A DNA stretch of 64,000 nucleotides from an uncultured Alphaproteobacteria bacterium (lineage in GTDB: Bacteria; Pseudomonadota; Alphaproteobacteria; Paracaedibacterales; JAKBAR01). The stretch spans positions 10,805 through 74,804 of the forward strand of contig CALBMH010000001.1 in NCBI GenBank assembly GCA_937896365.1. Reading direction: 5' to 3'. How positions within the stretch are numbered: the first letter of the stretch is position 1; each line of letters begins with the position of its first letter. The notes beneath the pieces were generated by a model that was not told the DNA's origin, searched no databases, and saw only the letters and a program-made list of their open reading frames with translations. Shown here one piece after another: positions 1-64,000 of the stretch. Both the position numbers and the translations under genes were made by a program.

Positions 1-578
1 CCTCTTGGGATACGTCTTTTAAAGGAAATTCCCTGTTTATAACGATTAATGTCTCTGGGCGTCAATTAGAAAAAGTCGACATCATCGAGACTCTCATAAA
101 AACAGCAAAAAAATGGAAGATTAATCCGTCACGTATCAAATGTGAAGTCACAGAAACGGCACTCATTACATCAGGGGATCAAGCCGTATGGATCTTGAGA
201 GAAATTAAAAAACATGGTTTTCATTTAGCCATCGATGATTTTGGTATGGGCCACTCATCGTTGAGTACACTCTACCAATATCCCTTTGATACGCTCAAGA
301 TTGATAGGCTTTTTCTAAGCGACATTACGTCCAACAAAAAATCCCAAAGTATGGTCAAATCTATTAATATTCTTGCAAAGTCCCTACATATGAAAACGGT
401 CGCAGAAGGTGTTGAACATGAAGATCAAGTCAATTATCTCAAACATCTGGGGTGTGACTACATTCAAGGATACTATTTTAGTAAACCTCAAGAAAGCATA
501 GCCACTGAAGCTTTTATCAAGCGTTGGAACCTAACAAACAGAAATGAGAAGGGAGAGAAGCACAAAAAGTTTTCATAA
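1..578 (+). CDS. EAL-domain c-di-GMP phosphodiesterase, C-terminal part (5' end lies outside window)
   Basis: Frame 3 is open from the window edge. The translation carries the ordered EAL-domain motifs INVSGRQL, EVTETAL, DDFGMGHSSL, KIDRLF, AEGVEHEDQ and QGYYFSKP. Confidence 0.85.
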   Translation, partial: SWDTSFKGNSLFITINVSGRQLEKVDIIETLIKTAKKWKINPSRIKCEVTETALITSGDQAVWILREIKKHGFHLAIDDFGMGHSSLSTLYQYPFDTLKIDRLFLSDITSNKKSQSMVKSINILAKSLHMKTVAEGVEHEDQVNYLKHLGCDYIQGYYFSKPQESIATEAFIKRWNLTNRNEKGEKHKKFS

Positions 579-703
579 AATACTTTTTAGTGTGATCTAT
601 TGAATTTTCATAAAATTATTCTACTTATTCCCGTGGAGGAGAAATGTACGCTGAGCCCTTGCAGAGATTAGTGGTTCAGCGTCGATACGGGGAGTATTGA
701 AAC

Positions 704-1972
704 ATGTCTGCAACAATCTTTGGCACTTTGGGAAATGATTCCCTAAGCACGCTCTCTTCTCAAACAGATGGAGCGCTCGTTTTCGCAAATGATGGAAATG
801 ATACAGTTGTTCTGCGCAGTCTAACCACCCTTGCCCCTACGGACGTGAATGTGGTCTACGGTGGCAATGGGAATGACGATATTTTTGTCTACAATTCGGG
901 AACAGGATCGCGGGCCCATCTTCATGGTGAAGCTGGCAGAGATGTCCTTATCAGCAACAGCACAGAAAATGGCCTCGTCAACAGCCCCTTGGGCGCCTTT
1001 GTCCAAGGCATCTCAGGGGGAACTGGATCGGATATCATGAAGATATTTAATCCATCGCTTTCAGCAACATCAACCTCGACGTTTCTTTCTGACACACGGC
1101 TTTTCAAGAATCCTACCACTGGAACACTTGCAGAAAATGGCTACGTCGGAACAAAGAGCTTTTTGGAAGGGGGTCGAGACGTTGCCCATGGAAGCGATAA
1201 AATTAGTGACACAGACATCCTAGAGCTACGTGGTTTTGGATGGTCGATACAGTTGGATAATGGAGCTGTGTTGCCTGCTGCGGTTTTAACCGCCCCGAAT
1301 ATAACAGATTACATACTCACAGGGGTCAAGAGCGGTTTAGCCATGGCTTACCTGACGAACTCTTCTAATGCCGCCGAAAATGGCCTTCATGTCATGGCTT
1401 TTGATAATATTGAAAAGATCCGTTTCTTTGATGGGGGCATTGGTGGGTCGAATGATAACCTCACCTATAATCTTTCTAATTCAACGACCTCCGTCAATCC
1501 TCTTTCTGTCCTGAGCGCCAATCACAGTGGCATGGTCCAGGGGAGTGAAGCTGTAACGATAGGAACTAATGGAGGAGGCAGCTTCAACACGACTCCTGGC
1601 TCCATCAATGATGTTGTGATGATGGGGGCAGGAAATAAAACGGTCAATGTGTTTGACGGTGAAAACGTTATTATTATGGGCAATGGCACCCAAACAGTGA
1701 CTGGCGGTATTCATTCAGATACATTTGTTGTAAGAAGTGATGTCAACATTGCTGCAGCAAAAACGCTGACAATGCAAGGCGGCGCAGGGGAAGACTGGCT
1801 TGACATATCAGGGTTAAACCAAACTTCTCTTAGTCTAGTGACAAATCTTGGCACATTTACTTTTACAGGGGTGAGTGGTGGCACGTTCATCCCACCGAGC
1901 CCCATTGACGGCAGCTCAACGATTGGTGCGACAAACATTGCTTTTACGAGCATTGAAAAGATCATTTTTTAA
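704..1972 (+). CDS. RTX-like repeat protein (hemolysin-type calcium-binding nonapeptides), probable secreted protein
   Basis: At least six GGxGxD-type nonapeptides are present: GTLGNDSLS, ANDGNDTVV, GGNGNDDIF, GEAGRDVLI, GGTGSDIMK and GGAGEDWLD. The protein is Gly/Asn/Thr/Ser-rich with no Cys and no N-terminal signal peptide. A repeated IEKI(R/I)F motif occurs, including at the extreme C-terminus. Confidence 0.7.
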   Translation: MSATIFGTLGNDSLSTLSSQTDGALVFANDGNDTVVLRSLTTLAPTDVNVVYGGNGNDDIFVYNSGTGSRAHLHGEAGRDVLISNSTENGLVNSPLGAFVQGISGGTGSDIMKIFNPSLSATSTSTFLSDTRLFKNPTTGTLAENGYVGTKSFLEGGRDVAHGSDKISDTDILELRGFGWSIQLDNGAVLPAAVLTAPNITDYILTGVKSGLAMAYLTNSSNAAENGLHVMAFDNIEKIRFFDGGIGGSNDNLTYNLSNSTTSVNPLSVLSANHSGMVQGSEAVTIGTNGGGSFNTTPGSINDVVMMGAGNKTVNVFDGENVIIMGNGTQTVTGGIHSDTFVVRSDVNIAAAKTLTMQGGAGEDWLDISGLNQTSLSLVTNLGTFTFTGVSGGTFIPPSPIDGSSTIGATNIAFTSIEKIIF

Positions 1973-2361
1973 ATGTGCTCGACTTTTTCACTCCTCACCT
2001 CTTTCTAGAAGGTGGGGGGTGTTGTATCCGTAATGTGAACTGAGAACACTAGAACCTGGATCTCTTTCCGTGCCACTTTTTCAAGGATGAGGAGATCCTA
2101 TTCGTAGAAGAAGTGTTCCTTTTTGTATTCCATGGCAGAGTCTTAACTTTCATGACCTTAAGAGCGGCATGTTCACACGATTTTTCCCGAGGATAGTAGT
2201 TCTCATCCCCCCTCGTTTGGGGCACCCCACCCCATACCCTAGCAAAAGGTTAAAGCTAGAAAGAAAGAGGGGGATCAAAAAGAGAGGATGTAAAAATCTT
2301 TCGCTTTTTAATACACAATTAACCTGAAGCTGCTATGCTATTTACATAAAATTTTACCAAA

Positions 2362-3153
2362 GTGCCTTCCATGACCGCCCTTCGTTTACCAGAAAATTCG
2401 CGCATTCTTAAAGGGAAGAAATGGGTTGACAAGACTCTCACAGGGAATGAAAAAACGCATCAGGTAACTGTCTACCGGTACCATCCTGAAAGTGAAGAGA
2501 ACCCCCACTACGACACATTCACGGTGAACGCCGAAAAGTGTGGCCCCATGGTACTCGACGCACTCATCTACATCAAAGATCACATTGACAGCACGCTGAC
2601 ATTCAGACGCTCCTGCCGTGAAGGTATCTGCGGGAGCTGTGCGATGAATGTGTGTGGCACAAACACCCTTGCATGCACCCGTTTTATCAGCACGTACAAG
2701 GGGAATCTCCATATTACGCCATTGCCCCACATGCCGGTGGTAAAGGACTTAGTGCCTGATTTGCGCAGTGCTTACCAGCAATATACACGCATAAAACCGT
2801 GGATGCAAAGTGATAAAGCGACATCGCGTGAGCGTCTCCAATCCCCCCAAAACCGTTCGAAATTGGATGGCTTATGGGAGTGCGTACTGTGCTTTTCTTG
2901 TTCAACAGCATGCCCCAGTTATTGGTGGAATAGCGACACGTACCTGGGTCCAGCAATACTCCTTCAAGCTTATCGATGGATTGCCGATTCCCGTGATGAA
3001 AAAACCCAAGAGCGTCTCGATGCCCTAAATGATAGCTTTAAGCTCTACCGCTGCCATACCATTATGAACTGTACGAAAACATGTCCCAAAGGACTTAATC
3101 CCGCCAAAGCGATCGCTGCTATCAAAGAGAAGATTGCTGAGACGAATTCATAA
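2362..3153 (+). CDS. sdhB: succinate dehydrogenase iron-sulfur subunit
   Basis: Three Fe-S cluster Cys motifs are present: [27 protein letters not shown] and [17 protein letters not shown]. The length of 263 aa is typical. The start could be GTG 2362 or ATG 2371. Confidence 0.95.
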
Positions 3154-3160
3154 GAAAACG

Positions 3161-3835
3161 TCAATGCCAATGGAATTGTGAGCATAACACCTTAAACGAT
3201 TGCCAATCTGCTACACTCACATCGGGCTCATGCTCAACCATGCCAAAACCAATAGAATAGCACCCCGCATTACGGGCAGTTTCATGGTCAACAGGAGAAT
3301 CGCCAATAAACCAAATATTGGAACTAGCGTCTAAGCGCATTTCAGATAAAGCGTGAAGCAGAGGAGCCGCACTGGGCTTTGGACCCACAACATCAGGTCC
3401 TACAACGGCCTTAAAATAATGATCCCATCCCAATGTCGTTATTTCATGTTTAAGAAAGGCGGATGATTTATTACTCACAACGCCCATGGGAATACCCTTC
3501 ATTTTTAGACTTTTAAGTGTCGTTTCAGCTCCTGGAAGAGGGTTGATCTCATGAATAAACGTCGTGCCATAGGTTGTGAGGAAATACTCACGCGCCCTAA
3601 GGCCTCTGTCTTCCCCCATGACATCGATGAAAGTTTGCTGACCACCTCGTACTGCTTTTTCTCGGCAAACCTTCTCATTCATCAACTTAGTGAGCGTATA
3701 ACCAAACAGAGCAAAGGTCTCTTGATACAGCCGCCACAAAAAAGGCCATGTGTCAACCAACGTATCATCCCAGTCAAAAATAATCGCCCGAGGCGCTGTT
3801 AGCACGAGCAAACTATTTTCCATCTTCGCTTTCAA
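3161..3835 (-). CDS. HAD-superfamily hydrolase (phosphoglycolate phosphatase-like)
   Basis: HAD motif I is [10 protein letters not shown], motif II is VVSNKS, and motif IV is [14 protein letters not shown]. The start overlaps the secA 3' end by 23 nt. Confidence 0.75.
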
Positions 3836-6722
3836 GTATCAAGCTTCCATGACAGTGCTTATATTTTTTTCCACTCGAACAAGGACAATCCGCATTACGC
3901 TGAACCATACCCCAGGTGGAGGGATCTTTCTGATCAAGTGTTTTTATCTTCTTGGAGGACGCTTTTTTTAGTTTCTTAGAGACTTCTTCTCTCTTAGATA
4001 GCATTGTATCAGCATTGGCTGCTTTAAGGGGTTTGCGACCACCAGTAGACGCCGGCTTTGTTTTCTTCACAATTTCAGGTTCCGGGTGTGGTACTGCATC
4101 CAAAATATGCGTCATTGGATCTGCTAACTGGGATGGTATGGCTGTAACAAGCTCCTCATCATTACGAATCCAATTCGGCAGAAGCTCGGCTAAATCCGAT
4201 AAATCCATATCAGGCGTCAGTAAATCCGAGAGCGACTGAGGCGTTGTATGAGACATATCAAAACGAGAAAGAATTCCTGCCACATCCTCACGCAAATGAC
4301 GTAGCATCACATGAAAGAGATTGAAAGCTTCACGTTTGTACTCGTTAAGAGGATTGTTTTGAGCATAGGCACGTAAATTAATCCCCTGGCGTAAGTGATC
4401 AAGGACGAGAAGATGTTCTTTCCAAACAGTATCAAGGGTACGCAGAACAACAGATTTTTCCGCATTGCGTAGGTTCTCAGCACCGCTCGCTTTCTCTTTT
4501 GCTTGATACGAACGAGTGGTTTCAGCACGTATTTTTTCCCGTATGTCAATGTCACTCATAACATCGGATTTGGCCCATTTTTTAACATCGAGGTGTAGAC
4601 CAAAGACACGTTCCACAGCTCTTTGAAGCCCCTCAAGATCCCACTCCTCAACAAGGGTATTTTCTGGAATATGATCATTCACAAGATCATCAACCACTTC
4701 ATGACGCATCGCTTCAACCATAGCGGAAATATCTTCTGACGCCATAATTTCAAGACGTTGTTGATAGACAACTTTGCGCTGATCGCTCATCACATCATCA
4801 TAGCGTAGCAAGTGCTTGCGAATATCGAAGTTGCGTGCCTCAACTTTTTGTTGCGCACGTTGTAAAGCTTTACTAATCCAACTATGCGAAATAGCTTCCC
4901 CCTCTTTAACACCCAGACGACGGAGCATACTATCCAAGCGCTCAGAACCAAAAATCCGCATGAGATCATCTTCAAGGGAGACATAAAATTTTGATCCTCC
5001 GGAATCACCTTGACGACCCGAACGACCACGCAGTTGATTATCAATACGACGGCTTTCGTGGCGCTCTGTGCCAATAACAAAAAGCCCCCCCGCTTTCTTC
5101 ACAGTCTCTTCATCTAAGGCATGCTGTGCCCGAATTTCCTGTTCACGCTCAAGACGAAGTTTCTCATCATCAATATGTCTTAGCTCTTGCTCAAGGCGCA
5201 TGTCGAGGTTGCCACCAAGCTTGATGTCCGTACCGCGCCCTGCCATGTTGGTGGCAATGGTCACAGCACCGGGGCATCCTGCTTGGGAGATAATCAAGGA
5301 TTCCTGTTCATGATGACGTGCGTTGAGCACTTGATGGGGAATACGCTGCTCTTTAAGAAGTTTCGAGAGATGCTCGGATTTTTCAATGCTAATAGTTCCT
5401 ACAAGAACGGGTTGCCTTCGATCATGGCATTCCTGAATAAGGTTAATAACAGCCTCATATTTTTCCTTAGCTGTGAGATACACGTCATCTTCATGATCAA
5501 TACGTCTCACAGGAACATTTGTTGGGATTTCAGCAACGTGGAGCTTATAAATCTCTTCAAACTCTGCAGCCTCTGTCATCGCAGTGCCCGTCATACACCC
5601 GAGTTTTTTATAAAGACGAAAATAATTTTGATATGTAATGGAGGCAAGGGTCTGGTTCTCCATTTCAATCTCAACATCCTCCTTCGCTTCGAGGGCTTGA
5701 TGCAGACCATCAGAATATCGCCGACCATCCATCATACGCCCCGTAAACTCATCAATAATGACAACCTTGCCGTCTTTCACAATATAATCCACATCCCGTG
5801 CAAACATTTTATGGGCTCTAAGAGCGGAGTTGATATGGTGAACAATACTAATGTTTTGAACATCATAAAGTGTCTCTCCACGGAGCATTCCCGCATCCCT
5901 TAGGAGGTTTTCCATCTTTTCAATACCCGCATCGGTGAGCATCACATTTTTTTGCTTCTCATCCTTTTCGAAGTCACCACCCTCCAATTTTCGAATCAGC
6001 ACATCGATTTTTTGATACAGATCAGAGGAATCCTCAGCTGAACCAGAGATAATAAGAGGGGTACGGGCTTCGTCAATGAGAATACTATCCGCCTCGTCAA
6101 CAATGGCGAAGTTAAAGGGGCGCTGGACCATATCACCAAGGCGAAATTTCATATTATCACGTAAGTAGTCAAAACCGAACTCATGGTTCGTACCATAGGT
6201 GACATCACACGCGTAAGCATCGCGGCGTTCACGATCCGAAAACCCATGAACGATACATCCAACACTCAATCCCAGAAAGTTATAAAGCTTACCTGCCCAT
6301 GTCGCGTCACGGGTGGCAAGATAATCATTGACAGTGACAAGATGAACGCCCTTACCTTCTAATGCATTCAAGTACACGGCCAGCGTCGCAACGAAGGTCT
6401 TACCTTCTCCGGTTTTCATTTCAGAGATCATCCCCTTGTGAAGAACAATCCCACCAATCATCTGCACATCAAAAAGACGCATGCCATACACACGCTTCCC
6501 GGCTTCTCTAACCACAGCAAAAGCTTCGACAAGAATATTATCGAGCGTTTCTCCTTCGACAAAGCGCTTTTTAAACTCAGAGGTTTTATTTTGGAGCTGC
6601 TCATCAGTGAGATTCTCGTAAGAGGGCTCAAGAGCTCTGATCTGTTCCACTGTCTTATGTGTTTTTTTAAGAAACCGATCGTTCGCAGATCCGAAGATAG
6701 TTTTTAAAAGATTGCCTAACAT
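3813..6722 (-). CDS. secA: preprotein translocase ATPase SecA
   Basis: Walker A is MKTGEGKT and the DEAD-like box is [19 protein letters not shown]. The C-terminal zinc finger is [14 protein letters not shown]. The product is 969 aa. Confidence 0.97.
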
Positions 6723-6869
6723 TCAATAAAGTCCTCTAAGTTCTTGCTGTCTATGTGTAAAAATACGAAACTATTTCGTGGGAAGGATCTTTTCCCTCTT
6801 GCCCTTATTTTAATTGTGTCCTAGAAAAGACTCAATGGCCTTAATATTTTTAACAAAGGAAATCGATTG

Positions 6870-8033
6870 ATGCGAGCCTTTTTATCATCGTCCAAACTAC
6901 TGGTACTTTTTCTGACAGTGGCTTTACCCTTAGTATTAACAGGATGCAACGAAGAAAAGGTAGGAGAGAAGAAAGAGGAAAAGAAAAAAACGGAGGCACC
7001 AGCTGCTCCTAAAAAAGAAGAAAAGAAAGCTGAACAGCCTAAAAAATCTGCTCAAAATTTCAAACTTGACCAAGAACCTGACGAGCCCGCCCTCGCAACC
7101 CTTCTAAAACTCGATCCAAACCACGTTGTTGCCCGCGTTGAGGGGGAAGAGATCACCATTGCGCAACTCATTGAAGCGGTTAAGTCTTCTCCGGATCAAA
7201 TCAAGAGTCTACCTCTCTCTAAAATATATACATCTATGGTGAAACGTCTGCGTGATATGCACGCCCTCGTGAAAGCGTCGGCAAAAGCAGGTGTTGATAA
7301 GATCGCTGACGTACAAAAGAAAATCCAAGAGGCCTCAGATGCTGTGAAAGTAAAGCATTTCGTTGATGAAAAAATGAGTGCAAAAATCACACCTGAGTTC
7401 CTCAAAAAGCAGTTTGATGAATTTATGAAGGTTTACAAAAAAGACGGGAAATCTGAAAAAGAGTTTCGCCTTATGGTAGCCATTGTTAAGGATAAAAAGT
7501 CTGCCGAGGATGTCTTGTTGCGCGTAAAGAAAGGTGAGAAGTTCGAGGATCTCGTAATGGAGGTATCCACCGATGATAAGGTGAAAGAGACCAAAGGTGA
7601 GCTCGGCTATGTGCGTTTTAGTGAACTTCCAAAAGAGCTTGCTGAGAAAGTCCAAAAAGCAGCAACCGGGGTTATTGTGGACTCCGCCATTGAATTGGGT
7701 AAAGACAAGTGGGCTGTCTTCAAGAAAATGGATCAGCGGGACGTACCTGACCCAACCTTTGAGGAAGTGGCACCTGATCTAAAGAAAGTCGTAATGCCAC
7801 AGTTCTTCAGCGAAGTTCTCGCCGATGTTCTTAAAGAGACAACATCCGAAATCATTGACTATAAAACCGGTCAACCTATGGATGAGAAGGCTGAAGAAGC
7901 GAAAGCCAAAGCAGAGATTGAAAAAACGGAAAAAGCTTCAAAGGCGCCTTCCTCCGACGATTCCAAAGCACCTCTTGATGCGTCGAAGAAAGGTGATAAA
8001 AGCTCAACCCCAATAGCCAAACCATCTGCTTAA
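6870..8033 (+). CDS. parvulin-type peptidyl-prolyl isomerase lipoprotein (SurA/PrsA-like)
   Basis: A signal peptide with lipobox LTGC is followed by a Lys/Glu-rich linker. A PpiC-type segment follows (FRLMVAIV..KKSAEDVL..KKGEKFEDL..ELGYV). An ATG at 6870 follows an in-frame TTG at 6867. Confidence 0.7.
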   Translation: MRAFLSSSKLLVLFLTVALPLVLTGCNEEKVGEKKEEKKKTEAPAAPKKEEKKAEQPKKSAQNFKLDQEPDEPALATLLKLDPNHVVARVEGEEITIAQLIEAVKSSPDQIKSLPLSKIYTSMVKRLRDMHALVKASAKAGVDKIADVQKKIQEASDAVKVKHFVDEKMSAKITPEFLKKQFDEFMKVYKKDGKSEKEFRLMVAIVKDKKSAEDVLLRVKKGEKFEDLVMEVSTDDKVKETKGELGYVRFSELPKELAEKVQKAATGVIVDSAIELGKDKWAVFKKMDQRDVPDPTFEEVAPDLKKVVMPQFFSEVLADVLKETTSEIIDYKTGQPMDEKAEEAKAKAEIEKTEKASKAPSSDDSKAPLDASKKGDKSSTPIAKPSA

Positions 8034-8056
8034 CCCTTAATCTATACCAGAGGTCT

Positions 8057-8086
8057 ATAAACCCCGGGGGCTCTCCCGGGGTTTAT
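8057..8086 (+). terminator. stem-loop downstream of the PPIase gene, probable intrinsic terminator
   Basis: AAACCCCGGG (8059-8068) pairs perfectly with CCCGGGGTTT (8075-8084) around a 6-nt loop. Flanking A-T pairs extend the stem. The downstream tail (TGTTTCT) is only moderately T-rich. Confidence 0.55.
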
Positions 8087-8107
8087 GTTTCTAAGGAAAT
8101 CTTCCTC

Positions 8108-8620
8108 TTACTTGATCGTGTTTATATTAATATAGGCTGCTGCCTTAGGATTCTTTTCTAATGCTTGGATGAGCTCCTTTTTTGTTGTCTTAACAGTCAT
8201 TTAATCGATCTTTGTTTGAAGATAAGCATCTTTCAAAAAGTCTTCCCCATCTTTTAACACGGATTCTTTAAGATTCTTCCCACCAAATATGCATTCGCCC
8301 AAAGCAAACAATTTCCGCACATCTCTCAGACCCGTCATGGTGACTGTGAAATTTCTATGTTCTGTGTTTTCTATCTGAGTCCCTCCCCAAAGAGGAACGC
8401 TTCCTTATTGGGGTAAAACAAAATGATTTCTGTTTCTGACTTATCCTTAATTGCTTGAAGGACTTGGTCTTTTAGATCCAATGGAGCAGCAGATGCAGCA
8501 GAGTCATCGTTAGTCACAGTTGTAGACATTCCTGCCCCTATTGCGTAAGATGCGACGTATAAAAAAACCTACCCCCCACAAAATATATTGTTTATAGTAG
8601 TGACTTGATGACTTAATCAT
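8108..8620 (-). pseudogene. decayed gene of unknown function (envelope protein remnant)
   Basis: The minus strand yields four collinear short reading segments in different frames or split by stops. They are MIKSSSHYYKQYILWGVGFF.., (Y)VASYAIGAGMSTTVTNDDSAASAAPLDLKDQVLQAIKDKSETEIILFYPNKEAFLFGEGLR*, MTGLRDVRKLFALGECIFGGKNLKESVLKDGEDFLKDAYLQTKID* and MTVKTTKKELIQALEKNPKAAAYININTIK*. The first frame break sits at a G6/T7 homopolymer pair. No ORF of 60 aa or more exists across 660 bp. Confidence 0.4.
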
Positions 8621-8694
8621 GGTGTTTCCTAATCATTACTAAGTACATAGCACACGTCTTAGTCTCTTATAAATAGATTAACAAGTGATTAAAA

Positions 8695-9123
8695 ATGCTC
8701 AAAAAAGAACGCGTTATGATGAAAATAATGACAGTTGCCGCTGCTGTTTTACAAAATAGGAATGGTTGTGTTCTTCTCACACGCCGTCCTGATAACAAAC
8801 CCTACCCAGGATTGTACGAGTTTCCGGGTGGGAAGATCGAAGTGGGCGAGCGCCCAGAAGAAGCTCTCCAAAGAGAACTTTTTGAGGAACTTCATCTTTT
8901 TGTCCCCATTGATAGCATGAAGCCTCTGACTTTTGTGAGCTACACCTATCCCCAATATCATGTGATTCTCTTACTGTACCTTATTCGGCAATGGACCGGT
9001 GAGATGCTCATGAAGGAAAATCAAAAAGGATACATCTGGACAAACGTCGGAAGTCTGGATACTCTTCCTCCCCTACTCCCAGCCAACGAAGGTCTGCTAG
9101 AGACTCTTCAAAAATACCTATAA
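8695..9123 (+). CDS. mutT: Nudix hydrolase, MutT-like (8-oxo-dGTP diphosphatase family)
   Basis: A canonical Nudix box is present: GGKIEVGERPEEALQRELFEELHL. The product is about 130-142 aa. The start is ambiguous among Met 1, 8, 9 and 12. Confidence 0.8.
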   Translation: MLKKERVMMKIMTVAAAVLQNRNGCVLLTRRPDNKPYPGLYEFPGGKIEVGERPEEALQRELFEELHLFVPIDSMKPLTFVSYTYPQYHVILLLYLIRQWTGEMLMKENQKGYIWTNVGSLDTLPPLLPANEGLLETLQKYL

Positions 9124-9191
9124 ACTTGAGATAATCGGACGGAGGTCCTTCAACTTCTTAGATGTATGATAGTAGGAGAAGTTGTTCCCTT

Positions 9192-10231
9192 TTAATCCTC
9201 TATCTCTGCAAATTTAAGCAGTGTAATGGGAGGGACAAGACCAATATTTTCATAAGTGGATTTAGAAATAAGGATAGAAAAGCGCGATAGCCTTTCATAC
9301 GGAATGGTCGCTGGGTCTTTCTTATTGATCAAAATCTCGTAAGCTTTAAAACCCGCAAAGGCACCCACATTAATAAACTTACTAATCATGCCTATCAAAG
9401 GTTTCTCATTCCAATAAAGGGATTCTGTCGAAGCAAATGTAGGTATTTTTAAACGATTAGCAGCCCCAATAAGCTTAGAAGAATGATGGGATACAAATGT
9501 ATCAGCAGGTATATATATAAAATCCACTTTGAAGGTATGGGCTTTAAGAACAAGTTCTATAATTCGGTTTGCATCAGCTTTTTTATCTGAAAGAGGAATA
9601 GGAAGATTTAGAATTTTTATACCTTTTCTTTCAGCAGCCATGCTGAATGCTTCTACTTGAATAACAGAATTTGTCTCGTCTGGATTGTAGATAACGGCGA
9701 TAGTCCTTGTATCTCTTTTGTAAAAAAGAATTGTATTGAGTTGCGCTTCAACAGGTGCAACATGATTAACCCCTGTCACATTGCGTCCCGGAGTATCAAG
9801 ATTTTTGATAATATTTGCGTTCACAGGATCTGTTACAATGACGCTAATGATAGGGATATCCCAAATATAATCATCTTTAGGCTGAGTTATTTTTCCTGCT
9901 ATTTCCTCACAGGCAGGTGTACCCCAAACATAAATGAGGTCTGGCTTCATTTCCCGTATTTCAGGAATAAAACCATGACACCGTACCCTGTCGCCCTTAC
10001 AGTCTCTTGTAAAAACATCAAATTTGATATTTTTTCTTTTCAAATAGGCAATAAAGCCTTTTTCAAGATCTGTTGGGCCATCCCAAAGCACCATATAGAG
10101 ACGAAAAGTCTTATCACAAAGGGTCGCCTCGAGGCATGAGCATGAAGCCCCCATTAAACCACAGTGAATGTTAATGTTTAAGACAATGCAGACTACGGCA
10201 AGAAGAACATTTCGTACGATAAAGCGTATCA

Positions 10232-10232
<1 letters not shown>
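9192..10232 (-). CDS. ABC-transporter substrate-binding protein (ABC_sub_bind / PF04392-like), orphan
   Basis: It has an N-terminal hydrophobic signal. Family-typical stretches are NVTGV, IAVIYNPDETNS..QVEAF, KGIKILNLPI, VDFIYIPADTFV, KIPTFAS and NIGLVPPITLLKFAEI. No permease or ATPase gene is adjacent. Its ATG overlaps the atpD stop (TAATG). Confidence 0.6.
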
Positions 10233-12659
<2,427 letters not shown>

Positions 12660-14165
12660 TGAGGATGTCTTTTAAAATCTGTTCACATTTTTCAGAAAGC
12701 TGGCCCGTGTGCTCAATGACATCAAGGACATCTTTATAGCGGCGATGGAGTATATCCAGGAGCTCTTTGATAAAGGGAAGAATATGTCTTATCTCTAAAT
12801 GATCTAAGTACCCTCTGACACCAGCATAAAGCGAAACAACCTGTTGGGATAAAGTAAGAGGCGAGTGTTGTGGTTGTTTAAGAAGTTCTGTGAGACGTGA
12901 TCCACGTTCTAAGAGCCTTTGTGTTGCTGTGTCTAAATCACTAGAAAATTGTGAGAAAGCAGCCATCTCACGGTATTGAGCCAGTTCCAACTTGATTTTT
13001 CCTGCAATTGTCTTCATCGCTTTTGTTTGAGCTGCTGAGCCCACACGGCTAACCGAAAGTCCAACGTTAATAGCAGGACGAATACCTTGATAGAAAAGAT
13101 CTGTCTCGAGGAAAATTTGTCCATCCGTAATGGAAATAACGTTTGTCGGGATGTAAGCTGACACATCACCGGCTTGCGTCTCAATAATCGGCAGCGCTGT
13201 GAGGGAGCCACCACCGCATTCCTCACTGAGTTTTGCTGCACGCTCAAGTAATCGAGAGTGGAGATAAAAAACATCTCCGGGATAAGCCTCACGCCCCGGC
13301 GGGCGACGTAAGAGCAAAGCCATTTGGCGATACGCCACGGCATGCTTAGACAGGTCATCATAAATAATCAACGCATGCATCCCATTGTCACGAAAATACT
13401 CTCCCATGGCACAAGCAGCATAGGGTGCAAGATATTGCATTGGCGCAGGATCAGAAGCCGTAGCAGCTACAACAATCGTATACGCCATTGCACCTGCCTC
13501 CTCCAAGGTACGAACAATACTAGCAACAGAGGACTGTTTTTGACCAATAGCAACATAGATACAGAAAAGCTTTTTAGACAAATCACTTCCATCGTTCATC
13601 TTTTTCTGATTGATAATCGTATCAATGGCCAGTGTCGTCTTACCTGTTTGACGATCGCCAATTATAAGCTCACGTTGACCACGTCCAATGGGAACCAAAG
13701 TATCAATAGCTTTAATTCCTGTTTGCATCGGCTCAAAAACTGATTGACGTTTGATAATTCCAGGCGCTTTCACATCAACTTCATTACGCGTACGCACGAT
13801 AATGGCCCCTTTGCCATCAATAGGCTCACCCGTAGCATTCACAATACGGCCGAGGAGTTCTTTTCCCACAGGAACATCTACGATACGACGTAACCGTCTG
13901 ACCTCATCTCCTTCTTTGATCTGACTATCTTCACCAAAAATCACCACACCCACATTGTCAGATTCCAAGTTCAACGCCATCCCTTTGATACCTGCTCCAA
14001 ACTCAACCAATTCGCCAGCCTTTACATTGGATAAACCGTGAACACGAGCAATGCCATCCCCAAGAGTGAGAACATGCCCCACTTCATACGTATCAAGGCG
14101 CGACTCAAAACGCCCAAGCTCCTCTTTAAGGATAGATGAAATTTCAGCAGGTCGAATAGCCATGA

Positions 14166-14729
14166 TTAACTTTCATTGATAGAATGTTGAGCAAGTTGAA
14201 TAAGACGCAGTTGTTTTCGAAAGGAGGCATCGAAGACTTTTTCAGGTGTTTCAATGTAATATCCAGCGATAAGTTGAGGATTGATAGTAACGCTCAATTG
14301 AGGTGTACGGAAATGCTCCACAAGGAGAAGTTCGATACTCTCCAATTCACTTGATTCTAGAGGCTTTGCAGAAACGACCTTCACAGGAGTAATACCATTT
14401 TCTTTCATGTAGAGCTCTTCTAAAATGCCAAAGATTTGCTGCAATCGATTGAGACGCCCATGCCTCATAACAACACAAATGAAACGCGTAAATTTATCAG
14501 AGAACTGAAGAGCCCCCAACACACGCTTCAGCACTCTCATTTGGATAGTCCGTGTGACAAGGGGCGTCAGAAGAGTGATAGAAAAGTCGCGCCTCTCTTT
14601 GAGAAAAAGCATAAAGTTTTTGGCTTCTTGCAGAATACTCTTGACGTCTTGAGGTGATGAGAGCGTATCATGCAAAGCTTTGGCATAGCGCCCTTCCAAA
14701 GATGTCAATGCGTTGTAAAATACCGACAC
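14166..14729 (-). CDS. atpH: F1 ATP synthase delta subunit (OSCP)
   Basis: It is the first gene of the atpHAGD run and encodes 187 aa. The N-terminus is RYAKAL.. and the C-terminal stretch [16 protein letters not shown] is typical of OSCP/delta. Confidence 0.85.
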
Positions 14730-14985
14730 AGTAACAATTTCCTACCTCCTCGCTTCTGTAAATACTAGGCTTTTTACCTACCTAACTCAAGGGTCGTCAT
14801 TAAAACTTTAGGATTTTGTTAGCACACATCGAGGATAAGTAAATCTATCGCAAAAAGCGACTGCAGTGGGAAAAAGAAGCAATAATATCCAAATCTTGGG
14901 ATTAAAAGTAAAATTTCGATGCCCTCGTGGGGAAAATTGCCATAGTGTAGAGACTATATTCACCCGCTAACCTCTTTCAAAACAA

Positions 14986-15915
14986 TTGTCTTTTTCGAAC
15001 GCTTCCTTTACTCATGCCCTTCGCATATCGTGTCACTGGTGGATCAAAAATCGCCCCTTCCATCCCATCTTCATACCCCAGCAATATGAAAACTGGATTG
15101 CATTCTGCAGGTCAGTGCAATCGAAAGACGACATTAATCATCTTGTCCACCGTTATTTGGAACCATTGACACTGAATGAAAAAGCTTTTTTCACAGGCTA
15201 CTACGAACCCACACTCCAAGGATCGTTGAGACACAGCGAAGATTACCCAATACCATTGTATACGACACCCAATAATAAAAAACAGACACGCAAAGCAATT
15301 CGTGACGGATGTCTTCGTGGCCAGGGGCTAGAACTTGTCTATGTCCGTGATGACATCGACGCGTTTTTTTTAGAGATTCAAGGATCTGGTCGTGTGGAGC
15401 TCGATGACGGTAAAATTCTACGTGTGGGATATGCAGACCAAAACGGCTACCCTTTCACACCCATAGGACGTATTTTGAAAGAACGAGGGGAAATCGACCC
15501 CAATGAGATATCACTCAGAACAATTAAACAATGGCTTAGAGAAAACCCTGACAGGGCTCATTCTGTTATGAACATGAACGAATCCTACGTATTTTTCAAG
15601 GCAATTCTCCAAGGAGATACTTTTTCAGGACCCATTGGCACACAAAAACAGCCTCTCACACCCCTCCATAGTTTAGCCTGCGATCCCTCTTATTGGCCCT
15701 TTGGTATGCTCTTTCATTACAGGCTAAGACATCCGCGAACAAACGAAGAACTCTCCCATATGGCTCTGACTCAGGATACAGGGGGAGCTATCAAAGGTCC
15801 GTTTCGTTTTGATCTTTTCTGCGGTTATGGGCGTGCGGCGGAAGATTTAGCAGGCCACCTCAAAGACTGGGGAAAAATGACCGTCTTTTTACCCAAAAAA
15901 TCAGCGATCTTATAA
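14986..15915 (+). CDS. mltA: membrane-bound lytic murein transglycosylase A homolog (start uncertain, no signal peptide seen)
   Basis: MltA-typical stretches are TGYYEPTLQGS, EIQGSGRVELDDGKILRVGYADQNGYPFTPIGR and DTGGAIKG. The ORF opens with TTG right after an in-frame TAA (14968-14970). The N-terminus is not hydrophobic. Confidence 0.8.
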   Translation: MSFSNASFTHALRISCHWWIKNRPFHPIFIPQQYENWIAFCRSVQSKDDINHLVHRYLEPLTLNEKAFFTGYYEPTLQGSLRHSEDYPIPLYTTPNNKKQTRKAIRDGCLRGQGLELVYVRDDIDAFFLEIQGSGRVELDDGKILRVGYADQNGYPFTPIGRILKERGEIDPNEISLRTIKQWLRENPDRAHSVMNMNESYVFFKAILQGDTFSGPIGTQKQPLTPLHSLACDPSYWPFGMLFHYRLRHPRTNEELSHMALTQDTGGAIKGPFRFDLFCGYGRAAEDLAGHLKDWGKMTVFLPKKSAIL

Positions 15916-15944
15916 ACTAAGAGATGACAATACTTAGAAGCTTT

Positions 15945-16598
15945 CTAATCCCCTACACGCGTATGCGAAAGACGCCAAGTCGGATCATCCGAACCAAGAG
16001 TCCGTGTAAAAGTCCAGTCATTCACCATTTTTGTCGTTATTTTTTCAGGATTATCAAGGATCTCCCCCGCTTCATCATAGGTAACAAAGCGTTGATAGCT
16101 TGTGAAGGTCAATGTGATATGCGCTTGTTTATGAGCAACTGTAACAGCTTTTAATATGGCATCAATTCTTCCTACAATCTCATTTGCTATGCGATGACCT
16201 TGCATTTCACGACGATCAATAACGTCGCAAAATTGTTTGAAAGTCGTTTCAGTCAGTAAAATGTTAAGTGTGCTTTTATCCCCCTCAACAAAAGCTTGCG
16301 TAATGTACGCGAAGGCATGGCGAGCATTATCAAGAAAATCTTCTATTTGAAAATCTTTTTCTTTTTCCTGAATTTGGCGAATCTGTTCCCAAAAAGTCTC
16401 AAATACATCCCTGGGAGACTCCTCAATCCTTGCCACATCGGCGCTTGGCAAGGCAACCACATTGTCTTTCACGGTTATCATACTCTTTTCCTCGTTCGGA
16501 TTTTCTTGCTTTTCAAAACCGGTACGCGTTCCAAGAACAGACCATAAACGAAAAAAGAGATAACCTGAGAGTATCGCAAAAAAAAGAATCTCAAACAT
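15945..16598 (-). CDS. Tim44-like domain membrane protein
   Basis: It has an N-terminal TM (FEILFFAILSGYLFFRLWSVLG) followed by a roughly 150-aa C-domain. Its position between mltA and secB matches the conserved alphaproteobacterial Tim44-homolog neighbourhood. Confidence 0.7.
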   Translation of the reverse strand: MFEILFFAILSGYLFFRLWSVLGTRTGFEKQENPNEEKSMITVKDNVVALPSADVARIEESPRDVFETFWEQIRQIQEKEKDFQIEDFLDNARHAFAYITQAFVEGDKSTLNILLTETTFKQFCDVIDRREMQGHRIANEIVGRIDAILKAVTVAHKQAHITLTFTSYQRFVTYDEAGEILDNPEKITTKMVNDWTFTRTLGSDDPTWRLSHTRVGD

Positions 16599-16697
16599 AG
16601 ACGCATAAAAGATAAAATGAAAACCAGTAACGTTATACTCTAGACGACAACGAATGCAAATTGCTACAGTTTAAAAAATGAATCCTTGGAGGAAGAA

Positions 16698-17171
16698 ATG
16701 TCAGATAGTTCTATCACACTTCCACTTATTATAAGAGCCCAATACATCAAAGATCTCTCTTTTGAAAATCCTGATCCTCTCGCAGCTTTTTCTCAAAATA
16801 TAGATACTCAACCTAACATTTCGGTGAATATCGGAGCCCATGCCGATAATCTAGGAAATAACAATTTTGAGGTTATCCTCAATATACGCGTTGAAGCGAA
16901 ACGAAAAGAGCAAGTCCTCTTCATTGCTGAGCTCAGTTATGGTTCTGTTGTTGGTATCGATGGGATAGAAGAGAGCGCAGCCGCCCCTTTTGTCATGATC
17001 GAAGCTCCTCATCTTATATTCCCTTATGCACGTAATATTATATCGGATATGACACGCGAAGGTGGATTTCCACCGCTCCTTTTAGCGCCTGTGGACTTTG
17101 CTGCTCTTTACAAACAGCAACAAGAACAAGCTGCGACTTCTGGTAACAACAGCGGTAGCCCACAAAGCTAG
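16698..17171 (+). CDS. secB: protein-export chaperone SecB
   Basis: The stretch YIKDLSFENP..FEVILNIRVEA..LFIAELSYGSVV..IFPYARNIISDMTREGGFPPLLLAPVDFAALY is SecB-typical. GGAGG lies 6 nt upstream of ATG 16698, and the ORF track starts at TTG 16686. Confidence 0.9.
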   Translation: MSDSSITLPLIIRAQYIKDLSFENPDPLAAFSQNIDTQPNISVNIGAHADNLGNNNFEVILNIRVEAKRKEQVLFIAELSYGSVVGIDGIEESAAAPFVMIEAPHLIFPYARNIISDMTREGGFPPLLLAPVDFAALYKQQQEQAATSGNNSGSPQS

Positions 17172-17259
17172 GGATTTTACAGATGCACATCAAGGGCGGG
17201 CAAAGCGCGCCAACCCTTATCTTTTTCTCTATACTCTCCACCGCAAGCATGCGTTATAG

Positions 17260-18591
17260 TCATGCTAAAGTACCCACAAGCATGCTTTCTTCCACATCGC
17301 ACACAGTGACGTTGATGACATTGCCAAGGTAAATAGCCGAGGAGCTATGGCTAGCAATGATAGGGGCAAATGTGTCTGTTTTTCCCTTTACGTGAGACCT
17401 GTCTTGGCCTTGTTCGATTTCCTCCACAAGCATTCCATGTATTCTCCCCACCTGCGCATCAAGGTAGCGCTGGAGTGTTTTTTGCCCTTCGTCACGAAGA
17501 AGGACTGCACGTTCTTTAATGACTTTACTCTCTACTTGGGGCATACGAGCAGCCGGGGTTCCAGGCCGTTTAGAATAGGGAAAGACATGAAGATAGGTAA
17601 GATCGCACTCGTCGATAAGTGAAAGGGTATTCTGGAACATAGCGCAACTTTCGGTGGGAAAACCCGCGATAATGTCTGCTCCGAATACCACGTTAGGTCG
17701 AAGCATCCGCGCTCTTAGACAAAAATCCACAATATCTTTGCGTAAGTGACGACGTTTCATACGCTTAAGGATGAGATCATCCCCTGCTTGCAGACTAATA
17801 TGCAGATGGGGCATCAACCGCTCATCGTGCGCAAGAACATCCCACAAGTCCTCGTCGACTTCCACAGGATCAACGGAGGAAAGACGCAAGCGCTTAAGCT
17901 CTGGCACAAGCGCAAACAAGCGTTTAATCGTCTGCCCCAGCGTTGGTTGCGCGGGTAAGTCCTTGCCATAATCTGTGATATCCACACCGGTGAGCACAAT
18001 TTCTTGATAGCCAGACACCAAGAGAGTTCTTACTTGAGTAACAATTTCACTTAAAGGCACACTGCGTGAATTGCCACGCCCAAACGGAATCGTGCAAAAC
18101 GTACAGCGGTGATTACACCCATTTTGCACTTGTACAAACGCACGTGCCTTTCCCTCAAAACCACTGATAAGATGAGCAGCAGTCTCTTTTACTGACATAA
18201 TATCATTCACAAGAACACGCTCATGGGTTTGGATGTAGCTCTCCGGCTTCATCTTTTCATCATTACCAAGAACGCGCTCAACTTCACTCATAGCAGCATA
18301 TTGGGTGGGATTGATTTGCGCTGAGCACCCCGTAACAATGATCTTAGCCTTAGGATTATCTCTTTTGAGTTTGCGAATGGATTGACGTGCCTGGCGTTCG
18401 GCTTCCTTTGTAACAGCACAAGTATTGACAAGAATTGCATTATTTAATCCTGCTTCCTTGGCAAGATGACGCATGACTTCAGATTCATATGTGTTGAGCC
18501 GACAGCCAAAGGTCACAACCTTGATACCGTCAATACGACCGTCTTGTTCTTCCTGTTCTCGTATGGTGTTCATCGCTTGTAGAGTATTCAT
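17260..18591 (-). CDS. mtaB: radical-SAM methylthiotransferase, MtaB/MiaB family
   Basis: The N-terminal UPF0004 Cys pattern is FGCRLN..NTCAVT..TGC. The radical SAM motif is CNHRCTFCTIP. A C-terminal TRAM-like region is present. Confidence 0.85.
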   Translation of the reverse strand: MNTLQAMNTIREQEEQDGRIDGIKVVTFGCRLNTYESEVMRHLAKEAGLNNAILVNTCAVTKEAERQARQSIRKLKRDNPKAKIIVTGCSAQINPTQYAAMSEVERVLGNDEKMKPESYIQTHERVLVNDIMSVKETAAHLISGFEGKARAFVQVQNGCNHRCTFCTIPFGRGNSRSVPLSEIVTQVRTLLVSGYQEIVLTGVDITDYGKDLPAQPTLGQTIKRLFALVPELKRLRLSSVDPVEVDEDLWDVLAHDERLMPHLHISLQAGDDLILKRMKRRHLRKDIVDFCLRARMLRPNVVFGADIIAGFPTESCAMFQNTLSLIDECDLTYLHVFPYSKRPGTPAARMPQVESKVIKERAVLLRDEGQKTLQRYLDAQVGRIHGMLVEEIEQGQDRSHVKGKTDTFAPIIASHSSSAIYLGNVINVTVCDVEESMLVGTLA

Positions 18592-18603
18592 CGCACATCA
18601 GTT

Positions 18604-19398
18604 TCAATAAAAACGACCCTCGAAAACAATCTTTGCCTCCCCTGTCATAAGCCAATTGTTTTTCTCTTTATTAAATAAGAGTATCCCCCCCTCCTGTTCA
18701 ACAACTATTTCACATGCTTTTGGATGGAGAAGATGATAAGCAAAGGATGCCGCATAAGCGGCTGTCCCACACGCTAGCGTTTGCCCAACACCGCGCTCCC
18801 AGACGCGTATCTTGAGCACACCCTTCCCAGACACTGTCACAAAGCTCACATTAGCCCCTCGTTCAAAAAAGGGGTGGAGCTCTAGTTGAGAGGCCACCAT
18901 GGTGAAATCAAGGTGCTCCAAAGTGCTCATAAAAATAACGAGATGGGGATTTCCTACATTCACGGCGAACGTATTCATAAAGATTTCTTTGTCAAGAAGC
19001 CAACGAATATCGGCCTCTAGCTCTGGTGTTCTCTCCAAAAGCTTTGGGAGCGGCATTGTCACTTGAACTTTTCCAAAGGGATAGGTGCTTTCCACAATGG
19101 TTATGGAAAGGGGGCCCGTTGCACAATGGAGAACGAGCATGTTTTTTTGAAGAATATGACCAAGGTATAGCGCGATACAGCGCGTTCCATTACCGCACGC
19201 TTCGGCCTCACTGCCATCAGCATTGAAAAACCGAATGTGATGATCATCTGTGTAAACAATCAACTGGTCAAAACCGACCCCACGGCGCCGGTTTGCAAGC
19301 CTACGGATAAAAGATATATCATCCTTAAAAGAGCTATGATGAAGAATGATAAAATCATTCCCCAAGGCCTCTGCTTTTATAAATGGGAAGGAATGCAT
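18604..19398 (-). CDS. dapF: diaminopimelate epimerase
   Basis: The two catalytic Cys contexts EACGNGTRC and LACGTAA are present, as is NADGSEAE. The product is 264 aa. Confidence 0.9.
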   Translation of the reverse strand: MHSFPFIKAEALGNDFIILHHSSFKDDISFIRRLANRRRGVGFDQLIVYTDDHHIRFFNADGSEAEACGNGTRCIALYLGHILQKNMLVLHCATGPLSITIVESTYPFGKVQVTMPLPKLLERTPELEADIRWLLDKEIFMNTFAVNVGNPHLVIFMSTLEHLDFTMVASQLELHPFFERGANVSFVTVSGKGVLKIRVWERGVGQTLACGTAAYAASFAYHLLHPKACEIVVEQEGGILLFNKEKNNWLMTGEAKIVFEGRFY

Positions 19399-19578
19399 CG
19401 CTTAGAATCTCCCACTGTTTCCGTTGAGTTTATAGCCGATAGCCATCGAACATTATCGTTTTACTCATTTTTAATTATTCAATGTCACCATTGCTTCCAT
19501 AGCAGTGATACGGTATATAATAGGGAAATTCACGTAAAAAAGCTTAAGCGTGAAAACTTTTAGGGAAGTGTTCTCATA

Positions 19579-20622
19579 GTGGCACAAAAGATGAGTATGG
19601 CCATTAATGGTTTTGGGCGCATCGGGCGCATGGTCTTGCGTGCCTTTCTTGAACAGGAAAGCCAGGAAAGTAACGATTTACCGTTTGCCATTACCGCCAT
19701 CAATGATCTCACACCTATTGATGTGAGTGCTCATTTATTCGCCTATGACTCTGTCCATGGAAAGCTCCGTGCCCATGTAGAGATCCAAGACAATATGCTC
19801 ATCATCCAAGGAAGACAGCGGACTCATAGGATCCATGTTGTTAACGAAGCTGATCCCATAAAACTTCCCTGGAAGGCCCATAACATTGATGTGGTTCTGG
19901 AATGCTCAGGCCACTTTACGGATGGTGCCTCCGCAAAGGCTCATTTAGAAGCAGGAGCAAAGAAGGTATTTATCTCAGCTCCTGCAACCAACGTCGATGT
20001 GACGATTGTTTTTGGTGTGAATCACACGTCACTCAACCCCTCGGATAGGATTTTTTCTAATGCTTCATGCACTACAAACTGCTTAGCACCTGTTGCAAAG
20101 GTCCTCCACGAAACCTTTGGAATCGCCCATGGATATATGACAACCATCCACTCCTACACAGCAGATCAGAAGCTGGTTGATAGTGCTCACAAAGATCTGT
20201 ATCGTGCACGTGCCGCTGCCCTGTCTCTCATCCCCACAACAACAGGGGCTGCCAAAGCCGTTGGCCTTGTTCTTCCCGATTTAAAAGGTAAGCTCGATGG
20301 CACAGCGATTCGTGTTCCTACACCGAACGTATCCCTCATCGATTTTAAGTTCACAACAGAAAAGCCTGTGACTGTGGCGGGTATCAACGCTGTTATGCGA
20401 GAGGCTGCAGCCGTTGGTGAGCCTTTGCATGGTATCCTCGGCATAAATGACCTTCCTCTTGTATCAGTTGACTTTAATGGGAATTCCCATAGCGCCATTT
20501 TTGACACCACGCAAACACAAGTCCTTGGAGAGAACTTTGCCCGTGTGCTATCATGGTATGATAACGAGTGGGGTTTTTCCAACCGAATGGTTGATCTCCT
20601 TAACCACCTGACAAAATTATAG
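19579..20622 (+). CDS. gap: glyceraldehyde-3-phosphate dehydrogenase
   Basis: The motifs INGFGRIGR, the active site SNASCTTNCLAP, and WYDNEWGFS are present. The start may be ATG 19591 rather than GTG 19579. Confidence 0.95.
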   Translation: MAQKMSMAINGFGRIGRMVLRAFLEQESQESNDLPFAITAINDLTPIDVSAHLFAYDSVHGKLRAHVEIQDNMLIIQGRQRTHRIHVVNEADPIKLPWKAHNIDVVLECSGHFTDGASAKAHLEAGAKKVFISAPATNVDVTIVFGVNHTSLNPSDRIFSNASCTTNCLAPVAKVLHETFGIAHGYMTTIHSYTADQKLVDSAHKDLYRARAAALSLIPTTTGAAKAVGLVLPDLKGKLDGTAIRVPTPNVSLIDFKFTTEKPVTVAGINAVMREAAAVGEPLHGILGINDLPLVSVDFNGNSHSAIFDTTQTQVLGENFARVLSWYDNEWGFSNRMVDLLNHLTKL

Positions 20623-20648
20623 TTATATTCGCTTAGAGGAGCCAGCTA

Positions 20649-21389
20649 ATGAGTCGTTTTTCAGGAGTATTTCTCAACATTGGTTTGGGCGTGGCGCTGG
20701 CTGGAGGGCTTGTCTATTCAAGCATGGTTGTTACAAGGTCACTGGAACGTATTCGTGGTACTGTAGAAGTCAAGGGATATGCTGAACGAAAAATGAAAGC
20801 GGACTACGCAACATGGAACATCGTTGTCGCGGCGCGCAATTCTGACCTCGCTCAGGCCTATATCTCTCTTGAAAAGCATAAAGATGAAGTGATTGCCTTT
20901 CTAAAAGAAGCTCAGATCAAAGACGCTGAAATCGATGTGAAAAATATTAGCAAAGAAACTCTTTACAAAAGAGATGTTCAGGGGAATCGTTTAACAGATG
21001 TCGGTTCCTTTGAGCTCCTCCAAGAAGTAAGTATAACGGCGAGTGATATTGAAAAAATAAAGGAACTGGCCCTCAAGATAGGAAGTCTTGGTGTCAAGGG
21101 TATTGAGGTTGAGCCACGTTCTCCACAATATCTTATTCAACGCGAAAAGCTTGAAAAAGTGAAAGTAGAGCTTCTCGCTGAAGCCACAAGAAGTGCAAAA
21201 GAGCGTGCTGACCAATTTGCTCTTAACAGCGGAACAAGCATTGGTCGTCTTGTCAGTGCCCGCCAAGGTGTTTTCCAAGTCACTGCAGAGAACTCGACAG
21301 ATGTTGACGACTATGGTACCTATGATACGCGATCCACTGACAAAATCGTTAAGATCGTTGTCACTCTCTCCTATACAACAGGAGAATAA
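20649..21389 (+). CDS. SIMPL/DUF541-like periplasmic protein
   Basis: An N-terminal TM/signal is followed by VEVKGYAERKMKADYATWNIVV..(label-like)..ELLAEATRSAKERADQFA, a pattern typical of SIMPL-domain proteins. This is a by-eye assignment only. Confidence 0.55.
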   Translation: MSRFSGVFLNIGLGVALAGGLVYSSMVVTRSLERIRGTVEVKGYAERKMKADYATWNIVVAARNSDLAQAYISLEKHKDEVIAFLKEAQIKDAEIDVKNISKETLYKRDVQGNRLTDVGSFELLQEVSITASDIEKIKELALKIGSLGVKGIEVEPRSPQYLIQREKLEKVKVELLAEATRSAKERADQFALNSGTSIGRLVSARQGVFQVTAENSTDVDDYGTYDTRSTDKIVKIVVTLSYTTGE

Positions 21390-21411
21390 CAGAGGGGAAC
21401 CCCATTCCCCA

Positions 21412-22296
21412 TCAAAAGGATACATTGTTGAGGGATAAGCGTGCTGCTTTCACAACATTTTGCATTAAGCATGCTACTGTCAGGGGACCTACGCCTCCGG
21501 GGACAGGCGTGATGGCAGAACAGTAAGGCGCGACCTCATCAAAAGCCACATCTCCCACAAGTTTTCCTTGCCCTTCAACAAAAACACGGGTAATCCCCAC
21601 ATCAAGAACAATCGCTCCAGGTTTTACATGAGCCTTTGTCATAAGGCCAGGCTTCCCCGCTGCAACAACAAGAATATCCGCATCACGTGTCACAGAAGCA
21701 AGGTCTTCGGTATAGCGGTGCGCAATGGTAACCGTAGCGTGATGACGCAAAAGCAATGCTGCCATAGGGCGACCCACAAGAATTGACCGCCCCACAACCG
21801 TTGCGCGCTTACCCTTGAGGGGTGTAAGGCACCTTAGGATCTCAAGACACCCCTTGGGCGTACAAGGAATAAAGCGCGCTTTACGGGAAAAGAGTAACCC
21901 TAGATTCTCATGATGCAAACCATCGACATCTTTTAAAGGATGAATGGCCTGAAGTGCTTCATACCACTTAAGAGAAGATGGAAGAGGCATTTGAAGCAAA
22001 ATACCATGAACACTTTTATCCTCATTCAGTGTATGGATCTGCAATAGAAGTTTTTCCTGGGAAGTATGCGCCTGAAAACGAATCAAACGTGACTCTATCC
22101 CAACCCTCTCACATGTCCTTTGTTTATGACGCACATAGACCTCGCTGGCAGGATTATCGCCCACAAGAATAACTGCCAAGCAAGGTTTTAAGGGAAGTGT
22201 TTCAATGTCGACTTTCGTCTGATCGAGAAGATGATGAGCAAGACTCTTACCATCAATCACATTGCCATGAATAAAGAAAGTATTGCCCCCTCTCAC
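21412..22296 (-). CDS. folD: bifunctional methylenetetrahydrofolate dehydrogenase/cyclohydrolase
   Basis: FolD-typical stretches are IDGKSLA, LAVILVGDNPASEVYVRHK, GILLQMPLP, VVGRSILVGRPMA and ITPVPGGVGPLTVA. Confidence 0.93.
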   Translation of the reverse strand: MRGGNTFFIHGNVIDGKSLAHHLLDQTKVDIETLPLKPCLAVILVGDNPASEVYVRHKQRTCERVGIESRLIRFQAHTSQEKLLLQIHTLNEDKSVHGILLQMPLPSSLKWYEALQAIHPLKDVDGLHHENLGLLFSRKARFIPCTPKGCLEILRCLTPLKGKRATVVGRSILVGRPMAALLLRHHATVTIAHRYTEDLASVTRDADILVVAAGKPGLMTKAHVKPGAIVLDVGITRVFVEGQGKLVGDVAFDEVAPYCSAITPVPGGVGPLTVACLMQNVVKAARLSLNNVSF

Positions 22297-22302
22297 ATTT
22301 GG

Positions 22303-22605
22303 TTACGCTGGAAATTTCGTTAACAACCGCATCAAGATATCCTGCGCAAAATAAAGCAGCAAGATCAGTACCATAGGAGACAGATCAATGCCGCTGAGCG
22401 CTGGCATCAAGACACGAATGCGTGCCAAAAATGGCTCACATAAGCGAAAAAGAACCGTATGAATAAAATACACGACCTGATGATAGCGATTAATCACACC
22501 GAACTGCTCCAAAAGACTGACAATCACATAGATAAAAACAGCCATTGTGTACAGATTTAACACTGTAATAAGCAGGCGTAAGGCAGGAACAAAAAGAATA
22601 TCCAT
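22303..22605 (-). CDS. YggT-family small membrane protein
   Basis: The product is 100 aa with multiple hydrophobic spans. The motif GIDLSPMVLILLL is typical of YggT. Confidence 0.65.
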   Translation of the reverse strand: MDILFVPALRLLITVLNLYTMAVFIYVIVSLLEQFGVINRYHQVVYFIHTVLFRLCEPFLARIRVLMPALSGIDLSPMVLILLLYFAQDILMRLLTKFPA

Positions 22606-22702
22606 GGAAACACTTCGAAATCAATTCTTAAGATCTGAAGAAAGAGTATGAAAACCTTAAGAACAGTGCAAGCGATTTTAAGAAAAAGCAGACACGATAA
22701 AC

Positions 22703-23617
22703 CTAAAATTCACTGGGTAGCTGAGCTTCGAAAGCATAGTCTTTCCCATGAAGAGTGAATTCTATTTTCCAAGCATGCAACATAAGGCGCTTCGCAGAAG
22801 GGCCGCCGTACTTTCTGTCCCCCAGAATAGGGTGCCCCAGATCACTCATATGAACGCGCAGTTGATGGGTGCGACCTGTTTTAGGAGAGAGTACAACCCA
22901 CACAAGCCCCTTTTTCTCCTCTATAACATCAAAGTATGTGAGCGCTTCCCGAACCTTTTTTCCTGAGGTACTCATTTTTTCTAAAGCGCTCTCAGATCTG
23001 CCAAGAGGACTATCGATGAGACCGTGCTTGTTTTCAAAAATACCCTTGCACACAGCCATATACGTTTTTCTCACCCGCCGATCACGAAAAGCATTTGTCA
23101 AAGCCGTTGCTGTTTGTAAATTTTTGGCAATCAGTAAAAGACCGCTTGTTTCTTTATCAATACGATGTGTCAAGCGAAGACGCTGACTTGGGGAACAAGC
23201 TTTTAAGAGATTATCCACAGATATTTTTTGCCCTGTCCCACCCTGAGTCGCAAGGCCAGAGGGCTTGTTCAGAACAAGAATGGCATCGTCTTCAAAAACA
23301 CCCATGGAATGCACCAGTACTTCTGCTTCCTGTTGTGTTAATGAAAGCGGCGTTATTTCTTCAGGAGGAGGCAAAGGAATAGCGTCGTCAGGAAAAGAAA
23401 GCGTATCACCTTCCCTCAAACGTGCAGAGGCCTTTGCCTTTGCGCCATTGAGAACAAGCTTGCCTTGACGGCTCCATTTTTCGAAAAGATTTTGGGGGAA
23501 ATAAAAACCAACACGGCGAAGATGCCGATCAACCCGAACACCTTCGCCATCGTTAGAAACAATCAAAGAAGGCATGAAAGACTCACCGATGCTATGACGC
23601 CCTGATACCCATATCAA
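22703..23617 (-). CDS. RluA-family 23S rRNA pseudouridine synthase (RluC/RluD-like)
   Basis: It has an S4-like N-terminus, the catalytic motif HRIDKETSGLLLIAK, and KTGRTHQLRVH. Confidence 0.85.
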   Translation of the reverse strand: MIWVSGRHSIGESFMPSLIVSNDGEGVRVDRHLRRVGFYFPQNLFEKWSRQGKLVLNGAKAKASARLREGDTLSFPDDAIPLPPPEEITPLSLTQQEAEVLVHSMGVFEDDAILVLNKPSGLATQGGTGQKISVDNLLKACSPSQRLRLTHRIDKETSGLLLIAKNLQTATALTNAFRDRRVRKTYMAVCKGIFENKHGLIDSPLGRSESALEKMSTSGKKVREALTYFDVIEEKKGLVWVVLSPKTGRTHQLRVHMSDLGHPILGDRKYGGPSAKRLMLHAWKIEFTLHGKDYAFEAQLPSEF

Positions 23618-24090
23618 GCTTCTTCACCCTGAACAGCAGCTTCTTCTTTCGATTGCGCCACGTTGACCTTGATCATCACATGCACTTCTGGGTGAAGAAC
23701 GATACGCGCCTGATGAATACCAAGAGTTTTAATGGGGTATGGAAGCTCAACTTGAGCACGTGCCACAGACACTTTTTGCTCAGCCAAGGCATCCATAATG
23801 TCTTTAGGACGTACAGAACCATAAAGATGCCCCATCTCACTGGCTTGGCGAATAAGCATCACCATCACGCCCGTAAGAGACTGTGAAGCATGTTGCGCCT
23901 CATCACGACGCTTGAGGCTTTGAGCTTCAAGATGTGCTTTTTGTTTTTCAAAATACGTCAGATTTTCTCTTGTAGCACGAAGGGCTTTTTTCGCAGGCAA
24001 GAGAAAGTTACGCGCATAACCGGGCTTCACAGTCACAAGCTGCCCCATCTGCCCTAATTTTTCAACACGTTCTAACAAAATGACTTGCAT
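23614..24090 (-). CDS. rplI: 50S ribosomal protein L9
   Basis: The N-terminus is MQVILLERVEKLGQMGQLVTVKPGYARNFLLP. It is the last gene of the rpsF-rpsR-rplI run. Confidence 0.93.
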   Translation of the reverse strand: MQVILLERVEKLGQMGQLVTVKPGYARNFLLPAKKALRATRENLTYFEKQKAHLEAQSLKRRDEAQHASQSLTGVMVMLIRQASEMGHLYGSVRPKDIMDALAEQKVSVARAQVELPYPIKTLGIHQARIVLHPEVHVMIKVNVAQSKEEAAVQGEEA

Positions 24091-24100
24091 AGTGAACTCC

Positions 24101-24391
24101 TTATTTACTGACGTAAGGCATCAAAGCCAGAAAACGCGCGCGCTTGATAGCTTGGGACAACTCACGTTGTTTTTTGGTAGAAACAGAGCTAATACGGCTC
24201 GGAATCACTTTGCCACGCTCCGACACATAACGTGTTAAAAGACGGACATCCTTGTAGTCAATTTTTAAAGCGTTTTTTCCACTAAAAGGGCAGCTCTTCT
24301 TACGTTTAAAAAACTGGCGTTTCACTAATTGAGCAACGCGCGCCTGATTCTCGTCTGTAGGGCGGGAAGTAGATTCTTTTTGGTATCTCAC
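24101..24391 (-). CDS. rpsR: 30S ribosomal protein S18
   Basis: The stretch [60 protein letters not shown] is S18-typical. Confidence 0.93.
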
Positions 24392-24394
24392 AGC

Positions 24395-24820
24395 TTATTC
24401 TCCTTGAGTAGTTGTTGGCGACGCTTGAGCACCCGCTTCAGTAAATCCGGGAACAACATCCTCTTCATAGGATGAACGGGCCTTCTCATCTCGGAAATTT
24501 CGCTGCTGCATCAATGCCGACGGATTATCATCGAGCGCTTCCACACGCACTGTCAAATAACGTAAAATATCTTCGGAAAGCTTCATTTGGCGCTCGACTT
24601 CGGCCACTGTTTCAGACTTAGCTGTGACGTTCATCAGAACGTAGTGCCCTTTTTTATTTTTCTTAACGGGATACGCGAGATTACGCAAACCGCAAAACTC
24701 AATTTTTCCCACTTGGCCACCCTCATTCTTAATCAATGATGTATAATGTTTGGCCATGTTCTCAACCTGCGCAGATGTTACATCCTGACGCGCAATGAAA
24801 ACGCATTCATAAAATCGCAT
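24395..24820 (-). CDS. rpsF: 30S ribosomal protein S6
   Basis: The N-terminus from Met10 of the ORF is MRFYECVFIARQDV.., with an RBS-like AAAGGAA upstream. It has an acidic C-terminal tail. Confidence 0.9.
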   Translation of the reverse strand: MRFYECVFIARQDVTSAQVENMAKHYTSLIKNEGGQVGKIEFCGLRNLAYPVKKNKKGHYVLMNVTAKSETVAEVERQMKLSEDILRYLTVRVEALDDNPSALMQQRNFRDEKARSSYEEDVVPGFTEAGAQASPTTTQGE

Positions 24821-24987
24821 AAATGATTCCTTTCGGTTGTTTATCAAGGTTAAACCCCGGACTACAGCCCCTTTGGTAGGAGCAAGGAGAATCGGTTAAA
24901 ACAGGTCAGATTTTAGGGAATTTCCTATGAAAAAGCAAGGATTTTTGAAACAGAAAAGGAACCTATATGCGAACAACACAGAACGAG

Positions 24988-25023
24988 GGACAACGAAGCA
25001 GCAGATAAGCCGCTTCGTTGTCC
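24988..25023 (-). terminator. hairpin downstream of groEL, probable terminator
   Basis: A 12-bp perfect stem pairs GGACAACGAAGC (24988-24999) with GCTTCGTTGTCC (25012-25023). It begins 39 nt after the groEL stop on the minus strand. The trailing sequence is only weakly T-rich. Confidence 0.5.
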
Positions 25024-25061
25024 AGTCTTGAGAATCGTATTTGAGGAATCGTGAGGATAAC

Positions 25062-26720
<1,659 letters not shown>

Positions 26721-26752
26721 TCATGTTTGTTCTATCGATGATTTCTAAAATG

Positions 26753-27052
26753 TTAGTGAGCCAAAATGCCCATGATATCGGACTCTTTCATGACGATATA
26801 GTCTTGGCCATCGATCTTAATTTCTGTGCCAGACCACTTGCCGAAAAGGACACGATCACCCGGTTTGACATCCAGGACATGCAAAGAACCATTGTCCCCT
26901 CGTGTCCCCGATCCAACAGCAAGAATCTCGCCTTCTTGAGGCTTTTCTTTCGCCGTATCGGGAATAATGATACCGGACTTTGTTTTTTCTTCGGATTCAA
27001 TGCGCTTGACAAGCACGCGGTCATGAAGTGGCTTGAATTTAATTGTCATCAT
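26753..27052 (-). CDS. groS: co-chaperonin GroES
   Basis: The stretch [38 protein letters not shown] is GroES-typical. The product is about 98 aa. Confidence 0.96.
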
Positions 27053-27070
27053 ACACTCCTCTATTAGTTG

Positions 27071-27097
27071 TTAGCACTCATTATATCTGAGTGCTAA
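27071..27097. promoter_or_regulatory. CIRCE operator (HrcA binding site) upstream of groES
   Basis: It is a perfect consensus inverted repeat, TTAGCACTC-N9-GAGTGCTAA, lying 19 nt upstream of the groES start. Confidence 0.9.
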
Positions 27098-27098
27098 C

Positions 27099-27128
27099 AG
27101 TATTAAATCAGAGAATGATCCTTGTCAA
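27099..27128 (-). promoter_or_regulatory. candidate sigma70-type groESL promoter
   Basis: The minus strand reads TTGACA (27128-27123), an 18-nt spacer, then AATACT (27104-27099). This abuts the CIRCE element directly. Confidence 0.45.
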
Positions 27129-27320
27129 GAGGAAGAGGACAAGAAAAATTTTTCTTCCCACAATCAATTCCCACACCAATCTCCCTAATTGATCTTCGCG
27201 CCACTTCCAATAATCCAACAATCAAGAACGTGTTTATCTCTTGGTGAAAAAGGGGAGAGCTTGACTTTTTCCTCTTTAATAGGGTACAAAAATGTAAATA
27301 GTAATTTTTGGGATCAAGCA

Positions 27321-27488
27321 ATGGCTAAGTCTGCTGTCATTAAGATTAAACTTTTAAGTTCCGCAAATACGGGATATTTTTATGTTACAAAAAAAAATCC
27401 CCGCAAAAAGCCAGAAAAGCTCAAACTCAGCAAGTACGACCCTTTTGTGCGCAAGCATGTTGAATTTGTTGAAACTAAAATTAAATAA
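27321..27488 (+). CDS. rpmG: 50S ribosomal protein L33
   Basis: The 55-aa product is [55 protein letters not shown]. It begins at an internal ATG of ORF 27189-27488. Confidence 0.9.
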
Positions 27489-27637
27489 AGGCTAGAAGTA
27501 TGGTCCATGCTCGTAGGACACATGCAGTAACCGTAGGTGTAGCGTTGGAGTTTGATGCCGCTCTCACGGTTTTCTTAGGGAACTTTTTGCTGCTGTAAGG
27601 GAGCGAAATTTCTCAAAGCCATGACGACGAGTGCGGC

Positions 27638-28228
27638 GTGTTTTTGAATATGACGGTCTTTCTCCTCTTTTTTTCGTACCTCCTCGGATCTATCCCTTTC
27701 GGGTTTGTTCTGTCAAAATTCCTTTTGGGGGTAGATGTGCGTACTGTTGGCTCAGGCAATGTTGGTGCGACGAATGTTTTACGTACAGGAAATATAAAAA
27801 TTGCTGCAGCAACACTTTTTCTTGATGGGATCAAGGGCGTTATTCCTGTAATACTCGCAATGCATTGGGGGAAATACGATTCTTATTTTCCTTATCTTTG
27901 TGCGCTTAGTGCTGTCATAGGTCACGTTTTTCCTGTATGGCTAAAATTTAAAGGGGGAAAAGGTGTTGCCACAGCCCTCGGTGTCTTACTCCCTCTTCAT
28001 CCCCTTCTGTGTATGGGCGTTTCTGCGACATGGCTCATAGCAGCAAAAAGCTTGAGAATTTCATCACTTTCAGCACTAATTGCCTTCATTCTCGCACCAT
28101 TCTACGCCTTTTTCTTAGCCCATGATCCTTTCCTTGTTTCCTTCAGCACTGTTCTTGCGTGCTTGCTTTTTTATACACATAGGACGAATATCCACCGGCT
28201 TATACGTGGGGAAGAAAAGAGGTTTTAA
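27638..28228 (+). CDS. plsY: glycerol-3-phosphate acyltransferase PlsY
   Basis: PlsY-typical stretches are LLGSIPFG, GSGNVGATNVLRTG and FKGGKGVAT, with a multi-TM profile. Confidence 0.9.
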   Translation: MFLNMTVFLLFFSYLLGSIPFGFVLSKFLLGVDVRTVGSGNVGATNVLRTGNIKIAAATLFLDGIKGVIPVILAMHWGKYDSYFPYLCALSAVIGHVFPVWLKFKGGKGVATALGVLLPLHPLLCMGVSATWLIAAKSLRISSLSALIAFILAPFYAFFLAHDPFLVSFSTVLACLLFYTHRTNIHRLIRGEEKRF

Positions 28229-28232
28229 CGGC

Positions 28233-28793
28233 ATGTTTAAAATAACGGGGGGTGTGTTTCGAGGAACAAAGCTTGACCGCCCTCCTGAATCCCTTACTCG
28301 CCCCACATCTACACGGACGCGAGAGGCTCTGTTTAGTTGCCTCTTTAGCCTCGATTATCAAATGAACGATTTGACTGTCATTGACGGTTTCGCTGGCAGT
28401 GGGATCATAGGCCTTGAGTGTTTATCACGAGGAGCACGCTTTTGCACATTTGTAGAAAATAATCCTATTGTGCAGGAAATCCTTAAAGCCAATATTGCCA
28501 AGTTACAGATGCGTAAACAAACGACGGTCCTTTCAACGTTTAAACAAGTGAAAAAACCTGCTGATTTTATTTTCCTCGATGCCCCTTATTTTCAAAAAGA
28601 AAGAAATGATCCTAGTTATCTTCAAGCGCTCAAAAAACTCAGACCGTACATAAGAATGGAAACGCTTGTTGTCATCGAGACGGATAAAAAAGAAAAACCT
28701 CTTCTTGATTTTTTGGAGTTCCTCTTCGAGAAGAACTACGGCACTGCAAAATTAAGTTTTTACAAACTCTCCACTCTGGAAAAGCAGCTATAG
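28233..28793 (+). CDS. rsmD: 16S rRNA (guanine966-N2)-methyltransferase RsmD-like
   Basis: The stretch ITGGVFRGTKLDRPPESLTRPTSTRTREALFS, the SAM motif DGFAGSGIIGLE, and FLDAPY are present. The start was taken at ATG 28233, because the longer ORF overlaps plsY. Confidence 0.8.
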   Translation: MFKITGGVFRGTKLDRPPESLTRPTSTRTREALFSCLFSLDYQMNDLTVIDGFAGSGIIGLECLSRGARFCTFVENNPIVQEILKANIAKLQMRKQTTVLSTFKQVKKPADFIFLDAPYFQKERNDPSYLQALKKLRPYIRMETLVVIETDKKEKPLLDFLEFLFEKNYGTAKLSFYKLSTLEKQL

Positions 28794-28804
28794 TGGAATA
28801 ACTT

Positions 28805-30796
28805 CTAGCGTTTAGGCGGTCCGTACATATCATCATGCTTGCCAAAAGCACGTTTGAAGAGGTGATTGAGGATGACGTTGAAAGATTCAGCTTTAGGCGC
28901 GTTATTAAAACGCCCTGTATAAAGGAAACGGATAATATGATCGCGTTGATCGAGAGTCAAATCGATAAAATGCAAGCGAGCACTATCAGATGTGCAATGC
29001 ATAATCTTAGCTGGAATTTTTGCTCCATCAATATCCAGATGCACGAAGCTATTTTGAACGTAAGGACAACTTCCTGTAATATGAGCCCCAGAAAGAGACA
29101 TATCTTCAATTTTAATACCCACTTGTTGCCCATCTATACATATCCTTGAAGGATGATAAACAGGAAAACGCTCCTCTTGGCGTCGCCTAGGGTGCTCAAC
29201 ACTCAAAAAAATCATCAGAAGTAAAATAAGGCAATTAAAGACTGACCACGAAGCTGCAATGGGGAAAAATGCATTCGAGGAGTTATTACTGATGCTTGTA
29301 TTGAGGCTAATAAGAATACCTCCAAGAGTAAGCATTAAAAGAATGAAGGAAACCCAGAAGGAATAAGGATGATAAAAACGCTTTTTTGAGTTATTTGCAA
29401 ACCGTCCTTTAGGTGTTACGCCAAATCCCTTTGAATAGGGATCAAAAAGACTATTAATAACAGTTGGAAGAACGTGGATAGCGTTAAGCGTATTACTTGC
29501 TGTATTAATCAATGGAACAAAGTGATAGGGCATAATCCACATTTCATAAGCGAAATTGAAAAGAATTACAGGCAGTTGATAGTTCAAAAGAACACTATAG
29601 TGATCAAGGTAAACAGAAGGAACCCCCGTCCACAGAAAAACGATAGGAATAATATGAGCCATAATGCGTGTAACGGGGCTAAAAAGCCAATAGGTTGGAA
29701 AGAAGATAAAACGATGAATAAAGCTAAGATTAGGACCAAGTGGTCCCATTTTGCTGTAAAAAGCTTGAATCGTTCCGCGGCACCAGCGCTCACGTTGAGT
29801 CATAAGGCTTGCGAGCTCTTCAGGAGCAATGCCTTGACTCAGTTTTTCATTGAGATAGCGTGTGACATACCCATGCCGTAAAAGAGTGAGGGTTGTGAGC
29901 AAATCTTCTGTGATAGACGATGTTGGCACGCCACCGCATTCTTCCAACGCTGTACGCCTTGCAAGGCTTGAAGACCCGCACCAAAAGGCTGCGTCCCAAC
30001 CATCACGCGCTGGCATCATCACATCAAAAAAAAGACGCTGCTCGTCAGGCGTGGTGTTATGAAGATGAAGATTTGCTTGGACAAAGTCCTTATTAAAAAA
30101 ATGTTGAGGTGTTTGAACAATAGCCACTTTTGAATCGGTAAAAAAACCTATGGTACGATAGATAAAGTTGCGATGGGGAATAAAATCCGCATCTAATGTC
30201 ATGACAAATTTCCCATTTGTGAGCATCGATGCATGATTAATATTCCCTGCCTTAGCATGGACGTTGTCAGCTCTACGAATGTAGCCCGCACCTTTTTGCA
30301 TACAAAACTCACGCAGCCAATCACGTTTTCCGTCATCAAGAACCCATATCTTGAGCTTATCCTCTGGCCAATCAAGATGAATCGCCCCTACAATGGAACG
30401 TTCAACCACATCAATACCTTCATTGTATGTAGGAATGAAAACATCCACTGTAGGGAGCATGTGAGGTGGCAGAGCTCTAAGAACTTTTTCATAGCGGTTT
30501 GCTTCTTCACTCCTATCCGTATTCTTGCAAAGCAGAAGATAAAAACTCGATGTCTCAATAAAGATGAAAATCTCATTTATAAAGCAAACCCATATCCAAA
30601 CGCCCTCAAAAGAAGGCATGGGAGCTATCAAGATACTACTGCCTATACGCCAAATAATATAACGGACAAAAAGAACTATCGCAAAAAAAGCAATATACGT
30701 TCTGTGATGCCCGTTATGATGATCAAGGCGAGGAAAAACCAGAGCAATGACAAGAAGAACAAGAAAGGTAAAAAGAAGATTTTCTAATAAATGCAT
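28805..30796 (-). CDS. BcsA-family processive beta-glycosyltransferase (GT2) with C-terminal PilZ domain
   Basis: N-terminal TMs precede FIPTYNEG, VLDDGKR, HAKAGNINHA, LDADFIP, VQTPQHFFNKDF, FWCGSSSLARR, TEDLLTTL and QRERWCRG (QxxRW). More TMs follow. The PilZ motifs are RRRQEER (RxxxR) and DMSLSG (DxSxxG). Confidence 0.85.
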   Translation of the reverse strand: MHLLENLLFTFLVLLVIALVFPRLDHHNGHHRTYIAFFAIVLFVRYIIWRIGSSILIAPMPSFEGVWIWVCFINEIFIFIETSSFYLLLCKNTDRSEEANRYEKVLRALPPHMLPTVDVFIPTYNEGIDVVERSIVGAIHLDWPEDKLKIWVLDDGKRDWLREFCMQKGAGYIRRADNVHAKAGNINHASMLTNGKFVMTLDADFIPHRNFIYRTIGFFTDSKVAIVQTPQHFFNKDFVQANLHLHNTTPDEQRLFFDVMMPARDGWDAAFWCGSSSLARRTALEECGGVPTSSITEDLLTTLTLLRHGYVTRYLNEKLSQGIAPEELASLMTQRERWCRGTIQAFYSKMGPLGPNLSFIHRFIFFPTYWLFSPVTRIMAHIIPIVFLWTGVPSVYLDHYSVLLNYQLPVILFNFAYEMWIMPYHFVPLINTASNTLNAIHVLPTVINSLFDPYSKGFGVTPKGRFANNSKKRFYHPYSFWVSFILLMLTLGGILISLNTSISNNSSNAFFPIAASWSVFNCLILLLMIFLSVEHPRRRQEERFPVYHPSRICIDGQQVGIKIEDMSLSGAHITGSCPYVQNSFVHLDIDGAKIPAKIMHCTSDSARLHFIDLTLDQRDHIIRFLYTGRFNNAPKAESFNVILNHLFKRAFGKHDDMYGPPKR

Positions 30797-30882
30797 AGAT
30801 CAAACCTCCCCTTTATGCCTTGCATTCTTACTCTCCTACACTCTCCTATTCTATCCATTGCACACATTACATTGCCATCTCC

Positions 30883-32106
30883 CTACAGCCTTCCCCTCAT
30901 CCCTTCGAAGGTCACTTCCCCTGTTCGCCCTACATGGCAAAAATCAGCAGCACTTTCATAAAGATCTTCTTTATCAATTTCAATGATCACTTGCATTTCA
31001 TGGGGACGGCGGATAGGGGCCACCCCTGCAACAGATTTCTCTGGTTCAGCAAAGACAGCGCCCCCCCGAATATGCGTAATCATCCCATGAATTGGCTTTG
31101 TTCCCCCCCGTAGTTTGACCTTGACTCTTTCACCGATTTTTATCTTCTCGAAATAACCTTCATGGATTGTCATATCGATAAACACTTTGCTGCAGTCAAT
31201 AACATCAACAACTTTTGTTTTCTCATCAATATGCGTTCCCGGCATGACATAGGACCGCAGAACAACACTAAATTCTGATGCTCGAATATCGCGCTTTTCA
31301 AGCCCATTCAAACGATCTGTCTCTATTTGAATGCGCTCACTGATGACTTGAATCCGCGTTGTGTATTCGTTAATGCGCGAATCAATATCAGCGACCCGTA
31401 TACGTATTTCATCAATGCGCTGGTCTTGATAGGTGACTTCGCTACGTCCGTCTTGGTTAATAAAGATCCCTTTGCGAATAAAATTAAGTTCTACAACCAA
31501 ACGATCAAGCTCCAACTTAGCCTGATCAGCGACTTTCGTTGCACGTTCCGCTGTGAAAAAGGTACTATCCAAACTGGAAACGGAAATCGTACCTTTCTTA
31601 TAGAGTTCCTTTTTTCGATTGAGCAGGCGTGATGCCTCGGTCACAGAGTCGATAAGCTCTTGATGGCGTTTTTCCACCCGCTTAATATCATACTCCAAGC
31701 GCTCTGCTCTTGATGATAAATGACTTTTCTTACTCTCTTCGAGTTCTTCTTTGAGTTTTATAAGATTTGTTTTTTCTTCTTCAAGGCTGTCAATTCGTTC
31801 TTTTAGCGATTCTTTTTCGACATTGAGTTGCCCCACTGTAGAACGGTCAACGGTCGTGTTCACAAACTCAGCAATAATATCCCCTTCATGGAGCTCTGTT
31901 CCAATGGGGGGTGGAGCTTTTGTTACAATGCCATCAATCGGTGTGGTAAGCGTTACAATACGGGCGCTGACAACAGCATTAGAACTATACGTAAAAAACA
32001 AGTAGGGAAGATAGATAGCTGCTACAACACAAAGCAGCCCGATACCAAACGCAAGGCGTAAGATCTGGAACTTTGTAAAGCCAAAGCCTTCGGGAGCTGC
32101 AGACAA
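30883..32106 (-). CDS. HlyD-family periplasmic adaptor (membrane-fusion-like) protein
   Basis: An N-terminal TM (LAFGIGLLCVVAAIYLPYLFF) is followed by a lipoyl-like segment (ARIVTLTTPIDGIVTK..GDIIAEF). A long coiled coil and a beta-barrel-like C-terminus follow. It lies immediately upstream of, and co-oriented with, the GT2-PilZ gene. Confidence 0.75.
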   Translation of the reverse strand: MSAAPEGFGFTKFQILRLAFGIGLLCVVAAIYLPYLFFTYSSNAVVSARIVTLTTPIDGIVTKAPPPIGTELHEGDIIAEFVNTTVDRSTVGQLNVEKESLKERIDSLEEEKTNLIKLKEELEESKKSHLSSRAERLEYDIKRVEKRHQELIDSVTEASRLLNRKKELYKKGTISVSSLDSTFFTAERATKVADQAKLELDRLVVELNFIRKGIFINQDGRSEVTYQDQRIDEIRIRVADIDSRINEYTTRIQVISERIQIETDRLNGLEKRDIRASEFSVVLRSYVMPGTHIDEKTKVVDVIDCSKVFIDMTIHEGYFEKIKIGERVKVKLRGGTKPIHGMITHIRGGAVFAEPEKSVAGVAPIRRPHEMQVIIEIDKEDLYESAADFCHVGRTGEVTFEGMRGRL

Positions 32107-32296
32107 ATCTAGGCCTATTTAAAATACTACTTGCAATTCTAGACACTTAAAACTTACCCAAGTGTTAATTTTTTGCATCACTTAGAGTGTTTTTTATCTT
32201 TTTGAGTAGAAAATAAGGATTTGAGGATTGACCCAGAGTTTTTATGCTGCTTAAGATTGACTTTGTAGTGAAATCATTAACTGAAGGTAAATCCCT

Positions 32297-32572
32297 GTGA
32301 ATAAACAAGAACTTGTTACACACGTTTCTCAAAACTCTGGGCTCACAAAAGCTGATGCGGAACGTGCTCTTGATGCAACGATTGAGGCTGTGACATCTGC
32401 ATTGAAGTCTGGCGATGATGTACGGCTCGTTGGTTTTGGTACATTTACAACCGCGGAACGTCAGAAGTCTGAAGGCCGTAATCCCCGCACAGGTGAAAAA
32501 ATTAATATCCCTGCTACACGTTTGCCAAAATTTCGTGCAGGCAAGCAGCTAAAAGACGCTGTTGCAAAATAA
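32297..32572 (+). CDS. hup: HU-family DNA-binding protein
   Basis: The stretch MNKQELV..GLTKADAERALDA..VRLVGFGTFTTAERQKSEGRNPRTGEKINIPATRLPKFRAGKQLKDAV is HU-typical. The product is 91 aa with a GTG start. Confidence 0.93.
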   Translation: MNKQELVTHVSQNSGLTKADAERALDATIEAVTSALKSGDDVRLVGFGTFTTAERQKSEGRNPRTGEKINIPATRLPKFRAGKQLKDAVAK

Positions 32573-32683
32573 AAAGAAACAAGAGCGCACGCGTAAGGCG
32601 AAAAATCTGAATTATTTTCTTGAAGATTGGGGGAAAAATGGTTAGGAATAGTCTTACGCGCTTAGGATTTGTGAAGCCTAAGA

Positions 32684-32758
32684 GGGTGATTAGCTCAGCG
32701 GTAGAGCATCTCGTTTACACCGAGGCGGTCGGCGGTTCAATCCCGTCATCACCCACCA
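32684..32758 (+). tRNA. tRNA-Val (anticodon TAC)
   Basis: A manual cloverleaf fits. The acceptor pairs GGGTGAT with ATCACCC and the D arm pairs GCTC with GAGC. The anticodon stem-loop is TCTCG-TTTACAC-CGAGG. The T arm is GGCGG-TTCAATC-CCGTC, and the CCA is encoded. Confidence 0.9.
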
Positions 32759-32763
32759 TCCTA

Positions 32764-32865
32764 TTGTTTCTTCTTTCGTTTTTCATTTTATCATCCTGCG
32801 GCAAAAAAGGTGCTCCCGAGCCTTTCGAAGGTATTGATTATCCCACAACGTATCCAAAACGATAG
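32764..32865 (+). CDS. possible mini-lipoprotein (LptM/YifL-like CGxKG motif)
   Basis: The in-frame tail of ORF 32620-32865 after the tRNA reads (TTG)FLLSFFILSSCGKKGAPEPFEGIDYPTTYPKR. It has a hydrophobic leader, the lipobox-like LSSC, and then GKKG. The start codon is uncertain (TTG 32764) and no clear RBS is seen. Confidence 0.3.
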   Translation: MFLLSFFILSSCGKKGAPEPFEGIDYPTTYPKR

Positions 32866-32878
32866 GCAAGCTATCTTT

Positions 32879-34255
32879 TCATGCAAAGAGAGGTTCTTTC
32901 AAGGAGGCTGAATAATTTTCTCCCAATGACTGGACTAAAAAGTCGATCACATCATGAACCAAGGATTCGTCCTCACTTTGAGCCATCAAGCGAAGGCTTC
33001 CTTCAGTACCCGAGACACGCACGACAAGGACACCTTGGTGACCAATCATTTCCTCAGCTTGCCGAATAATATTCTTTGAAGCGTCACTCTCCATGGGCAT
33101 AAATGCACCGAAAGGAAGAGTATGCGTCACTTGTGGAAGAGGCTCATAAGGATTACCAAGGACACTTAAAGGTTTACCTGATTGAATGAGGATTGCCGCA
33201 ACTTGAAGCGCTGTAATAAGTCCATCAGCTACAGGGGAAAAATCGTGTAAAAGAATATGACCGGATGGTTCTCCCCCTGTGTTCATTCCCTCTTGAAACA
33301 AAGAGGCAAGGACATAACGGTCACCCACTGGGCTACGAACAAGAGCAAGCCCAAGAGTCTTTAGGTAGCGTTCTAATCCTCTGTTCGCCATCACCGTTGA
33401 AACGATCCCCCTGCCCTTGAGTTTACCCTTTTCATAGAAGTATGGAGCAATGAGAGCCAGTATCTGGTCCCCATTGACACTCTCCCCCTTCTCATCCAGT
33501 AACACAAGCCGGTCAGCATCGGCATCTAGAACCACAGCAAAGTCAGCTTTATGCTCAATCAGAGTTTTTTTTGCAAGGTGTATATCTGTCGTTCCACATT
33601 TAACATTTGTGTTAAACCCATCCGGATGCACTCCCACAGGAATGATATGTGCTCCCAATTCTGAAAAGATGGTAGGCGCCACAGTGTAAGCAGCACCCTG
33701 GGAACAATCTAAAACGATCTTAAGACCATCCAATTGAAGCGTCTTTGGAAACGTCCCTTTCACAAACTCTATATAACGCCCTGTGGCATCACCAAGGGTT
33801 CTTACTTTTCCAAGATTTCTATAATTCGGGAGAGGAAGAGATACGATCATCCGTTGCTCAATGGCAAGTTCCACATCATCAGAGAGCTTATATCCATCGG
33901 GCCCCAAAAGCTTAAGGCCATTATCGGGAAAGTAACCGTGAGAGCCTGTGATCATGACACCTAAATTGGCACGTAACGACCTTGTAAGCAAAGAAACGGC
34001 CGATAGAGGAATAGTTCCCAGCAAGATAACATCAAACCCCATAGACGTGAATGCTGCTTCAAGCGCTCCCTCAATCATATCTCCTGAAACACGGGTATCC
34101 TTTCCAATAACCACGGTACGTGGATAACTTCCCCGAGTAAAAAAAGATGCTGCTGCTCTTGCCAATCGTATGATCGTTTCAGCCGTCATAGGCGGTACAT
34201 TCACACGCCCCCGAATGCCATCTGTTCCAAAAAGACATCGCTGAGTGAGCATCAT
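32879..34255 (-). CDS. phosphoglucosamine-mutase paralog (alpha-D-phosphohexomutase family), last gene of the pga cluster
   Basis: It is collinear with the canonical GlmM at 55467-56816, sharing FGTDGIRG, VVIGKDTR, DADADR, GGEPSGH and VSGTEG. The phosphoserine loop reads GVMITGSHGYFPDNG instead of GVMISASHNPYPDNG. Its ATG overlaps the pgaC stop (ATGA). Confidence 0.8.
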   Translation of the reverse strand: MMLTQRCLFGTDGIRGRVNVPPMTAETIIRLARAAASFFTRGSYPRTVVIGKDTRVSGDMIEGALEAAFTSMGFDVILLGTIPLSAVSLLTRSLRANLGVMITGSHGYFPDNGLKLLGPDGYKLSDDVELAIEQRMIVSLPLPNYRNLGKVRTLGDATGRYIEFVKGTFPKTLQLDGLKIVLDCSQGAAYTVAPTIFSELGAHIIPVGVHPDGFNTNVKCGTTDIHLAKKTLIEHKADFAVVLDADADRLVLLDEKGESVNGDQILALIAPYFYEKGKLKGRGIVSTVMANRGLERYLKTLGLALVRSPVGDRYVLASLFQEGMNTGGEPSGHILLHDFSPVADGLITALQVAAILIQSGKPLSVLGNPYEPLPQVTHTLPFGAFMPMESDASKNIIRQAEEMIGHQGVLVVRVSGTEGSLRLMAQSEDESLVHDVIDFLVQSLGENYSASLKEPLFA

Positions 34256-35514
34256 TGGCGTTCAGAACTCCAGTCAACTTTTTTCTTATGTTCACGCCAT
34301 AAGATGGGCATGGCTAACCACGTGATAACCACCATAAAAATCCAATAAAAAGCAGGGTAAAGAATTATATAAGGAAAAAATCGCACAACATCACGATCGT
34401 GCTTAATCTCAATAAGCCCACCTATGGTAAGTTGTAGCAAGCTGAAACTCATCATAATAACAATCCATTGATAATTAAAAATAAGATGCTCGTGATAAGG
34501 AAAATAAGAAGAAAAGGAACTTAGATAAGATGATGAATTTGAATAAAAAGAAGCAAAGAACTTCGCAGACTCAAAAAAAACGATAAGTCCATAAAGAGTA
34601 TTCCACAATATGGAAATAATTGCCTCATAGAAAATTGTCCACATACGACGCATAGACCATTGTTTTAAGATACCTTTATGCACTCTTAAAACCTGCATGA
34701 GCCCTCTTGCCCATCGCAGGCGTTGCTTGAAAAAACTTCTCAAAGTATCAGGCACATGCATCCATACAATCGCCCGTGGTTCATAGCGCACATCCCAGTG
34801 TTTCTTTTCAAGGCGCCAGGTCACATCAATGTCCTCTGTATACATATCTGGACGGAAACCGTTAATACTAAACAGGGCTTCTTTTCTAAAAGCAGCAACG
34901 ATGCCGGAAACTGTGATAATACGCCCCCATATTCTTTGGGAGCGTCGCAATAATCCAATAATGGACGTAAAATCAATAACCTGAATGCGCGTCAAGAAGT
35001 TTGTCGTATTCTTTACCCTTGGGTGCCCTGTGACGGCCCCCACACGAGCATGTTGAAAGTGCCATGTCAAATGTTGCAGCAAGTCTGGTTCTGGTTCTGC
35101 ATCCGCATCAAGAACAACGATAACCTCCCCATTAATAAGAGGAAGAGCGTCATTAAGAGCAAGTGACTTACCCTGATTGATCTTCTTATCAATAAGGCGT
35201 ATGTTCGCGTTTTTTAAAAAGGGACTCAGCTTTTGAAACGTCCCATCTGTGGAACCGTCATTGATGACAATGATCTCGAAGTTTGGGTAGGTCATCTGAG
35301 ACATGGCTAAAAGAGCACTTTCAATCAAGCGCTCTTCGTTATACACGGGAACGAGCACAGAAACTCTCGGTACATGTTTTGGAAAGACTTCATGATGCAT
35401 TTCTTCCCAACGAATTTTGTAGGTTACAGAAAAAACGAGCCACATGACAGACGTAACAATGGGATAAAACGCAACGAAAATAAAAATGGCTGTGTATATG
35501 TCTGCCCACATCAT
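34252..35514 (-). CDS. pgaC: poly-beta-1,6-N-acetylglucosamine synthase (GT2)
   Basis: PgaC-typical stretches are VLVPVYNEE, VINDGSTDGT, VLDADAEPEPD, TEDIDVTWRL and QRLRWARG, with flanking TMs. The gene sits in a pgaA/pgaB context. Confidence 0.88.
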   Translation of the reverse strand: MMWADIYTAIFIFVAFYPIVTSVMWLVFSVTYKIRWEEMHHEVFPKHVPRVSVLVPVYNEERLIESALLAMSQMTYPNFEIIVINDGSTDGTFQKLSPFLKNANIRLIDKKINQGKSLALNDALPLINGEVIVVLDADAEPEPDLLQHLTWHFQHARVGAVTGHPRVKNTTNFLTRIQVIDFTSIIGLLRRSQRIWGRIITVSGIVAAFRKEALFSINGFRPDMYTEDIDVTWRLEKKHWDVRYEPRAIVWMHVPDTLRSFFKQRLRWARGLMQVLRVHKGILKQWSMRRMWTIFYEAIISILWNTLYGLIVFFESAKFFASFYSNSSSYLSSFSSYFPYHEHLIFNYQWIVIMMSFSLLQLTIGGLIEIKHDRDVVRFFPYIILYPAFYWIFMVVITWLAMPILWREHKKKVDWSSERQ

Positions 35515-35900
35515 TTACTGCTCTTCACTTTTAAAAATGTGTAATATTTTACTTGTCCTTCTTTATCACAATCCACAACAATGATTTTATTTTTTTTAAG
35601 TTTCGCTATATTTGCAACGACTTTATACCCCAGCAAATCTCTTTCATACTCCCAAACTGCTTGAGGTATTTCCTTTCGTGGTTTAAGAGTCCTATGAAGA
35701 AATAAGTGACGCCGTATCCACGTGAGAACACCCACTAAGAGAAGGAAGACTTCCGCAGCCACAATAACAAGAATGGTTTTATAGAAATGTTTCTGTGATA
35801 AAGACGCATAACAAACACCTGCTATATACAAAGACCAACAACAAGAAAGGGCGCAGACATGCTCGCATAGCTTTAAGTAAGATAAGCGAGGTCTTTTCAT
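35511..35900 (-). CDS. PgaD-like small inner-membrane protein (tentative)
   Basis: The product is 129 aa with two N-terminal hydrophobic spans and a basic cytoplasmic tail ending KLKKNKIIVVDCDKEGQV. By eye this is comparable to the E. coli PgaD C-terminus (..LQKSHRMSVHFTSQGQI). Its stop overlaps the pgaC ATG (ATGA). Confidence 0.5.
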   Translation of the reverse strand: MKRPRLSYLKLCEHVCALSCCWSLYIAGVCYASLSQKHFYKTILVIVAAEVFLLLVGVLTWIRRHLFLHRTLKPRKEIPQAVWEYERDLLGYKVVANIAKLKKNKIIVVDCDKEGQVKYYTFLKVKSSK

Positions 35901-36081
35901 CGGATTCTTCCTCGAGTTGGCATCTGACTCTCAGACAATAAAAAGTGGAACGTAGGAAAACCATGACAAACCCCTTGACCCCACGCAATTAACATTGAAA
36001 TGACCTTTTGTCGCAGGAATACGCCAGAGATACAACATTGAATGATAAATATATGAATGTGTGCATCTTTCTCTCTTTTCC

Positions 36082-38013
36082 TTATGGTAAGTGCACAAAG
36101 CTTTGTAAAGATATCCCTTCCTTTATAAGAGAAATATCCGGGTGATTTTGAAAAAGGTTATCTGGATAGAGACTAAAGTGGCGTGTTCCCTTCGCCGATA
36201 AGTCTCTTAACTGTTCCAAAAGAATTTTGGTATCGATGGGGGCGTTTTTATCGCGCCAGTTAACTGTTTGGAGTTCAAAAATAGTTTTCTGGAGTCCTGT
36301 GGGATTGTTTTTAACCTTTTCATGCAATGCATCAAGCCACGCAGAAGGATCTTCAGCCTTTTCCATATAGGGCATAGCCATTAAAGCGACATAGTCGTAG
36401 GCATAAAGAAAGTCGTGGAAATTTTGGGCATACCATGCTTCACTCTCAGGAGAGAGGACAAGATCCGCAAAGAGGCTACGTGTCGTTTGAATTGTTGGCC
36501 GGAAAACCTTTACTTTTTCAATGATTTCTTTTGTAAAGTCGATAAGAGATCTGCTCTTCCAACGGCTCCATTTTGAAAAAAGAACAGGGTCGTTTTTGAT
36601 CGTATCTATAGAATCTGGAAAGCCTGCCTTCTTCATCGCTTCCACAGCAAAGGGGGACCAATCCTCAAAGTCTGTTAGAATATCATCATGAAAAGCAATA
36701 CCATCAATAGGGGCGTTGAAGGCTAAACTTTCGTATATTCCTAAAATCTTTTGCCGTGCTAGAGGATGAAAAATCGACGATCTTATGTACTGTTCGCGGT
36801 CAATACACTGACAATCGCTCCCAGGTATGAGGGATTTCACAAGAAGATCGTCATTCTTAAAATCAAAAGCCATAAGAGGAAGCCACGCGAAAACTTTCGC
36901 ATGAACCCGCGTTGCTATTTGCCAGCAAATCCTATTAAAAATATCGCTTCTTATAGGAAGATGGGAATTATGAAAATACAGGCTCTCTGCATAACCCTTA
37001 GCATTTATGTCTGAAAACGCCTGGAGAAACACTGTATTAATTTGGTACTGGTATAAGCGTTCAATTAGTGCATCGATATTTTTCTCCGTTTGCTTGGGGT
37101 CAGGATCATAGATGTGATCGAGGTCAATACGCACAGCTCGTAGAGTACTTTCTTGTGTGTCTTGGAAATTTTTCAAAGCAGAGATAAATGCAGAAAGAGA
37201 TTGCTCTTGCGTGTAATAACAGCGACTGACCGCATCAAGATGAGTGACATCCTTATTATAACCCTGGCCATCTAGAGTGAGAAAAACCTTTATTCCCATC
37301 TTTTTAGCCATATCAAGAGAAACCTGATTATAACGACCATAGGGCCAGACCATCAAACGCGGATTCTTTCCAGTTTTCTTCAAAATACGTTCTTGGTTCA
37401 TTCTTAAATCTTCTTCGATACGTATCTTATAATGATCGAAAGACTCATAGGCTTCCTGTTCTTTATTATAAAACCGTGTGACAAGGGCTGCCTGGGTCGT
37501 TCCTTGGGGATTTGCCACGATGCCTTTATGCAACGCAAAGGTGTGCGACGCGATCTCAACAAGTCCGGAATCAGCCATTTCCTTTATTTGACTCCATGTC
37601 AAGAATTTTTCAGCAGAGATGGTTTTGGAACCGTAGATAATAGTCTTCCCCTCTTCCTTTGCATCAATCCAACTGCCCACAACTCCGAGTACGGCTGGAA
37701 AGTTGAACGTTTTTAAAAGTGGGTAAACAAACGTATAAAAACTTTCGTATCCATCATCAAATGTTAAAAGAATGGATTTATCTGGAAGGGTTTTCTCTCC
37801 AGCTTGGGCTTTCAGGAGATCGTCAGGATGAATAGGATGATAACCATTTTCTTTAATCCATTGGAAATGCCCCACAAGATCACCCCTCGTCACAGCGTCA
37901 TAATCTACCTGATCCGCTGTTAAAACAACATCGTGATAAGCAATTGCCATAAAGTGATTTTCAGCTATCCCTGCTTCAACGATCAAAAAAATCCAGACAA
38001 AAAAATAAAACAT
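36082..38013 (-). CDS. pgaB: PNAG N-deacetylase/hydrolase PgaB-like
   Basis: A signal-like N-terminus precedes a CE4 deacetylase motif (LLTFDDGYESFY). A roughly 330-aa C-terminal glycoside-hydrolase-like domain follows. The size (643 aa) and position between pgaA and pgaC fit PgaB. Confidence 0.8.
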   Translation of the reverse strand: MFYFFVWIFLIVEAGIAENHFMAIAYHDVVLTADQVDYDAVTRGDLVGHFQWIKENGYHPIHPDDLLKAQAGEKTLPDKSILLTFDDGYESFYTFVYPLLKTFNFPAVLGVVGSWIDAKEEGKTIIYGSKTISAEKFLTWSQIKEMADSGLVEIASHTFALHKGIVANPQGTTQAALVTRFYNKEQEAYESFDHYKIRIEEDLRMNQERILKKTGKNPRLMVWPYGRYNQVSLDMAKKMGIKVFLTLDGQGYNKDVTHLDAVSRCYYTQEQSLSAFISALKNFQDTQESTLRAVRIDLDHIYDPDPKQTEKNIDALIERLYQYQINTVFLQAFSDINAKGYAESLYFHNSHLPIRSDIFNRICWQIATRVHAKVFAWLPLMAFDFKNDDLLVKSLIPGSDCQCIDREQYIRSSIFHPLARQKILGIYESLAFNAPIDGIAFHDDILTDFEDWSPFAVEAMKKAGFPDSIDTIKNDPVLFSKWSRWKSRSLIDFTKEIIEKVKVFRPTIQTTRSLFADLVLSPESEAWYAQNFHDFLYAYDYVALMAMPYMEKAEDPSAWLDALHEKVKNNPTGLQKTIFELQTVNWRDKNAPIDTKILLEQLRDLSAKGTRHFSLYPDNLFQNHPDISLIKEGISLQSFVHLP

Positions 38014-38017
38014 AAAC

Positions 38018-40492
38018 TTAGAACCTTATATTAAAATTAGCGAAGAGTGTTGTGGAATACTCGTGGACGCCATCGTACGTGGAACGTTTACGACGAATGC
38101 CGTAGCTCAAATAATACCAATTCTGGTAGTCCAAAATGTGCTCGTAAGAGACACCAAACACCCATGCTCTCCTATACCCTTTTTCCCAATACAATCCCAA
38201 GGCAGGCGTGAGACTATGCTTGAAAGAGAACTCGTAATGACGGTAAAGAGTTTGATTGAAAATAGGAGACACAGACACATAAGAGTCTTTAAGGGGACTA
38301 TAATAGGGAACATCATTTATTTTTGACTTACGCCAACCCAGGTCGATTCTGAGATCTGTCGTTTCTCTAGGTCTCTCAACAAGCTGACCTTGTATGTATG
38401 TACTCCCACCCTGCCATGCGTTGCGTCCTGTAAATTCTTGATCAAAAAACGAGACACCAAACTTAAGAGCATTGTTATAATAATACCCCGCACCTATCTG
38501 GAAATAGTGAGAAGAAATCTTATTCGCAAGTGCTCTTCCGGGTGTTTCAAGGCTGTGAAGATCAACGACCCCAGAAAAAGACCACTCATCAGAGGGAGTA
38601 CAATTCAAAACCAACTTTGTCCCAACCTGTGAATGACCTGCATAATGATCACTATGAAATGCCATCGTTGTATTTAATGATGTAGATGTGTACTGAACAC
38701 CCGCCCCCTTTGAAACGTAAGACAAAGATCCTTCTGGAAATTCTCCTGTAAGATATCGGCCGACAAGAAAGGCTCTAAAATTATAAGCAATGGGCCTTGA
38801 ATAAAAACTTCCCTCGAGAGAAGATGTACCTTTTGAACTCAGTCCCCCTTTCTCAAAACTATACCGTGACTCAATCTCCATTGAGTTGTAAGCATTCCAA
38901 CTTTTTTCTAATTTTTTGATACTTTCATCAGAGGGGTAAGAACTTTTTAGCATTTCTAGAAGTTTTTCCGCTTCCTCGTACTGGGAAAGCGACATAAGCG
39001 CTCCCACACGACTTACCTTTAACCCAAGATTTTCTTTATTATTCGTTTGGCCAATATCAAACTCTTTTTTCGCTGCTCTTGGAAGACCCCTTGCAAGATA
39101 CGTTTCTCCCAAAAGTCTTCGAAACTGGGTATTATAGGGAGCTATCTTGATGATATCCCTTAATTTCTCTTCTGACTTTGATAACAAATTCGCATACAAA
39201 AAAGAAGCATGATAGCATTCTTCAAGATTTTGCCGACTTTCATTTGACCGTTTCATTCCGCTAATGGTCGTTAATTTTTCCTGGGCACCCCGTTGATTTT
39301 TTATAAAAGTCAAACTACTCTTCAGTTCTTCGTTCTCAAGGAGGGTATAATATATCCCCTTGATAGAATCGATGCTTGATGGAGACTTTCGAAGAACGAA
39401 AGAGAAAATCGTTTTTGCCTCTCTCAAAAAGCGTAAGGTTAAATACGAATCACCCACAGCTTCTAAAGACTGTAGAGGAATGTCCTCATTCGATTTTCCC
39501 TGCAATAAAAGCTTTTCATAAAGACGAAGAGTATCTTCGTGGCGCCCTCGCCGGTTATAGACAATGAGCAAATCACAAAGATTATTAAGAATTTGCCTCT
39601 CGTCTTTTTTCTGTGAGGCTTGATCCGTGAGTTTGTCAATAGCACGATCAAAATGACTATAATTTTCAGGGTATTCTGACGCAATTCCCCATTTAATATC
39701 CAAGGCTGCTTGATTCGATTTGATTTTTTCTAAAAGGTCTTTTCCTAAGATTTGAGTCTTATCTTCTTGGTCACGATACTGTTCGTAGATCCCCATGTGT
39801 TCTTGAGAATGCAGCATGAGAATATTTCTTGCCTTCTTATCCTTGAACTTTTCTGCTTCGTAGGAAGCAAGCGCCTCATTCAATGCTTTTGCCCTTCCTT
39901 GGATTGCTTCTTTATCTGTGGGAATTTTCTCTAATGCCTCTTCGTAGTGCTTTAAAGCATCAACATAAAATCCCATGCGCATGTAAGAAAGAGCTATAAG
40001 ATTTAGGACTTCTACACCCTTATGAGGGTCATCTTTAAAACGCAGCAATAGATTAGGAATTTCGTACGGATTATTTTCTTGAAATAAAACAAAAGCAAGA
40101 CCTATATAACCATCAATGTCACCAGGTTTCTTCTGCAAAAGAAAACTATAAAAAAATCTTGCTTGATGGGTATACTCAAGCTCCCTGCAATTCCTCGCAA
40201 GCACTTCGATAACGTACAGTGGGAGGTGTACAATGGGTTCTGTTACCCTCTTTCTAAAAAGAGAATAAGACTCCTTGTGGCGACCTTGCCACGTTAAAAC
40301 ACTCATATAATCGTAAACAAGCTGTTCATACCACCCCTTGCTGCGTATAATGTAATCAAATATCGAAAAAGCCTCATCATAGTGTCCTTGGCGTGCAAGT
40401 TCTACGGCATGATGATGTTCCCTCAAGTCGTCATTACCATAACAATAAGAAATGCATAGAATAAAATATGAAAATACAAGTACTCTTAACAT
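38018..40492 (-). CDS. pgaA: PNAG export outer-membrane porin with TPR domain, PgaA-like
   Basis: A signal peptide is followed by many TPR-like helical repeats. The C-terminal region has alternating beta-strand character and ends in ..FANFNIRF, the OMP terminal Phe signature. The 824-aa product is encoded immediately upstream of pgaB. Confidence 0.75.
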   Translation of the reverse strand: MLRVLVFSYFILCISYCYGNDDLREHHHAVELARQGHYDEAFSIFDYIIRSKGWYEQLVYDYMSVLTWQGRHKESYSLFRKRVTEPIVHLPLYVIEVLARNCRELEYTHQARFFYSFLLQKKPGDIDGYIGLAFVLFQENNPYEIPNLLLRFKDDPHKGVEVLNLIALSYMRMGFYVDALKHYEEALEKIPTDKEAIQGRAKALNEALASYEAEKFKDKKARNILMLHSQEHMGIYEQYRDQEDKTQILGKDLLEKIKSNQAALDIKWGIASEYPENYSHFDRAIDKLTDQASQKKDERQILNNLCDLLIVYNRRGRHEDTLRLYEKLLLQGKSNEDIPLQSLEAVGDSYLTLRFLREAKTIFSFVLRKSPSSIDSIKGIYYTLLENEELKSSLTFIKNQRGAQEKLTTISGMKRSNESRQNLEECYHASFLYANLLSKSEEKLRDIIKIAPYNTQFRRLLGETYLARGLPRAAKKEFDIGQTNNKENLGLKVSRVGALMSLSQYEEAEKLLEMLKSSYPSDESIKKLEKSWNAYNSMEIESRYSFEKGGLSSKGTSSLEGSFYSRPIAYNFRAFLVGRYLTGEFPEGSLSYVSKGAGVQYTSTSLNTTMAFHSDHYAGHSQVGTKLVLNCTPSDEWSFSGVVDLHSLETPGRALANKISSHYFQIGAGYYYNNALKFGVSFFDQEFTGRNAWQGGSTYIQGQLVERPRETTDLRIDLGWRKSKINDVPYYSPLKDSYVSVSPIFNQTLYRHYEFSFKHSLTPALGLYWEKGYRRAWVFGVSYEHILDYQNWYYLSYGIRRKRSTYDGVHEYSTTLFANFNIRF

Positions 40493-40713
40493 ATATCAAA
40501 TTATACTCTGTAAAAACACAGTACATCTTCATCAAAAAAGATTAAAATTTTGTTAAAACTATTTTCTTTAACATCTAAAACAAGAATGTTGTACCGTGTC
40601 CGAGTACTCTGTTCTTAAGAAACATTCATGATGTGTTGCGCAGTGAAATTCGAGCTTCGTGGTGTCTGGGAAAAATGAGAGACGGCTGCTCTCGGAAAAA
40701 ATCAGGAAGTGGA

Positions 40714-41499
40714 TCAAAAAGGGGTTATGGCTGTAATCATCAAATCTTTCGTAAATGCTTGGCGCGTGGGTAAAAGAATGCCTTCGAGGAGGTGCTTTTC
40801 AAGAAAATATCCAAGAACAAAAAGAGCTTCTTTAAAATCAGTACCTTCGACAGAATGAAAAACCCGTGGAAGGGGCAATAATTTATCTTTATACAGAGCT
40901 CCAGCCTCTTTACTAACAGTTCTTCCCGATTTGGGAGAAATATAACAGAGATTATCTCTTCTCCCTGTCACAGCGCATACCGACACATCCAAACCAAATC
41001 CGAGTTGCTCAAGGAGGATTTTCTCAAACTGTATGTAATCATAGAGCCAATATTCTGACGATAGACCTCTGACAAACTGCTCAATCGCCCGATACAATTG
41101 CGGGTAGGAATGATGCTCAACAAGAAGACGGTTAAGCAATCCTGCCATACTTTGAAGGGCCAAAAGCCTTTGATAGTCTCCTCCACACACAACAGCTGTG
41201 GAGACAGGCTGAATGAGCTCATGGTCAATAAACCCCAACTGATGCTCAAGCCTCGCAGACCATGTGATACGACACTTATAACCAAGGTCAAGGGAATTTT
41301 TGCGCGAATAACGTGCAATACCATTCATGCGACCGTTCGCCTTTGTCACAAAACTTAAGAAGAGCTTGCTTTCAGAGAAATGCCGTTTTTGAATCAGAAA
41401 GCCTTCATCATGAATGCGCACAAAAGCATGGAGGGTTAGGGGGTATTTCCGTGAGTATAAAACCCCTTTTGGCAAAATTCTATGTATATAAGGAGACAT
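40714..41499 (-). CDS. recO: DNA repair protein RecO
   Basis: The stretch FEKILLEQLGFGLDVSVCAVTGRRDNLCYISPKSGRTVSKEAGALYKDKLLPLP is RecO-typical. The product is 261 aa. Confidence 0.85.
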   Translation of the reverse strand: MSPYIHRILPKGVLYSRKYPLTLHAFVRIHDEGFLIQKRHFSESKLFLSFVTKANGRMNGIARYSRKNSLDLGYKCRITWSARLEHQLGFIDHELIQPVSTAVVCGGDYQRLLALQSMAGLLNRLLVEHHSYPQLYRAIEQFVRGLSSEYWLYDYIQFEKILLEQLGFGLDVSVCAVTGRRDNLCYISPKSGRTVSKEAGALYKDKLLPLPRVFHSVEGTDFKEALFVLGYFLEKHLLEGILLPTRQAFTKDLMITAITPF

Positions 41500-41604
41500 C
41501 CGTTGCGAGGAAGGAAGAGTTTAACAAAGGTAAGATCCCTGGAAAATTCGTACAGTCTCCCCTATAATCAGCTCCATCAGAATAAAGAAATCACACATAA
41601 AATC

Positions 41605-44244
41605 ATGATCAGCAAAACATTTACCCCCAAAGAGAGTGAGAGTTCTATCTATCAAAACTGGCTCGATAAAAATGTCTTTGCCTGTGATGTAAAATCACAT
41701 AAGCCCCCCTATACGATTATGATGCCGCCGCCCAATGTGACAGGAGCACTGCACATTGGTCATGCCCTCAATTCCACAATTCAAGATGTATTGGCGCGCT
41801 TTAAGCGACAAATGGGGTTTGATGTTCTTTGGCAGCCAGGAACAGACCATGCAGGTATTGCCACGCAGTTTATAGTGGAGCGTCAACTCAAAGAACAAGG
41901 CATGAATCGTCTTGAGCTGGGCCGCGAGAAATTCCTCGAAAAAGTGTGGGAGTGGAAAGAAGAATCTGGTAGCACAATTGTTAATCAGATGAAGCGTCTG
42001 GGTATCTCTCCTGATTGGGAACGTGCACGCTTTACTATGGATGAGGGGTTAAGCAATGCTGTAAAAGAAGTCTTTGTGAGGCTCTACAAGGATGGGTTGA
42101 TTTATAAGGATACGCGCCTTGTGAACTGGGATCCCTCCTTGCAATCAGCGATTTCAGACCTTGAGGTGATTAATCGTGAAGTCAATGGGAAGATGTATCA
42201 TATTGCTTACCCTTTGGCTGAGAATCCATCCATTACACTCGTGATCGCAACGACTCGCCCAGAAACGCTGTTTGGGGATACAGCAGTAGCCGTGCACCCG
42301 GAGGACGAGCGTTACCAGCATTTGATCGGAAAAATGATCAAAAAACCCCTTACAGGGAAGCTTATCCCCATTATTGCAGATGAACACTGTGACAAGGAGT
42401 TTAGTACAGGAGCCCTTAAAGTCACACCGGCCCATGACTTTAATGACTTTGCCATTGGCAAGCGCCATGGTTTGGAATTTATAAACATTCTTCGAGCTGA
42501 CGGCACGTTGAATGATACTGTGCCAAAACGATTTAGAGGTCTATCGGATACAAAAGCACGCAATGAAACGGTAGCAGCACTCGAAGAATGTGGTGCACTC
42601 GTAAGGGTAGAGGATCATAAACTTTCTGTACCTTACAGTGAAAGAAGCGATGTACCCGTAGAACCTTATCTCACAAAGCAATGGTTTGTGGCGATGGATG
42701 GACTCGCAGCCCATGCCCTCAAAGCTGTGGAGGAAGGTCAGACAACGTTCTTTCCCAAACAATGGGAGAATACGTATTTTGAGTGGTTGCGCAACATTCA
42801 ACCGTGGTGTATCTCGCGGCAAATTTGGTGGGGCCACCCGATTCCTGCTTGGTATGGTCCTGATGGTTATATTTTTGTAGAAAAGTCAGTTGATGAGGCC
42901 ATGGAGTCTGCGACAAGGCACTATGGCAGAACCACCGTTCTGACTCAGGACAGTGATGTGCTCGATACATGGTTTTCCTCCGCCCTTTGGCCTTTTTCAA
43001 CCCTTGGATGGCCCCATAAAACATCGGAGCTTGGAAAATATTATACAACCTCTGTGCTTGTAACAGGGTTTGATATTATTTTCTTTTGGGTTGCACGCAT
43101 GATGATGATGGGGTTGTACACACAGGGTAAAGTGCCTTTTGAGAAGATTTATATCCATGCCCTTGTGCGCGATGAAAGGGGACAGAAAATGTCCAAGACA
43201 AAAGGAAATGTCCTCGATCCCCTTGATTTAATTGAGGCATACGGTGCGGATGCGTTACGGTTTACCTTGGCTATTTCCGCAGCACCAGGGCGCGATATTA
43301 AAATTGGGGCGAAAAAAGTTGAAAATTATCGCAATTTTCTTACTAAGATCTGGAATGCTTGTCGTTTTTTGATGATGCAGAATGGGAGTGTATACAATCC
43401 AGATTTTGACCCTCTCAAGACATACCTAACACTTAGCCAGTGGATTATCAGCCATACAGCTCGCTTAGCAAGAGAAGTCAAAAATTACTTAGAAGATTTT
43501 CGTTTTGATTTGGCAGGGCAAAGCATTTATCACTTTGTATGGGATACCTATTGCGACTTTTTCCTTGAATTCATGAAGCCACTTATGAATGGTGGTGATC
43601 AAAAGGCACGGATTGAAATTTTGGAGACAGCCTTTTGGGTATTTGGTGAAATTCTTAAGATTATTCAACCTTTTGCACCGTTTATTAGCCAACATTTGTG
43701 GGAGAGCATGGGTGCCCAAGAAGGAACAGGTTTACTCTGCGAACAGCCGTGGCCTCATCTGGATGAACAGTACATCAATGAGAGTGCTGAGAAGATCATT
43801 GATCATCTTAGGAATGTGATCATCAAAATACGTAGCCTTCGTGCTGACTATCATGTGCCCGCAGCAGCCTTTTTGACACTTCAAGCATCAGAGACCTTGA
43901 AGGAGGAAATGTACCAAATACTTCTCAAACGGATGGCAAGGTTAAGTGATATTGGGTTTGAGAGAGACTACAAACCTATGGCAGGTGATATGCTACTCTC
44001 GGTGGACAATGTACCTTATTATCTGCAGTTGGGTAACAGCGTAGACCTTACCCAAGAAAAAATCCGTATAACAAAAGAGCTGGAGAGGCTAGAAAAAGAC
44101 CTGATATCCTGGGAATCCCGCCTCAGCAATGAAGACTTTATTAGCAAGGCCAAAGAAGAAGTCATTGACGAAATGAAAGAACGCGTGGCATCTGCGATCA
44201 TTCATGTCGAGCAAAAGAAAAAAGCACTGAGCTCTTTGGTTTAA
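41605..44244 (+). CDS. valS: valine--tRNA ligase
   Basis: The HIGH motif is PPPNVTGALHIGHAL and the KMSKS motif is KMSKTKGN. A C-terminal coiled coil is present. The start was taken at ATG 41605 (MISKTFTPKESE..), because the longer ORF from 41482 overlaps recO. Confidence 0.96.
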   Translation: MISKTFTPKESESSIYQNWLDKNVFACDVKSHKPPYTIMMPPPNVTGALHIGHALNSTIQDVLARFKRQMGFDVLWQPGTDHAGIATQFIVERQLKEQGMNRLELGREKFLEKVWEWKEESGSTIVNQMKRLGISPDWERARFTMDEGLSNAVKEVFVRLYKDGLIYKDTRLVNWDPSLQSAISDLEVINREVNGKMYHIAYPLAENPSITLVIATTRPETLFGDTAVAVHPEDERYQHLIGKMIKKPLTGKLIPIIADEHCDKEFSTGALKVTPAHDFNDFAIGKRHGLEFINILRADGTLNDTVPKRFRGLSDTKARNETVAALEECGALVRVEDHKLSVPYSERSDVPVEPYLTKQWFVAMDGLAAHALKAVEEGQTTFFPKQWENTYFEWLRNIQPWCISRQIWWGHPIPAWYGPDGYIFVEKSVDEAMESATRHYGRTTVLTQDSDVLDTWFSSALWPFSTLGWPHKTSELGKYYTTSVLVTGFDIIFFWVARMMMMGLYTQGKVPFEKIYIHALVRDERGQKMSKTKGNVLDPLDLIEAYGADALRFTLAISAAPGRDIKIGAKKVENYRNFLTKIWNACRFLMMQNGSVYNPDFDPLKTYLTLSQWIISHTARLAREVKNYLEDFRFDLAGQSIYHFVWDTYCDFFLEFMKPLMNGGDQKARIEILETAFWVFGEILKIIQPFAPFISQHLWESMGAQEGTGLLCEQPWPHLDEQYINESAEKIIDHLRNVIIKIRSLRADYHVPAAAFLTLQASETLKEEMYQILLKRMARLSDIGFERDYKPMAGDMLLSVDNVPYYLQLGNSVDLTQEKIRITKELERLEKDLISWESRLSNEDFISKAKEEVIDEMKERVASAIIHVEQKKKALSSLV

Positions 44245-44264
44245 GCCATAGCGTGCTATTCTTT

Positions 44265-45383
44265 TCAGGGGCTTTGCTCAAAGGCTTTGACGATTTCAAT
44301 GCGTTTCTTCTCCTCTGGGGTAGCGTTCGCATCAATCAGCGTCCAGTCGTAGAGTTTACCCATCTGTTTTTCAAATTTTCCCACGAGGTGAAATGTGCTC
44401 TTGACGAGGCCTCTCTCCTCTGGAGTAGGCTCACGGTTTTCAATAGGATATTGGTGAGTAGCAAACGAAAAAGGCCCTTTTTTAATTGTGCTTTGTGCCC
44501 CACTTATGATGAGTGTTCGTAAATTATGACCAACAAAGTCTGTAAGGTTGAGTAGCTTTTCCTTTTCTGAAGCAGTGCTCGTTCCGATATACTGCTGGGA
44601 CAGCTGTGTGTAAAAAACACTGAGACGAACAAACTCGTTAAAACCACCTTCACATCGCCCACTCGTCTTCTCCACACCCAAAGGGTAGGGAATGGACGCG
44701 TCGTCTCTCATCCCGCGCAATTTTTCCAGGATATCCCCTGGTTTTAGTGTTGTTGAAGGGAGGAAAGAGGCTTTTAAGAGCTCATAGAAAGGTTGATAGA
44801 GATAGATTTCGAGCGTTCTTTCTTTGCTATCACCCTTTTGTAGACATCTTACAATTTCTTTCGTGCCTTGACTTTTTGTCAGGAGACTCGCAAGATCTTG
44901 AAGTCTGACAAGGGCAACATCCTTGACTTCTCCACCTGTTGAAGTTGAAAAAGCATTTAAATTTATAGGATGTTTTTTTAAAAAATAGAGACGATAGGCA
45001 AAGTCATCCTTCAACCAGCGGTGAGGAGCTTGTGGGTTACCAAACGTGACTTTATCAAAGTAATAAGCCGTTTCAAGATCCTGTTGTATCACAGCCACAA
45101 CACCAGGAATTTCTTCACCTGTTTCCCTCAAAGCGCCCTCGGAAAAGAGACTTTCCTCCTCCTTGTCAAGAAGACCCCCCAGTGTTCCCCAAGGATAATC
45201 TGTTCTAGGACTATTCCTTTGTGTTAGAAGAACGTAATCGATATTATTAACTTTGGTAAAGAAAAGAATCCCAGCACCGCCATTCGTCGTACTTGCAACA
45301 GATGGAGCGTACAAAGGGTAAACAACGATAAAAGCGATAAAAAACAACGCACAACGCATGAGGAGCATCTCTGAAAAGAGCAT
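44265..45383 (-). CDS. signal-peptide protein with divergent Nudix-like N-domain and unknown C-domain
   Basis: The N-terminal hydrophobic leader is MRCALFFIAFIVVYPLYAPSVAS. It is followed by GILFFTK..YVLLTQRNS..WGTLGGLLDKEEESLFSEGALRETGEEIPG. This is Nudix-fold-like, with REtGEE retained but non-canonical spacing. About 200 further residues have no recognisable motif. Confidence 0.45.
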   Translation of the reverse strand: MLFSEMLLMRCALFFIAFIVVYPLYAPSVASTTNGGAGILFFTKVNNIDYVLLTQRNSPRTDYPWGTLGGLLDKEEESLFSEGALRETGEEIPGVVAVIQQDLETAYYFDKVTFGNPQAPHRWLKDDFAYRLYFLKKHPINLNAFSTSTGGEVKDVALVRLQDLASLLTKSQGTKEIVRCLQKGDSKERTLEIYLYQPFYELLKASFLPSTTLKPGDILEKLRGMRDDASIPYPLGVEKTSGRCEGGFNEFVRLSVFYTQLSQQYIGTSTASEKEKLLNLTDFVGHNLRTLIISGAQSTIKKGPFSFATHQYPIENREPTPEERGLVKSTFHLVGKFEKQMGKLYDWTLIDANATPEEKKRIEIVKAFEQSP

Positions 45384-45569
45384 TCATCTCATCCATGCTA
45401 CCGTATGAAGTCTAAGAAATCGTAAATTAAGGAAAATACAACAATAGAAAATAAGAAAAAATCTGAAATGGGAAAGCTGCTGTAAGACTGACCCTTTTGC
45501 ATTCTCCTTGCATTTTGTAAACTGATTTTATACAATGTCCCTAATTTTTGTATGTAATGGAGAAGTATA

Positions 45570-46169
45570 ATGGGCGGAAAAGAGACTCTCGCAGTCAAGA
45601 AGCGTGATGTTTTTGGAACAGGTGCTGCACGCGCTTGTCGTAGAGCGGGCATGGTTCCGGGCATCGTATATGGTGCAAGTAAAAATCCAGAAGGGATCGC
45701 TTTGGACCCAAAAACACTCGCAAAAGAACTTCACAAACCGGGTTTCTTCTCGCGTATTTTCCATCTTGATGTTGATGGTCACAAAGAGCAGGCTCTTGTG
45801 AAAGACATTCAACTTCATCCTGTAACGGATGCGCCTCTTCATATTGACTTTATGCGCGTTACGAAAGGCACGAAGGTGCATGTTCACATTCCCCTTTATT
45901 TTATCAATGAAGACAAGGCTCCTGCAATAAAGCGTGGTGGTGTGTTGAACATTGTTCACCATAGCCTGGAAATCATTGCAGCTGCTGATGCGGTCCCTGA
46001 GTCGTTCACCATTGATCTTTCAGTCCTTGATCTGTCTAAAGGGGTTCATCTGTCCGACATCGAAATGCCAGCAGGCGTCGTTGCTGCCCATGCGGCTCGG
46101 GATAACACACTTGCAACGGTCGTGATGCCAAAAGGTGACGCTGAAGCAAAAAGCGAAGAGGCTGAATAG
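45570..46169 (+). CDS. rplY: 50S ribosomal protein L25 / general stress protein Ctc
   Basis: L25/Ctc-typical stretches are RDVFGTGAARACRRAGMVPGIVYG, LVKDIQLHPVTDAPLHIDFMRV and PESFTIDLS, with an acidic tail. Confidence 0.9.
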   Translation: MGGKETLAVKKRDVFGTGAARACRRAGMVPGIVYGASKNPEGIALDPKTLAKELHKPGFFSRIFHLDVDGHKEQALVKDIQLHPVTDAPLHIDFMRVTKGTKVHVHIPLYFINEDKAPAIKRGGVLNIVHHSLEIIAAADAVPESFTIDLSVLDLSKGVHLSDIEMPAGVVAAHAARDNTLATVVMPKGDAEAKSEEAE

Positions 46170-46228
46170 AGTATAGTCATCCTCTCATATCATTTCTATC
46201 ATAAGGGGTTGGGGAGCCGGAATCTTCC

Positions 46229-46250
46229 GCAGGGGGGCCTGCTATTTTTT
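46229..46250 (+). terminator. weak intrinsic-terminator-like hairpin after rplY
   Basis: GCAGG-GGGG-CCTGC is followed by TATTTTTT. The stem is only 5 bp. Confidence 0.3.
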
Positions 46251-46338
46251 GACAATCAAAGGCTTGGATTCTTTTAACACATTGTTAAGGATCTTTTTCT
46301 CATCATAAACCACGAGGAAAGAATGATGGAAAGAGATA

Positions 46339-47487
46339 TTGTTGTTTTATTTTTTTTGTAGATCAGTACCCCCTTATGTTCTATGGCCCTCTCTCAGTGA
46401 GAAGGAAAAGCTGTTAAGCTTCCCATCCTTGGTGGTTATTGACCCTGACTTTGTGGAAGGGAAAAGGTTTCCCTTGAAAGATTTGTCTTACTATCGATGG
46501 GCGCTTCTCACATACTCAGTGAAGAAACAACAATGTATGGCAGGTTTTTTTACAGCGAGCCAGGTTTTAAAGGGATCTTTCTTACACTGTGTCAGTGTCA
46601 AGGAAGAAGGATTAGAGTCTTACCTTATCAGTTTTTATGAAAAGGGTGTTGCTCTCCCTAAGATCTTCTTTTTAGATGATTTGTTCTTTCAAGCAATCAA
46701 GAGTGCTCGCCTTCCCATGGGGCATTCCATCAATCAGTGGGTTTTTTTATTACGCAAAAAAAAATCTTTCTATTTTTTGAGCTGTTTTCATGATAACGCC
46801 TTGGTTTTTAAACGTACATTTGATAGTTCATCCTGTCTCATGGAGGAGATGACTGCGTCCCAAGCTTATCTGAAGCGTTTTGGATATAAGAATCATCAGA
46901 TTCAGGTTTTTTTCTTTGCCAATCAAGCGGAAGATTTCCCAATAATGGAAAACATTATTTGGAAGCGTGTTCCTTACAATCAGGATGACGTGATTCAAGC
47001 GGGGTTAAGATCGTCCCAGCGACTCATTTTTTCACTCCCTCACACGCCATTACTCAACAAAGCATGGTATTTCTCCTTGCTAAAGCGTGTTGGCGCCTTT
47101 GTTTTAGCTCCTTTGTGTGGGCTCTCTTTCTTTGCTTTTCTTTCTGTTCACTATGCCTATCATGAGGGAACTTTTGAAAAGCTCCGGAGGGACTTGGAGA
47201 AAGCGCAAGAACTTCCTAAGGACTACGCTCTTTTTCAGCAGCTGGAAGTGCGGCAAAAGCTCTTATTTGACGACGTTTTTTGGTCTAAACTGTCATCTTT
47301 TCTGAAAAACAGGGTGTTACCTGAGAGTATTGATGCCAATTTTATCGAGAATTCAGTCAAGCTTTCTTTTTCCAGTCCGTTAGATTTATCGTCTTGGACG
47401 CCGTTAAAAAAGAATTTTCAAGATTATCGTGTAACCATAATGCCACGATCAATTGCCTTTTTTAATAACCAAGCAAAGGCGCGGTAG
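46339..47487 (+). CDS. hypothetical bitopic membrane protein, GspL / PilM-PilN-fusion-like architecture
   Basis: About 245 aa of soluble N-part is followed by a single TM (VGAFVLAPLCGLSFFAFLSVHYAY). About 110 aa follow, beginning with a coiled-coil-like EGTFEKLRRDLEKAQEL. There is no catalytic motif. An RBS plus ATG at 46323 is out of frame by one T of a T8 run. Confidence 0.5.
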   Translation: MLFYFFCRSVPPYVLWPSLSEKEKLLSFPSLVVIDPDFVEGKRFPLKDLSYYRWALLTYSVKKQQCMAGFFTASQVLKGSFLHCVSVKEEGLESYLISFYEKGVALPKIFFLDDLFFQAIKSARLPMGHSINQWVFLLRKKKSFYFLSCFHDNALVFKRTFDSSSCLMEEMTASQAYLKRFGYKNHQIQVFFFANQAEDFPIMENIIWKRVPYNQDDVIQAGLRSSQRLIFSLPHTPLLNKAWYFSLLKRVGAFVLAPLCGLSFFAFLSVHYAYHEGTFEKLRRDLEKAQELPKDYALFQQLEVRQKLLFDDVFWSKLSSFLKNRVLPESIDANFIENSVKLSFSSPLDLSSWTPLKKNFQDYRVTIMPRSIAFFNNQAKAR

Positions 47488-48111
47488 ATGTTCACAGAGT
47501 CATTGAAAAAAAATTCACACGTTAATAAATCAATGGTATGGTTTTGTCTCTGGGGATGTTTGAATATCCTATGTATTGCTACGATAGTCGTATCGATTCT
47601 CTTAATTTCTGAGAATATCTCCCATTGGTATCAAGAGAAGAATCGTTTGGAGCATCGTTTCACCCTTGCAAAAAACAAGCAAGTCCAGGCTCAAAATCTT
47701 GTATCGATGGAAAATCTAAAAAAATCTTATACAAAAATTTACAAGATATTCGATAGAAAAGTGTTGGAATCCTGGTTACAAGAGTACGCAAATCACCATC
47801 ATTGTGAACTGTCGTTGCTATCACAAAAAGAGCCCCTACCCTCTTTTTTTAAGACAAGCGATGGAGTGGCTGAAGAACATACGGGTTATCCCTTGACACT
47901 TCATGTGCAAACTTTTTTTGACCACACTCTTTTTATGCTTATGAATAAACTTTTAGAAGAAGCGCCCTTTTATATCAATATACAAAGTTATGCACTTAAA
48001 CGTTTACAACCTCTGACAAATGGTGTTTTGATGAACATTAAGCAAGGTCAAAAATCATATTTTTTTGAAGGAAAAGTTGAGTTTCTGGTTGTGGCGTCTT
48101 CTCCTCGTTAA
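47488..48111 (+). CDS. hypothetical bitopic membrane protein, GspM/PilO-like architecture
   Basis: Its ATG directly abuts the stop of the upstream ORF (TAGATG). A short N-tail precedes a TM (MVWFCLWGCLNILCIATIVVSILLI). A heptad-like stretch and a roughly 120-aa C-domain follow. Confidence 0.5.
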   Translation: MFTESLKKNSHVNKSMVWFCLWGCLNILCIATIVVSILLISENISHWYQEKNRLEHRFTLAKNKQVQAQNLVSMENLKKSYTKIYKIFDRKVLESWLQEYANHHHCELSLLSQKEPLPSFFKTSDGVAEEHTGYPLTLHVQTFFDHTLFMLMNKLLEEAPFYINIQSYALKRLQPLTNGVLMNIKQGQKSYFFEGKVEFLVVASSPR

Positions 48112-48502
48112 GATGAGTGCGGCCCCCTTGTGCCCATCCTACGCAAAAGAAGAGGTCGTGAGTATTCTGCAAAAGCCTTCAGAGCAAAAACAAGTAGACG
48201 AGGCCCTTCAGTATCAGGAAAGCCAAAAGAAAGAAATGAAAGAAAGCCCTTTGAGAGAGAACCCCCAGCCTCACTCACTTTATACGATTGGCGCTCTGTT
48301 TTATACATCAGAAAAATCTTGGAGTATCTGGGTAAGCAATACAATTTACAACCAAGATCACAGAAAAATTAGCGAAACAATAACAGTCCGAGCGCTGAAT
48401 TCCCAAACGGTGGAATTAGCACACCTGGAAAAGAAAATTCTTCTTTTTGTGGGCCAGAGCTATGATGCCAACTCAAAGACTGTGATACCGAATACAGCTT
48501 AA
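48065..48502 (+). CDS. hypothetical exported protein, PilP/GspC-HR-like small beta domain (tentative)
   Basis: A TTG start at 48065 gives a signal-like leader (KLSFWLWRLLLVKMSAAPLCPSYA). The alternative ATG at 48113 lies 2 nt after the upstream stop. A Lys/Glu/Gln-rich linker is followed by a strand-like C-domain (LYTIGALFYTSEKSWSIWVSN..ITVRALNSQTVELAH..ILLFVGQSY). Confidence 0.45.
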   Translation: MKEKLSFWLWRLLLVKMSAAPLCPSYAKEEVVSILQKPSEQKQVDEALQYQESQKKEMKESPLRENPQPHSLYTIGALFYTSEKSWSIWVSNTIYNQDHRKISETITVRALNSQTVELAHLEKKILLFVGQSYDANSKTVIPNTA

Positions 48503-48506
48503 TCCT

Positions 48507-48911
48507 TTATACGCCATTTATCTCGAGATCTTTCTCACCCTCATGATCCGAAATGTCATCATCATGGTCATCAGCGTCAACATCATCATCTTCTTCCTCT
48601 CCAGTATCAGCAGTAGCCATAGAGGTTTGGATGTAATCACTTAAGATTTCCTCATCCAAGTCAGATTCAGCTTCTTCAACAAAACCAACGCGTTGCATCC
48701 CCCTGACGACCTGTTCACGAAGGCTTTCAGCAGAAATTGTCTGTTCTGCAATTTCACGAAGCGCAATCACAGGATTCTTGTCATTATCACGAGGAACCGT
48801 GATATGTGCACCACAGGATATCTCCCGAGCGCGGCGAGAGGCCAGAACGACGAGATCGAAACGATTCGGAACAACTTCAATGCAGTCTTCAACGGTAACG
48901 CGAGCCATCAT
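48507..48911 (-). CDS. rpoZ: DNA-directed RNA polymerase omega subunit
   Basis: The stretch [30 protein letters not shown] is omega-typical. It carries an unusually long poly-acidic C-terminal tail ([20 protein letters not shown]). Confidence 0.9.
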
Positions 48912-49054
48912 CTTTCCTAAAAAACCTAATAATCCAAATAACTCTAAAGGACCCACAGGAATTCTTCAAGGAAAATACATGCAAAAATACCCTCTAAAGG
49001 TCTTTTGGGAGGTTTCGGTGTTTTCTGTTAGTTTCTTAATTAATTGGTAAGGTT

Positions 49055-49591
49055 TCATTCTTTATAGTCAAAAAATGTATAAGAAAGTGTGATCTCGTGC
49101 ACATCATCCAAGAGAGGATCGTCATTATAGTCCGGATCGAGAAAAAATTGAACAGGCATATCCATTTCCTCGTCCGGTTGTAAAAGCTGCTTTTCAAAGC
49201 AAAAACAAGCGACCTTATTAAAATAGGGCGCTGCTTTTTCAGGTGTTATGTTGTAGGTCGCCATTCCGATAATAGGTCGATTCGATGTGTTCCTCGCCTT
49301 ATAAAAAATGATTTTGACCTGCCCCAAACGCACATGTGTAAAAGATTGCATTGTTTTAAACTGCCATGGCAAGTCTCTGTGCGTGTTTGCTGTAAAATGA
49401 ACTTTGATGCGTCGCTCAAGTTTTTTTAAAGGAAGCTCAGACATCTTCGCAATACGCGGCGTGCCACCAAACCCTGTTTCCTTGCAAAACATCCGGTAGA
49501 GAGGCACCGACAAAAAAGCAAGACCTAGCATAAAAAAAACCAAGGATACAAGAATGATGGTAAGTCGCTTGTGATTAGGACCTTGCACCAT
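49055..49591 (-). CDS. ctaG: cytochrome c oxidase assembly (copper chaperone) protein CtaG/Cox11
   Basis: An N-terminal TM is followed by FCKETGFGGTP and CFCFEKQLL..MPVQFFLDPD (CFCF copper motif). Confidence 0.9.
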   Translation of the reverse strand: MVQGPNHKRLTIILVSLVFFMLGLAFLSVPLYRMFCKETGFGGTPRIAKMSELPLKKLERRIKVHFTANTHRDLPWQFKTMQSFTHVRLGQVKIIFYKARNTSNRPIIGMATYNITPEKAAPYFNKVACFCFEKQLLQPDEEMDMPVQFFLDPDYNDDPLLDDVHEITLSYTFFDYKE

Positions 49592-49597
49592 AAAGGC

Positions 49598-49702
49598 TAA
49601 AAATGCACGCGGATAAAGCCAACAGCATAAAGCAAGAGGGAAAGACCCACCAGAATCATCAAAATGGCAAGATTACGTCTACGTAAATTGAGGTCTTTCA
49701 TC
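49598..49702 (-). CDS. 34-aa single-TM peptide between ctaB and ctaG (CoxF-like position)
   Basis: The manual translation is MKDLNLRRRNLAILMILVGLSLLLYAVGFIRVHF*. It fills the ctaB-ctaG gap exactly. A small gene at this position is known in some alphaproteobacterial cox clusters. Confidence 0.45.
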
Positions 49703-49713
49703 AAACAAACACC

Positions 49714-50604
49714 TTACATAAATATTTTTTGATCAACAACAATAAGTAAGAACAAAAGAAAAAGATAAAGAAGAGAGTAAGCAAAGAGATGCATCTCGCC
49801 GCCTTTTTCCTTGTTAAGCAACATGACGCTGAAGGATATAAAGAATGCGCCAAGTATGCTACTTGCTAAAAGGAAAAAAAGGCTACTGAAACTGACAATC
49901 CACAAGGTAGGAGGGCAGATAACCGTAGCGAGGGTATATACCAAAATTTGTCTTTTTGTCGAATGAGGACCTTTCGTATTAGGCATCATAGGAATGCCTG
50001 CACGCTTATAATCATCACTCTTAATGAGGGCCAGCGACCAAAAATGAGGAATCGTCCAAAAGAAAATGATCGCTACCATCACAAGCGGAGGAATAGCAAT
50101 AGTTTTTGAAACAGACGTCCAACCGATAAGTGGAGGCAATGCTCCCGCAAGTCCGCCTATGACAATGTTTTGTTGTGTAAAAGGTTTGAGAACCATTGTA
50201 TAGATGACGACATAAAAAAAAATCGTGAAAGCCAGTAAGAAAGCTGAAATGTAGTTCACGCTCAGCCCTATCAGAACGACAGAGCCCACGGCCAAAATGA
50301 TTCCAAAAGCGAGGGCCGAATCACGATCAATGACCCCACGGGGAAGTGGACGGTTTTTTGTGCGCTCCATCATTCTATCCAGATCGGCTTCATACCACAT
50401 ATTCAGGCAACCTGAGGCCCCCGCACCGATAGCAATAGAAAGAATCGCCACAAAAGCAATAAGAGGGTGGATAGGCCCCGGTGCGACAAGAAGACCGCAA
50501 AACCCAGTAAACACGACGAGGGACATCACCCGCGGTTTGAGCAGATCACAATAGTCCTTGATGGACGCAGATTCAATAGGGTGCGCACAATGCAGGACCG
50601 ACAA
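49714..50604 (-). CDS. ctaB: protoheme IX farnesyltransferase (heme O synthase)
   Basis: The stretch YCDLLKPRVMSLVVFT..NMWYEADLDRMMERTKNRPLPRG..GGLAGALPPLIGW has a UbiA-type polytopic profile. Confidence 0.92.
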   Translation of the reverse strand: MSVLHCAHPIESASIKDYCDLLKPRVMSLVVFTGFCGLLVAPGPIHPLIAFVAILSIAIGAGASGCLNMWYEADLDRMMERTKNRPLPRGVIDRDSALAFGIILAVGSVVLIGLSVNYISAFLLAFTIFFYVVIYTMVLKPFTQQNIVIGGLAGALPPLIGWTSVSKTIAIPPLVMVAIIFFWTIPHFWSLALIKSDDYKRAGIPMMPNTKGPHSTKRQILVYTLATVICPPTLWIVSFSSLFFLLASSILGAFFISFSVMLLNKEKGGEMHLFAYSLLYLFLLFLLIVVDQKIFM

Positions 50605-50743
50605 AGGTGAAACTCACCAAAAGGTATTTTACTTAATTTACATAAAATTGTCATTTTTTGCAAAAGAGATTTCAGCTCATCGCGTATCCACCCAATTGAA
50701 ATTATATGAACAAAGCAAAGATCCTATGAAAGATAATTAACGT

Positions 50744-50962
50744 CTACACATTCTCTCCCCCAGGTATTGGGGCGACTTCTTCTTGCGCTTTCTCTTCTCT
50801 TAATGTAGCCCTTTGCAAAGGCAAATCTTCCTGGTTACGCTTGTTCTGTTGCTGCTTGCGTTTAAGTAAATTTGTACGCAAGGCTTGGCTTAGATCTTTA
50901 TAGCGTTTTTTCTTTGTCAGCGTCATAGACAGAGTCTCCTTACTTATTGCTTTGCTAACCAT
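50744..50962 (-). CDS. small basic hypothetical protein
   Basis: It is a 72-aa ORF (or about 60 aa from the internal Met) that is Lys/Arg/Gln-rich. It has no recognisable motif. It lies upstream of and co-oriented with ctaB. Confidence 0.3.
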   Translation of the reverse strand: MVSKAISKETLSMTLTKKKRYKDLSQALRTNLLKRKQQQNKRNQEDLPLQRATLREEKAQEEVAPIPGGENV

Positions 50963-50991
50963 AGCTATGGTAGGCTCCAGTTGTCAGCTTT

Positions 50992-51066
50992 GCCGTCGTA
51001 GCACAGTGGTAGTGCACACCCTTGGTAAGGGTGAGGTCGAGAGTTCGATCCTCTCCGACGGCACCA
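50992..51066 (+). tRNA. tRNA-Thr (anticodon GGT)
   Basis: A manual cloverleaf fits. The acceptor pairs GCCGTCG with CGACGGC and the D arm pairs GCAC with GTGC. The anticodon stem-loop is CACCC-TTGGTAA-GGGTG. The T arm is GAGAG-TTCGATC-CTCTC, and the CCA is encoded. Confidence 0.9.
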
Positions 51067-51157
51067 CTTTTTAAACAAATCAGAAGATTAGAATATTGCA
51101 GAATATTTAAGAATGCAAATTCGAAACAGGAGTTACATCTTTGATGGGAACACAGTA

Positions 51158-51640
51158 CTACGCTGCTTTTTCATCAAGTTCTTTAAGAAGGGCTACCGAT
51201 AGCAGGACGCCTTTATGCATTTTCAGATAGTTTTCTAAAAACTGTCTGCGCTCTTGGGTTAAGTACTCCAAAATCTCCGACTCTATTTTATAACTTCCAC
51301 AGGATCGGCTCTCAATAGATAAGGGCGTTTTGAGGCAAGAAATGCCATAGACTTTCACAGCAAAGCGAACAGGGCAGAACTCTTCGAACAGGATTGTCAC
51401 AAGAGTGGGTGATACATTTAAAATTCCTTTCTGTCCCGCATGAATAGAAAGAGAGAAGATTAGCGTCGTTCCTTTAAAAACCTTAATCTCTCCTGCGCAC
51501 AGCGTCGTGATGAGAGAAAGATGCCCCAACATAATTCCTATCTCACCCTCCCTAGCAGGGCAAACCACCATTGTTATATCATCAAGCGACAGAAGCGTGG
51601 CTTGTGGCGTCAAAATTTTGAGAGAAAGCGTCTTCGGCAT
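51158..51640 (-). CDS. atpC: F1 ATP synthase epsilon subunit, displaced from atpHAGD
   Basis: From Met14 of the ORF it reads MPKTLSLKILTPQATLLSLDDITMVVCPAREGEIGIMLGHLSLITTLCAGEIKVF..GILNVSPTLVTILFEE, which matches the epsilon beta-sandwich consensus. The C-terminal helical part is divergent and longer. The 5' end overlaps the upstream aminotransferase ORF by about 59 nt. Confidence 0.75.
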   Translation of the reverse strand: MPKTLSLKILTPQATLLSLDDITMVVCPAREGEIGIMLGHLSLITTLCAGEIKVFKGTTLIFSLSIHAGQKGILNVSPTLVTILFEEFCPVRFAVKVYGISCLKTPLSIESRSCGSYKIESEILEYLTQERRQFLENYLKMHKGVLLSVALLKELDEKAA

Positions 51641-52823
51641 CATAAAAGGCATACTTCTTAGAAACAGCCACGGCTCCATCTATGTTAGCGGCCCTCCCAA
51701 AATGTTGCAAGGTCTGGCCAAGGACAGAAAGGCACAAAAAGATATTTTCCGCTACACATGTTTGCCCCATGATCCCAATACGTAGTGTTTTACCAAACCA
51801 TTCACCCATGCCATCGCTAATTTCCAAGTGAAAACGATCCGATGTATAGTCACGGAACTGATTGGCGGATATACCTCTTGGAACAGCAACAACATTGACT
51901 TGTGGAATGCGTATATCATCCACTGTCATATGCTTAAAGCCAAGGATCTTAAGACCTTCTGAAAGCGCCCTTGCATTCATCTCATGTCGCTTCCACACAC
52001 GCTCAAGTCCTTCTTCATAAATCATTAAGAGTGCCTCATGGAGAGCATAAAAACAGTGAACAGGGGACGTATAGGGATAAAAACGTGTTAAGGGTTTTGA
52101 CATTGCAAGAGTGTGCATTGTTGTTAAGTCGAGGCACCAATTCGCCACGGGGGTCTTTCTTCGTTGAATTTTATGTAAAGCGCGTTCACTTAGACTCAAG
52201 GGTGCAAGACCTGGCGCACAGGACAAACATTTTTGAGGATTAGCGTAAACAGCATCAAGCCCCCACTTGTCGATAAAGAGAGGATAACCTCCTACGGTTG
52301 CAGCAATATCACAGAGTGTTAAGACCCCGTACTTTTGCGCTATAGAACTCAGTGCTTTCACATCAGACATCACGCCCGTTGCACTCTCACCATGAACAAA
52401 GCATACAAGCTTTATAGCGCTGTTCTCCTTTAAGACAAGCTCAAGACGGTTAGCACAGAGAGCCTCCCCCCAAGAGTGTTGGATTAATGTAGTCTTGGCG
52501 TTATAGCGTGTTGCTATGTCATACATGCGCTGGCCGTAGATGCCATTACTTAAAATAGCAATATGTTCCCCAGGCTCCACAAGGTTTGCTATACAAGCTT
52601 CCATAGCTGTTGAGCCAGGACCATGGATAGGAAGGGTCATTGAAGCCGTTGTTTGAAGTGTGTATCGAAGAAGCTCCTGTGTTTCCACAAAAAGGTTATG
52701 GAATCTTTTATCGAGATGAGAGATGAGTGGTTTTGATAGAGCTTGTGATACGCGTGGATGGAGGGTCGAAGGCCCTGCCCCCATAAGCAATCGGAGAGGA
52801 GGGTAAAAAGATGTATAGGCCAT
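51582..52823 (-). CDS. class V PLP-dependent aminotransferase (serine/alanine--glyoxylate aminotransferase family)
   Basis: The stretch LLMGAGPSTLHPRVSQALSKPLISHLDKRF, the PLP-lysine context NPQKCLSCAPGLAPLS, and the roughly 400-aa size fit this family. Confidence 0.75.
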   Translation of the reverse strand: MAYTSFYPPLRLLMGAGPSTLHPRVSQALSKPLISHLDKRFHNLFVETQELLRYTLQTTASMTLPIHGPGSTAMEACIANLVEPGEHIAILSNGIYGQRMYDIATRYNAKTTLIQHSWGEALCANRLELVLKENSAIKLVCFVHGESATGVMSDVKALSSIAQKYGVLTLCDIAATVGGYPLFIDKWGLDAVYANPQKCLSCAPGLAPLSLSERALHKIQRRKTPVANWCLDLTTMHTLAMSKPLTRFYPYTSPVHCFYALHEALLMIYEEGLERVWKRHEMNARALSEGLKILGFKHMTVDDIRIPQVNVVAVPRGISANQFRDYTSDRFHLEISDGMGEWFGKTLRIGIMGQTCVAENIFLCLSVLGQTLQHFGRAANIDGAVAVSKKYAFYDAEDAFSQNFDATSHASVA

Positions 52824-53031
52824 GGCTAGAAGGGTGCCGTTTTAAAGATTTTGTATGGCCTAAAACTAAAGGTAGAAAAGTTAACAAAATGTTAATACAT
52901 CTGTTTTTTATGGGCATAACTCTGTTGATAATTTTAGCGAACGTGCTAGTCGTTGTCGATATACCCCTTCATAACCGCTTTAGGGATTAATCTTGCATTT
53001 GACACAGGACGGGGATAAGGAAAAAGAAAAT

Positions 53032-53108
53032 TGGTGGGCCCGGCCGGACTCGAACCAGCGACAACCCCGTTATGAGCGGGGGGTTCTAACCAACTGAACT
53101 ACAGGCCC
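53032..53108 (-). tRNA. tRNA with CAT anticodon (elongator Met or lysidine-modified Ile2)
   Basis: The minus strand reads GGGCCTGTAGTTCAGTTGGTTAGAAC-CCCCG-CTCATAA-CGGGG-..GCTGG-TTCGAGT-CCGGC-CGGGCCC-A-CCA. The paired 1-72 position and the anticodon stem argue against an initiator tRNA. Confidence 0.85.
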
Positions 53109-53472
53109 AAAGACAGGCTGATAATGACGAGAATTATCCTTCAAAGTCAACATTTTAATACGAGTCAATAAACGGATGTGTAAAACAAAAATGGAAAGGA
53201 TAGAAGGAGTTGAATACAACAACTCTTTACCCCATCTTCTTTTAAGCATGCCACGCACCTCTCCCCATGCAAAATCTCTCAAAGTTAGGGATAAGCAAAC
53301 CCTTCATTCTTATTTCTCAAGTACTCACCAACCCATTTATCATGTTTTCCATTTTTTCGACTTTTTTCTTTGTCTTTTTTCATGATTCTTTAAAGAAAAT
53401 CATGTAGAATTGAAGCTATGTCGCTTTTACGTGTACGTACTAATTCAGGGACTTTTTCGGAGGCTATGGGCG

Positions 53473-55461
53473 TTGAATAACACAATACGAAACTTTATTA
53501 TCTGGTTACTTATCGCTGTTGGCCTCTTTGGGCTTTTTCAGATGTTTCCTGGCGCTAAGTCAAAACAGCATAGCAATCCCGTTGTTTTCTCTGAATTCCT
53601 GAATAATCTTGAGGCTGGTAAAGTCAGCGACGTTAGTATCCGCGGTCAGCATATTTCAGGTAAATTCAAGGACGGTAGCCAGTTCGCAACATATGCTCCC
53701 TTTGACCCTGACCTTGTGAAAAAGCTCGAAAGCAAGAATGTACGTATTGAAGCAGGGCCTCCTGAGGAAGAATTGCCATCGCTCCTACACTATTTCTTGT
53801 CATGGTTGCCCATCTTGCTTCTTATTGGATTTTCGATTTTTTCCTTCAGGCAAATTCAATCAGGTGGAAATAAAGCCCTTGGTTTTGGGCGGTCACGTGC
53901 ACGGTTGATGGATGATAAGCGTAAGCGTGTAACATTTAAAGATGTCGCGGGTATTGATGAGGCCAAGGACGAACTCCAGGAAATTGTGGAGTTCCTCAAG
54001 GATCCTCAAAAGTTTCAACGCTTAGGGGGCAAAATCCCTAAAGGGGTTTTGCTTATTGGCCCTCCAGGTACGGGTAAAACGCTGCTTGCACGCGCTATTT
54101 CTGGCGAAGCGGAGGTTCCTTTTTTTAGTATTTCGGGCTCAGACTTTGTTGAAATGTTTGTGGGTGTTGGTGCAAGCCGTGTGCGTGATATGTTTGAGCA
54201 AGCGAAAAAAAGTGCTCCGTGCATTGTTTTTATTGATGAGATTGATGCGGTAGGGCGTCATCGTGGTGCGGGACTTGGAGGCGGCAATGACGAACGTGAG
54301 CAAACGCTTAACCAACTCCTCGTAGAAATGGATGGCTTTGAGGAAAATGAAGGTGTCATTATCGTTGCGGCAACGAACCGTCCTGATGTCCTCGACCCAG
54401 CACTTCTTCGCCCCGGTCGCTTTGATCGTCAAGTAGAGGTACCAAACCCTGATGTCAATGGGCGTGAGCAAATCTTGAAAGTACACATGGCAAGAGTCAC
54501 CCTTTCATCTGATGTGGATCCTCGTGTGATTGCACGAGGAACGCCCGGTTTTTCAGGCGCTGACCTCATGAATCTTGTTAATGAGGCAGCATTGATGGCC
54601 GCACGGAAGGGAAAAACTTCTGTAACGATGCTTGACTTGGAGCTTGCCAAAGACAAAGTGATGATGGGTGCTGAACGCAAATCTATGGTCATGACGGAAA
54701 ATGAAAAACGTCTTACAGCCTACCATGAAGCAGGGCATGCTATAGTGGCTTTTTATAACCCGGATTCAGACCCTATCCACAAAGCAACGATTATCCCGCG
54801 TGGACGAGCCCTTGGCATGGTTATGCGTTTGCCAGAAAATGACCGTATTTCCGTGTCTCGCAATCGCTTACTCGCAGACTTGCGCGTTGCTGCCGGTGGT
54901 CGTATTGCAGAAGAACTCATCTTTGGTCCCGAGAAAGTGACAACAGGAGCTTCTTCAGACATTCGTATGGTCACGACTGTTGCACGGCGCATGATTACAG
55001 AGTGGGGGATGAGTGAGACTCTGGGCTTCCAGGCTTACGGGGAACCTCAACAAGAGGTGTTCCTCGGTCACTCTGTGACACAAACACGAACAATGTCAGA
55101 GGCAACAGCAAAAGCTGTTGATGACGAAGTACGTAAGATAGTGAATAGTACTTACAATGATGCGGAAAAATTATTGAAGAAAAAACTAAAAGAGCTCCAT
55201 CGCTTGGCGGGGGCGCTTTTGGAATTTGAGACTCTTTCAGGAGAAGAGATTAGGAAACTCCTTGAGGAGGGTGTGGAGCCTACTCAAAAACGGACAAAAA
55301 CACCTCCAAAAGCAGCTGTACCTAGTACAGACACAAGTGAACTCTCTAGGGAATCTGAGAAAAGAAATGAAGAGCTTCTCATAAAGAAACCGCCCAAAGT
55401 CAAAGGAGAAAAGCGGTCTTTTACCCGAAAAAAAACGTCTCCTGAAACCACAGGGGCCTGA
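53473..55461 (+). CDS. ftsH: ATP-dependent zinc metalloprotease FtsH
   Basis: Walker A is GPPGTGKT, the SRH region is [22 protein letters not shown], and the zinc motif is HEAGHAI. The start was taken at TTG 53473 (MNNTIRNF..), with GGAGG 8 nt upstream. The ORF track starts at 53410. Confidence 0.96.
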
Positions 55462-55466
55462 AAATT

Positions 55467-56816
55467 ATGCTGCTGAGGAAGTTTTTCGGAACGGATGGTG
55501 TACGCGGCCAAGCGAACACGGGGGCTATGGTCCCCGACATTATTATTAAACTCGCTATGGCAGCAGGCTCTCAATTTATTCGGGGTGATCATCGTCATAC
55601 GGTTGTGATTGGCAAGGACACACGTTTGTCAGGCTATATGGTTGAGTCTGCCTTGACTTCTGGATTTACGTCCATAGGGTTTGAAGTGGTTCTCGTAGGG
55701 CCTCTTCCAACACCTGCTGTAGCACTTTTGACCAAGTCTTTGCGCGCAGACCTCGGCGTAATGATCTCTGCCTCCCATAATCCCTACCCCGATAACGGTA
55801 TCAAGTTTTTTGGACCCGATGGATACAAGTTAGCTGACGTGACAGAGTGCGCCATTGAGTGCCGTATGGATAACGGTGATTTTGAGCTTGCAAGCTTTGA
55901 CCATATCGGAAAGGCTAAAATTCTCCACGATGCCACAGGACGTTATATCGAGTTTGCTAAGTCGACATTTCCCAAACATTTGCGTCTTGATGGTCTTAAA
56001 ATTGTTGTGGATTCTGCAAATGGTGCTGCTTACAAAGCAGCACCCACCGTTCTTTGGGAGCTTGGAGCGGAGATTATTGCTGTTGGCAATCAACCAAACG
56101 GTACGAACATTAATGAGGGGTGTGGCGCAATGCACCTTGATCTTGCTAAAAAAACGCTTTTGGAAAGAAGTGCCGACCTTGCAGTCGTACTCGACGGAGA
56201 CGCAGATCGCATTGTCATGATTGATGAGAAGGGCGATGAGCTTGATGGCGACAAAATTTTGGCTCTGACAACAGCTCATTTTATTAAAACGAAACGCCTT
56301 TCAGGTACATCCATTATCGCAACACAGATGTCTAATCTTGGCTTAGAACGCTATATCAAAAGCATCGGACTCAATCTTGTTCGAACACAAGTAGGCGACC
56401 GTTATGTGATTGATATGATGCGTAAGCTCCATTGCAATGTAGGGGGGGAACAATCGGGTCATATTATTCTTCATGATTACACAACAACAGGTGATGGTCT
56501 TATTGCAGCGCTCCAAGTCCTCGCCATTATGCAACGAGAAGATCAGCCTCTGTCTGAACTGGCCCATATCTATGAAACCGTACCCCAAGTCCTTCATAAC
56601 TTGCGTCTGTCATCGCCCGTCAATTTACAAGAATCAACGATTCAAGCGCTCATCAAAAAAGCCGAAGAAAAAATTGGCGATGCGGGCTATCTTCTTGTTC
56701 GTGCTTCAGGCACAGAACCTGTCATTCGCCTCATGGCGCAGGGTGATGATAGGGATGTCCTCAATACGGTCATTTCTGACTTGGCGGATCATCTCCAAAA
56801 AGAAAGGGCTGCTTGA
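55467..56816 (+). CDS. glmM: phosphoglucosamine mutase (canonical copy)
   Basis: GlmM-typical stretches are FGTDGVRG, GVMISASHNPYPDNGIKFF, DGDADR, GGEQSGH and ASGTEPVIR. It lies immediately downstream of ftsH. Confidence 0.93.
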   Translation: MLLRKFFGTDGVRGQANTGAMVPDIIIKLAMAAGSQFIRGDHRHTVVIGKDTRLSGYMVESALTSGFTSIGFEVVLVGPLPTPAVALLTKSLRADLGVMISASHNPYPDNGIKFFGPDGYKLADVTECAIECRMDNGDFELASFDHIGKAKILHDATGRYIEFAKSTFPKHLRLDGLKIVVDSANGAAYKAAPTVLWELGAEIIAVGNQPNGTNINEGCGAMHLDLAKKTLLERSADLAVVLDGDADRIVMIDEKGDELDGDKILALTTAHFIKTKRLSGTSIIATQMSNLGLERYIKSIGLNLVRTQVGDRYVIDMMRKLHCNVGGEQSGHIILHDYTTTGDGLIAALQVLAIMQREDQPLSELAHIYETVPQVLHNLRLSSPVNLQESTIQALIKKAEEKIGDAGYLLVRASGTEPVIRLMAQGDDRDVLNTVISDLADHLQKERAA

Positions 56817-56861
56817 TGACGTGGCGGAAGACCCCTCTGATATTTTGGGGAGGGTCTTAAC

Positions 56862-57980
56862 ATGCTCCAATCGAGGACTTTTCGCATGATGAAAAGGGTC
56901 GCCTTCGTTGTCATCCTGGCCTTGGTGTCGTTTTTCTTTTTGTCAAAAAAGCCACGACCTATTGTCAATGTATACAATTGGTATTCGATGATTCCCAAAG
57001 ATGTTTTGGATGCCTTTCATGCTGAGACGGGCATTAAGGTTGTTATCGATTACTATGATAACAACGAGGTCCTCGAGGCAAAACTGTTTGCGGGGAACTC
57101 CGGGTATGACGTCGTGTTTCCTTCCGCATCTCCTTACCTAGGAAGGCAAATCAAAGCGGGTATCTATCAAAAATTGGATAAGTCGCTGCTTCCTAATTAT
57201 GATGATCTTGAGCCTATTCTCATTGAGCAAATTCGGGCCGTGGACCCAACAAACGCGTACAGTGTGCCCTATTATTGGGGAACGCTTGGCATTGCTTTTA
57301 ATGAAGACATGATTAAAGACCGCCTGCCCACAGCACCTGTGGAGAGTTACAATTTGCTCTTTCATCCAGAAACCGTGAGGCATTTTAAAGACTGTGGTGT
57401 CACTCTTTTAGAAGAAGCCGTAGACGTTTATCCACTGATCCTTCTGTACTTGGGTAAAGACTTGAAGAGCTCTACAGCGAATGATCTCATTGCTGCTCAG
57501 CGACATATGATGACCATCCGTCCTTATATACGACGATTTAGCTCATCACGCATTGTAGGTGAGCTTATGAATGGAGAGACCTGCCTCGCCCAAGCATGGT
57601 CAGGTGATACACAAATTGCCATTCGGGAGGCAAAGAAATTAGGTAAGAATCTGCGTTACATTATTCCAAAGGAGGGCACGACTCTTTGGATAGATTCCAT
57701 GGTGATCCCCACAGATGCCCCGAATCGCACCAATGCGCACACGTTCATTAACTTTATGCTTCGTCCAGAGATTGCAGCTCGGGTCAGTTTGTTTACACTC
57801 CTTGCCACTGCTACCAAAGGGGCCCTCATCCATCTGCCAGAGGATTTTAGGGAGGATCAAAGTGTTTTCCCAAGTCCAGACATCATGAAGAAACTTCAAC
57901 TGGATCAAGATCAAGATTTAGATTACGAGCGAGAGCGCAATCGTATGTGGACAAACTTTCGTCTCAATCGAACAGATTAA
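56862..57980 (+). CDS. polyamine (putrescine/spermidine) ABC transporter substrate-binding protein, PotF/PotD-like
   Basis: A signal/TM precedes VYNWYSMIPKDVLDAFHAETGIKVVIDYYDNNEVLEAKLFAGNSGYDVVFPSAS..YQKLDKSLLPNY, which closely follows the PotF/PotD N-lobe pattern. Confidence 0.8.
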   Translation: MLQSRTFRMMKRVAFVVILALVSFFFLSKKPRPIVNVYNWYSMIPKDVLDAFHAETGIKVVIDYYDNNEVLEAKLFAGNSGYDVVFPSASPYLGRQIKAGIYQKLDKSLLPNYDDLEPILIEQIRAVDPTNAYSVPYYWGTLGIAFNEDMIKDRLPTAPVESYNLLFHPETVRHFKDCGVTLLEEAVDVYPLILLYLGKDLKSSTANDLIAAQRHMMTIRPYIRRFSSSRIVGELMNGETCLAQAWSGDTQIAIREAKKLGKNLRYIIPKEGTTLWIDSMVIPTDAPNRTNAHTFINFMLRPEIAARVSLFTLLATATKGALIHLPEDFREDQSVFPSPDIMKKLQLDQDQDLDYERERNRMWTNFRLNRTD

Positions 57981-57998
57981 ATTGGAGGGATTCGATTA

Positions 57999-59144
57999 AT
58001 GCCGCCTATTACACCGCGCAATCGCTCATTGGAGCCTTGGCAGGATCTCAACGTCAAACCCTATTTGGTTTTGGAGAATCTCTCTAAAAGCTTCGGTAAT
58101 GTACAAGCAGTGCGCAATCTCAGTTTGAGTATTTATCGCAATGAGTTTTTCTCTCTCCTTGGTGGATCCGGATCAGGTAAGACAACGCTGTTGCGGCTCC
58201 TCGCAGGTTTTGAACAACCTGACGAGGGACGTATTTATCTTGATGGCATTGATATGACGGATTGGCCAGCCTATGAGCGCCCTATTAATATGATGTTTCA
58301 GTCTTATGCGTTATTTCCCCATATGACAGTTGAGCAAAATATTGCTTACGGACTTCGCCAAGAAAACCTCAGTGAGTCTGTGATCAAAGAGCGTGTGGAA
58401 CATGGTCTTCAGATGGTCCAGATGGGAGGCTACGCGAAGCGCCGTCCTCACCAATTGTCAGGAGGGCAGCGCCAACGTGTGGCTCTTGCAAGGTCCCTTG
58501 TGAAGCAGCCTAAATTACTCCTTCTTGATGAACCTCTTGGTGCCCTTGACAAGCGCCTGCGCGAACAAACGCAGTTTGAGCTTATGAACATCCAAGAATC
58601 TGTGGGTGTGACATTTGTGATGGTGACTCACGATCAAGAGGAAGCGATGACGATGTCATCCCGTCTTGCTGTAATGGAACACGGGCACATTCGCCAAGTA
58701 GGTATGCCTTACGAAATTTATGAGTTTCCCAACTCCCGCTTTGTTGCTGAGTTTATTGGCAGTATGAATATTTTTGAAGGTCTCATTTTAGAGGATGAGG
58801 CTGACCATGCTGTTGTGGAGTGCATCGAAGCAGGGTGCAATATCTATGTGACCCATGCACCTGGTGTTCCTATTGGGTCCCATGTGGCTGTAGCTATTCG
58901 GCCTGAGAAGATAATGATCGCACGTACGCTTCCAGCTAAAGCAAAGCAAAATTACATGAAGGGTATTGTGAAGGAAATTGGATACCTAGGGGACATGTCC
59001 ATCTATCATGTCGAGCTCGATTCTGGCAAGGTTGTTCAAGCGGCCCAGACCAACCCCTCTCGCCTGAGTGAACGTGATGTGAACTGGGAGGATGAGGTAT
59101 ACTTATACTGGAAGCCTGAAAGTGGAGCCTTATTAACGTCATGA
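57999..59144 (+). CDS. polyamine ABC transporter ATP-binding protein, PotG/PotA-like
   Basis: Walker A is GGSGSGKT, the signature is LSGGQRQRVALARS, and Walker B is LLLLDEPLGALD. A C-terminal TOBE-like regulatory domain is present. Confidence 0.88.
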   Translation: MPPITPRNRSLEPWQDLNVKPYLVLENLSKSFGNVQAVRNLSLSIYRNEFFSLLGGSGSGKTTLLRLLAGFEQPDEGRIYLDGIDMTDWPAYERPINMMFQSYALFPHMTVEQNIAYGLRQENLSESVIKERVEHGLQMVQMGGYAKRRPHQLSGGQRQRVALARSLVKQPKLLLLDEPLGALDKRLREQTQFELMNIQESVGVTFVMVTHDQEEAMTMSSRLAVMEHGHIRQVGMPYEIYEFPNSRFVAEFIGSMNIFEGLILEDEADHAVVECIEAGCNIYVTHAPGVPIGSHVAVAIRPEKIMIARTLPAKAKQNYMKGIVKEIGYLGDMSIYHVELDSGKVVQAAQTNPSRLSERDVNWEDEVYLYWKPESGALLTS

Positions 59145-59244
59145 AATTAACGCTCTAAAAAATCCCAGGCCCGACATCCGCGAAACCTGTGACCTTACCG
59201 TATACTATAGAGATACGGCAGGGTCACAAGGCGCATGACTCCCA

Positions 59245-59550
59245 TTACTCCTTATCTTTTATGTGGCCTTTTTTCAATCCCCAGAAGGGCTCGATCAATT
59301 TCAGCAGCGTTACTGCTTCTTCGCCTGTTATAATAGTTGGGTCAGAAAAAATATGGCTATAGTGCAAGAAAGAAGCAACGTAGGCGAGCCTCTCTTCTGG
59401 GGCCTTCCATTTCTCAATATCCTTCAGATATTTTTCAATGATGGTAAGATCATTACTATTGTCATTAAAAATTCGATTATTTATATCATGAAAACCCCCA
59501 GTTAGGAAGTTCCACACGTTATGCACTACTTTATCGTCATCCGGATTCAC
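59245..59550 (-). CDS. hypothetical protein (possible gene remnant)
   Basis: It is a 101-aa ORF with a GTG start and no recognisable motif. An in-frame ATG-initiated 18-codon segment (MESEEQHTKHVNTIFPII) lies just upstream, separated by a single TAA. Confidence 0.3.
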   Translation of the reverse strand: MNPDDDKVVHNVWNFLTGGFHDINNRIFNDNSNDLTIIEKYLKDIEKWKAPEERLAYVASFLHYSHIFSDPTIITGEEAVTLLKLIEPFWGLKKGHIKDKE

Positions 59551-59871
59551 ATCCTGTAGACAACGTTAAATAATAGGAAAGATTGTATTGACGTGCTTGG
59601 TGTGCTGCTCCTCACTCTCCATCGTCGTCGTTGTTGTGGTAGCTTGTTGTGGAGAATGCCCCTCTCAGATTTGATCTTTTGGGTCATTCCCTTTGCAAAC
59701 ACACTTCCCCCCACTCATACAAAGCAGGTACGTATATCTCTTTGTATCTATCTTCTTATGTTAATTATAGAGTTAAAAATATATCAGAAAGGTTAAGGGA
59801 GTGTTAAGGGGGATGACAAGCCCCTTCCTACAGGTTATACCTATCTATGTTTCCTTTGAGCCATAGCTGTC

Positions 59872-60579
59872 ATGCCTGTCGTAAACTTTTCCCCACCCCT
59901 TCTTGAAGGATGGCTTATCAAAAGATACAAGCGATTTTTTGTAGATGTGGAGCTTTTAAGTGGTGAGATTGTTGTCGCACACTGTCCTAATACAGGCTCG
60001 ATGCTGGGCGTTATCGAACAGGGCAGGTGTGTAGGACTCTCCTTTCATTCAGATCCCAAGCGCAAGCTTTCTTATACTCTCGAAATGATCGCAGATGACG
60101 GCGTTATGGTGGGTGTGAATACACTCAATCCGAACAAGCTTGTATCGGCGTCTCTTCAAAGACACTTTTTTCCTATGTTTGAAGGCTACTCGGGTATCCA
60201 TAAAGAAGTGAAGATCAATACGTTCTCACGCATTGACTTCGCTCTTACATCGCTTGAGAAGCCTACATGCTACATTGAAGTCAAGAATGTTCATTATAAA
60301 AAGGGGGATAGAGCCTATTTTCCTGACTCTGTCACAAAGCGTGGGCAAAAGCACATAAAGGAGCTGATATATCTTAAGGAACAAGGCTACCGCTGTGCCA
60401 TGCTTTATATTATCCAACGTGAAGACGTTAACGCGTTTTCGTTTGCTGATTTTATCGATTCCCAGTACACCAAACTGGCGCAAGAGGCTGCACAAAAAGA
60501 GGTTGAAATGTATGCTTTTACAACCTCTGTCAACTTTGATAGAATCGAACTGCAACATGCTATTTCGATAAAATTTTAA
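59872..60579 (+). CDS. sfsA: sugar fermentation stimulation protein A homolog (SfsA nuclease-fold)
   Basis: SfsA-typical stretches are RYKRFFVDVEL..GEIVVAHCPNTGSM, RIDFAL, YIEVKNV, FPDSVTKRGQKHIKEL and R(C)AMLYIIQRED. Confidence 0.85.
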   Translation: MPVVNFSPPLLEGWLIKRYKRFFVDVELLSGEIVVAHCPNTGSMLGVIEQGRCVGLSFHSDPKRKLSYTLEMIADDGVMVGVNTLNPNKLVSASLQRHFFPMFEGYSGIHKEVKINTFSRIDFALTSLEKPTCYIEVKNVHYKKGDRAYFPDSVTKRGQKHIKELIYLKEQGYRCAMLYIIQREDVNAFSFADFIDSQYTKLAQEAAQKEVEMYAFTTSVNFDRIELQHAISIKF

Positions 60580-60604
60580 CAATTTTATTCGACATTCATC
60601 AAAA

Positions 60605-61417
60605 GTGAGTTATGCTGTAAATAAAGTGTATGGAAGGGCCACACACCTCGTGATGTATATCCTTTTAATCTTATTGGGTCGGTTGCCTTTTGAGATCTGC
60701 TTCGCTGCTCATCCTGAGCCATGGCAAACACAATTACAACGTGCTGTAACACCCCGCATGGAAGCGATATCCCACATGCATAATTTTCTGCTAGTTGTTA
60801 TCGCTTTTATTGCCCTTGTTGTGACCGCTCTCCTGCTTTTTGTTGTTTTTCGCTTTCGAGAAAAGAAGAACCCTGAGCCTTCGATAACAACTCATCATAC
60901 AATGCTGGAAGTCGTATGGACTGCTATTCCAGCGTTAATTGTCCTTGCTATCGCAATTCCCTCCGTCAAACTCATTTATGAATTTGACCGTTCCGTTGAT
61001 GCTGATATGACAATTAAGGTAACAGCCCACCAGTGGTATTGGTCCTATGAATATGAAGGGCAAAACATTAGTTTCGACAGTCGTTTGGTTCCTGGGGAGG
61101 AACTAAAAGCCACTCAAAAACGGAATCTTGACGTCGACAACCGACTTATTCTTCCTGTGGGGAAAACAGTAAAGTTTCATATTACATCCGCCGATGTGAT
61201 TCATGCGTTTGCGGTCCCTTCCTTTGGTATCCAAAAAAATGCCATTCCTGGGCGAACGAATGAGACGTGGGTGCGCGTCGATCATAAAGGCATTTATTAT
61301 GGCCAGTGTTGGGCCATTTGCGGGGCTAATCATGGTTTTATGCCCATCGCTGTGGAGGTTGTAAGCCAGGAGAAATATGATCAATGGCTCGAAAAGAATA
61401 AAGTTGTACAGCATTAG
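60605..61417 (+). CDS. coxB: cytochrome c oxidase subunit II (aa3-type)
   Basis: Two TMs precede the CuA site DVIHAFAVPSFGIQKNAIPGR..GQCWAICGANHGFMP. Confidence 0.92.
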   Translation: MSYAVNKVYGRATHLVMYILLILLGRLPFEICFAAHPEPWQTQLQRAVTPRMEAISHMHNFLLVVIAFIALVVTALLLFVVFRFREKKNPEPSITTHHTMLEVVWTAIPALIVLAIAIPSVKLIYEFDRSVDADMTIKVTAHQWYWSYEYEGQNISFDSRLVPGEELKATQKRNLDVDNRLILPVGKTVKFHITSADVIHAFAVPSFGIQKNAIPGRTNETWVRVDHKGIYYGQCWAICGANHGFMPIAVEVVSQEKYDQWLEKNKVVQH

Positions 61418-61426
61418 GTAAAATTT

Positions 61427-63028
61427 ATGACAAGCAGCACGCACGCGCATTCTCTTTCTCATCCTCATGAACGTTCTGTCACAGGGTGGCGCCGGTGGCT
61501 TTTAACCACTAATCACAAAGATATTGGGTCACTTTATCTTTGGTTTGCAGGGTTTGCGGGGCTTTTAGGGGGCGTTTTATCCATAATCATTCGCCTGCAA
61601 CTAGCGCATCCGGCAGGTATGGTCTTAGGAGGAAATCACCAGCTCTACAATGTCATTATCACAGCACATGGTTTACTCATGGTCTTTTTCTTAGTCATGC
61701 CTGCGCTGATTGGGGGGTTTGGCAATTGGTTTGTACCGCTTCTTATTGGTGCGCCGGATATGGCGTTTCCAAGGTTGAATGCTATTAGCTTTTGGCTATT
61801 GTTCCCCTCTCTTATTCTCCTCATCCTTGCATCAACGGTGGGCGAAGGGGCAGGTGTGGGGTGGACCTTTTATCCACCGCTGAGTTCCGCATTGGGGCAT
61901 AGCGGCATTGCGGTGGATTTTATGCTTCTTGCTCTTCATATTGCTGGGGCGTCCTCTATTTTGGGAGCCATTAACTTTATTACAACTATTTTCAATATGC
62001 GTTGTCCCGGTATGGGGTTTCATAAAATGCCCCTCTTTGTTTGGGGCATTCTCACCACAGCCTTTCTGCTCCTTTTTTCAATCCCTGTCCTGGCGGGTGC
62101 TATTACCATGCTGATTACAGATCGTAACTTCGGCACAAGCTTCTTCGACCCCGCAGGCGGAGGTGATCCCCTTTTATTCCAACATCTCTTTTGGTTTTTT
62201 GGTCATCCTGAGGTTTATATCATGATCCTTCCCGCCTTTGGGATTATCAGCCATGTCATCTCGACTTTTGCAAAAAAGCCTGTATTCGGGTATAAGGCTA
62301 TGGTCTATGCCATGGTAATTATCGCATTCCTTGGTTTTCTTGTATGGGCACATCATATGTTTACTGTGGGACTTACGCCTGCTGTACGTATTTACTTCAC
62401 TATTGCAACACTGATTATCGGTGTACCTACAGGGATTAAGGTATTTAGTTGGATCGCCACCATGTGGGGTGGATCCATTCGCTTTACAACGCCCATGCTT
62501 TTTGCCGTGGGATTTATTATTCTTTTTACGATGGGCGGGCTTACGGGCATCGTTCTCGCCAATGGTGAAGTCAATGTGGTCTTACACGATACCTATTACG
62601 TAGTGGCGCACTTTCACTACGTGCTTTCCATGGGCTCTGTCATGGCTATTCTTGCAGGCTTTTATTACTGGATTGGGAAGATGTCGGGGTATCAGTACAA
62701 CGAAACCCTGGGAAGACTTCATTTTTGGATGTTTTTTATCGGGGTGAATGTGCTGTTTTTCCCCATGCACTTCTTAGGGCTTGCCGGGATGCCGCGCCGC
62801 ATTCCTGACTACCCGGATGCGTATCACGGGTGGAATTTAGTGGCGTCTTGCGGAGGGGTAGTGGTTCTTCTCTCTACACTGCTTTTTTTGTTCATTGTAT
62901 TTAAAGTATTTTGGGATAAGAAAAAATGTCCCGCCAATCCCTGGGGCCCAAGTGCAGATACATTGGAATGGACACTTCCTTCTCCACCTCCAGAACATTG
63001 TTTTGAAACCTTGCCGAAAATCCTATAG
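61427..63028 (+). CDS. coxA: cytochrome c oxidase subunit I (aa3-type)
   Basis: Subunit I stretches are [27 protein letters not shown] and [13 protein letters not shown]. The product is a 12-TM protein of 533 aa. Confidence 0.97.
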
Positions 63029-63153
63029 GAAGAAGAGCCAGCAAGAACCTAAGTCTTCCCGAAAAAAATACACGCTGTTAAATACACGCAAGACCAAAGT
63101 GCCGCCAAAGGCAAAAGTGCTACCCTTCCCCTTGTTAACGACATAAAGCTTCT

Positions 63154-63648
63154 TTAAGCTGCTCGTAGAAAATATTCAACACGCGCAACAGCAGCGTTCT
63201 CATCAATATTTTCAACAACCGCGAGCTCCCTCGCAAAACGCTCAACCGCTGCTTGATAAATTTGGCGCTCGCTGTAAGATTGGTCAGGTTGTGTGGTATT
63301 GCGGTATAAATCACGAATAACCTCAGCAATGGAGCGCGGATCACCAGAATTAATTTTTGTTTCATATTCTTGAGCGCGTCTACTCCACATTGTGCGGCGT
63401 GTTTTGGTCTTTTGCTTAAGACTTTCGAGAGCAACAAGCATATCTTGCTTGCTACTTAAAGAGCGAAGACCAGCATTTTTTGCTTTACCCTGAGGAAGAC
63501 GAAGAATCATACGCTCCCGATCAAAAGAAATGATCATCAGTTCAGCTTTGACACCCTCTACTTCATAGATTTCAAACCCCACAAGTCGCCCAACACCATG
63601 GACAGGATAAACAACGAAATCACCTTCTTTATATCTTCCTTGACTCAT
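63154..63648 (-). CDS. carD: CarD/CdnL-family RNA-polymerase-binding transcription regulator
   Basis: The stretch YKEGDFVVYPVHGVGRLVGFE fits the CarD_TRCF RID domain. The 164-aa size and position next to fdxA are typical of alphaproteobacteria. Confidence 0.85.
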   Translation of the reverse strand: MSQGRYKEGDFVVYPVHGVGRLVGFEIYEVEGVKAELMIISFDRERMILRLPQGKAKNAGLRSLSSKQDMLVALESLKQKTKTRRTMWSRRAQEYETKINSGDPRSIAEVIRDLYRNTTQPDQSYSERQIYQAAVERFARELAVVENIDENAAVARVEYFLRAA

Positions 63649-63740
63649 TACTGTTTCCCTTTTCTAGACTTAATTGTGATATAGACATGGCCAGAATAAA
63701 TATCCACATCTGTCATGTTTGCCATGGTTTATGTTCTTAC

Positions 63741-64000
63741 TTATGCACCCGGTTTTTCGCTCAGATATTGGAGCTTCTCCTTCACATTTCTCCATTTATC
63801 AGCGTCCACAGGAGCTGGTTTTTTTACGGTAATATTGGGCCAAAGAACAGCATATTTTTGGTTAAGCGCCACCCATTCTTCCATTCCCGGCTGAGTATCA
63901 GCTTTGATGGCGTCCACAGGGCATTCAGGGACACACACACCGCAATCAATACACACCTCGGGGTGGATAACAAGCATATTCTCACCCTCATAGAAGCAAT
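63741..64000 (-). CDS. fdxA: 7Fe ferredoxin FdxA (N-terminus outside window)
   Basis: The ORF contains ..[30 protein letters not shown].. and stays open to the window edge. The first cluster motif (CxxCxxC..CP) must lie beyond 64000. Confidence 0.85.

Follow-up and report, generated by a model that had tools for sequence, protein, structure and literature searches.

The locus lies on the reverse strand of the 64-kb stretch of DNA analyzed here (hereafter the window) and consists of two co-oriented genes. The upstream gene (30883..32106, TTG start) encodes a 407-aa periplasmic adaptor of the membrane-fusion protein (MFP) type, of the BgsB/CrdA/XcsB subfamily. The downstream gene (28805..30796) encodes a 663-aa processive GT2 β-glucan synthase with a C-terminal PilZ domain, which belongs to the MFP-partnered BgsA/CrdS clade. 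A first-pass annotation had proposed that a GT2-PilZ enzyme similar to BcsA is partnered here by an HlyD-type adaptor, which replaces BcsB; both ORFs lie where it had placed them, on the same strand, and every motif it had quoted (HAKAGNIN, VQTPQHFF, FWCGS, TED, QRERW, RRRQEER and DMSLSG) was found in the translation. The MFP gene is separated from the synthase gene by a spacer of 86 nt (30797..30882, reverse strand), in which a Shine-Dalgarno sequence, GGGGAGG, was read at 30805-30811, 8 nt ahead of the synthase ATG. The promoter and terminator scans gave counts at or below those of shuffled controls, and the only result used from them is that no terminator-like site was detected in the spacer; the two genes are thus probably carried by one transcript. 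Overall, the locus is a genuine two-gene operon, which encodes a c-di-GMP-switched sugar-polymer synthase and a periplasmic export adaptor.

Features of the synthase and its adaptor

Searches with Pfam matched the synthase to GT2 families and to PilZ (PF07238, 45.6 bits vs a cutoff of 22.5) at residues 538-626 (28919..29185, reverse strand). Among solved structures, it is closest to BcsA of E. coli (9.5e-78), then to that of R. sphaeroides (4e-65). The AF2 model (pLDDT 91.4) gave a TM-score of 0.87-0.88 when superposed on BcsA, whose fold is predicted for the entire chain of the window enzyme. Three N-terminal TM helices are followed by the GT-A domain, interface helices, C-terminal TM helices, the PilZ barrel and two short C-terminal helices. 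In comparison with BcsA, the enzyme has one N-terminal TM helix fewer and no long C-terminal extension, and it scored below the canonical BcsA equivalog cutoffs (406.4 vs 699.1 bits for TIGR03030 and 310.8 vs 992 for NF008558).

The catalytic set of the synthase is complete (DDG, DAD, TED and QRERW). Aligned to R. sphaeroides BcsA, QRERW (residues 334-338, 29783..29797) corresponds to the Q(Q/R)xRW motif of processive GT2 synthases. The acceptor-site motif reads FWCGS (residues 271-275, 29972..29986), compared to FFCGS in BcsA and FCCGS in BgsA, and its Trp is fixed throughout the clade of the window enzyme. The gating loop FGVTPK (residues 458-463, 29408..29425) fits FxVTxK, with F458, V460, T461 and K463 invariant. 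In the PilZ domain, whose β-barrel is predicted at residues 544-610, the RxxxR motif (R539-R543, 29168-29182) aligns with R580/R584 of R. sphaeroides BcsA, and the DxSxxG motif (D565-G570, 29087-29104) with D609/S611/G614; all these features are on the reverse strand. Moreover, R539 and E326 align with the residues of the autoinhibitory Arg580-Glu371 salt bridge of the R. sphaeroides enzyme. The catalytic, gating and PilZ residues all align with R. sphaeroides BcsA, and none of them varies among 62 homologs. The BcsA of the BcsA-BcsB-BcsC systems of R. sphaeroides and E. coli shares these catalytic motifs, the gating loop, the PilZ domain and the salt-bridge residues with the window enzyme.

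The adaptor matched HlyD_3 in Pfam and the EmrA subfamily in NCBIfam. As presented by its AF2 model (pLDDT 84.6), a short cytoplasmic N-terminus of about 11 residues precedes the TM helix (residues 12-37), followed by lipoyl-type strands, an α-hairpin with helices at residues 89-170 and 176-270 (about 80 residues each) and a β-barrel (298-400); no PilZ match was obtained in the MFP with Pfam. These results are in agreement with the N-terminal TM segment, lipoyl-like domain and long coiled coil described in the first pass. The best structural match of the model in the PDB was EmrA (4tko, 2e-19), then EmrAB-TolC (8zar). Against its family profile, the MFP gave E=1.6e-131. A word-indexed search with the MFP returned just 18 relatives, and an exhaustive profile search was needed to reveal the subfamily, which comprises 680 clusters at 50% identity (E<=1e-30).

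The absence of BcsB, BcsC and BcsZ genes was also borne out within the window: a profile search found no BcsB-like or CrdC-like ORF in its six frames, and no family match to TolC, BcsC or BcsZ was obtained among the 38 window ORFs scanned (most of those of at least 150 aa). Since a gene for TolC or another outer-membrane factor was likewise not found in the 64 kb, the third component of the export route is assumed. A motif search of the window gave nothing credible for GGDEF, EAL or HD-GYP proteins and no diguanylate cyclase, and the window holds no endoglucanase gene.

Relationship to other MFP-partnered systems

We built a neighbor-joining tree of 104 synthases, with Alg8 and HAS left out as remote outgroups. 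In this tree, the MFP-partnered synthases are one clade, distinct from the BcsB-partnered BcsA: the window enzyme, BgsA and CrdS group together with a bootstrap of 100/100, and the BcsB-partnered and BcsB-fused enzymes fall outside. Within this clade, the FWCGS group of the window enzyme, a subclade of alphaproteobacterial MAG sequences, and the BgsA orthologs (L001, L004 and L005) form separate groups with 100% support each. The idea that the GT2 enzyme might fall among described BgsA orthologs with an identical domain set therefore held only in part, the enzyme being inside the BgsA/CrdS family clade but outside the orthologs, with a different Pfam domain set.

Gene neighborhoods were analyzed in a sample of 80 loci. 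Among the matches listed, 27 of the 29 informative loci, which belong to four phyla, have the MFP gene directly upstream of the synthase gene or with a single CrdC-like gene in between. The association was also observed from the side of the adaptor, as two distant MFP genes, arbitrarily picked, were each followed by a GT2 gene (644 or 664 aa). In the 38 canonical loci of the sample, again among the matches listed, BcsB was beside the synthase or fused to it. Adjacency is not universal, since the loci L002 and P0010 have no adjoining MFP gene. Two candidates at these loci were rejected: the 482-aa ORF upstream of the L002 synthase is an IMP dehydrogenase, and the 431-aa candidate near P0010, a solo synthase, did not match the family profile and is part of a C39-ABC secretion cluster.

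Among the closest named systems is the mixed-linkage β-glucan system BgsB/BgsA of S. meliloti (SMb20390/SMb20391), which is TolC-dependent and has the same gene order. The first-pass annotation had mentioned it as an analogy, and the relationship is one of true homology: end to end, the synthase shares 41% identity with BgsA (663 vs 664 aa, 2e-170) and the MFP 27% with BgsB (407 vs 410 aa, 2e-42). Both synthases have the same layout of three N-terminal TM helices. Their C-terminal cytoplasmic domains are positionally homologous (hhalign 99.3%). However, RxxxR and DxSxxG are retained in the window enzyme (as RRRQEER and DMSLSG), in which Pfam detects a PilZ domain, whereas BgsA reads KPRRLLQAF and SLSLDK and gave no PilZ match at E<=1, which upholds the earlier statement that BgsA lacks the classical PilZ domain present here in canonical form. 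FWCGS, instead of FCCGS, further separates the window enzyme from the strict BgsA orthologs.

By contrast, the suggestion that a PilZ synthase paired with an MFP is an unusual combination did not survive the comparison, because it prevails in a large clade that extends over Alphaproteobacteria, Lentisphaerota, Planctomycetota and Cyanobacteria. PF07238 is carried by 107 of the best 120 homologs. The intact PilZ domain is thus the usual state in the MFP-partnered clade, and the BgsA orthologs are the degenerate exception. In addition, the PilZ synthase XcsA (Tll0007), the HlyD-like XcsB (Tlr0903) and TolC (Tlr1605), which produce extracellular cellulose in Thermosynechococcus, were described experimentally in 2018 (Maeda 2018, cited in PMC8892547 and PMC12430437). 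Like the window pair, this system combines a BcsA-like PilZ synthase with an HlyD-like adaptor and has no BcsB or BcsC. Operons of the Synpcc7942_1398/1399 type, which are grouped with Xcs, show the same combination, but the cyanobacterial operons often add an endoglucanase, which the window does not have. Compared without Tll0007 itself, the cyanobacterial synthases group apart from the window enzyme with 100% bootstrap support and share just 29-30% identity with it.

The curdlan system CrdA/CrdS/CrdC of Agrobacterium is also related. CrdS groups with the other MFP-partnered synthases, and a CrdA-like protein matched the same MFP profile (2e-83), but the system includes a third, CrdC-like gene that is absent from the window, and CrdS has degenerate PilZ motifs. 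The alginate proteins Alg8 and Alg44 resemble the window pair as a GT2 synthase and an MFP-like protein under c-di-GMP control; in that system, the PilZ domain is borne by Alg44, whereas in the window it is on the synthase. Taken together, the two genes represent a bicistronic operon of the bgsBA type. As the operon belongs to the large family already described with BgsBA, CrdAS and XcsAB, it is an ordinary addition to this family and its design is not new.

Linkage type of the product

The first-pass annotation had considered that the polymer is not readable from the sequence, and we agree; the ranking given here, with mixed-linkage glucan ahead of cellulose and curdlan as the least likely product, is a guess. 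For it, we used the positions that Table S8 of PMC6821405 links to specificity. As the reference sequence was OCR-derived, with small index shifts, only positions matching the expected residues were retained. At positions where CrdS and BgsA differ from BcsA, the window enzyme is CrdS/BgsA-like. Of the 10 positions that separate BgsA from CrdS and could be mapped reliably, 9 have a BgsA-like residue in the window enzyme. Mixed-linkage (1,3;1,4) glucan is our leading guess for the product, which we hold tentatively and at somewhat less than even odds.

A reading as a cellulose (pure β-1,4) synthase of the Xcs type, with export by HlyD and TolC like that of Thermosynechococcus, is unlikely, although it comes next. 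The architecture is shared with XcsA/XcsB (PMC12430437), and homology to the window MFP was detected for the MFPs upstream of two cyanobacterial synthases (L025, 9e-18; L045, 4e-13), but the cyanobacterial synthases themselves stand in their separate, fully supported clade with low identity to the window enzyme. In the same way, cellulose synthases are the nearest relatives among solved structures and in NCBIfam, whereas the window enzyme remains under the CelA equivalog cutoff (406 vs 699 bits) and carries CrdS/BgsA residues at the positions that separate BcsA from these enzymes. In one planctomycete relative, a GH5 cellulase gene lies downstream of the synthase gene and adjoins it, which hints at β-1,4 bonds in part of the family; the window, on the other hand, has no endoglucanase gene.

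Two specificity-linked departures from BgsA were observed, the Trp that replaces Cys or Phe in the FFCGS motif and a Leu at the equivalent of position 376 of R. sphaeroides BcsA. Since the window enzyme is also outside the BgsA ortholog clade, its product could differ from that of BgsA. It is conceivable, though rather improbable, that the subclade marked by this Trp and this Leu may make a β-glucan or another homopolymer with a distinct linkage pattern. If true, such a product would be a fourth type among the MFP-partnered synthases, beside cellulose, curdlan and alternating mixed-linkage glucan, and the intact-PilZ subclade would offer a natural system for probing the coupling of c-di-GMP gating to MFP/TolC export.

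We consider a curdlan-type (β-1,3) synthase module very unlikely. CrdS shares the MFP-partnered clade and the CrdA-like protein the MFP family, but CrdS belongs to another subclade, defined by the CrdC-like gene, no counterpart of which was found among the window ORFs, its identity to the window enzyme is just 30%, and the window enzyme is unlike CrdS at most specificity-linked positions, including the 9 of 10 mentioned above. Finally, HlyD-family genes are common and the search covered the window, not the remaining genome, but a canonical BcsA with BcsB and BcsC encoded elsewhere, next to an MFP left by chance from an unrelated efflux pump, is hardly credible given that this MFP is a specific BgsB homolog and not a generic HlyD protein, that the adjacency seen in 27 of 29 listed loci holds from the MFP side too, that no sampled locus among the matches listed has both such an MFP and BcsB, that the enzyme is outside the BcsB-partnered clade (100% bootstrap) with three N-terminal TM helices and not four, and that no ABC, MFS or RND pump gene flanks the MFP gene.

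Proposed export route and wider meaning

Our main reading is that the locus encodes a synthase-dependent, c-di-GMP-gated β-glucan secretion system of the MFP-partnered kind, with a probability of about 0.72 that refers to the general mechanism and not to the linkage type. In the proposed mechanism, a c-di-GMP dimer would bind the PilZ motifs, break the salt bridge and release the gating loop. The synthase would then polymerize UDP-glucose into a linear β-glucan and drive the chain through its own membrane channel. Held in the membrane by its single TM helix, the MFP would oligomerize around the periplasmic exit, and its long hairpin would dock on an outer-membrane channel of the TolC type, whose gene would lie outside the window, so that MFP and TolC would stand in for BcsB and BcsC. 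The first-pass annotation had regarded the route across the outer membrane as unpredictable. We find that it can be inferred by homology, because the MFP is EmrA-like and mixed-linkage glucan production needs BgsA, BgsB and TolC (PMC13438883), the TolC dependence having been shown in 2026. A cyanobacterial PilZ synthase also works with an HlyD-like protein and TolC (PMC8892547, PMC12430437).

The comparison has consequences for the named systems. In profile comparisons, PilZ-intact members such as the window enzyme connect the BgsA C-terminus with PilZ, and the c-di-GMP-binding domain of BgsA, considered "novel", is therefore best read as a degenerate PilZ. The function of CrdA has been described as unknown (PMC10819609). 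Judged by its sequence, CrdA belongs to the MFP subfamily of BgsB, which suggests that curdlan too may leave the cell by an MFP/TolC route. The 680 MFP clusters obtained at 50% identity (E<=1e-30) indicate that the MFP export architecture is widespread. The main value of the finding is a correct annotation: the pair should be named a BgsBA/CrdAS-type c-di-GMP-gated β-glucan synthase with its MFP adaptor, and the labels "cellulose synthase BcsA" and "multidrug efflux adaptor" should be avoided.

The gene pair and its surroundings

We recovered both open reading frames (ORFs) on the reverse strand where the first-pass annotation had placed them, and every motif it quoted was found in the translation. 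The membrane-fusion protein (MFP) gene (30883-32106, -) encodes 407 aa from a TTG start, with an N-terminus in register with those of its homologs in the alignment. The synthase gene (28805-30796, -; 663 aa) follows after 86 nt, with a strong Shine-Dalgarno sequence, GGGGAGG, 8 nt ahead of its ATG. A scan of this gap revealed no terminator-like site, and the layout suggests that the two genes most likely share one transcript.

The window is ordinary chromosome, carrying groES/groEL, ATP synthase, secA, ftsH, valS and ribosomal protein genes. No BcsB-like or CrdC-like ORF was detected in any frame of the 64 kb, no TolC, BcsC or BcsZ family match among the 38 window ORFs scanned, and no GGDEF protein in the window. 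Just upstream of the pair on the same strand, separated from it by a tRNA-Val and an HU gene (opposite strand), lies a pga operon of unusual layout (32879-40492, -): pgaA (38018-40492), pgaB (36082-38013), a 129-aa two-TM ORF lacking family matches (35511-35900), pgaC (34252-35514) and a second glmM (32879-34255). The 129-aa ORF, which overlaps the pgaC start, is possibly a PgaD analogue placed ahead of pgaC. The additional glmM overlaps the pgaC stop and is 53% identical to the window's other phosphoglucosamine mutase gene (55467-56816, +). Both exceed the TIGR01455 cutoff (475 and 561 bits), and the active-site loop of the pga-operon copy is divergent (TGSHGYFPDNG vs SASHNPYPDNG); the role of this copy may be to supply precursor specifically for PNAG. 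Two other ORFs of the window had no Pfam match, one of 422 aa (704-1972, +) with a faint serralysin-like match far under cutoff (E 9e-5) and one of 382 aa (46339-47487, +).

Fold and key residues of the two proteins

Pfam assigned GT2 families to the synthase and a PilZ domain to its residues 538-626 (45.6 bits vs a cutoff of 22.5). The NCBIfam cellulose-synthase equivalogs matched strongly, yet far under their cutoffs (406 vs 699 bits; 311 vs 992). The closest solved proteins were BcsA of E. coli and R. sphaeroides, and an AlphaFold2 model built from 62 homologs was confident (pLDDT 91.4, pTM 0.90); its superposition on BcsA structures, which extends to the PilZ barrel, gave TM-scores of 0.87-0.88. 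The model has three N-terminal TM helices, like CrdS and BgsA, whereas BcsA has four (PMC6821405). All the residues needed for the BcsA mechanism aligned with R. sphaeroides BcsA: the catalytic D154/D155, D202/D204, E297/D298 and Q334-W338, the gating loop F458-K463, the PilZ residues R539/R543 and D565/S567/G570, and E326, counterpart of the salt-bridge partner Glu371. These positions were invariant or nearly so among the 62 homologs.

In the MFP model (pLDDT 84.6) we observed a single TM helix, strands of lipoyl type, a hairpin whose helices run to about 80 residues, and a beta-barrel, but no membrane-proximal domain; the top structural matches were EmrA and the EmrAB-TolC complex. The subfamily is large, with 680 clusters at 50% identity (E≤1e-30, each matching end to end), and two arbitrarily picked distant members were each followed by a GT2 synthase, of 644 or 664 aa. 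By analogy, c-di-GMP binding would free the gating loop and undo the lock between R539 and E326; UDP-glucose would be polymerised and the chain translocated via the synthase channel, passing next along a tube of MFP seated on TolC. A 2026 study showed that mixed-linkage glucan production depends on TolC, and put forward a complex of BgsA, BgsB and TolC (PMC13438883).

Kinship with BgsBA and distribution of the pair

The best plasmid-borne relatives were found on Sinorhizobium megaplasmids, in an annotated region where an HlyD gene then a glycosyltransferase gene correspond to bgsB-bgsA. The window synthase and S. meliloti BgsA share 41% identity end to end (663 vs 664 aa, 2e-170), and the MFP and BgsB 27% end to end (407 vs 410 aa, 2e-42). 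We then called ORFs in a sample of at least 80 loci from species-representative genomes, using profiles made for MFP and for BcsB. BcsB lay downstream of, or was fused to, the synthase in 38 loci, other loci had an MFP directly upstream, and no sampled locus matched both profiles; the sample divides cleanly into BcsB-type and MFP-type loci. In a neighbor-joining tree of 104 synthases (100 bootstraps), the window enzyme and BgsA fell in an MFP-partnered clade with 100% support, outside of which were the BcsB-partnered enzymes. Support was also 100% for the BgsA orthologs, for a separate cyanobacterial clade, and for the subclade of the window enzyme, made up of alphaproteobacterial metagenome sequences that each bear FWCGS.

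The MFP adjoined the synthase in 27 of 29 informative loci, the exceptions being L002 and the locus of the solo synthase P0010. The pair was observed in two alphaproteobacterial MAGs (in both the MFP ends 11 nt ahead of the synthase, and one of them has a tandem pair of synthase paralogs), in Victivallaceae (along with a GGDEF gene), in a Rhodospirillales locus, on Agrobacterium and Bradyrhizobium plasmids, in two cyanobacterial loci, and in a planctomycete locus (L092, 5809-11108) with a GH5 cellulase gene directly after the synthase. The planctomycete MFP is split into ORFs of 251 and 105 aa, a frameshift or assembly error. Locus L085 (8802-13971), from an organism related to that of the window, has the MFP ahead of two tandem PilZ-bearing synthase paralogs (667 and 656 aa), and the contig with the homologs P0022 and P0038 likewise has two. 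Locus L082 (10001-12007) carries a solo synthase, 53% identical and annotated bcsAI, with no family MFP nearby; 1 kb downstream lies a C39-ABC secretion cluster that has an adaptor of its own.

The feature is real and was accurately described as a GT2-PilZ synthase with an MFP partner. Its interpretation is upheld in part, but its presentation as an unusual combination does not hold, the combination being common and already on record. A precomputed PF07238 match was present in 107 of the 120 best homologs, and two reviews citing Maeda et al. 2018 (PMC8892547, PMC12430437) describe cyanobacterial XcsA (Tll0007), a PilZ-bearing BcsA homolog for which HlyD-like and TolC-like exporter proteins replace BcsB/BcsC, and Synpcc7942_1398/1399-type operons pairing synthase and HlyD-like genes. 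A PilZ domain also occurs in a known mixed-linkage glucan synthase from a Gram-positive bacterium (PMC10374906).

The BgsA C-terminal domain, curdlan synthase and the polymer

[quoted passage not shown] Nevertheless, this domain aligns column for column with the window PilZ domain. With hhalign profiles all cut from one global alignment, the BgsA domain (L001, 5923-7917) matched the window-clade PilZ region (window 28805-29200) at 99.3% (E 6.5e-21), and this region matched the canonical BcsA PilZ at 98.6% probability (E 5.7e-16), whereas a direct match of the BgsA domain to the canonical BcsA PilZ was undetectable (2.2%). The PilZ-intact members therefore act as intermediates, and these scores suggest that the BgsA domain is a degenerate PilZ. 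The window subclade and most of the MFP-partnered clade carry intact RxxxR and DxSxxG motifs; in BgsA orthologs, CrdS and some other Rhizobiales subclades these are degenerate. Since BgsA groups at 83% bootstrap with enzymes that retain the motifs, among them a Victivallaceae protein, its motif loss is derived.

CrdS, added to the tree from Fig S1 of PMC6821405, was placed within the MFP-partnered clade, in a subclade with third-gene operons. In a crdS-like locus (L087, 80% identity to CrdS), the upstream CrdA-like "multidrug transporter" matched the BgsB-type MFP profile at 2e-83, and the downstream gene (6945-8225) is homologous to a gene without Pfam match, of about 413 aa, lying between MFP and synthase in Pseudomonas, Ensifer, Bosea, Phyllobacterium and Bradyrhizobium loci (L016, L017, L019, L020 and L022, about 8600-9980 in each). 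This protein is the CrdC-like component; the literature treats both CrdA and CrdC as proteins of unknown function (PMC10819609).

Since enzymes of the MFP-partnered clade make different beta-glucans, that of BgsBA being a c-di-GMP-activated mixed-linkage glucan (PMC5567048), the window product is not assignable. Using the reliably mapped positions of a published table of sub-family-specific positions, we observed that the window synthase agrees with CrdS/BgsA at each position that sets these apart from BcsA (249, 276, 298, 299, 302 and 357), and with BgsA at 9 of the 10 positions that separate BgsA from CrdS. Two of its residues are unique, the Trp of FWCGS and Leu at 376 (R. sphaeroides BcsA numbering). 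The leading guess, though a weak one, is a mixed-linkage glucan. Overall, the main value of these results lies in naming the pair correctly and in connecting BgsBA, CrdAS(C) and XcsAB at the level of families.

Follow-up and report, generated by a model that had tools for sequence, protein, structure and literature searches.

The closest described counterparts of the locus presented here are the pgaABCD genes of Escherichia coli, together with hmsHFRS in Yersinia and bpsABCD in Bordetella. Each of these clusters specifies a TPR/β-barrel porin, a two-domain deacetylase with CE4 and GHL13 modules, a GT2 synthase, and a small partner protein with two transmembrane helices. In E. coli, PgaD is required for the activity of PgaC, with which it forms a complex stabilized by c-di-GMP; the nucleotide is bound at the membrane-proximal interface between the two proteins (PMC8461298). 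In the staphylococcal icaADBC system, poly-β-1,6-GlcNAc (PNAG) is likewise produced by a GT2 synthase that needs a small membrane partner for full activity. That partner, IcaD, has been described as non-homologous to PgaD, and some environmental bacteria have been reported to carry pga loci "lacking detectable pgaD" (PMC7112194).

The window under study is a stretch of 64,000 nucleotides from an uncultured alphaproteobacterium with a G+C content of ~40%. The closest matches of its GroEL and GlmM proteins, as well as a related MAG, point to the Alphaproteobacteria. A reading of its open reading frames places five genes on the minus strand in the order pgaA, pgaB, a pgaD-like gene, a pgaC-like gene, and a second phosphoglucosamine mutase gene, referred to here as glmM2, with a gap of 181 bp following pgaB. 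The downstream edge of the cluster is marked by a plus-strand tRNA-Val(TAC) gene (32,684-32,758; ARAGORN and Rfam), which lies 120 bp beyond the glmM2 stop codon. A composition scan revealed no shift across the locus. As in E. coli, pgaA and pgaB come first, and close coupling links the gene for the synthase to that for its small partner. In contrast to the E. coli arrangement, the small subunit is encoded upstream of pgaC and escapes the standard PgaD HMMs, the synthase scores below its equivalog cutoff, the gap separates pgaB from the remaining genes, and a glmM gene is joined at the 3' end. The locus differs from icaADBC in that it contains the full Gram-negative complement of PgaA and PgaB, whereas the staphylococcal system has no outer-membrane porin, employs IcaB as a single-domain deacetylase, and places IcaD after IcaA. 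It is a new variant of the well-known PNAG system and not a new kind of system. We consider it probable that the locus as a whole directs synthase-dependent PNAG biosynthesis and export by a divergent PgaC/PgaD subfamily, with the pgaD-like gene coupled upstream of the synthase gene and a captured glmM duplicate serving in precursor supply.

The pgaA gene (38,018-40,492, minus strand) encodes a predicted outer-membrane PNAG export porin of 824 residues. The protein scores 401 bits with TIGR03939, above the equivalog cutoff of 367, over model positions 2-800 of 800. Several TPR families match it, and its β-barrel is identified by PF21197 (PgaA_barrel, E = 9e-43), as expected for a family with an N-terminal TPR region and a C-terminal porin of 16 strands. 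The polypeptide chain ends in the sequence NIRF, and the terminal phenylalanine mentioned in the preliminary description is thus present. The pgaB gene (36,082-38,013, minus strand) encodes a 643-residue N-deacetylase with a score of 761 bits against the TIGR03938 cutoff of 322. Its CE4 domain (PF01522), a deacetylase domain with metal-binding Asp-Asp/His-His motifs, contains TFDDGY and ASHTFALH, and the C-terminal hydrolase-like region noted earlier along with FDDGY is a GHL13 domain of the GH153 type (PF14883, E = 4e-117).

The pgaC-like gene (34,252-35,514, minus strand) encodes a 420-residue processive GT2 synthase that shares 33% identity with E. coli PgaC across a 418-residue alignment (E = 2e-76). 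All four of the GT2 motifs previously assigned to it, namely DGSTD, DADA, TED (as TEDID), and QRLRW, were located. TIGR03937 is its best family, with coverage of positions 2-403 of 407, but the score of 352.5 bits lies below the equivalog cutoff of 422.3. The same is true for the partner synthases of the divergent subfamily, which score 350-394 bits with this model, each below the cutoff. The polymer could differ from canonical PNAG. The assignment as a pga-type locus is upheld by this full-length best match together with the scores of PgaA and PgaB above their curated cutoffs.

Directly upstream of the synthase gene lies the pgaD-like gene (35,511-35,900, minus strand), which encodes a 129-residue predicted inner-membrane protein with two transmembrane helices. 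Its stop codon overlaps the pgaC start codon in a 4-bp ATGA at 35,511-35,514, as read directly from the sequence. An exhaustive HMMER scan of 1.84 billion proteins yielded 16 homologues. The family as a whole comprises about 20 small proteins, nearly all of which are encoded immediately 5' of, and overlapping, a divergent pgaC. In at least nine distinct contig lineages a family member directly precedes a PgaC-like GT2 gene, usually with an overlap of 1-8 bp. The placement of the small gene before pgaC, which had been singled out as a departure from the E. coli paradigm, is indeed real and ATGA-coupled, but it is not peculiar to this genome; rather, it is the norm of the divergent PgaC/PgaD subfamily. 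A comparison of pga loci had been suggested at the outset, and although the order proved to be common across the subfamily, no earlier description of it was found in the searchable literature.

The AlphaFold2 model of the 129-residue protein (pLDDT of 86.8) displays helices at residues 8-34 and 39-71 followed by a three-stranded sheet. The helices are bordered by basic residues at their cytoplasmic ends, and the protein has a basic juxtamembrane motif, W61-RRHLFLHRTLKPRK, along with the small β-sheet, which is predicted to be cytoplasmic. The modeled layout, with two N-terminal transmembrane helices and a cytoplasmic C-terminal tail, would be that of a PgaD. A search of the PDB for a PgaD structure yielded none.

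Whether the protein is a PgaD by descent was addressed by profile comparisons. The HMM search proposed in the preliminary description came back negative for the protein itself, which showed no match to the PgaD model, to NCBIfam, or to Pfam even at E ≤ 10, and BLASTP against E. coli PgaD gave an E-value of 1.5. Three homologues, P0136, P0142, and P0143, do match PF13994 co-linearly (E = 0.003, 0.0064, and 0.11, respectively), although all fall under the gathering score. At the family level, six canonical PgaDs were compared by hhalign with the whole family or with just its distant members, and the probabilities were 82.6-85.4% over 68-111 co-linear columns. The family alignment scored 38.2 (at the probability of 82.6%), whereas the maxima of the controls were 16-27; all 81 controls, which consisted of the reversed alignment, 40 global shuffles, and 40 local shuffles, scored lower. 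With E. coli PgaD as the single target, the family profile reached a probability of 6.8%, and the close clade of the window protein against canonical PgaD only 16%, so the link to PgaD is transitive and runs through the more distant family members. One homologue, P0136, matches the window protein with an E-value of 7e-7, and its gene occupies the canonical slot downstream of pgaC in a locus ordered A-B-C-D. The alignments also show that the family and PgaD have in common a juxtamembrane motif, W-x-x-[YH]-N, and a hairpin at the C-terminal end. Note that a Burkholderia PgaD encoded at the canonical position is likewise without an NCBIfam match, and the missing HMM match is thus weak counter-evidence.

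An alternative is that the protein is a non-homologous membrane partner that stands to PgaD as IcaD does, the two-helix architecture having arisen by convergence. This would account for the failed direct searches, the low probabilities against E. coli PgaD and for the close clade, and the sub-threshold PF13994 matches. Convergence appears quite improbable, however, given a family alignment that exceeds every control over as many as 111 columns, the co-linear matches of three independent members, the shared motif and hairpin, and the one member found after pgaC. We read the 129-residue protein as a putative remote PgaD. The PgaD-like character claimed for it earlier is accordingly borne out in its two transmembrane helices and in the similarity of its family, but not by any direct HMM match.

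Between pgaB and the pgaD-like gene is the gap of 181 bp (35,901-36,081, minus strand), and its coordinates, like those of the ATGA overlaps among the three distal genes, were verified on the sequence. It is A+T-rich, contains a strong Shine-Dalgarno sequence, GAGGA, just 5' of the ATG of the small gene, and is identical in a second contig (L001). In four relatives (L004, L020, L021, and L025) the corresponding gaps are 12, 62, 28, and 12 bp, respectively. The length of 181 bp is specific to this organism among loci that share its gene order and have pgaB upstream. Possibly the gap parts pgaAB from the three distal genes, such that export and modification are regulated separately from synthesis and supply. 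Both its length relative to those in the relatives and the A+T-rich sequence with a strong Shine-Dalgarno element would fit with such an arrangement. Neither a σ70-like promoter nor an intrinsic terminator was detected within the gap, in a scan that was limited to the σ70-type consensus and is weak either way. There was also no Rfam match at E ≤ 1 and no excess RNA structure (fold z-score of +1.08). Two separately regulated units seem somewhat doubtful. The gap itself is real, but with no promoter, terminator, Rfam, or structural signal in it, the earlier statement that it splits the cluster is unproven.

The last gene of the locus, glmM2 (32,879-34,255, minus strand), encodes a protein of 458 residues, and its start codon overlaps the pgaC stop codon in a second 4-bp ATGA at 34,252-34,255. 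That it is a true second copy, as had been proposed, is confirmed by the presence in the same window of a housekeeping gene, glmM1 (55,467-56,816, plus strand; 561 bits with TIGR01455), directly after ftsH (53,410-55,461, plus strand; 849 bits with TIGR01241). GlmM1 and GlmM2 share 53% sequence identity. GlmM2 scores 474.7 bits with TIGR01455 against a cutoff of 447.55, and all four PGM/PMM domains (PF02878, PF02879, PF02880, and PF00408) match. It shares with the housekeeping enzymes, encoded in ftsH-(folP)-glmM loci and represented by structures 3PDK, 7OJR, and 6GYZ, the four-domain α-D-phosphohexomutase signature, the catalytic Ser-His pair, and the metal, sugar, and phosphate loops. Its best match in the PDB is Bacillus anthracis GlmM (E = 2e-89), and entries for the GlmM-CdaA complex (7OJS) are also among the matches. 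It differs from the housekeeping enzymes as a second copy within an exopolysaccharide operon, with many near-invariant sites changed.

A phylogenetic tree places glmM2 as sister to P0007, the product of a gene that likewise overlaps the end of pgaC in a related contig, and joins both to glmM1 in one clade (200 of 200 bootstraps). By sequence, glmM2 is a lineage-internal duplicate of the housekeeping glmM, and it is fast-evolving, with a branch 1.65 times as long as that of its sister P0007. Among seven lineages, a pgaC-linked glmM occurs only in this organism and on the one related contig. Five related loci with the small gene before pgaC have no glmM, and the gene is thus dispensable for the system. 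The loops of P0007 are fully canonical, which argues that the gene originally captured encoded an ordinary enzyme.

The signature loops of GlmM1 are SASHNP, DGDADR, GEQSGH, and SGTEPV, whereas those of GlmM2 read TGSHGY, DADADR, GEPSGH, and SGTEGS (as RVSGTE). In the catalytic loop, where both GlmM1 and P0007 have SASHNP, GlmM2 retains the Ser-His pair, but the Asn and Pro are replaced. Further invariant motifs are altered (PTP to PLS, TTGDG to PVADG). Across 167 near-invariant columns (at least 97% conserved), GlmM2 carries 39 changes as compared to 20 in GlmM1 and 11 in P0007. Retained are the phospho-serine, the adjacent His, the three metal-binding Asp residues (DxDxDR), GExSGH, and RxSGTE, and the full-length reading frame is found undisrupted in each of two independent assemblies.

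These substitutions bear on what GlmM2 does. It may be a decaying duplicate, or one that has been neofunctionalized toward an altered sugar-phosphate specificity or a role as a regulator or scaffold on PgaCD, kept only through its overlap with pgaC. The altered loops, the excess of substitutions, the long branch, and a TIGR01455 margin of just 27 bits would all be expected of such a protein, and GlmM is a protein-level regulator elsewhere. Indeed, in Firmicutes it regulates the c-di-AMP cyclase CdaA. Against this stand the intact frame, the retained catalytic, metal-binding, sugar-loop, and phosphate-loop residues, and P0007, which occupies the same pgaC-overlapping place with canonical loops. 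On balance we regard decay or a change of function as unlikely. More specifically, GlmM2 might be a dedicated component of the synthase, recruited to the membrane as a partner or regulator of PgaC and its small subunit by analogy with GlmM on CdaA, or a mutase of altered specificity that changes the hexosamine polymerized; these variants seem highly unlikely. Were either correct, the SHGY loop would be an adaptation rather than a sign of decay.

Dedicated precursor supply by glmM2, the channelling suggested in the preliminary description, would be a plausible role, with the qualification that the protein lacks the canonical SHNP loop and has twice the number of changes at conserved sites found in its housekeeping sister. 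The alginate cluster carries its own precursor enzymes, algA, algD, and algC, and in Burkholderia stagnalis glmS lies 264 bp after the pgaD of a pgaABCD cluster. In both cases, as here, a sugar-nucleotide pathway gene adjoins or lies within the polymer cluster. The present locus differs in that the gene encodes GlmM, the middle step toward UDP-GlcNAc, and in that its translation appears to be coupled to that of the very gene for the synthase. The view that a precursor enzyme at a PNAG synthase is unusual stands insofar as the glmM addition is rare, but it has an analogue in the glmS of B. stagnalis.

In the mechanism that we favor, PgaC would polymerize UDP-GlcNAc and move the growing chain across the inner membrane together with the 129-residue protein. 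The latter, whose predicted topology puts both termini in the cytoplasm and whose two transmembrane helices are accompanied by a basic motif near the membrane and a small sheet on the cytoplasmic side, would, on the model of E. coli PgaCD, stabilize or activate its synthase, and c-di-GMP may be the signal to which it responds. No GGDEF gene was found among the open reading frames scanned in the window. In the periplasm, PgaB would remove some of the N-acetyl groups of the polymer, whose export would be the task of PgaA. Translational coupling of an upstream pgaD to pgaC would be a property of the subfamily, and the capture of a duplicate of the lineage's housekeeping glmM at the 3' end, coupled to pgaC, one of this organism and a single relative. 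Production of the synthase would then always bring with it an increase in the conversion of GlcN-6-P to GlcN-1-P, which feeds GlmU and the UDP-GlcNAc pool. If this is true, the supply provided by the coupled glmM2 would protect the peptidoglycan precursor pools of the cell.

The region between 32879 and 40492 is filled by five co-oriented open reading frames on the minus strand. The first, pgaA (38018-40492), encodes an 824-residue protein with TPRs and a PgaA_barrel domain (TIGR03939, 401 bits versus a cutoff of 367), and the second, pgaB (36082-38013), a 643-residue protein with CE4 and GHL13 domains (TIGR03938, 761 bits versus a cutoff of 322). Beyond a gap of 181 bp lies a small pgaD-like reading frame (35511-35900, 129 residues) without a Pfam or NCBIfam match, followed by a pgaC-like gene (34252-35514) and by glmM2 (32879-34255). 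The best match of the 420-residue pgaC-like product, full-length, is PgaC_IcaA (TIGR03937) at 352 bits, which is under the cutoff of 422 bits. Across 418 residues it shares 33% identity with E. coli PgaC (E=2e-76), and it contains the motifs DGSTD, DADA, TED, and QRLRW. The 458-residue GlmM2 scores 475 bits against the GlmM equivalog model TIGR01455 (cutoff 448). The ATGA overlap of the small reading frame with pgaC is directly readable in the sequence, and the pgaC/glmM2 overlap is taken from the reading frame coordinates. With the gene calls, family scores, motifs, overlaps, and gap thus confirmed, the statements made about this sequence in the preliminary description are all correct; its observation stands overall, and its interpretation is largely supported.

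The gap behind pgaB is real. It is identical in a second assembly of the same organism, and it measures 12-62 bp in relatives with an upstream pgaB versus 181 bp here. Neither a sigma-70-like promoter nor a terminator-like hairpin was found in the spacer. A riboswitch or small RNA was considered for this position and rejected, since the spacer gave no Rfam match at E≤1 and displayed no excess RNA structure (z=+1.08). The locus is flanked by recO/valS and by tRNA-Val/HU, and core genes, namely those for SecA, ATP synthase, GroEL, GAPDH, and cytochrome oxidase, surround it. The possibility that the locus is a horizontally acquired genomic island was rejected for lack of evidence: the composition is steady, and therefore no island signature is seen, both flanks are housekeeping in nature, and no integrase or repeat signal was found at the adjacent tRNA-Val in what was examined.

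Two additional features of the flanks were observed. The divergent genes recO (40714-41499, minus strand) and valS (41482-44244, plus strand), when called from their first start codons, share 18 bp where their 5' ends meet. The true valS start is probably further downstream because the valS match begins at residue 45. Just past the HU gene and tRNA-Val, on the minus strand, lies a second synthase-type exopolysaccharide module (28805-32106), in which a 663-residue BcsA-like GT2 is paired with a 407-residue HlyD/EmrA-type membrane-fusion protein. The GT2 matches the CelA model TIGR03030 at 406 bits, under the cutoff, over model positions 37-607 of 714. BcsB and BcsC were not seen in this module.

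A word-indexed homologue search with the 129-residue protein matched only the protein itself, its profile version added few further members, and a metagenome scan with a three-sequence alignment found nothing. When 1.84 billion representatives were scanned exhaustively with HMMER, 16 homologues of 110-143 residues were obtained, with E-values of 1.5e-27 to 5e-4, plus one with a Lys-rich tail. The family alignment is characterized by two hydrophobic helices, an invariant Trp that closes the second helix and precedes a basic stretch in which an Arg is invariant, a Y-x-x-D-(W)-L-G motif, and a C-terminal hairpin of the form K-x-x-K-I-I-x-I ... K-x-Y. The AlphaFold2 model computed from this alignment is confident (pLDDT 86.8) and consists of helices at residues 8-34 and 39-71, a short helix, and three strands. 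The tailed member, P0128 (L004 4631-5335, from MAG ELA030), carries approximately 100 extra C-terminal residues of Lys/Pro/Thr/Ala-rich repeats (KPKxK...), a type of tail absent from the other family members.

The preliminary description regarded this protein as PgaD-like and proposed a profile search to settle the matter. The window protein itself has no match to the Pfam PgaD model (PF13994); three of its relatives show sub-threshold, co-linear matches (P0136, E=0.003; P0142, E=0.0064; P0143, E=0.11). Comparison with E. coli PgaD alone by BLASTP and hhalign was not significant, and a Foldseek search of the model against the PDB, which contains no PgaD entry, gave nothing below E=2. For a profile comparison, six canonical PgaDs were collected from annotated pgaABCD loci (E. 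coli chromosome, E. coli plasmid, Klebsiella, Plesiomonas, Ralstonia, and Burkholderia). They were gathered via PgaC matches; tblastn of E. coli PgaD on plasmids found E. coli only. When the 21-member family was aligned to these six with hhalign, the probability was 82.6% (E=1e-5, score 38.2) over 68 co-linear columns that begin at the Trp motif of helix 2 and end in the C-terminal hairpin. All controls scored lower: 16.1 for the reversed alignment, at most 16.4 for 40 column shuffles, and at most 27.3 for 40 local shuffles. The distant members alone reached 85% over 111 columns against the PgaD set versus only 16% for the close clade of the window protein, and the link is therefore transitive, with the window protein significantly related to distant members that are in turn probably related to PgaD. 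That a 183-residue PgaD in the canonical position of the Burkholderia stagnalis locus has no NCBIfam match at E≤0.001 means that the silence of such models says little. On balance, the 129-residue protein is very likely a remote PgaD, and in any case it is predicted to be the dedicated small membrane partner of a divergent PgaC subfamily.

The genomic context of the family is nearly uniform. Wherever the neighbor is readable, and with one exception, the small gene is directly upstream of a GT2 gene whose best family is PgaC, usually overlapping it by 1-8 bp, and often with a pgaB and/or pgaA-type gene nearby. Such contexts are found in the window and L001 (same organism), and in loci L004, L006-L009, L010, L019, L020, L021, L025, and L026. 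The exception is P0136 (E=7e-7 to the window protein), which is encoded 16 bp behind the GT2 in a locus with the canonical pgaABCD order of TPR-porin, deacetylase, GT2, and small protein. The architecture tracks the identity of PgaC to the window protein: the pgaD-like gene precedes pgaC at 70% (L004), 61% (L020), 57% (L021), and 43% (L006) identity, and it follows pgaC at 38% (L022) and 33% (E. coli). Thus, within a divergent PgaC/PgaD subfamily that spans several uncultured lineages, the inverted order is the rule; one of these lineages is represented by the MAG labeled Alphaproteobacteria bacterium ELA030. A genome-collection scan with PgaC returned two loci only. The arrangement first singled out as a departure from E. 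coli is therefore shared and clade-wide within the subfamily, and no description of it was found in the searchable literature. The main operon survey does mention pga loci from the environment in which pgaD is 'too divergent to detect' (PMC7112194).

Two of these loci have other peculiarities. A more distant variant (L006 4473-8839, also L007-L009) contains, in this order, overlapping or nearly overlapping genes for a 285-residue protein without a Pfam or significant NCBIfam match, a 161-residue PgaD-like protein, a PgaC-like protein (394 bits), and a short TPR protein of 580 residues with a weak PgaA_barrel match; there is no recognizable PgaB. In L022 (3535-8700), which follows the pgaABCD order, a gene for a single-domain, CE4-only deacetylase of 297 residues overlaps that for an 886-residue TPR protein; the PgaB of this locus, which is of Gram-negative type, is thus IcaB-like.

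The glmM gene of the locus is indeed a second copy, as had been proposed, for the window also holds a housekeeping pair in the classical context: ftsH (53410-55461) and, 5 bp later, glmM1 (55467-56816; 449 residues; TIGR01455, 561 bits). The two GlmMs are 53% identical. An appended glmM is much rarer than the inverted gene order, being present in the window organism and in the 11.7-kb metagenome contig L003 (two of seven lineages). No glmM lies behind pgaC in L004, L006, L020, L021, or L025, and a metagenome scan with GlmM2 found nothing. The nearest database relative of GlmM2 is P0007 of L003 (64% identity), and the remaining top matches, at 52-54%, are ordinary alphaproteobacterial GlmMs. 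The start of the P0007 gene overlaps the stop of a reading frame fragment encoding the C-terminus of a PgaC homologue, and therefore the pgaC-glmM fusion is present in a second lineage. In this C-terminal segment L003 is 61% identical to the window PgaC, versus 53% for L004, which fits a single capture of glmM in a common ancestor of the window organism and L003. In L003 (1997-6991), genes for a phage-type integrase and a Tn3-family DDE transposase and an opposite-strand DUF1016/YhcG gene come directly after the pair, so that the cluster ends next to a mobile element. An analogue is provided by Burkholderia stagnalis (NZ_CP156686.1; L016 3750-4301, L024 1051-2874), where a full-length glmS (TIGR01135, 766 bits), likewise a UDP-GlcNAc pathway gene, adjoins pgaABCD 264 bp behind pgaD on the same strand.

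In a neighbor-joining tree rooted on E. coli GlmM, ((glmM2, P0007), glmM1) was recovered in 200 of 200 bootstraps, a topology that, with references picked by similarity to glmM2, points to the lineage having duplicated its own gene. Import from a foreign source was rejected because glmM2 groups with the glmM1 of its own genome, again among references chosen by likeness to glmM2. Since its split from P0007, the glmM2 branch has become 1.65 times longer. At 167 columns at least 97% conserved in 118 reference GlmMs, there are 39 changes in glmM2, 20 in glmM1, and 11 in P0007. The loops of GlmM1 (SASHNP, DGDADR, GEQSGH, and SGTEPV) are canonical, as are all those of P0007; those of GlmM2 read TGSHGY, DADADR, GEPSGH, and SGTEGS. 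Its substitutions include S100T, A101G, and N104G near the phospho-serine, and the TTG of its TTGDG motif is replaced by PVA. Retained are the phospho-serine and the His next to it, the three Asp residues that bind the metal, and the sugar-loop and phosphate-loop residues. Our reading is that the captured GlmM would have been active and that constraint on the window copy has been relaxed or altered in its later evolution. It may be a decaying copy or may have gained a new role, and its degenerate catalytic loop leaves room for both. Another GlmM homologue, P0008 (562 residues, on a 2963-bp ENA contig), contains an internal tandem duplication of approximately 115 residues spanning domain 2, which may be an assembly artefact or real.

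In the mechanism we propose, PNAG would be polymerized and translocated by PgaC together with the small PgaD-like subunit, de-N-acetylated by PgaB, and exported by PgaA. In E. coli, the PgaC-PgaD complex is stabilized by c-di-GMP, which binds it in a membrane-proximal pocket (PMC8461298). By analogy, the obvious candidate for such a role in the small protein is its conserved basic motif, which directly follows helix 2. GlmM2, if still active, would be translated off the same message via stop/start coupling and would raise GlcN-1-P, and hence UDP-GlcNAc, whenever the synthase is made. The extra UDP-GlcNAc would buffer peptidoglycan synthesis, which, judging from MltA and DAP epimerase in the window, the organism clearly carries out.

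Of the PNAG synthase subunits, PgaD is the one least understood; its structure is unsolved, and it evolves so fast that surveys have scored many pga loci as 'lacking pgaD' (PMC7112194). New here are a divergent, upstream-encoded PgaD subfamily as a clade-wide trait and a glmM duplicate that is coupled to pgaC, specific to its lineage, and evolving fast. How synthase-dependent exopolysaccharide systems are viewed in general is unchanged, and the findings are of use for PNAG synthase architecture and operon evolution. The subfamily would recover part of the 'missing' PgaD subunits, would supply a varied set of aligned sequences with which to map the interface of PgaC and PgaD, and possibly that with c-di-GMP, and would show that the subunit genes can swap places without losing their translational coupling. 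The captured glmM would constitute a small natural experiment on whether PNAG production is limited by the supply of UDP-GlcNAc, and on the evolution of a housekeeping enzyme after it has become tied to a secondary pathway.

Follow-up and report, generated by a model that had tools for sequence, protein, structure and literature searches.

Three adjacent genes in a 64-kb stretch of DNA (the window) from an uncultured alphaproteobacterium are surrounded by housekeeping genes, and they raise the question of which envelope machine, if any, their products serve. From the letters alone, they had been read as a GspL/GspM/PilP-type platform. Predicted structures now support that reading at the fold level for the first two proteins (ORF1 and ORF2), and the best explanation of the locus, to which we assign a probability of about 0.58, is that its three genes specify a highly divergent, sequence-orphan form of the inner-membrane assembly (alignment) subcomplex found in type IV filament (T4F) machines, which comprise type II secretion systems (T2SS), type IV pili (T4P), and MSH.

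Gene order, starts, and junctions

ORF1 (46339..47487, 382 aa, TTG start), ORF2 (47488..48111, 207 aa, ATG start), and ORF3 (48065..48502, 145 aa from TTG 48065, with alternatives of 141 or 129 aa) all lie on the forward strand. The trio is bounded by rplY (45570-46169) on one side and by a convergent rpoZ (48507-48956) on the other, and the products of these genes match Pfam L25p/TL5_C and Rpb6, respectively. The sequence-only reading had described the same three lengths, orientation, and neighbours, and the coordinates confirm it. On the forward strand 3' of rplY, a terminator-like hairpin with a T run (GCAGGGGGGCCTGC then TATTTTTTGA, 46229..46251, a consensus match only) suggests that the trio is a separate transcription unit. 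An Rfam scan found three tRNAs and nothing else.

The start of ORF1 is less clear. The start region (46314..46361, forward strand) contains an SD-like GAGGAA, an ATGATG at 46323, a T8 run at 46349-46356, and a TAG at 46359-46361. The ATGATG is behind a good SD, yet it is +1 relative to the 382-aa frame, and the frame that it opens ends at the TAG, past the T8 run. The earlier placement of the trio's start at 46323 was therefore in the wrong frame; possible starts of the 382-aa frame are TTG 46339 or TTG 46342. Removal of one T would bring MMERDIVV..CRSVPPYVLWP into frame. The sequence of this region is the same in an independent ENA contig (L001). Given the out-of-frame ATGATG behind the SD, the T8 run, and the TAG, the true start of ORF1 is ambiguous.

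The junctions within the trio are tight, as had been noticed by eye. The stop codon of ORF1 (TAG 47485-47487) directly abuts the ATG of ORF2 at 47488, forming TAGATG. From TTG 48065, ORF3 shares 47 nt with ORF2 (48065..48111, forward strand), and this overlap codes for the ORF3 leader; the NCBI form of the protein is 141 aa (P0013). The alternative ORF3 start, ATG 48113, is one base past the ORF2 stop (TAA 48109-48111).

Conservation and genomic surroundings

The protein families are small. A word-indexed homologue search returned only the query itself and one or two relatives. Among 1.84 billion representative proteins, ORF1 has eight relatives, all from uncultured, Alphaproteobacteria-labelled assemblies. 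Assemblies carrying the trio include GCA_021808925.1, GCA_027431635.1, GCA_027446725.1, GCA_027431675.1, and JAIESS01, and the trio is also present in a bin with Ga0172373_10000778. A metagenome scan seeded with A6, an alignment of ORF3, found one 1.2-kb contig, a metagenome scan seeded with A2 gave no match, and scans of viral contigs gave none either. The family alignments A1 (ORF1), A8 (ORF2), and A9 (ORF3) define families that have so far been annotated only as hypothetical proteins.

Homologous trios with unchanged order and coupling are present in other assemblies, so the three frames are not chance ORFs, and that explanation was rejected. At 16% to 40% identity, the three genes stay together in six or more distinct housekeeping settings. 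Start/stop overlaps of 4 nt between ORF1 and ORF2 are evident from the coordinates at five loci (L002, L003, L004, L012, and L014), where ORF2 and ORF3 overlap by 29 to more than 100 nt. In the window and its relatives, the trio is followed by rpoZ, gshB, rpmE, der, or a gene for a GGDEF-EAL protein; no secretin gene ever occupies this position. A PAS-GGDEF-EAL gene is located 63 nt downstream of the trio on the same strand in L014, an EAL gene is located downstream in L003, and a CZB gene is located upstream in L002.

This conservation bears on another reading, in which a T2SS or T4P locus has been lost and the trio is its decaying remnant, now without function. The unclear ORF1 start, with an out-of-frame ATG behind an SD near the T8 run, would fit decay, as would the missing partners in all fetched DNA and a split ORF2 in one relative (L013). 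However, the split is on a 2.2-kb metagenome contig of an unbinned assembly and could be an assembly error, and the reading frames of the three genes are unbroken in the window, L002/L005-L010, L003, L004, L012/L015, and L014. Further, invariant residues are retained despite the low identity, translational coupling is maintained, and AlphaFold2 (AF2) models are confident even with shallow alignments. A relic is thus very improbable.

Consistent with the earlier remark that the trio shows no recognisable family motif, sequence searches against Pfam, NCBIfam, and the PDB were all empty. When the window proteins and every family member were run against Pfam and NCBIfam, nothing consistent emerged for any trio family. 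Eight members of the ORF1 family had no match to Pfam T2SSL/GspL_C or NCBIfam GspL at E <= 5, so the resemblance to GspL that had been seen in the ORF1 N-terminus is not backed by any profile. Seven ORF2 family members had no match to Pfam PilO/T2SSM or to NCBIfam profiles, and the ORF3 family had no profile or PDB sequence match. Profile searches of PDB sequences with the three families returned nothing relevant at E <= 10. An hhalign comparison of the ORF2 family with the ORF1 family, which addresses PilN/PilO-type paralogy between ORF2 and the periplasmic part of ORF1, gave a probability of 0.7% and no signal.

The partners expected of a T4F machine are also missing nearby, as had been claimed. 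A Pfam scan of 36 window ORFs, which covered the trio and all others >300 aa, contained no secretin, GspE/PilB, GspF/PilC, or pilin, and a six-frame prepilin-motif scan of the window found no pilin. In the window, no T4F gene appeared among the ORFs scanned over the 46 kb upstream of the trio and the 15 kb downstream of it. In relatives, too, the DNA within ~10 kb of the trio encodes neither a secretin nor an ATPase, platform protein, or prepilin. The lack of profile recognition, together with a location that is never beside other machine parts, suggests either a scattered piece of a machine or a repurposed platform.

Under the latter alternative, the trio would be a co-opted stand-alone alignment module, its role in a pilus or secretion machine given up for the scaffolding or regulation of another envelope machine. 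It would be a self-contained, lineage-specific envelope module derived from the T4F alignment complex, working without pilins, ATPase, or secretin. Its role might be that of a trans-envelope scaffold or cage surrounding another machine, or of a device signalling from periplasm to cytoplasm. Possible models are the orphan pilMNO of Helicobacter pylori, whose products build the flagellar motor cage, or signalling such as c-di-GMP control. The PilO-SadC link in P. aeruginosa is an example of a c-di-GMP signalling role. Detachment of the trio from T4F genes at every locus, across at least six unrelated housekeeping contexts, and divergence past profile detection are in keeping with co-option, as are the signalling genes beside the trio in L014, L003, and L002. 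A published precedent also exists, in that a bacterium lacking T4P carries an orphan pilMNO operon (PMC10823254). However, signalling neighbours are confined to two or three loci and may be coincidental, the window and the fetched DNA of relatives showed no flagellar genes, and dispersed T4P/T2SS genes are common. In addition, a PilP-like third gene, if ORF3 is one, implies a secretin partner, and H. pylori has no PilP. We regard co-option as possible but doubtful. If true, uncultured alphaproteobacteria would provide a second case of co-option, independent of the earlier one of flagellar PilMNO in H. pylori.

Predicted architectures of the three proteins

The AF2 models of ORF1 and ORF2 were built on alignments of only 7-8 sequences. 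For ORF1 (pLDDT 79.8, pTM 0.61), the model and hydropathy bear out the architecture that had been read by eye, with a cytoplasmic domain of ~235 aa, one transmembrane segment (TM), and a periplasmic part of ~105 aa. The model and the Foldseek-aligned regions place two RNaseH-like halves with a minimal actin-like fold at residues ~13-223 (46375..47007, forward strand). Residues W134, R159, E170, Y177, G182, and G222 of the cytoplasmic domain are invariant in A1, which contains no conserved Asp/Gly phosphate-loop (phosphate-binding motif) columns. The TM (residues 250-273; 47086..47157, forward strand) was located by hydropathy and falls inside model helix 237-273. Both ORF1 and ORF2 have a single hydrophobic segment with K/R on its N-terminal side (residues ~17-41 in ORF2, by hydropathy), and both are predicted to be N-in proteins with a single TM.

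The periplasmic part of ORF1 (residues 278-376; 47170..47466, forward strand) is modelled as helices followed by an alpha-beta-beta-alpha-beta-beta arrangement (H312-322, E330-334, E339-343, H350-359, E363-368, and E371-376; pLDDT ~78-86). Judged from the element order of the full-length model alone, this domain is predicted to be ferredoxin-like. An alpha-beta-beta-alpha-beta-beta type has been described for PilN and periplasmic GspL (PMC4471445).

Foldseek matches of ORF1 at E <= 0.001 are mainly PilM, the cytoplasmic domains of GspL/EpsL/PulL, and FtsA, together with a few other actin-fold proteins. The lowest E-value belongs to an uncharacterised actin-fold protein (3hrg), followed by PilM (E 2e-6). 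The TM-score normalised to PilM is 0.24-0.32. Matches to the cyto-GspL set (4pht_X/Y, 1yf5, 1w97, and PulL 5tkw) have E-values of 4.5e-6 to 3e-4 and target-normalised TM-scores (TMt) of 0.45-0.51, the best being cyto-EpsL 1yf5 (0.51). PilO2Bp (4bz0) is matched at E 9e-3 with TMt 0.46. The actin-like cytoplasmic domain that a GspL/PilM-type protein should possess is thus present in the model. As part of the preferred reading, ORF1 would be a GspL-type bitopic protein that corresponds to a PilM-PilN fusion.

Since FtsA structures are among the significant matches (E 5e-5 to 1e-3), ORF1 could also belong to the divisome or elongasome as an actin-like membrane protein, of FtsA type or another, with ORF2 and ORF3 as unrelated envelope partners. 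However, target coverage is lower for FtsA (TMt ~0.21-0.34) than for cyto-GspL, FtsA has neither a TM nor a periplasmic domain, and the neighbouring ORF2 best matches PilO. ORF1 shares its bitopic architecture with GspL, MshI, and PilO2Bp; on this architecture the FtsA identity was rejected, and we consider the wider divisome/elongasome alternative scarcely credible.

The ORF2 model (pLDDT 83.7) likewise agrees with the layout that had been read by eye: a short tail, a TM at ~17-41, a long helix at 14-72 (coiled coil), and an alpha/beta domain of ~115 aa at 90-204. The top Foldseek match is a PilO chain (3jc8_Oa, E 3.6e-4), and further matches include PilO 2rjz (TMt 0.55-0.60), PilO 5uvr (TMt 0.64), and Amuc_1100; these TMt values refer to the PilO core. 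The anticipated PilN/PilO-like periplasmic folds are therefore supported for both proteins, by the element order at the end of ORF1 and by the PilO matches of ORF2. E-values for ORF2 are modest, and weaker matches include phage tail-terminator folds. Kinship with the latter was rejected because of the weak E-values, the TM and coiled coil, and the GspL-like neighbour. ORF2 would be the PilO/GspM-type partner of ORF1, with a predicted ferredoxin-like periplasmic domain.

ORF3 reads as a signal-like leader (1-28), a charged arm (~29-70; ~45 aa, rich in Lys, Glu, and Pro), and a strand-rich domain (~71-135). Invariant residues in A6 and A9 are W86, W89, E117, F128, and G130-Q131-S132. Every ORF3 relative has a hydrophobic leader, and the leaders of the family resemble Sec signal peptides in which position -1 is Ala/Gly. 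They lack a conserved lipobox, which argues against a PilP-type lipoprotein. Based on these sequence features, ORF3 is probably a PilP/GspC-HR-like connector.

A proposed diverged alignment subcomplex and its known counterparts

In the proposed subcomplex, ORF1 and ORF2 would heterodimerise via their periplasmic helices and domains, and the ORF1 cytoplasmic domain would dock a GspE/PilB-type ATPase at the membrane. ORF3, predicted to be exported by Sec and to consist of a disordered arm and a small beta domain, would take the place of PilP or the GspC HR, a beta-sandwich that binds secretin N0, and link the ORF1-ORF2 pair to the N0 domain of a secretin. As parts of a dispersed machine, the secretin, ATPase, platform protein, and pilins would have their genes at other sites of the genome. 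The order of the trio (L/MN-like, O/M-like, and P/C-like) is that of pilMNOP, mshIJK, or L-M-C. PilMN is documented as the equivalent of GspL, PilO of GspM, and PilP of the GspC HR, although the sequences show little or no similarity (PMC4471445), and T4P/T2SS genes are reported to be scattered in alphaproteobacterial Rickettsiales (PMC10847448). Counting against the proposal are the empty profile and PDB searches, the lack of a secretin gene after ORF3 and of T4F genes near the trio, the missing lipobox, the negative hhalign comparison, and the modest E-values of ORF2.

If the partners are present elsewhere, the trio represents missing L/M/C (or MN/O/P) parts that profile-based annotation has overlooked in fast-evolving alphaproteobacterial lineages. 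T2SS/T4P inventories of these lineages would then have systematic gaps, and new profiles built from these alignments would close them. If there are no partners, the trio would be a second alignment complex freed from a filament machine, with bearing on the evolutionary recycling of envelope-spanning scaffolds.

The PilM, PilN, and PilO proteins of H. pylori share with the trio that they are distant orphan homologues encoded by an operon whose neighbours are housekeeping genes and that has no further T4P gene near it (PMC10823254). However, PilM and PilN are separate in H. pylori, there is no PilP-like gene, and a link to the flagellum has been shown, whereas no flagellar genes are seen around the trio (PMC10823254). 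BfpC, PilO2Bp (Burkholderia pseudomallei), and R64 PilO of T4bP resemble ORF1 in combining an actin-like cytoplasmic domain, a TM, and a periplasmic part. Those proteins are encoded inside complete T4bP operons, and the ORF1 match is weaker than those to GspL or PilM.

The trio has the gene order of PilMNOP of T4aP and MshIJK of MSH, and its second and third proteins match the final two of those systems in size. After 3hrg, ORF1 has its lowest E-value to PilM, ORF2 best matches PilO, and ORF3 resembles PilP in shape, its leader being followed by a long charged arm and then by a small beta domain predicted from sequence. In contrast, PilM of T4aP is a separate, soluble, ATP-binding protein of ~350 aa that clamps the PilN N-terminus, whereas ORF1 is a single fused polypeptide whose actin-like part (~220 aa) is ~120 aa shorter and shows no conserved phosphate-binding motif in A1. 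MshI is likewise a PilM-PilN fusion. The trio also differs in that no pilQ or mshL secretin gene follows ORF3 at any locus, ORF3 has no lipobox, and there are no matches to PilN, PilO, or PilP profiles.

Compared with the T2SS, the trio has no T2SSL, GspL_C, T2SSM, or T2SSC profile matches and lies outside any gspC-N operon, with no gspD/E/F/G found in the window or in the flanks of relatives. ORF3 differs from GspC in having a cleavable-looking signal peptide instead of a TM anchor and in lacking a PDZ or coiled-coil domain. As ORF1 does, GspL (EpsL/PulL) combines an actin-like cytoplasmic domain (~240 aa, against ~235 aa in ORF1) with a single TM and a periplasmic alpha/beta domain of small size, and cyto-EpsL/cyto-GspL give the highest target-normalised TM-scores for ORF1 (0.45-0.51). 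The predicted architecture of ORF2 is common to GspM and PilO, and the L-then-M order is kept, with the two genes translationally coupled.

A conserved three-gene unit between rplY and rpoZ

The ORF listing and raw sequence bear out the claim of the sequence-only reading that three co-oriented ORFs lie between rplY (45570-46169) and the convergent rpoZ (48507-48956, minus strand). ORF1 (46339-47487, plus strand) encodes 382 aa from a TTG start, ORF2 (47488-48111, plus strand) 207 aa from an ATG that abuts the ORF1 TAG, and ORF3 (48065-48502, plus strand) 145 aa from a TTG, with alternative starts giving 141 aa (as called by NCBI) or 129 aa (ATG 48113). In its longest form, ORF3 shares 47 nt with ORF2. 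A terminator-like hairpin (46229-46251) lies 3' of rplY, which suggests that the trio is transcribed as a unit of its own. The rpoZ stop is 4 nt from that of ORF3, with no clear terminator between them. Past the Rpb6 domain, the rpoZ product ends in a strongly acidic tail of about 60 aa.

The ORF1 start had previously been placed at 46323. However, the ATGATG found there (region 46314-46361), behind a strong SD (GAGGAA), is +1 out of the ORF1 frame and closes at TAG 46359. A T8 homopolymer (46349-46356) precedes this TAG, and this sequence recurs in an independent ENA contig. Deleting one T would fuse the ATGATG to ORF1 as MMERDIVV..CRSVPPYVLWP, and the ORF1 homologue at L002, a locus of a relative, has the in-frame start MMGYSTYTLWP. 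Candidate explanations are an assembly error at the homopolymer, a slippery site and a leader peptide of 12 codons.

At E <= 1, none of the trio's proteins matches Pfam or NCBIfam, and their relatives have no consistent match to these databases at E <= 5. Searching the full set of PDB sequences with profiles at E <= 10 returned nothing relevant. Only eight ORF1 relatives (E 3e-55 to 1e-7, identity 24-35%) emerged when 1.84 billion representative proteins were searched exhaustively with phmmer; ORF2 and ORF3 relatives are 16-31% and 24-40% identical to the window proteins. Every relative is from an uncultured assembly: two come from GTDB MAGs, labelled Proteobacteria and Alphaproteobacteria bacterium, and ENA, Logan and JGI metagenome contigs supply the others. 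W134, R159, E170, Y177, G182, G222 and P234 are invariant in the ORF1 alignment. Intact frames and invariant residues, despite the distance of the relatives, argue for a functional trio. The ORF2 homologue of L013 (1448-2065, on a 2.2-kb contig) is broken into two frames of 71 and 83 aa, which makes it a pseudogene unless the assembly is wrong.

The same trio is present on every relative contig of sufficient length, with a 4-nt start/stop overlap or a 1-nt gap at the ORF1/ORF2 junction. The start of ORF3, which codes for the signal peptide, is nested within the ORF2 3' end in another frame in every lineage, and gene callers therefore often cut the leader short. The overlap ranges from 29 to more than 100 nt (48065-48111 in the window, 8555-8604 in L002, 3654-3736 in L003, 2210-2238 in L004 and about 3972-4168 in L014). 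The flanks differ from lineage to lineage: rplY / rpoZ (window), dnaJ and CZB / gshB and hslVU (L002 and L005-L010), rnd / rpmE and EAL (L003), lpxC / der and nuo (L012 and L015), and an unknown gene of 767 aa / PAS-GGDEF-EAL and polA (L014). No T2SS or T4P gene is present in any of these flanks. The trio is therefore a conserved unit, genomically mobile over evolutionary time and detached at each locus. Upstream of lpxC and the trio, L015 (1-7705) carries eight successive genes (95-612 aa) without a significant Pfam match.

Predicted folds of the three proteins

Hydropathy places a single TM at residues 250-273 of ORF1 and about 17-41 of ORF2, with Lys/Arg on the N-terminal side of both, indicating N-in topology. 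The AlphaFold2 model of ORF1 (8-sequence alignment, mean pLDDT 79.8, pTM 0.61) predicts two RNaseH-like halves forming a minimal actin-like fold (residues about 13-223), a helix including the TM (237-273), and periplasmic helices followed by an alpha-beta-beta-alpha-beta-beta domain (312-376). Foldseek returned 34 PDB matches at E <= 0.001, for the most part PilM (5eox, 5eou, 5eoy, 2ych and 3jc8_Ma; E about 2e-6 to 1e-4), cytoplasmic GspL/EpsL/PulL, with the best target coverage (4pht, 1yf5, 1w97 and 5tkw; target-normalised TM-score 0.45-0.51), and FtsA. The remainder are 3hrg, an uncharacterised actin-fold protein, and the exopolyphosphatase 7epq; the T4bP actin-like PilO2Bp (4bz0) is weaker (E 9e-3). 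An FtsA-like ORF1 is unlikely, as is a relic trio, because of the conservation and the bitopic GspL-like architecture.

The ORF2 model (AlphaFold2, 7-sequence alignment, mean pLDDT 83.7) has a continuous helix (14-72) comprising the TM and a coiled coil, and an alpha/beta domain (90-204). Its sole match at E <= 0.001 is the PilO chain 3jc8_Oa of the Myxococcus T4aP machine model (E 3.6e-4), followed by P. aeruginosa PilO (2rjz, target-normalised TM-score 0.55-0.60; 5uvr, 0.64) and Amuc_1100; other weak matches are phage tail-terminator alpha/beta folds.

In the alignments, ORF3 of every lineage begins with a leader resembling a signal peptide, and no lipobox is conserved. The protein also has an arm of about 45 aa rich in Lys, Glu and Pro, and a domain of about 70 aa that shows alternating hydrophobic patterns; W86, W89, E117, F128 and G130-Q131-S132 are invariant. 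This shape resembles the long disordered arm and small beta-sandwich of PilP and GspC-HR, and from its position and pattern we infer a putative PilP/GspC-HR-like protein.

PilM resembles cyto-GspL and BfpC, PilN and PilO resemble periplasmic GspL and GspM with circularly permuted ferredoxin folds, and PilP resembles GspC-HR, all with little or no sequence similarity between counterparts (PMC4471445). The modelled folds of ORF1 and ORF2 agree with this picture. The GspL/GspM/PilP-type reading proposed from sequence is upheld at the fold level for ORF1 and ORF2, and ORF3 is consistent with it.

Partner genes and possible function

Pfam searches of 36 window ORFs, among them the trio and every other ORF longer than 300 aa, gave no match to secretin, GspE/PilB, GspF/PilC or prepilin peptidase families, and a six-frame scan of the window and every fetched locus detected no class III prepilin motif, confirming the earlier statement that partner genes are absent from the window. 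Outside the trio, the window holds housekeeping genes (SdhB, SecA, PPIase, ATP synthase, MltA, Tim44-like protein, MiaB, DapF, GAPDH, FolD, GroEL, ValRS, a NUDIX protein, CtaG, CtaB, FtsH, GlmM, a Pot-type ABC transporter and CoxA) and exopolysaccharide genes. The latter (28805-40492) comprise genes for a BcsA-like GT2-PilZ protein, an HlyD-like protein and a phosphoglucomutase, plus an operon resembling pgaC/pgaB/pgaA that includes a small ORF of pgaD size. The NUDIX protein (44265-45383, minus strand; 372 aa) has a hydrophobic N-terminal leader and NUDIX only at residues 46-177, leaving a C-terminal half of about 190 aa without assignment, which is unusual for a NUDIX hydrolase. A 422-aa ORF (704-1972, plus strand) has no Pfam match.

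The most likely mechanism, with a probability of about 0.58, is canonical: the ORF1-ORF2 heterodimer would anchor the assembly ATPase, ORF3 would join this pair to the secretin, and the partner genes would be located elsewhere in these genomes. In the alphaproteobacterial Rickettsiales, T4P/T2SS genes reportedly have a patchy distribution (PMC10847448).

Signalling genes adjoin the trio in three relatives: a PAS-GGDEF-EAL gene (L014 4532-6652) on the same strand, 63 nt 3' of ORF3; an EAL gene (L003 4616-5461) downstream, past rpmE; and a CZB-domain gene (L002 6355-6708) immediately upstream. Control by c-di-GMP is known for PilO-SadC, and these neighbours may reflect a similar tie, or chance. 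The main rival, that the trio was co-opted, is less likely. Helicobacter pylori has no T4P, yet keeps beside housekeeping genes an orphan pilMNO operon whose products build the cage of the flagellar motor (PMC10823254). Consistent detachment, extreme divergence and the GGDEF/EAL/CZB neighbours are compatible with such co-option, but do not demonstrate it.

GspL (equivalently MshI or a PilM-PilN fusion) has the architecture nearest to that of ORF1. The operons pilMNOP and mshIJK have the gene order nearest to that of the trio, but the secretin gene found after them is absent from every trio locus.
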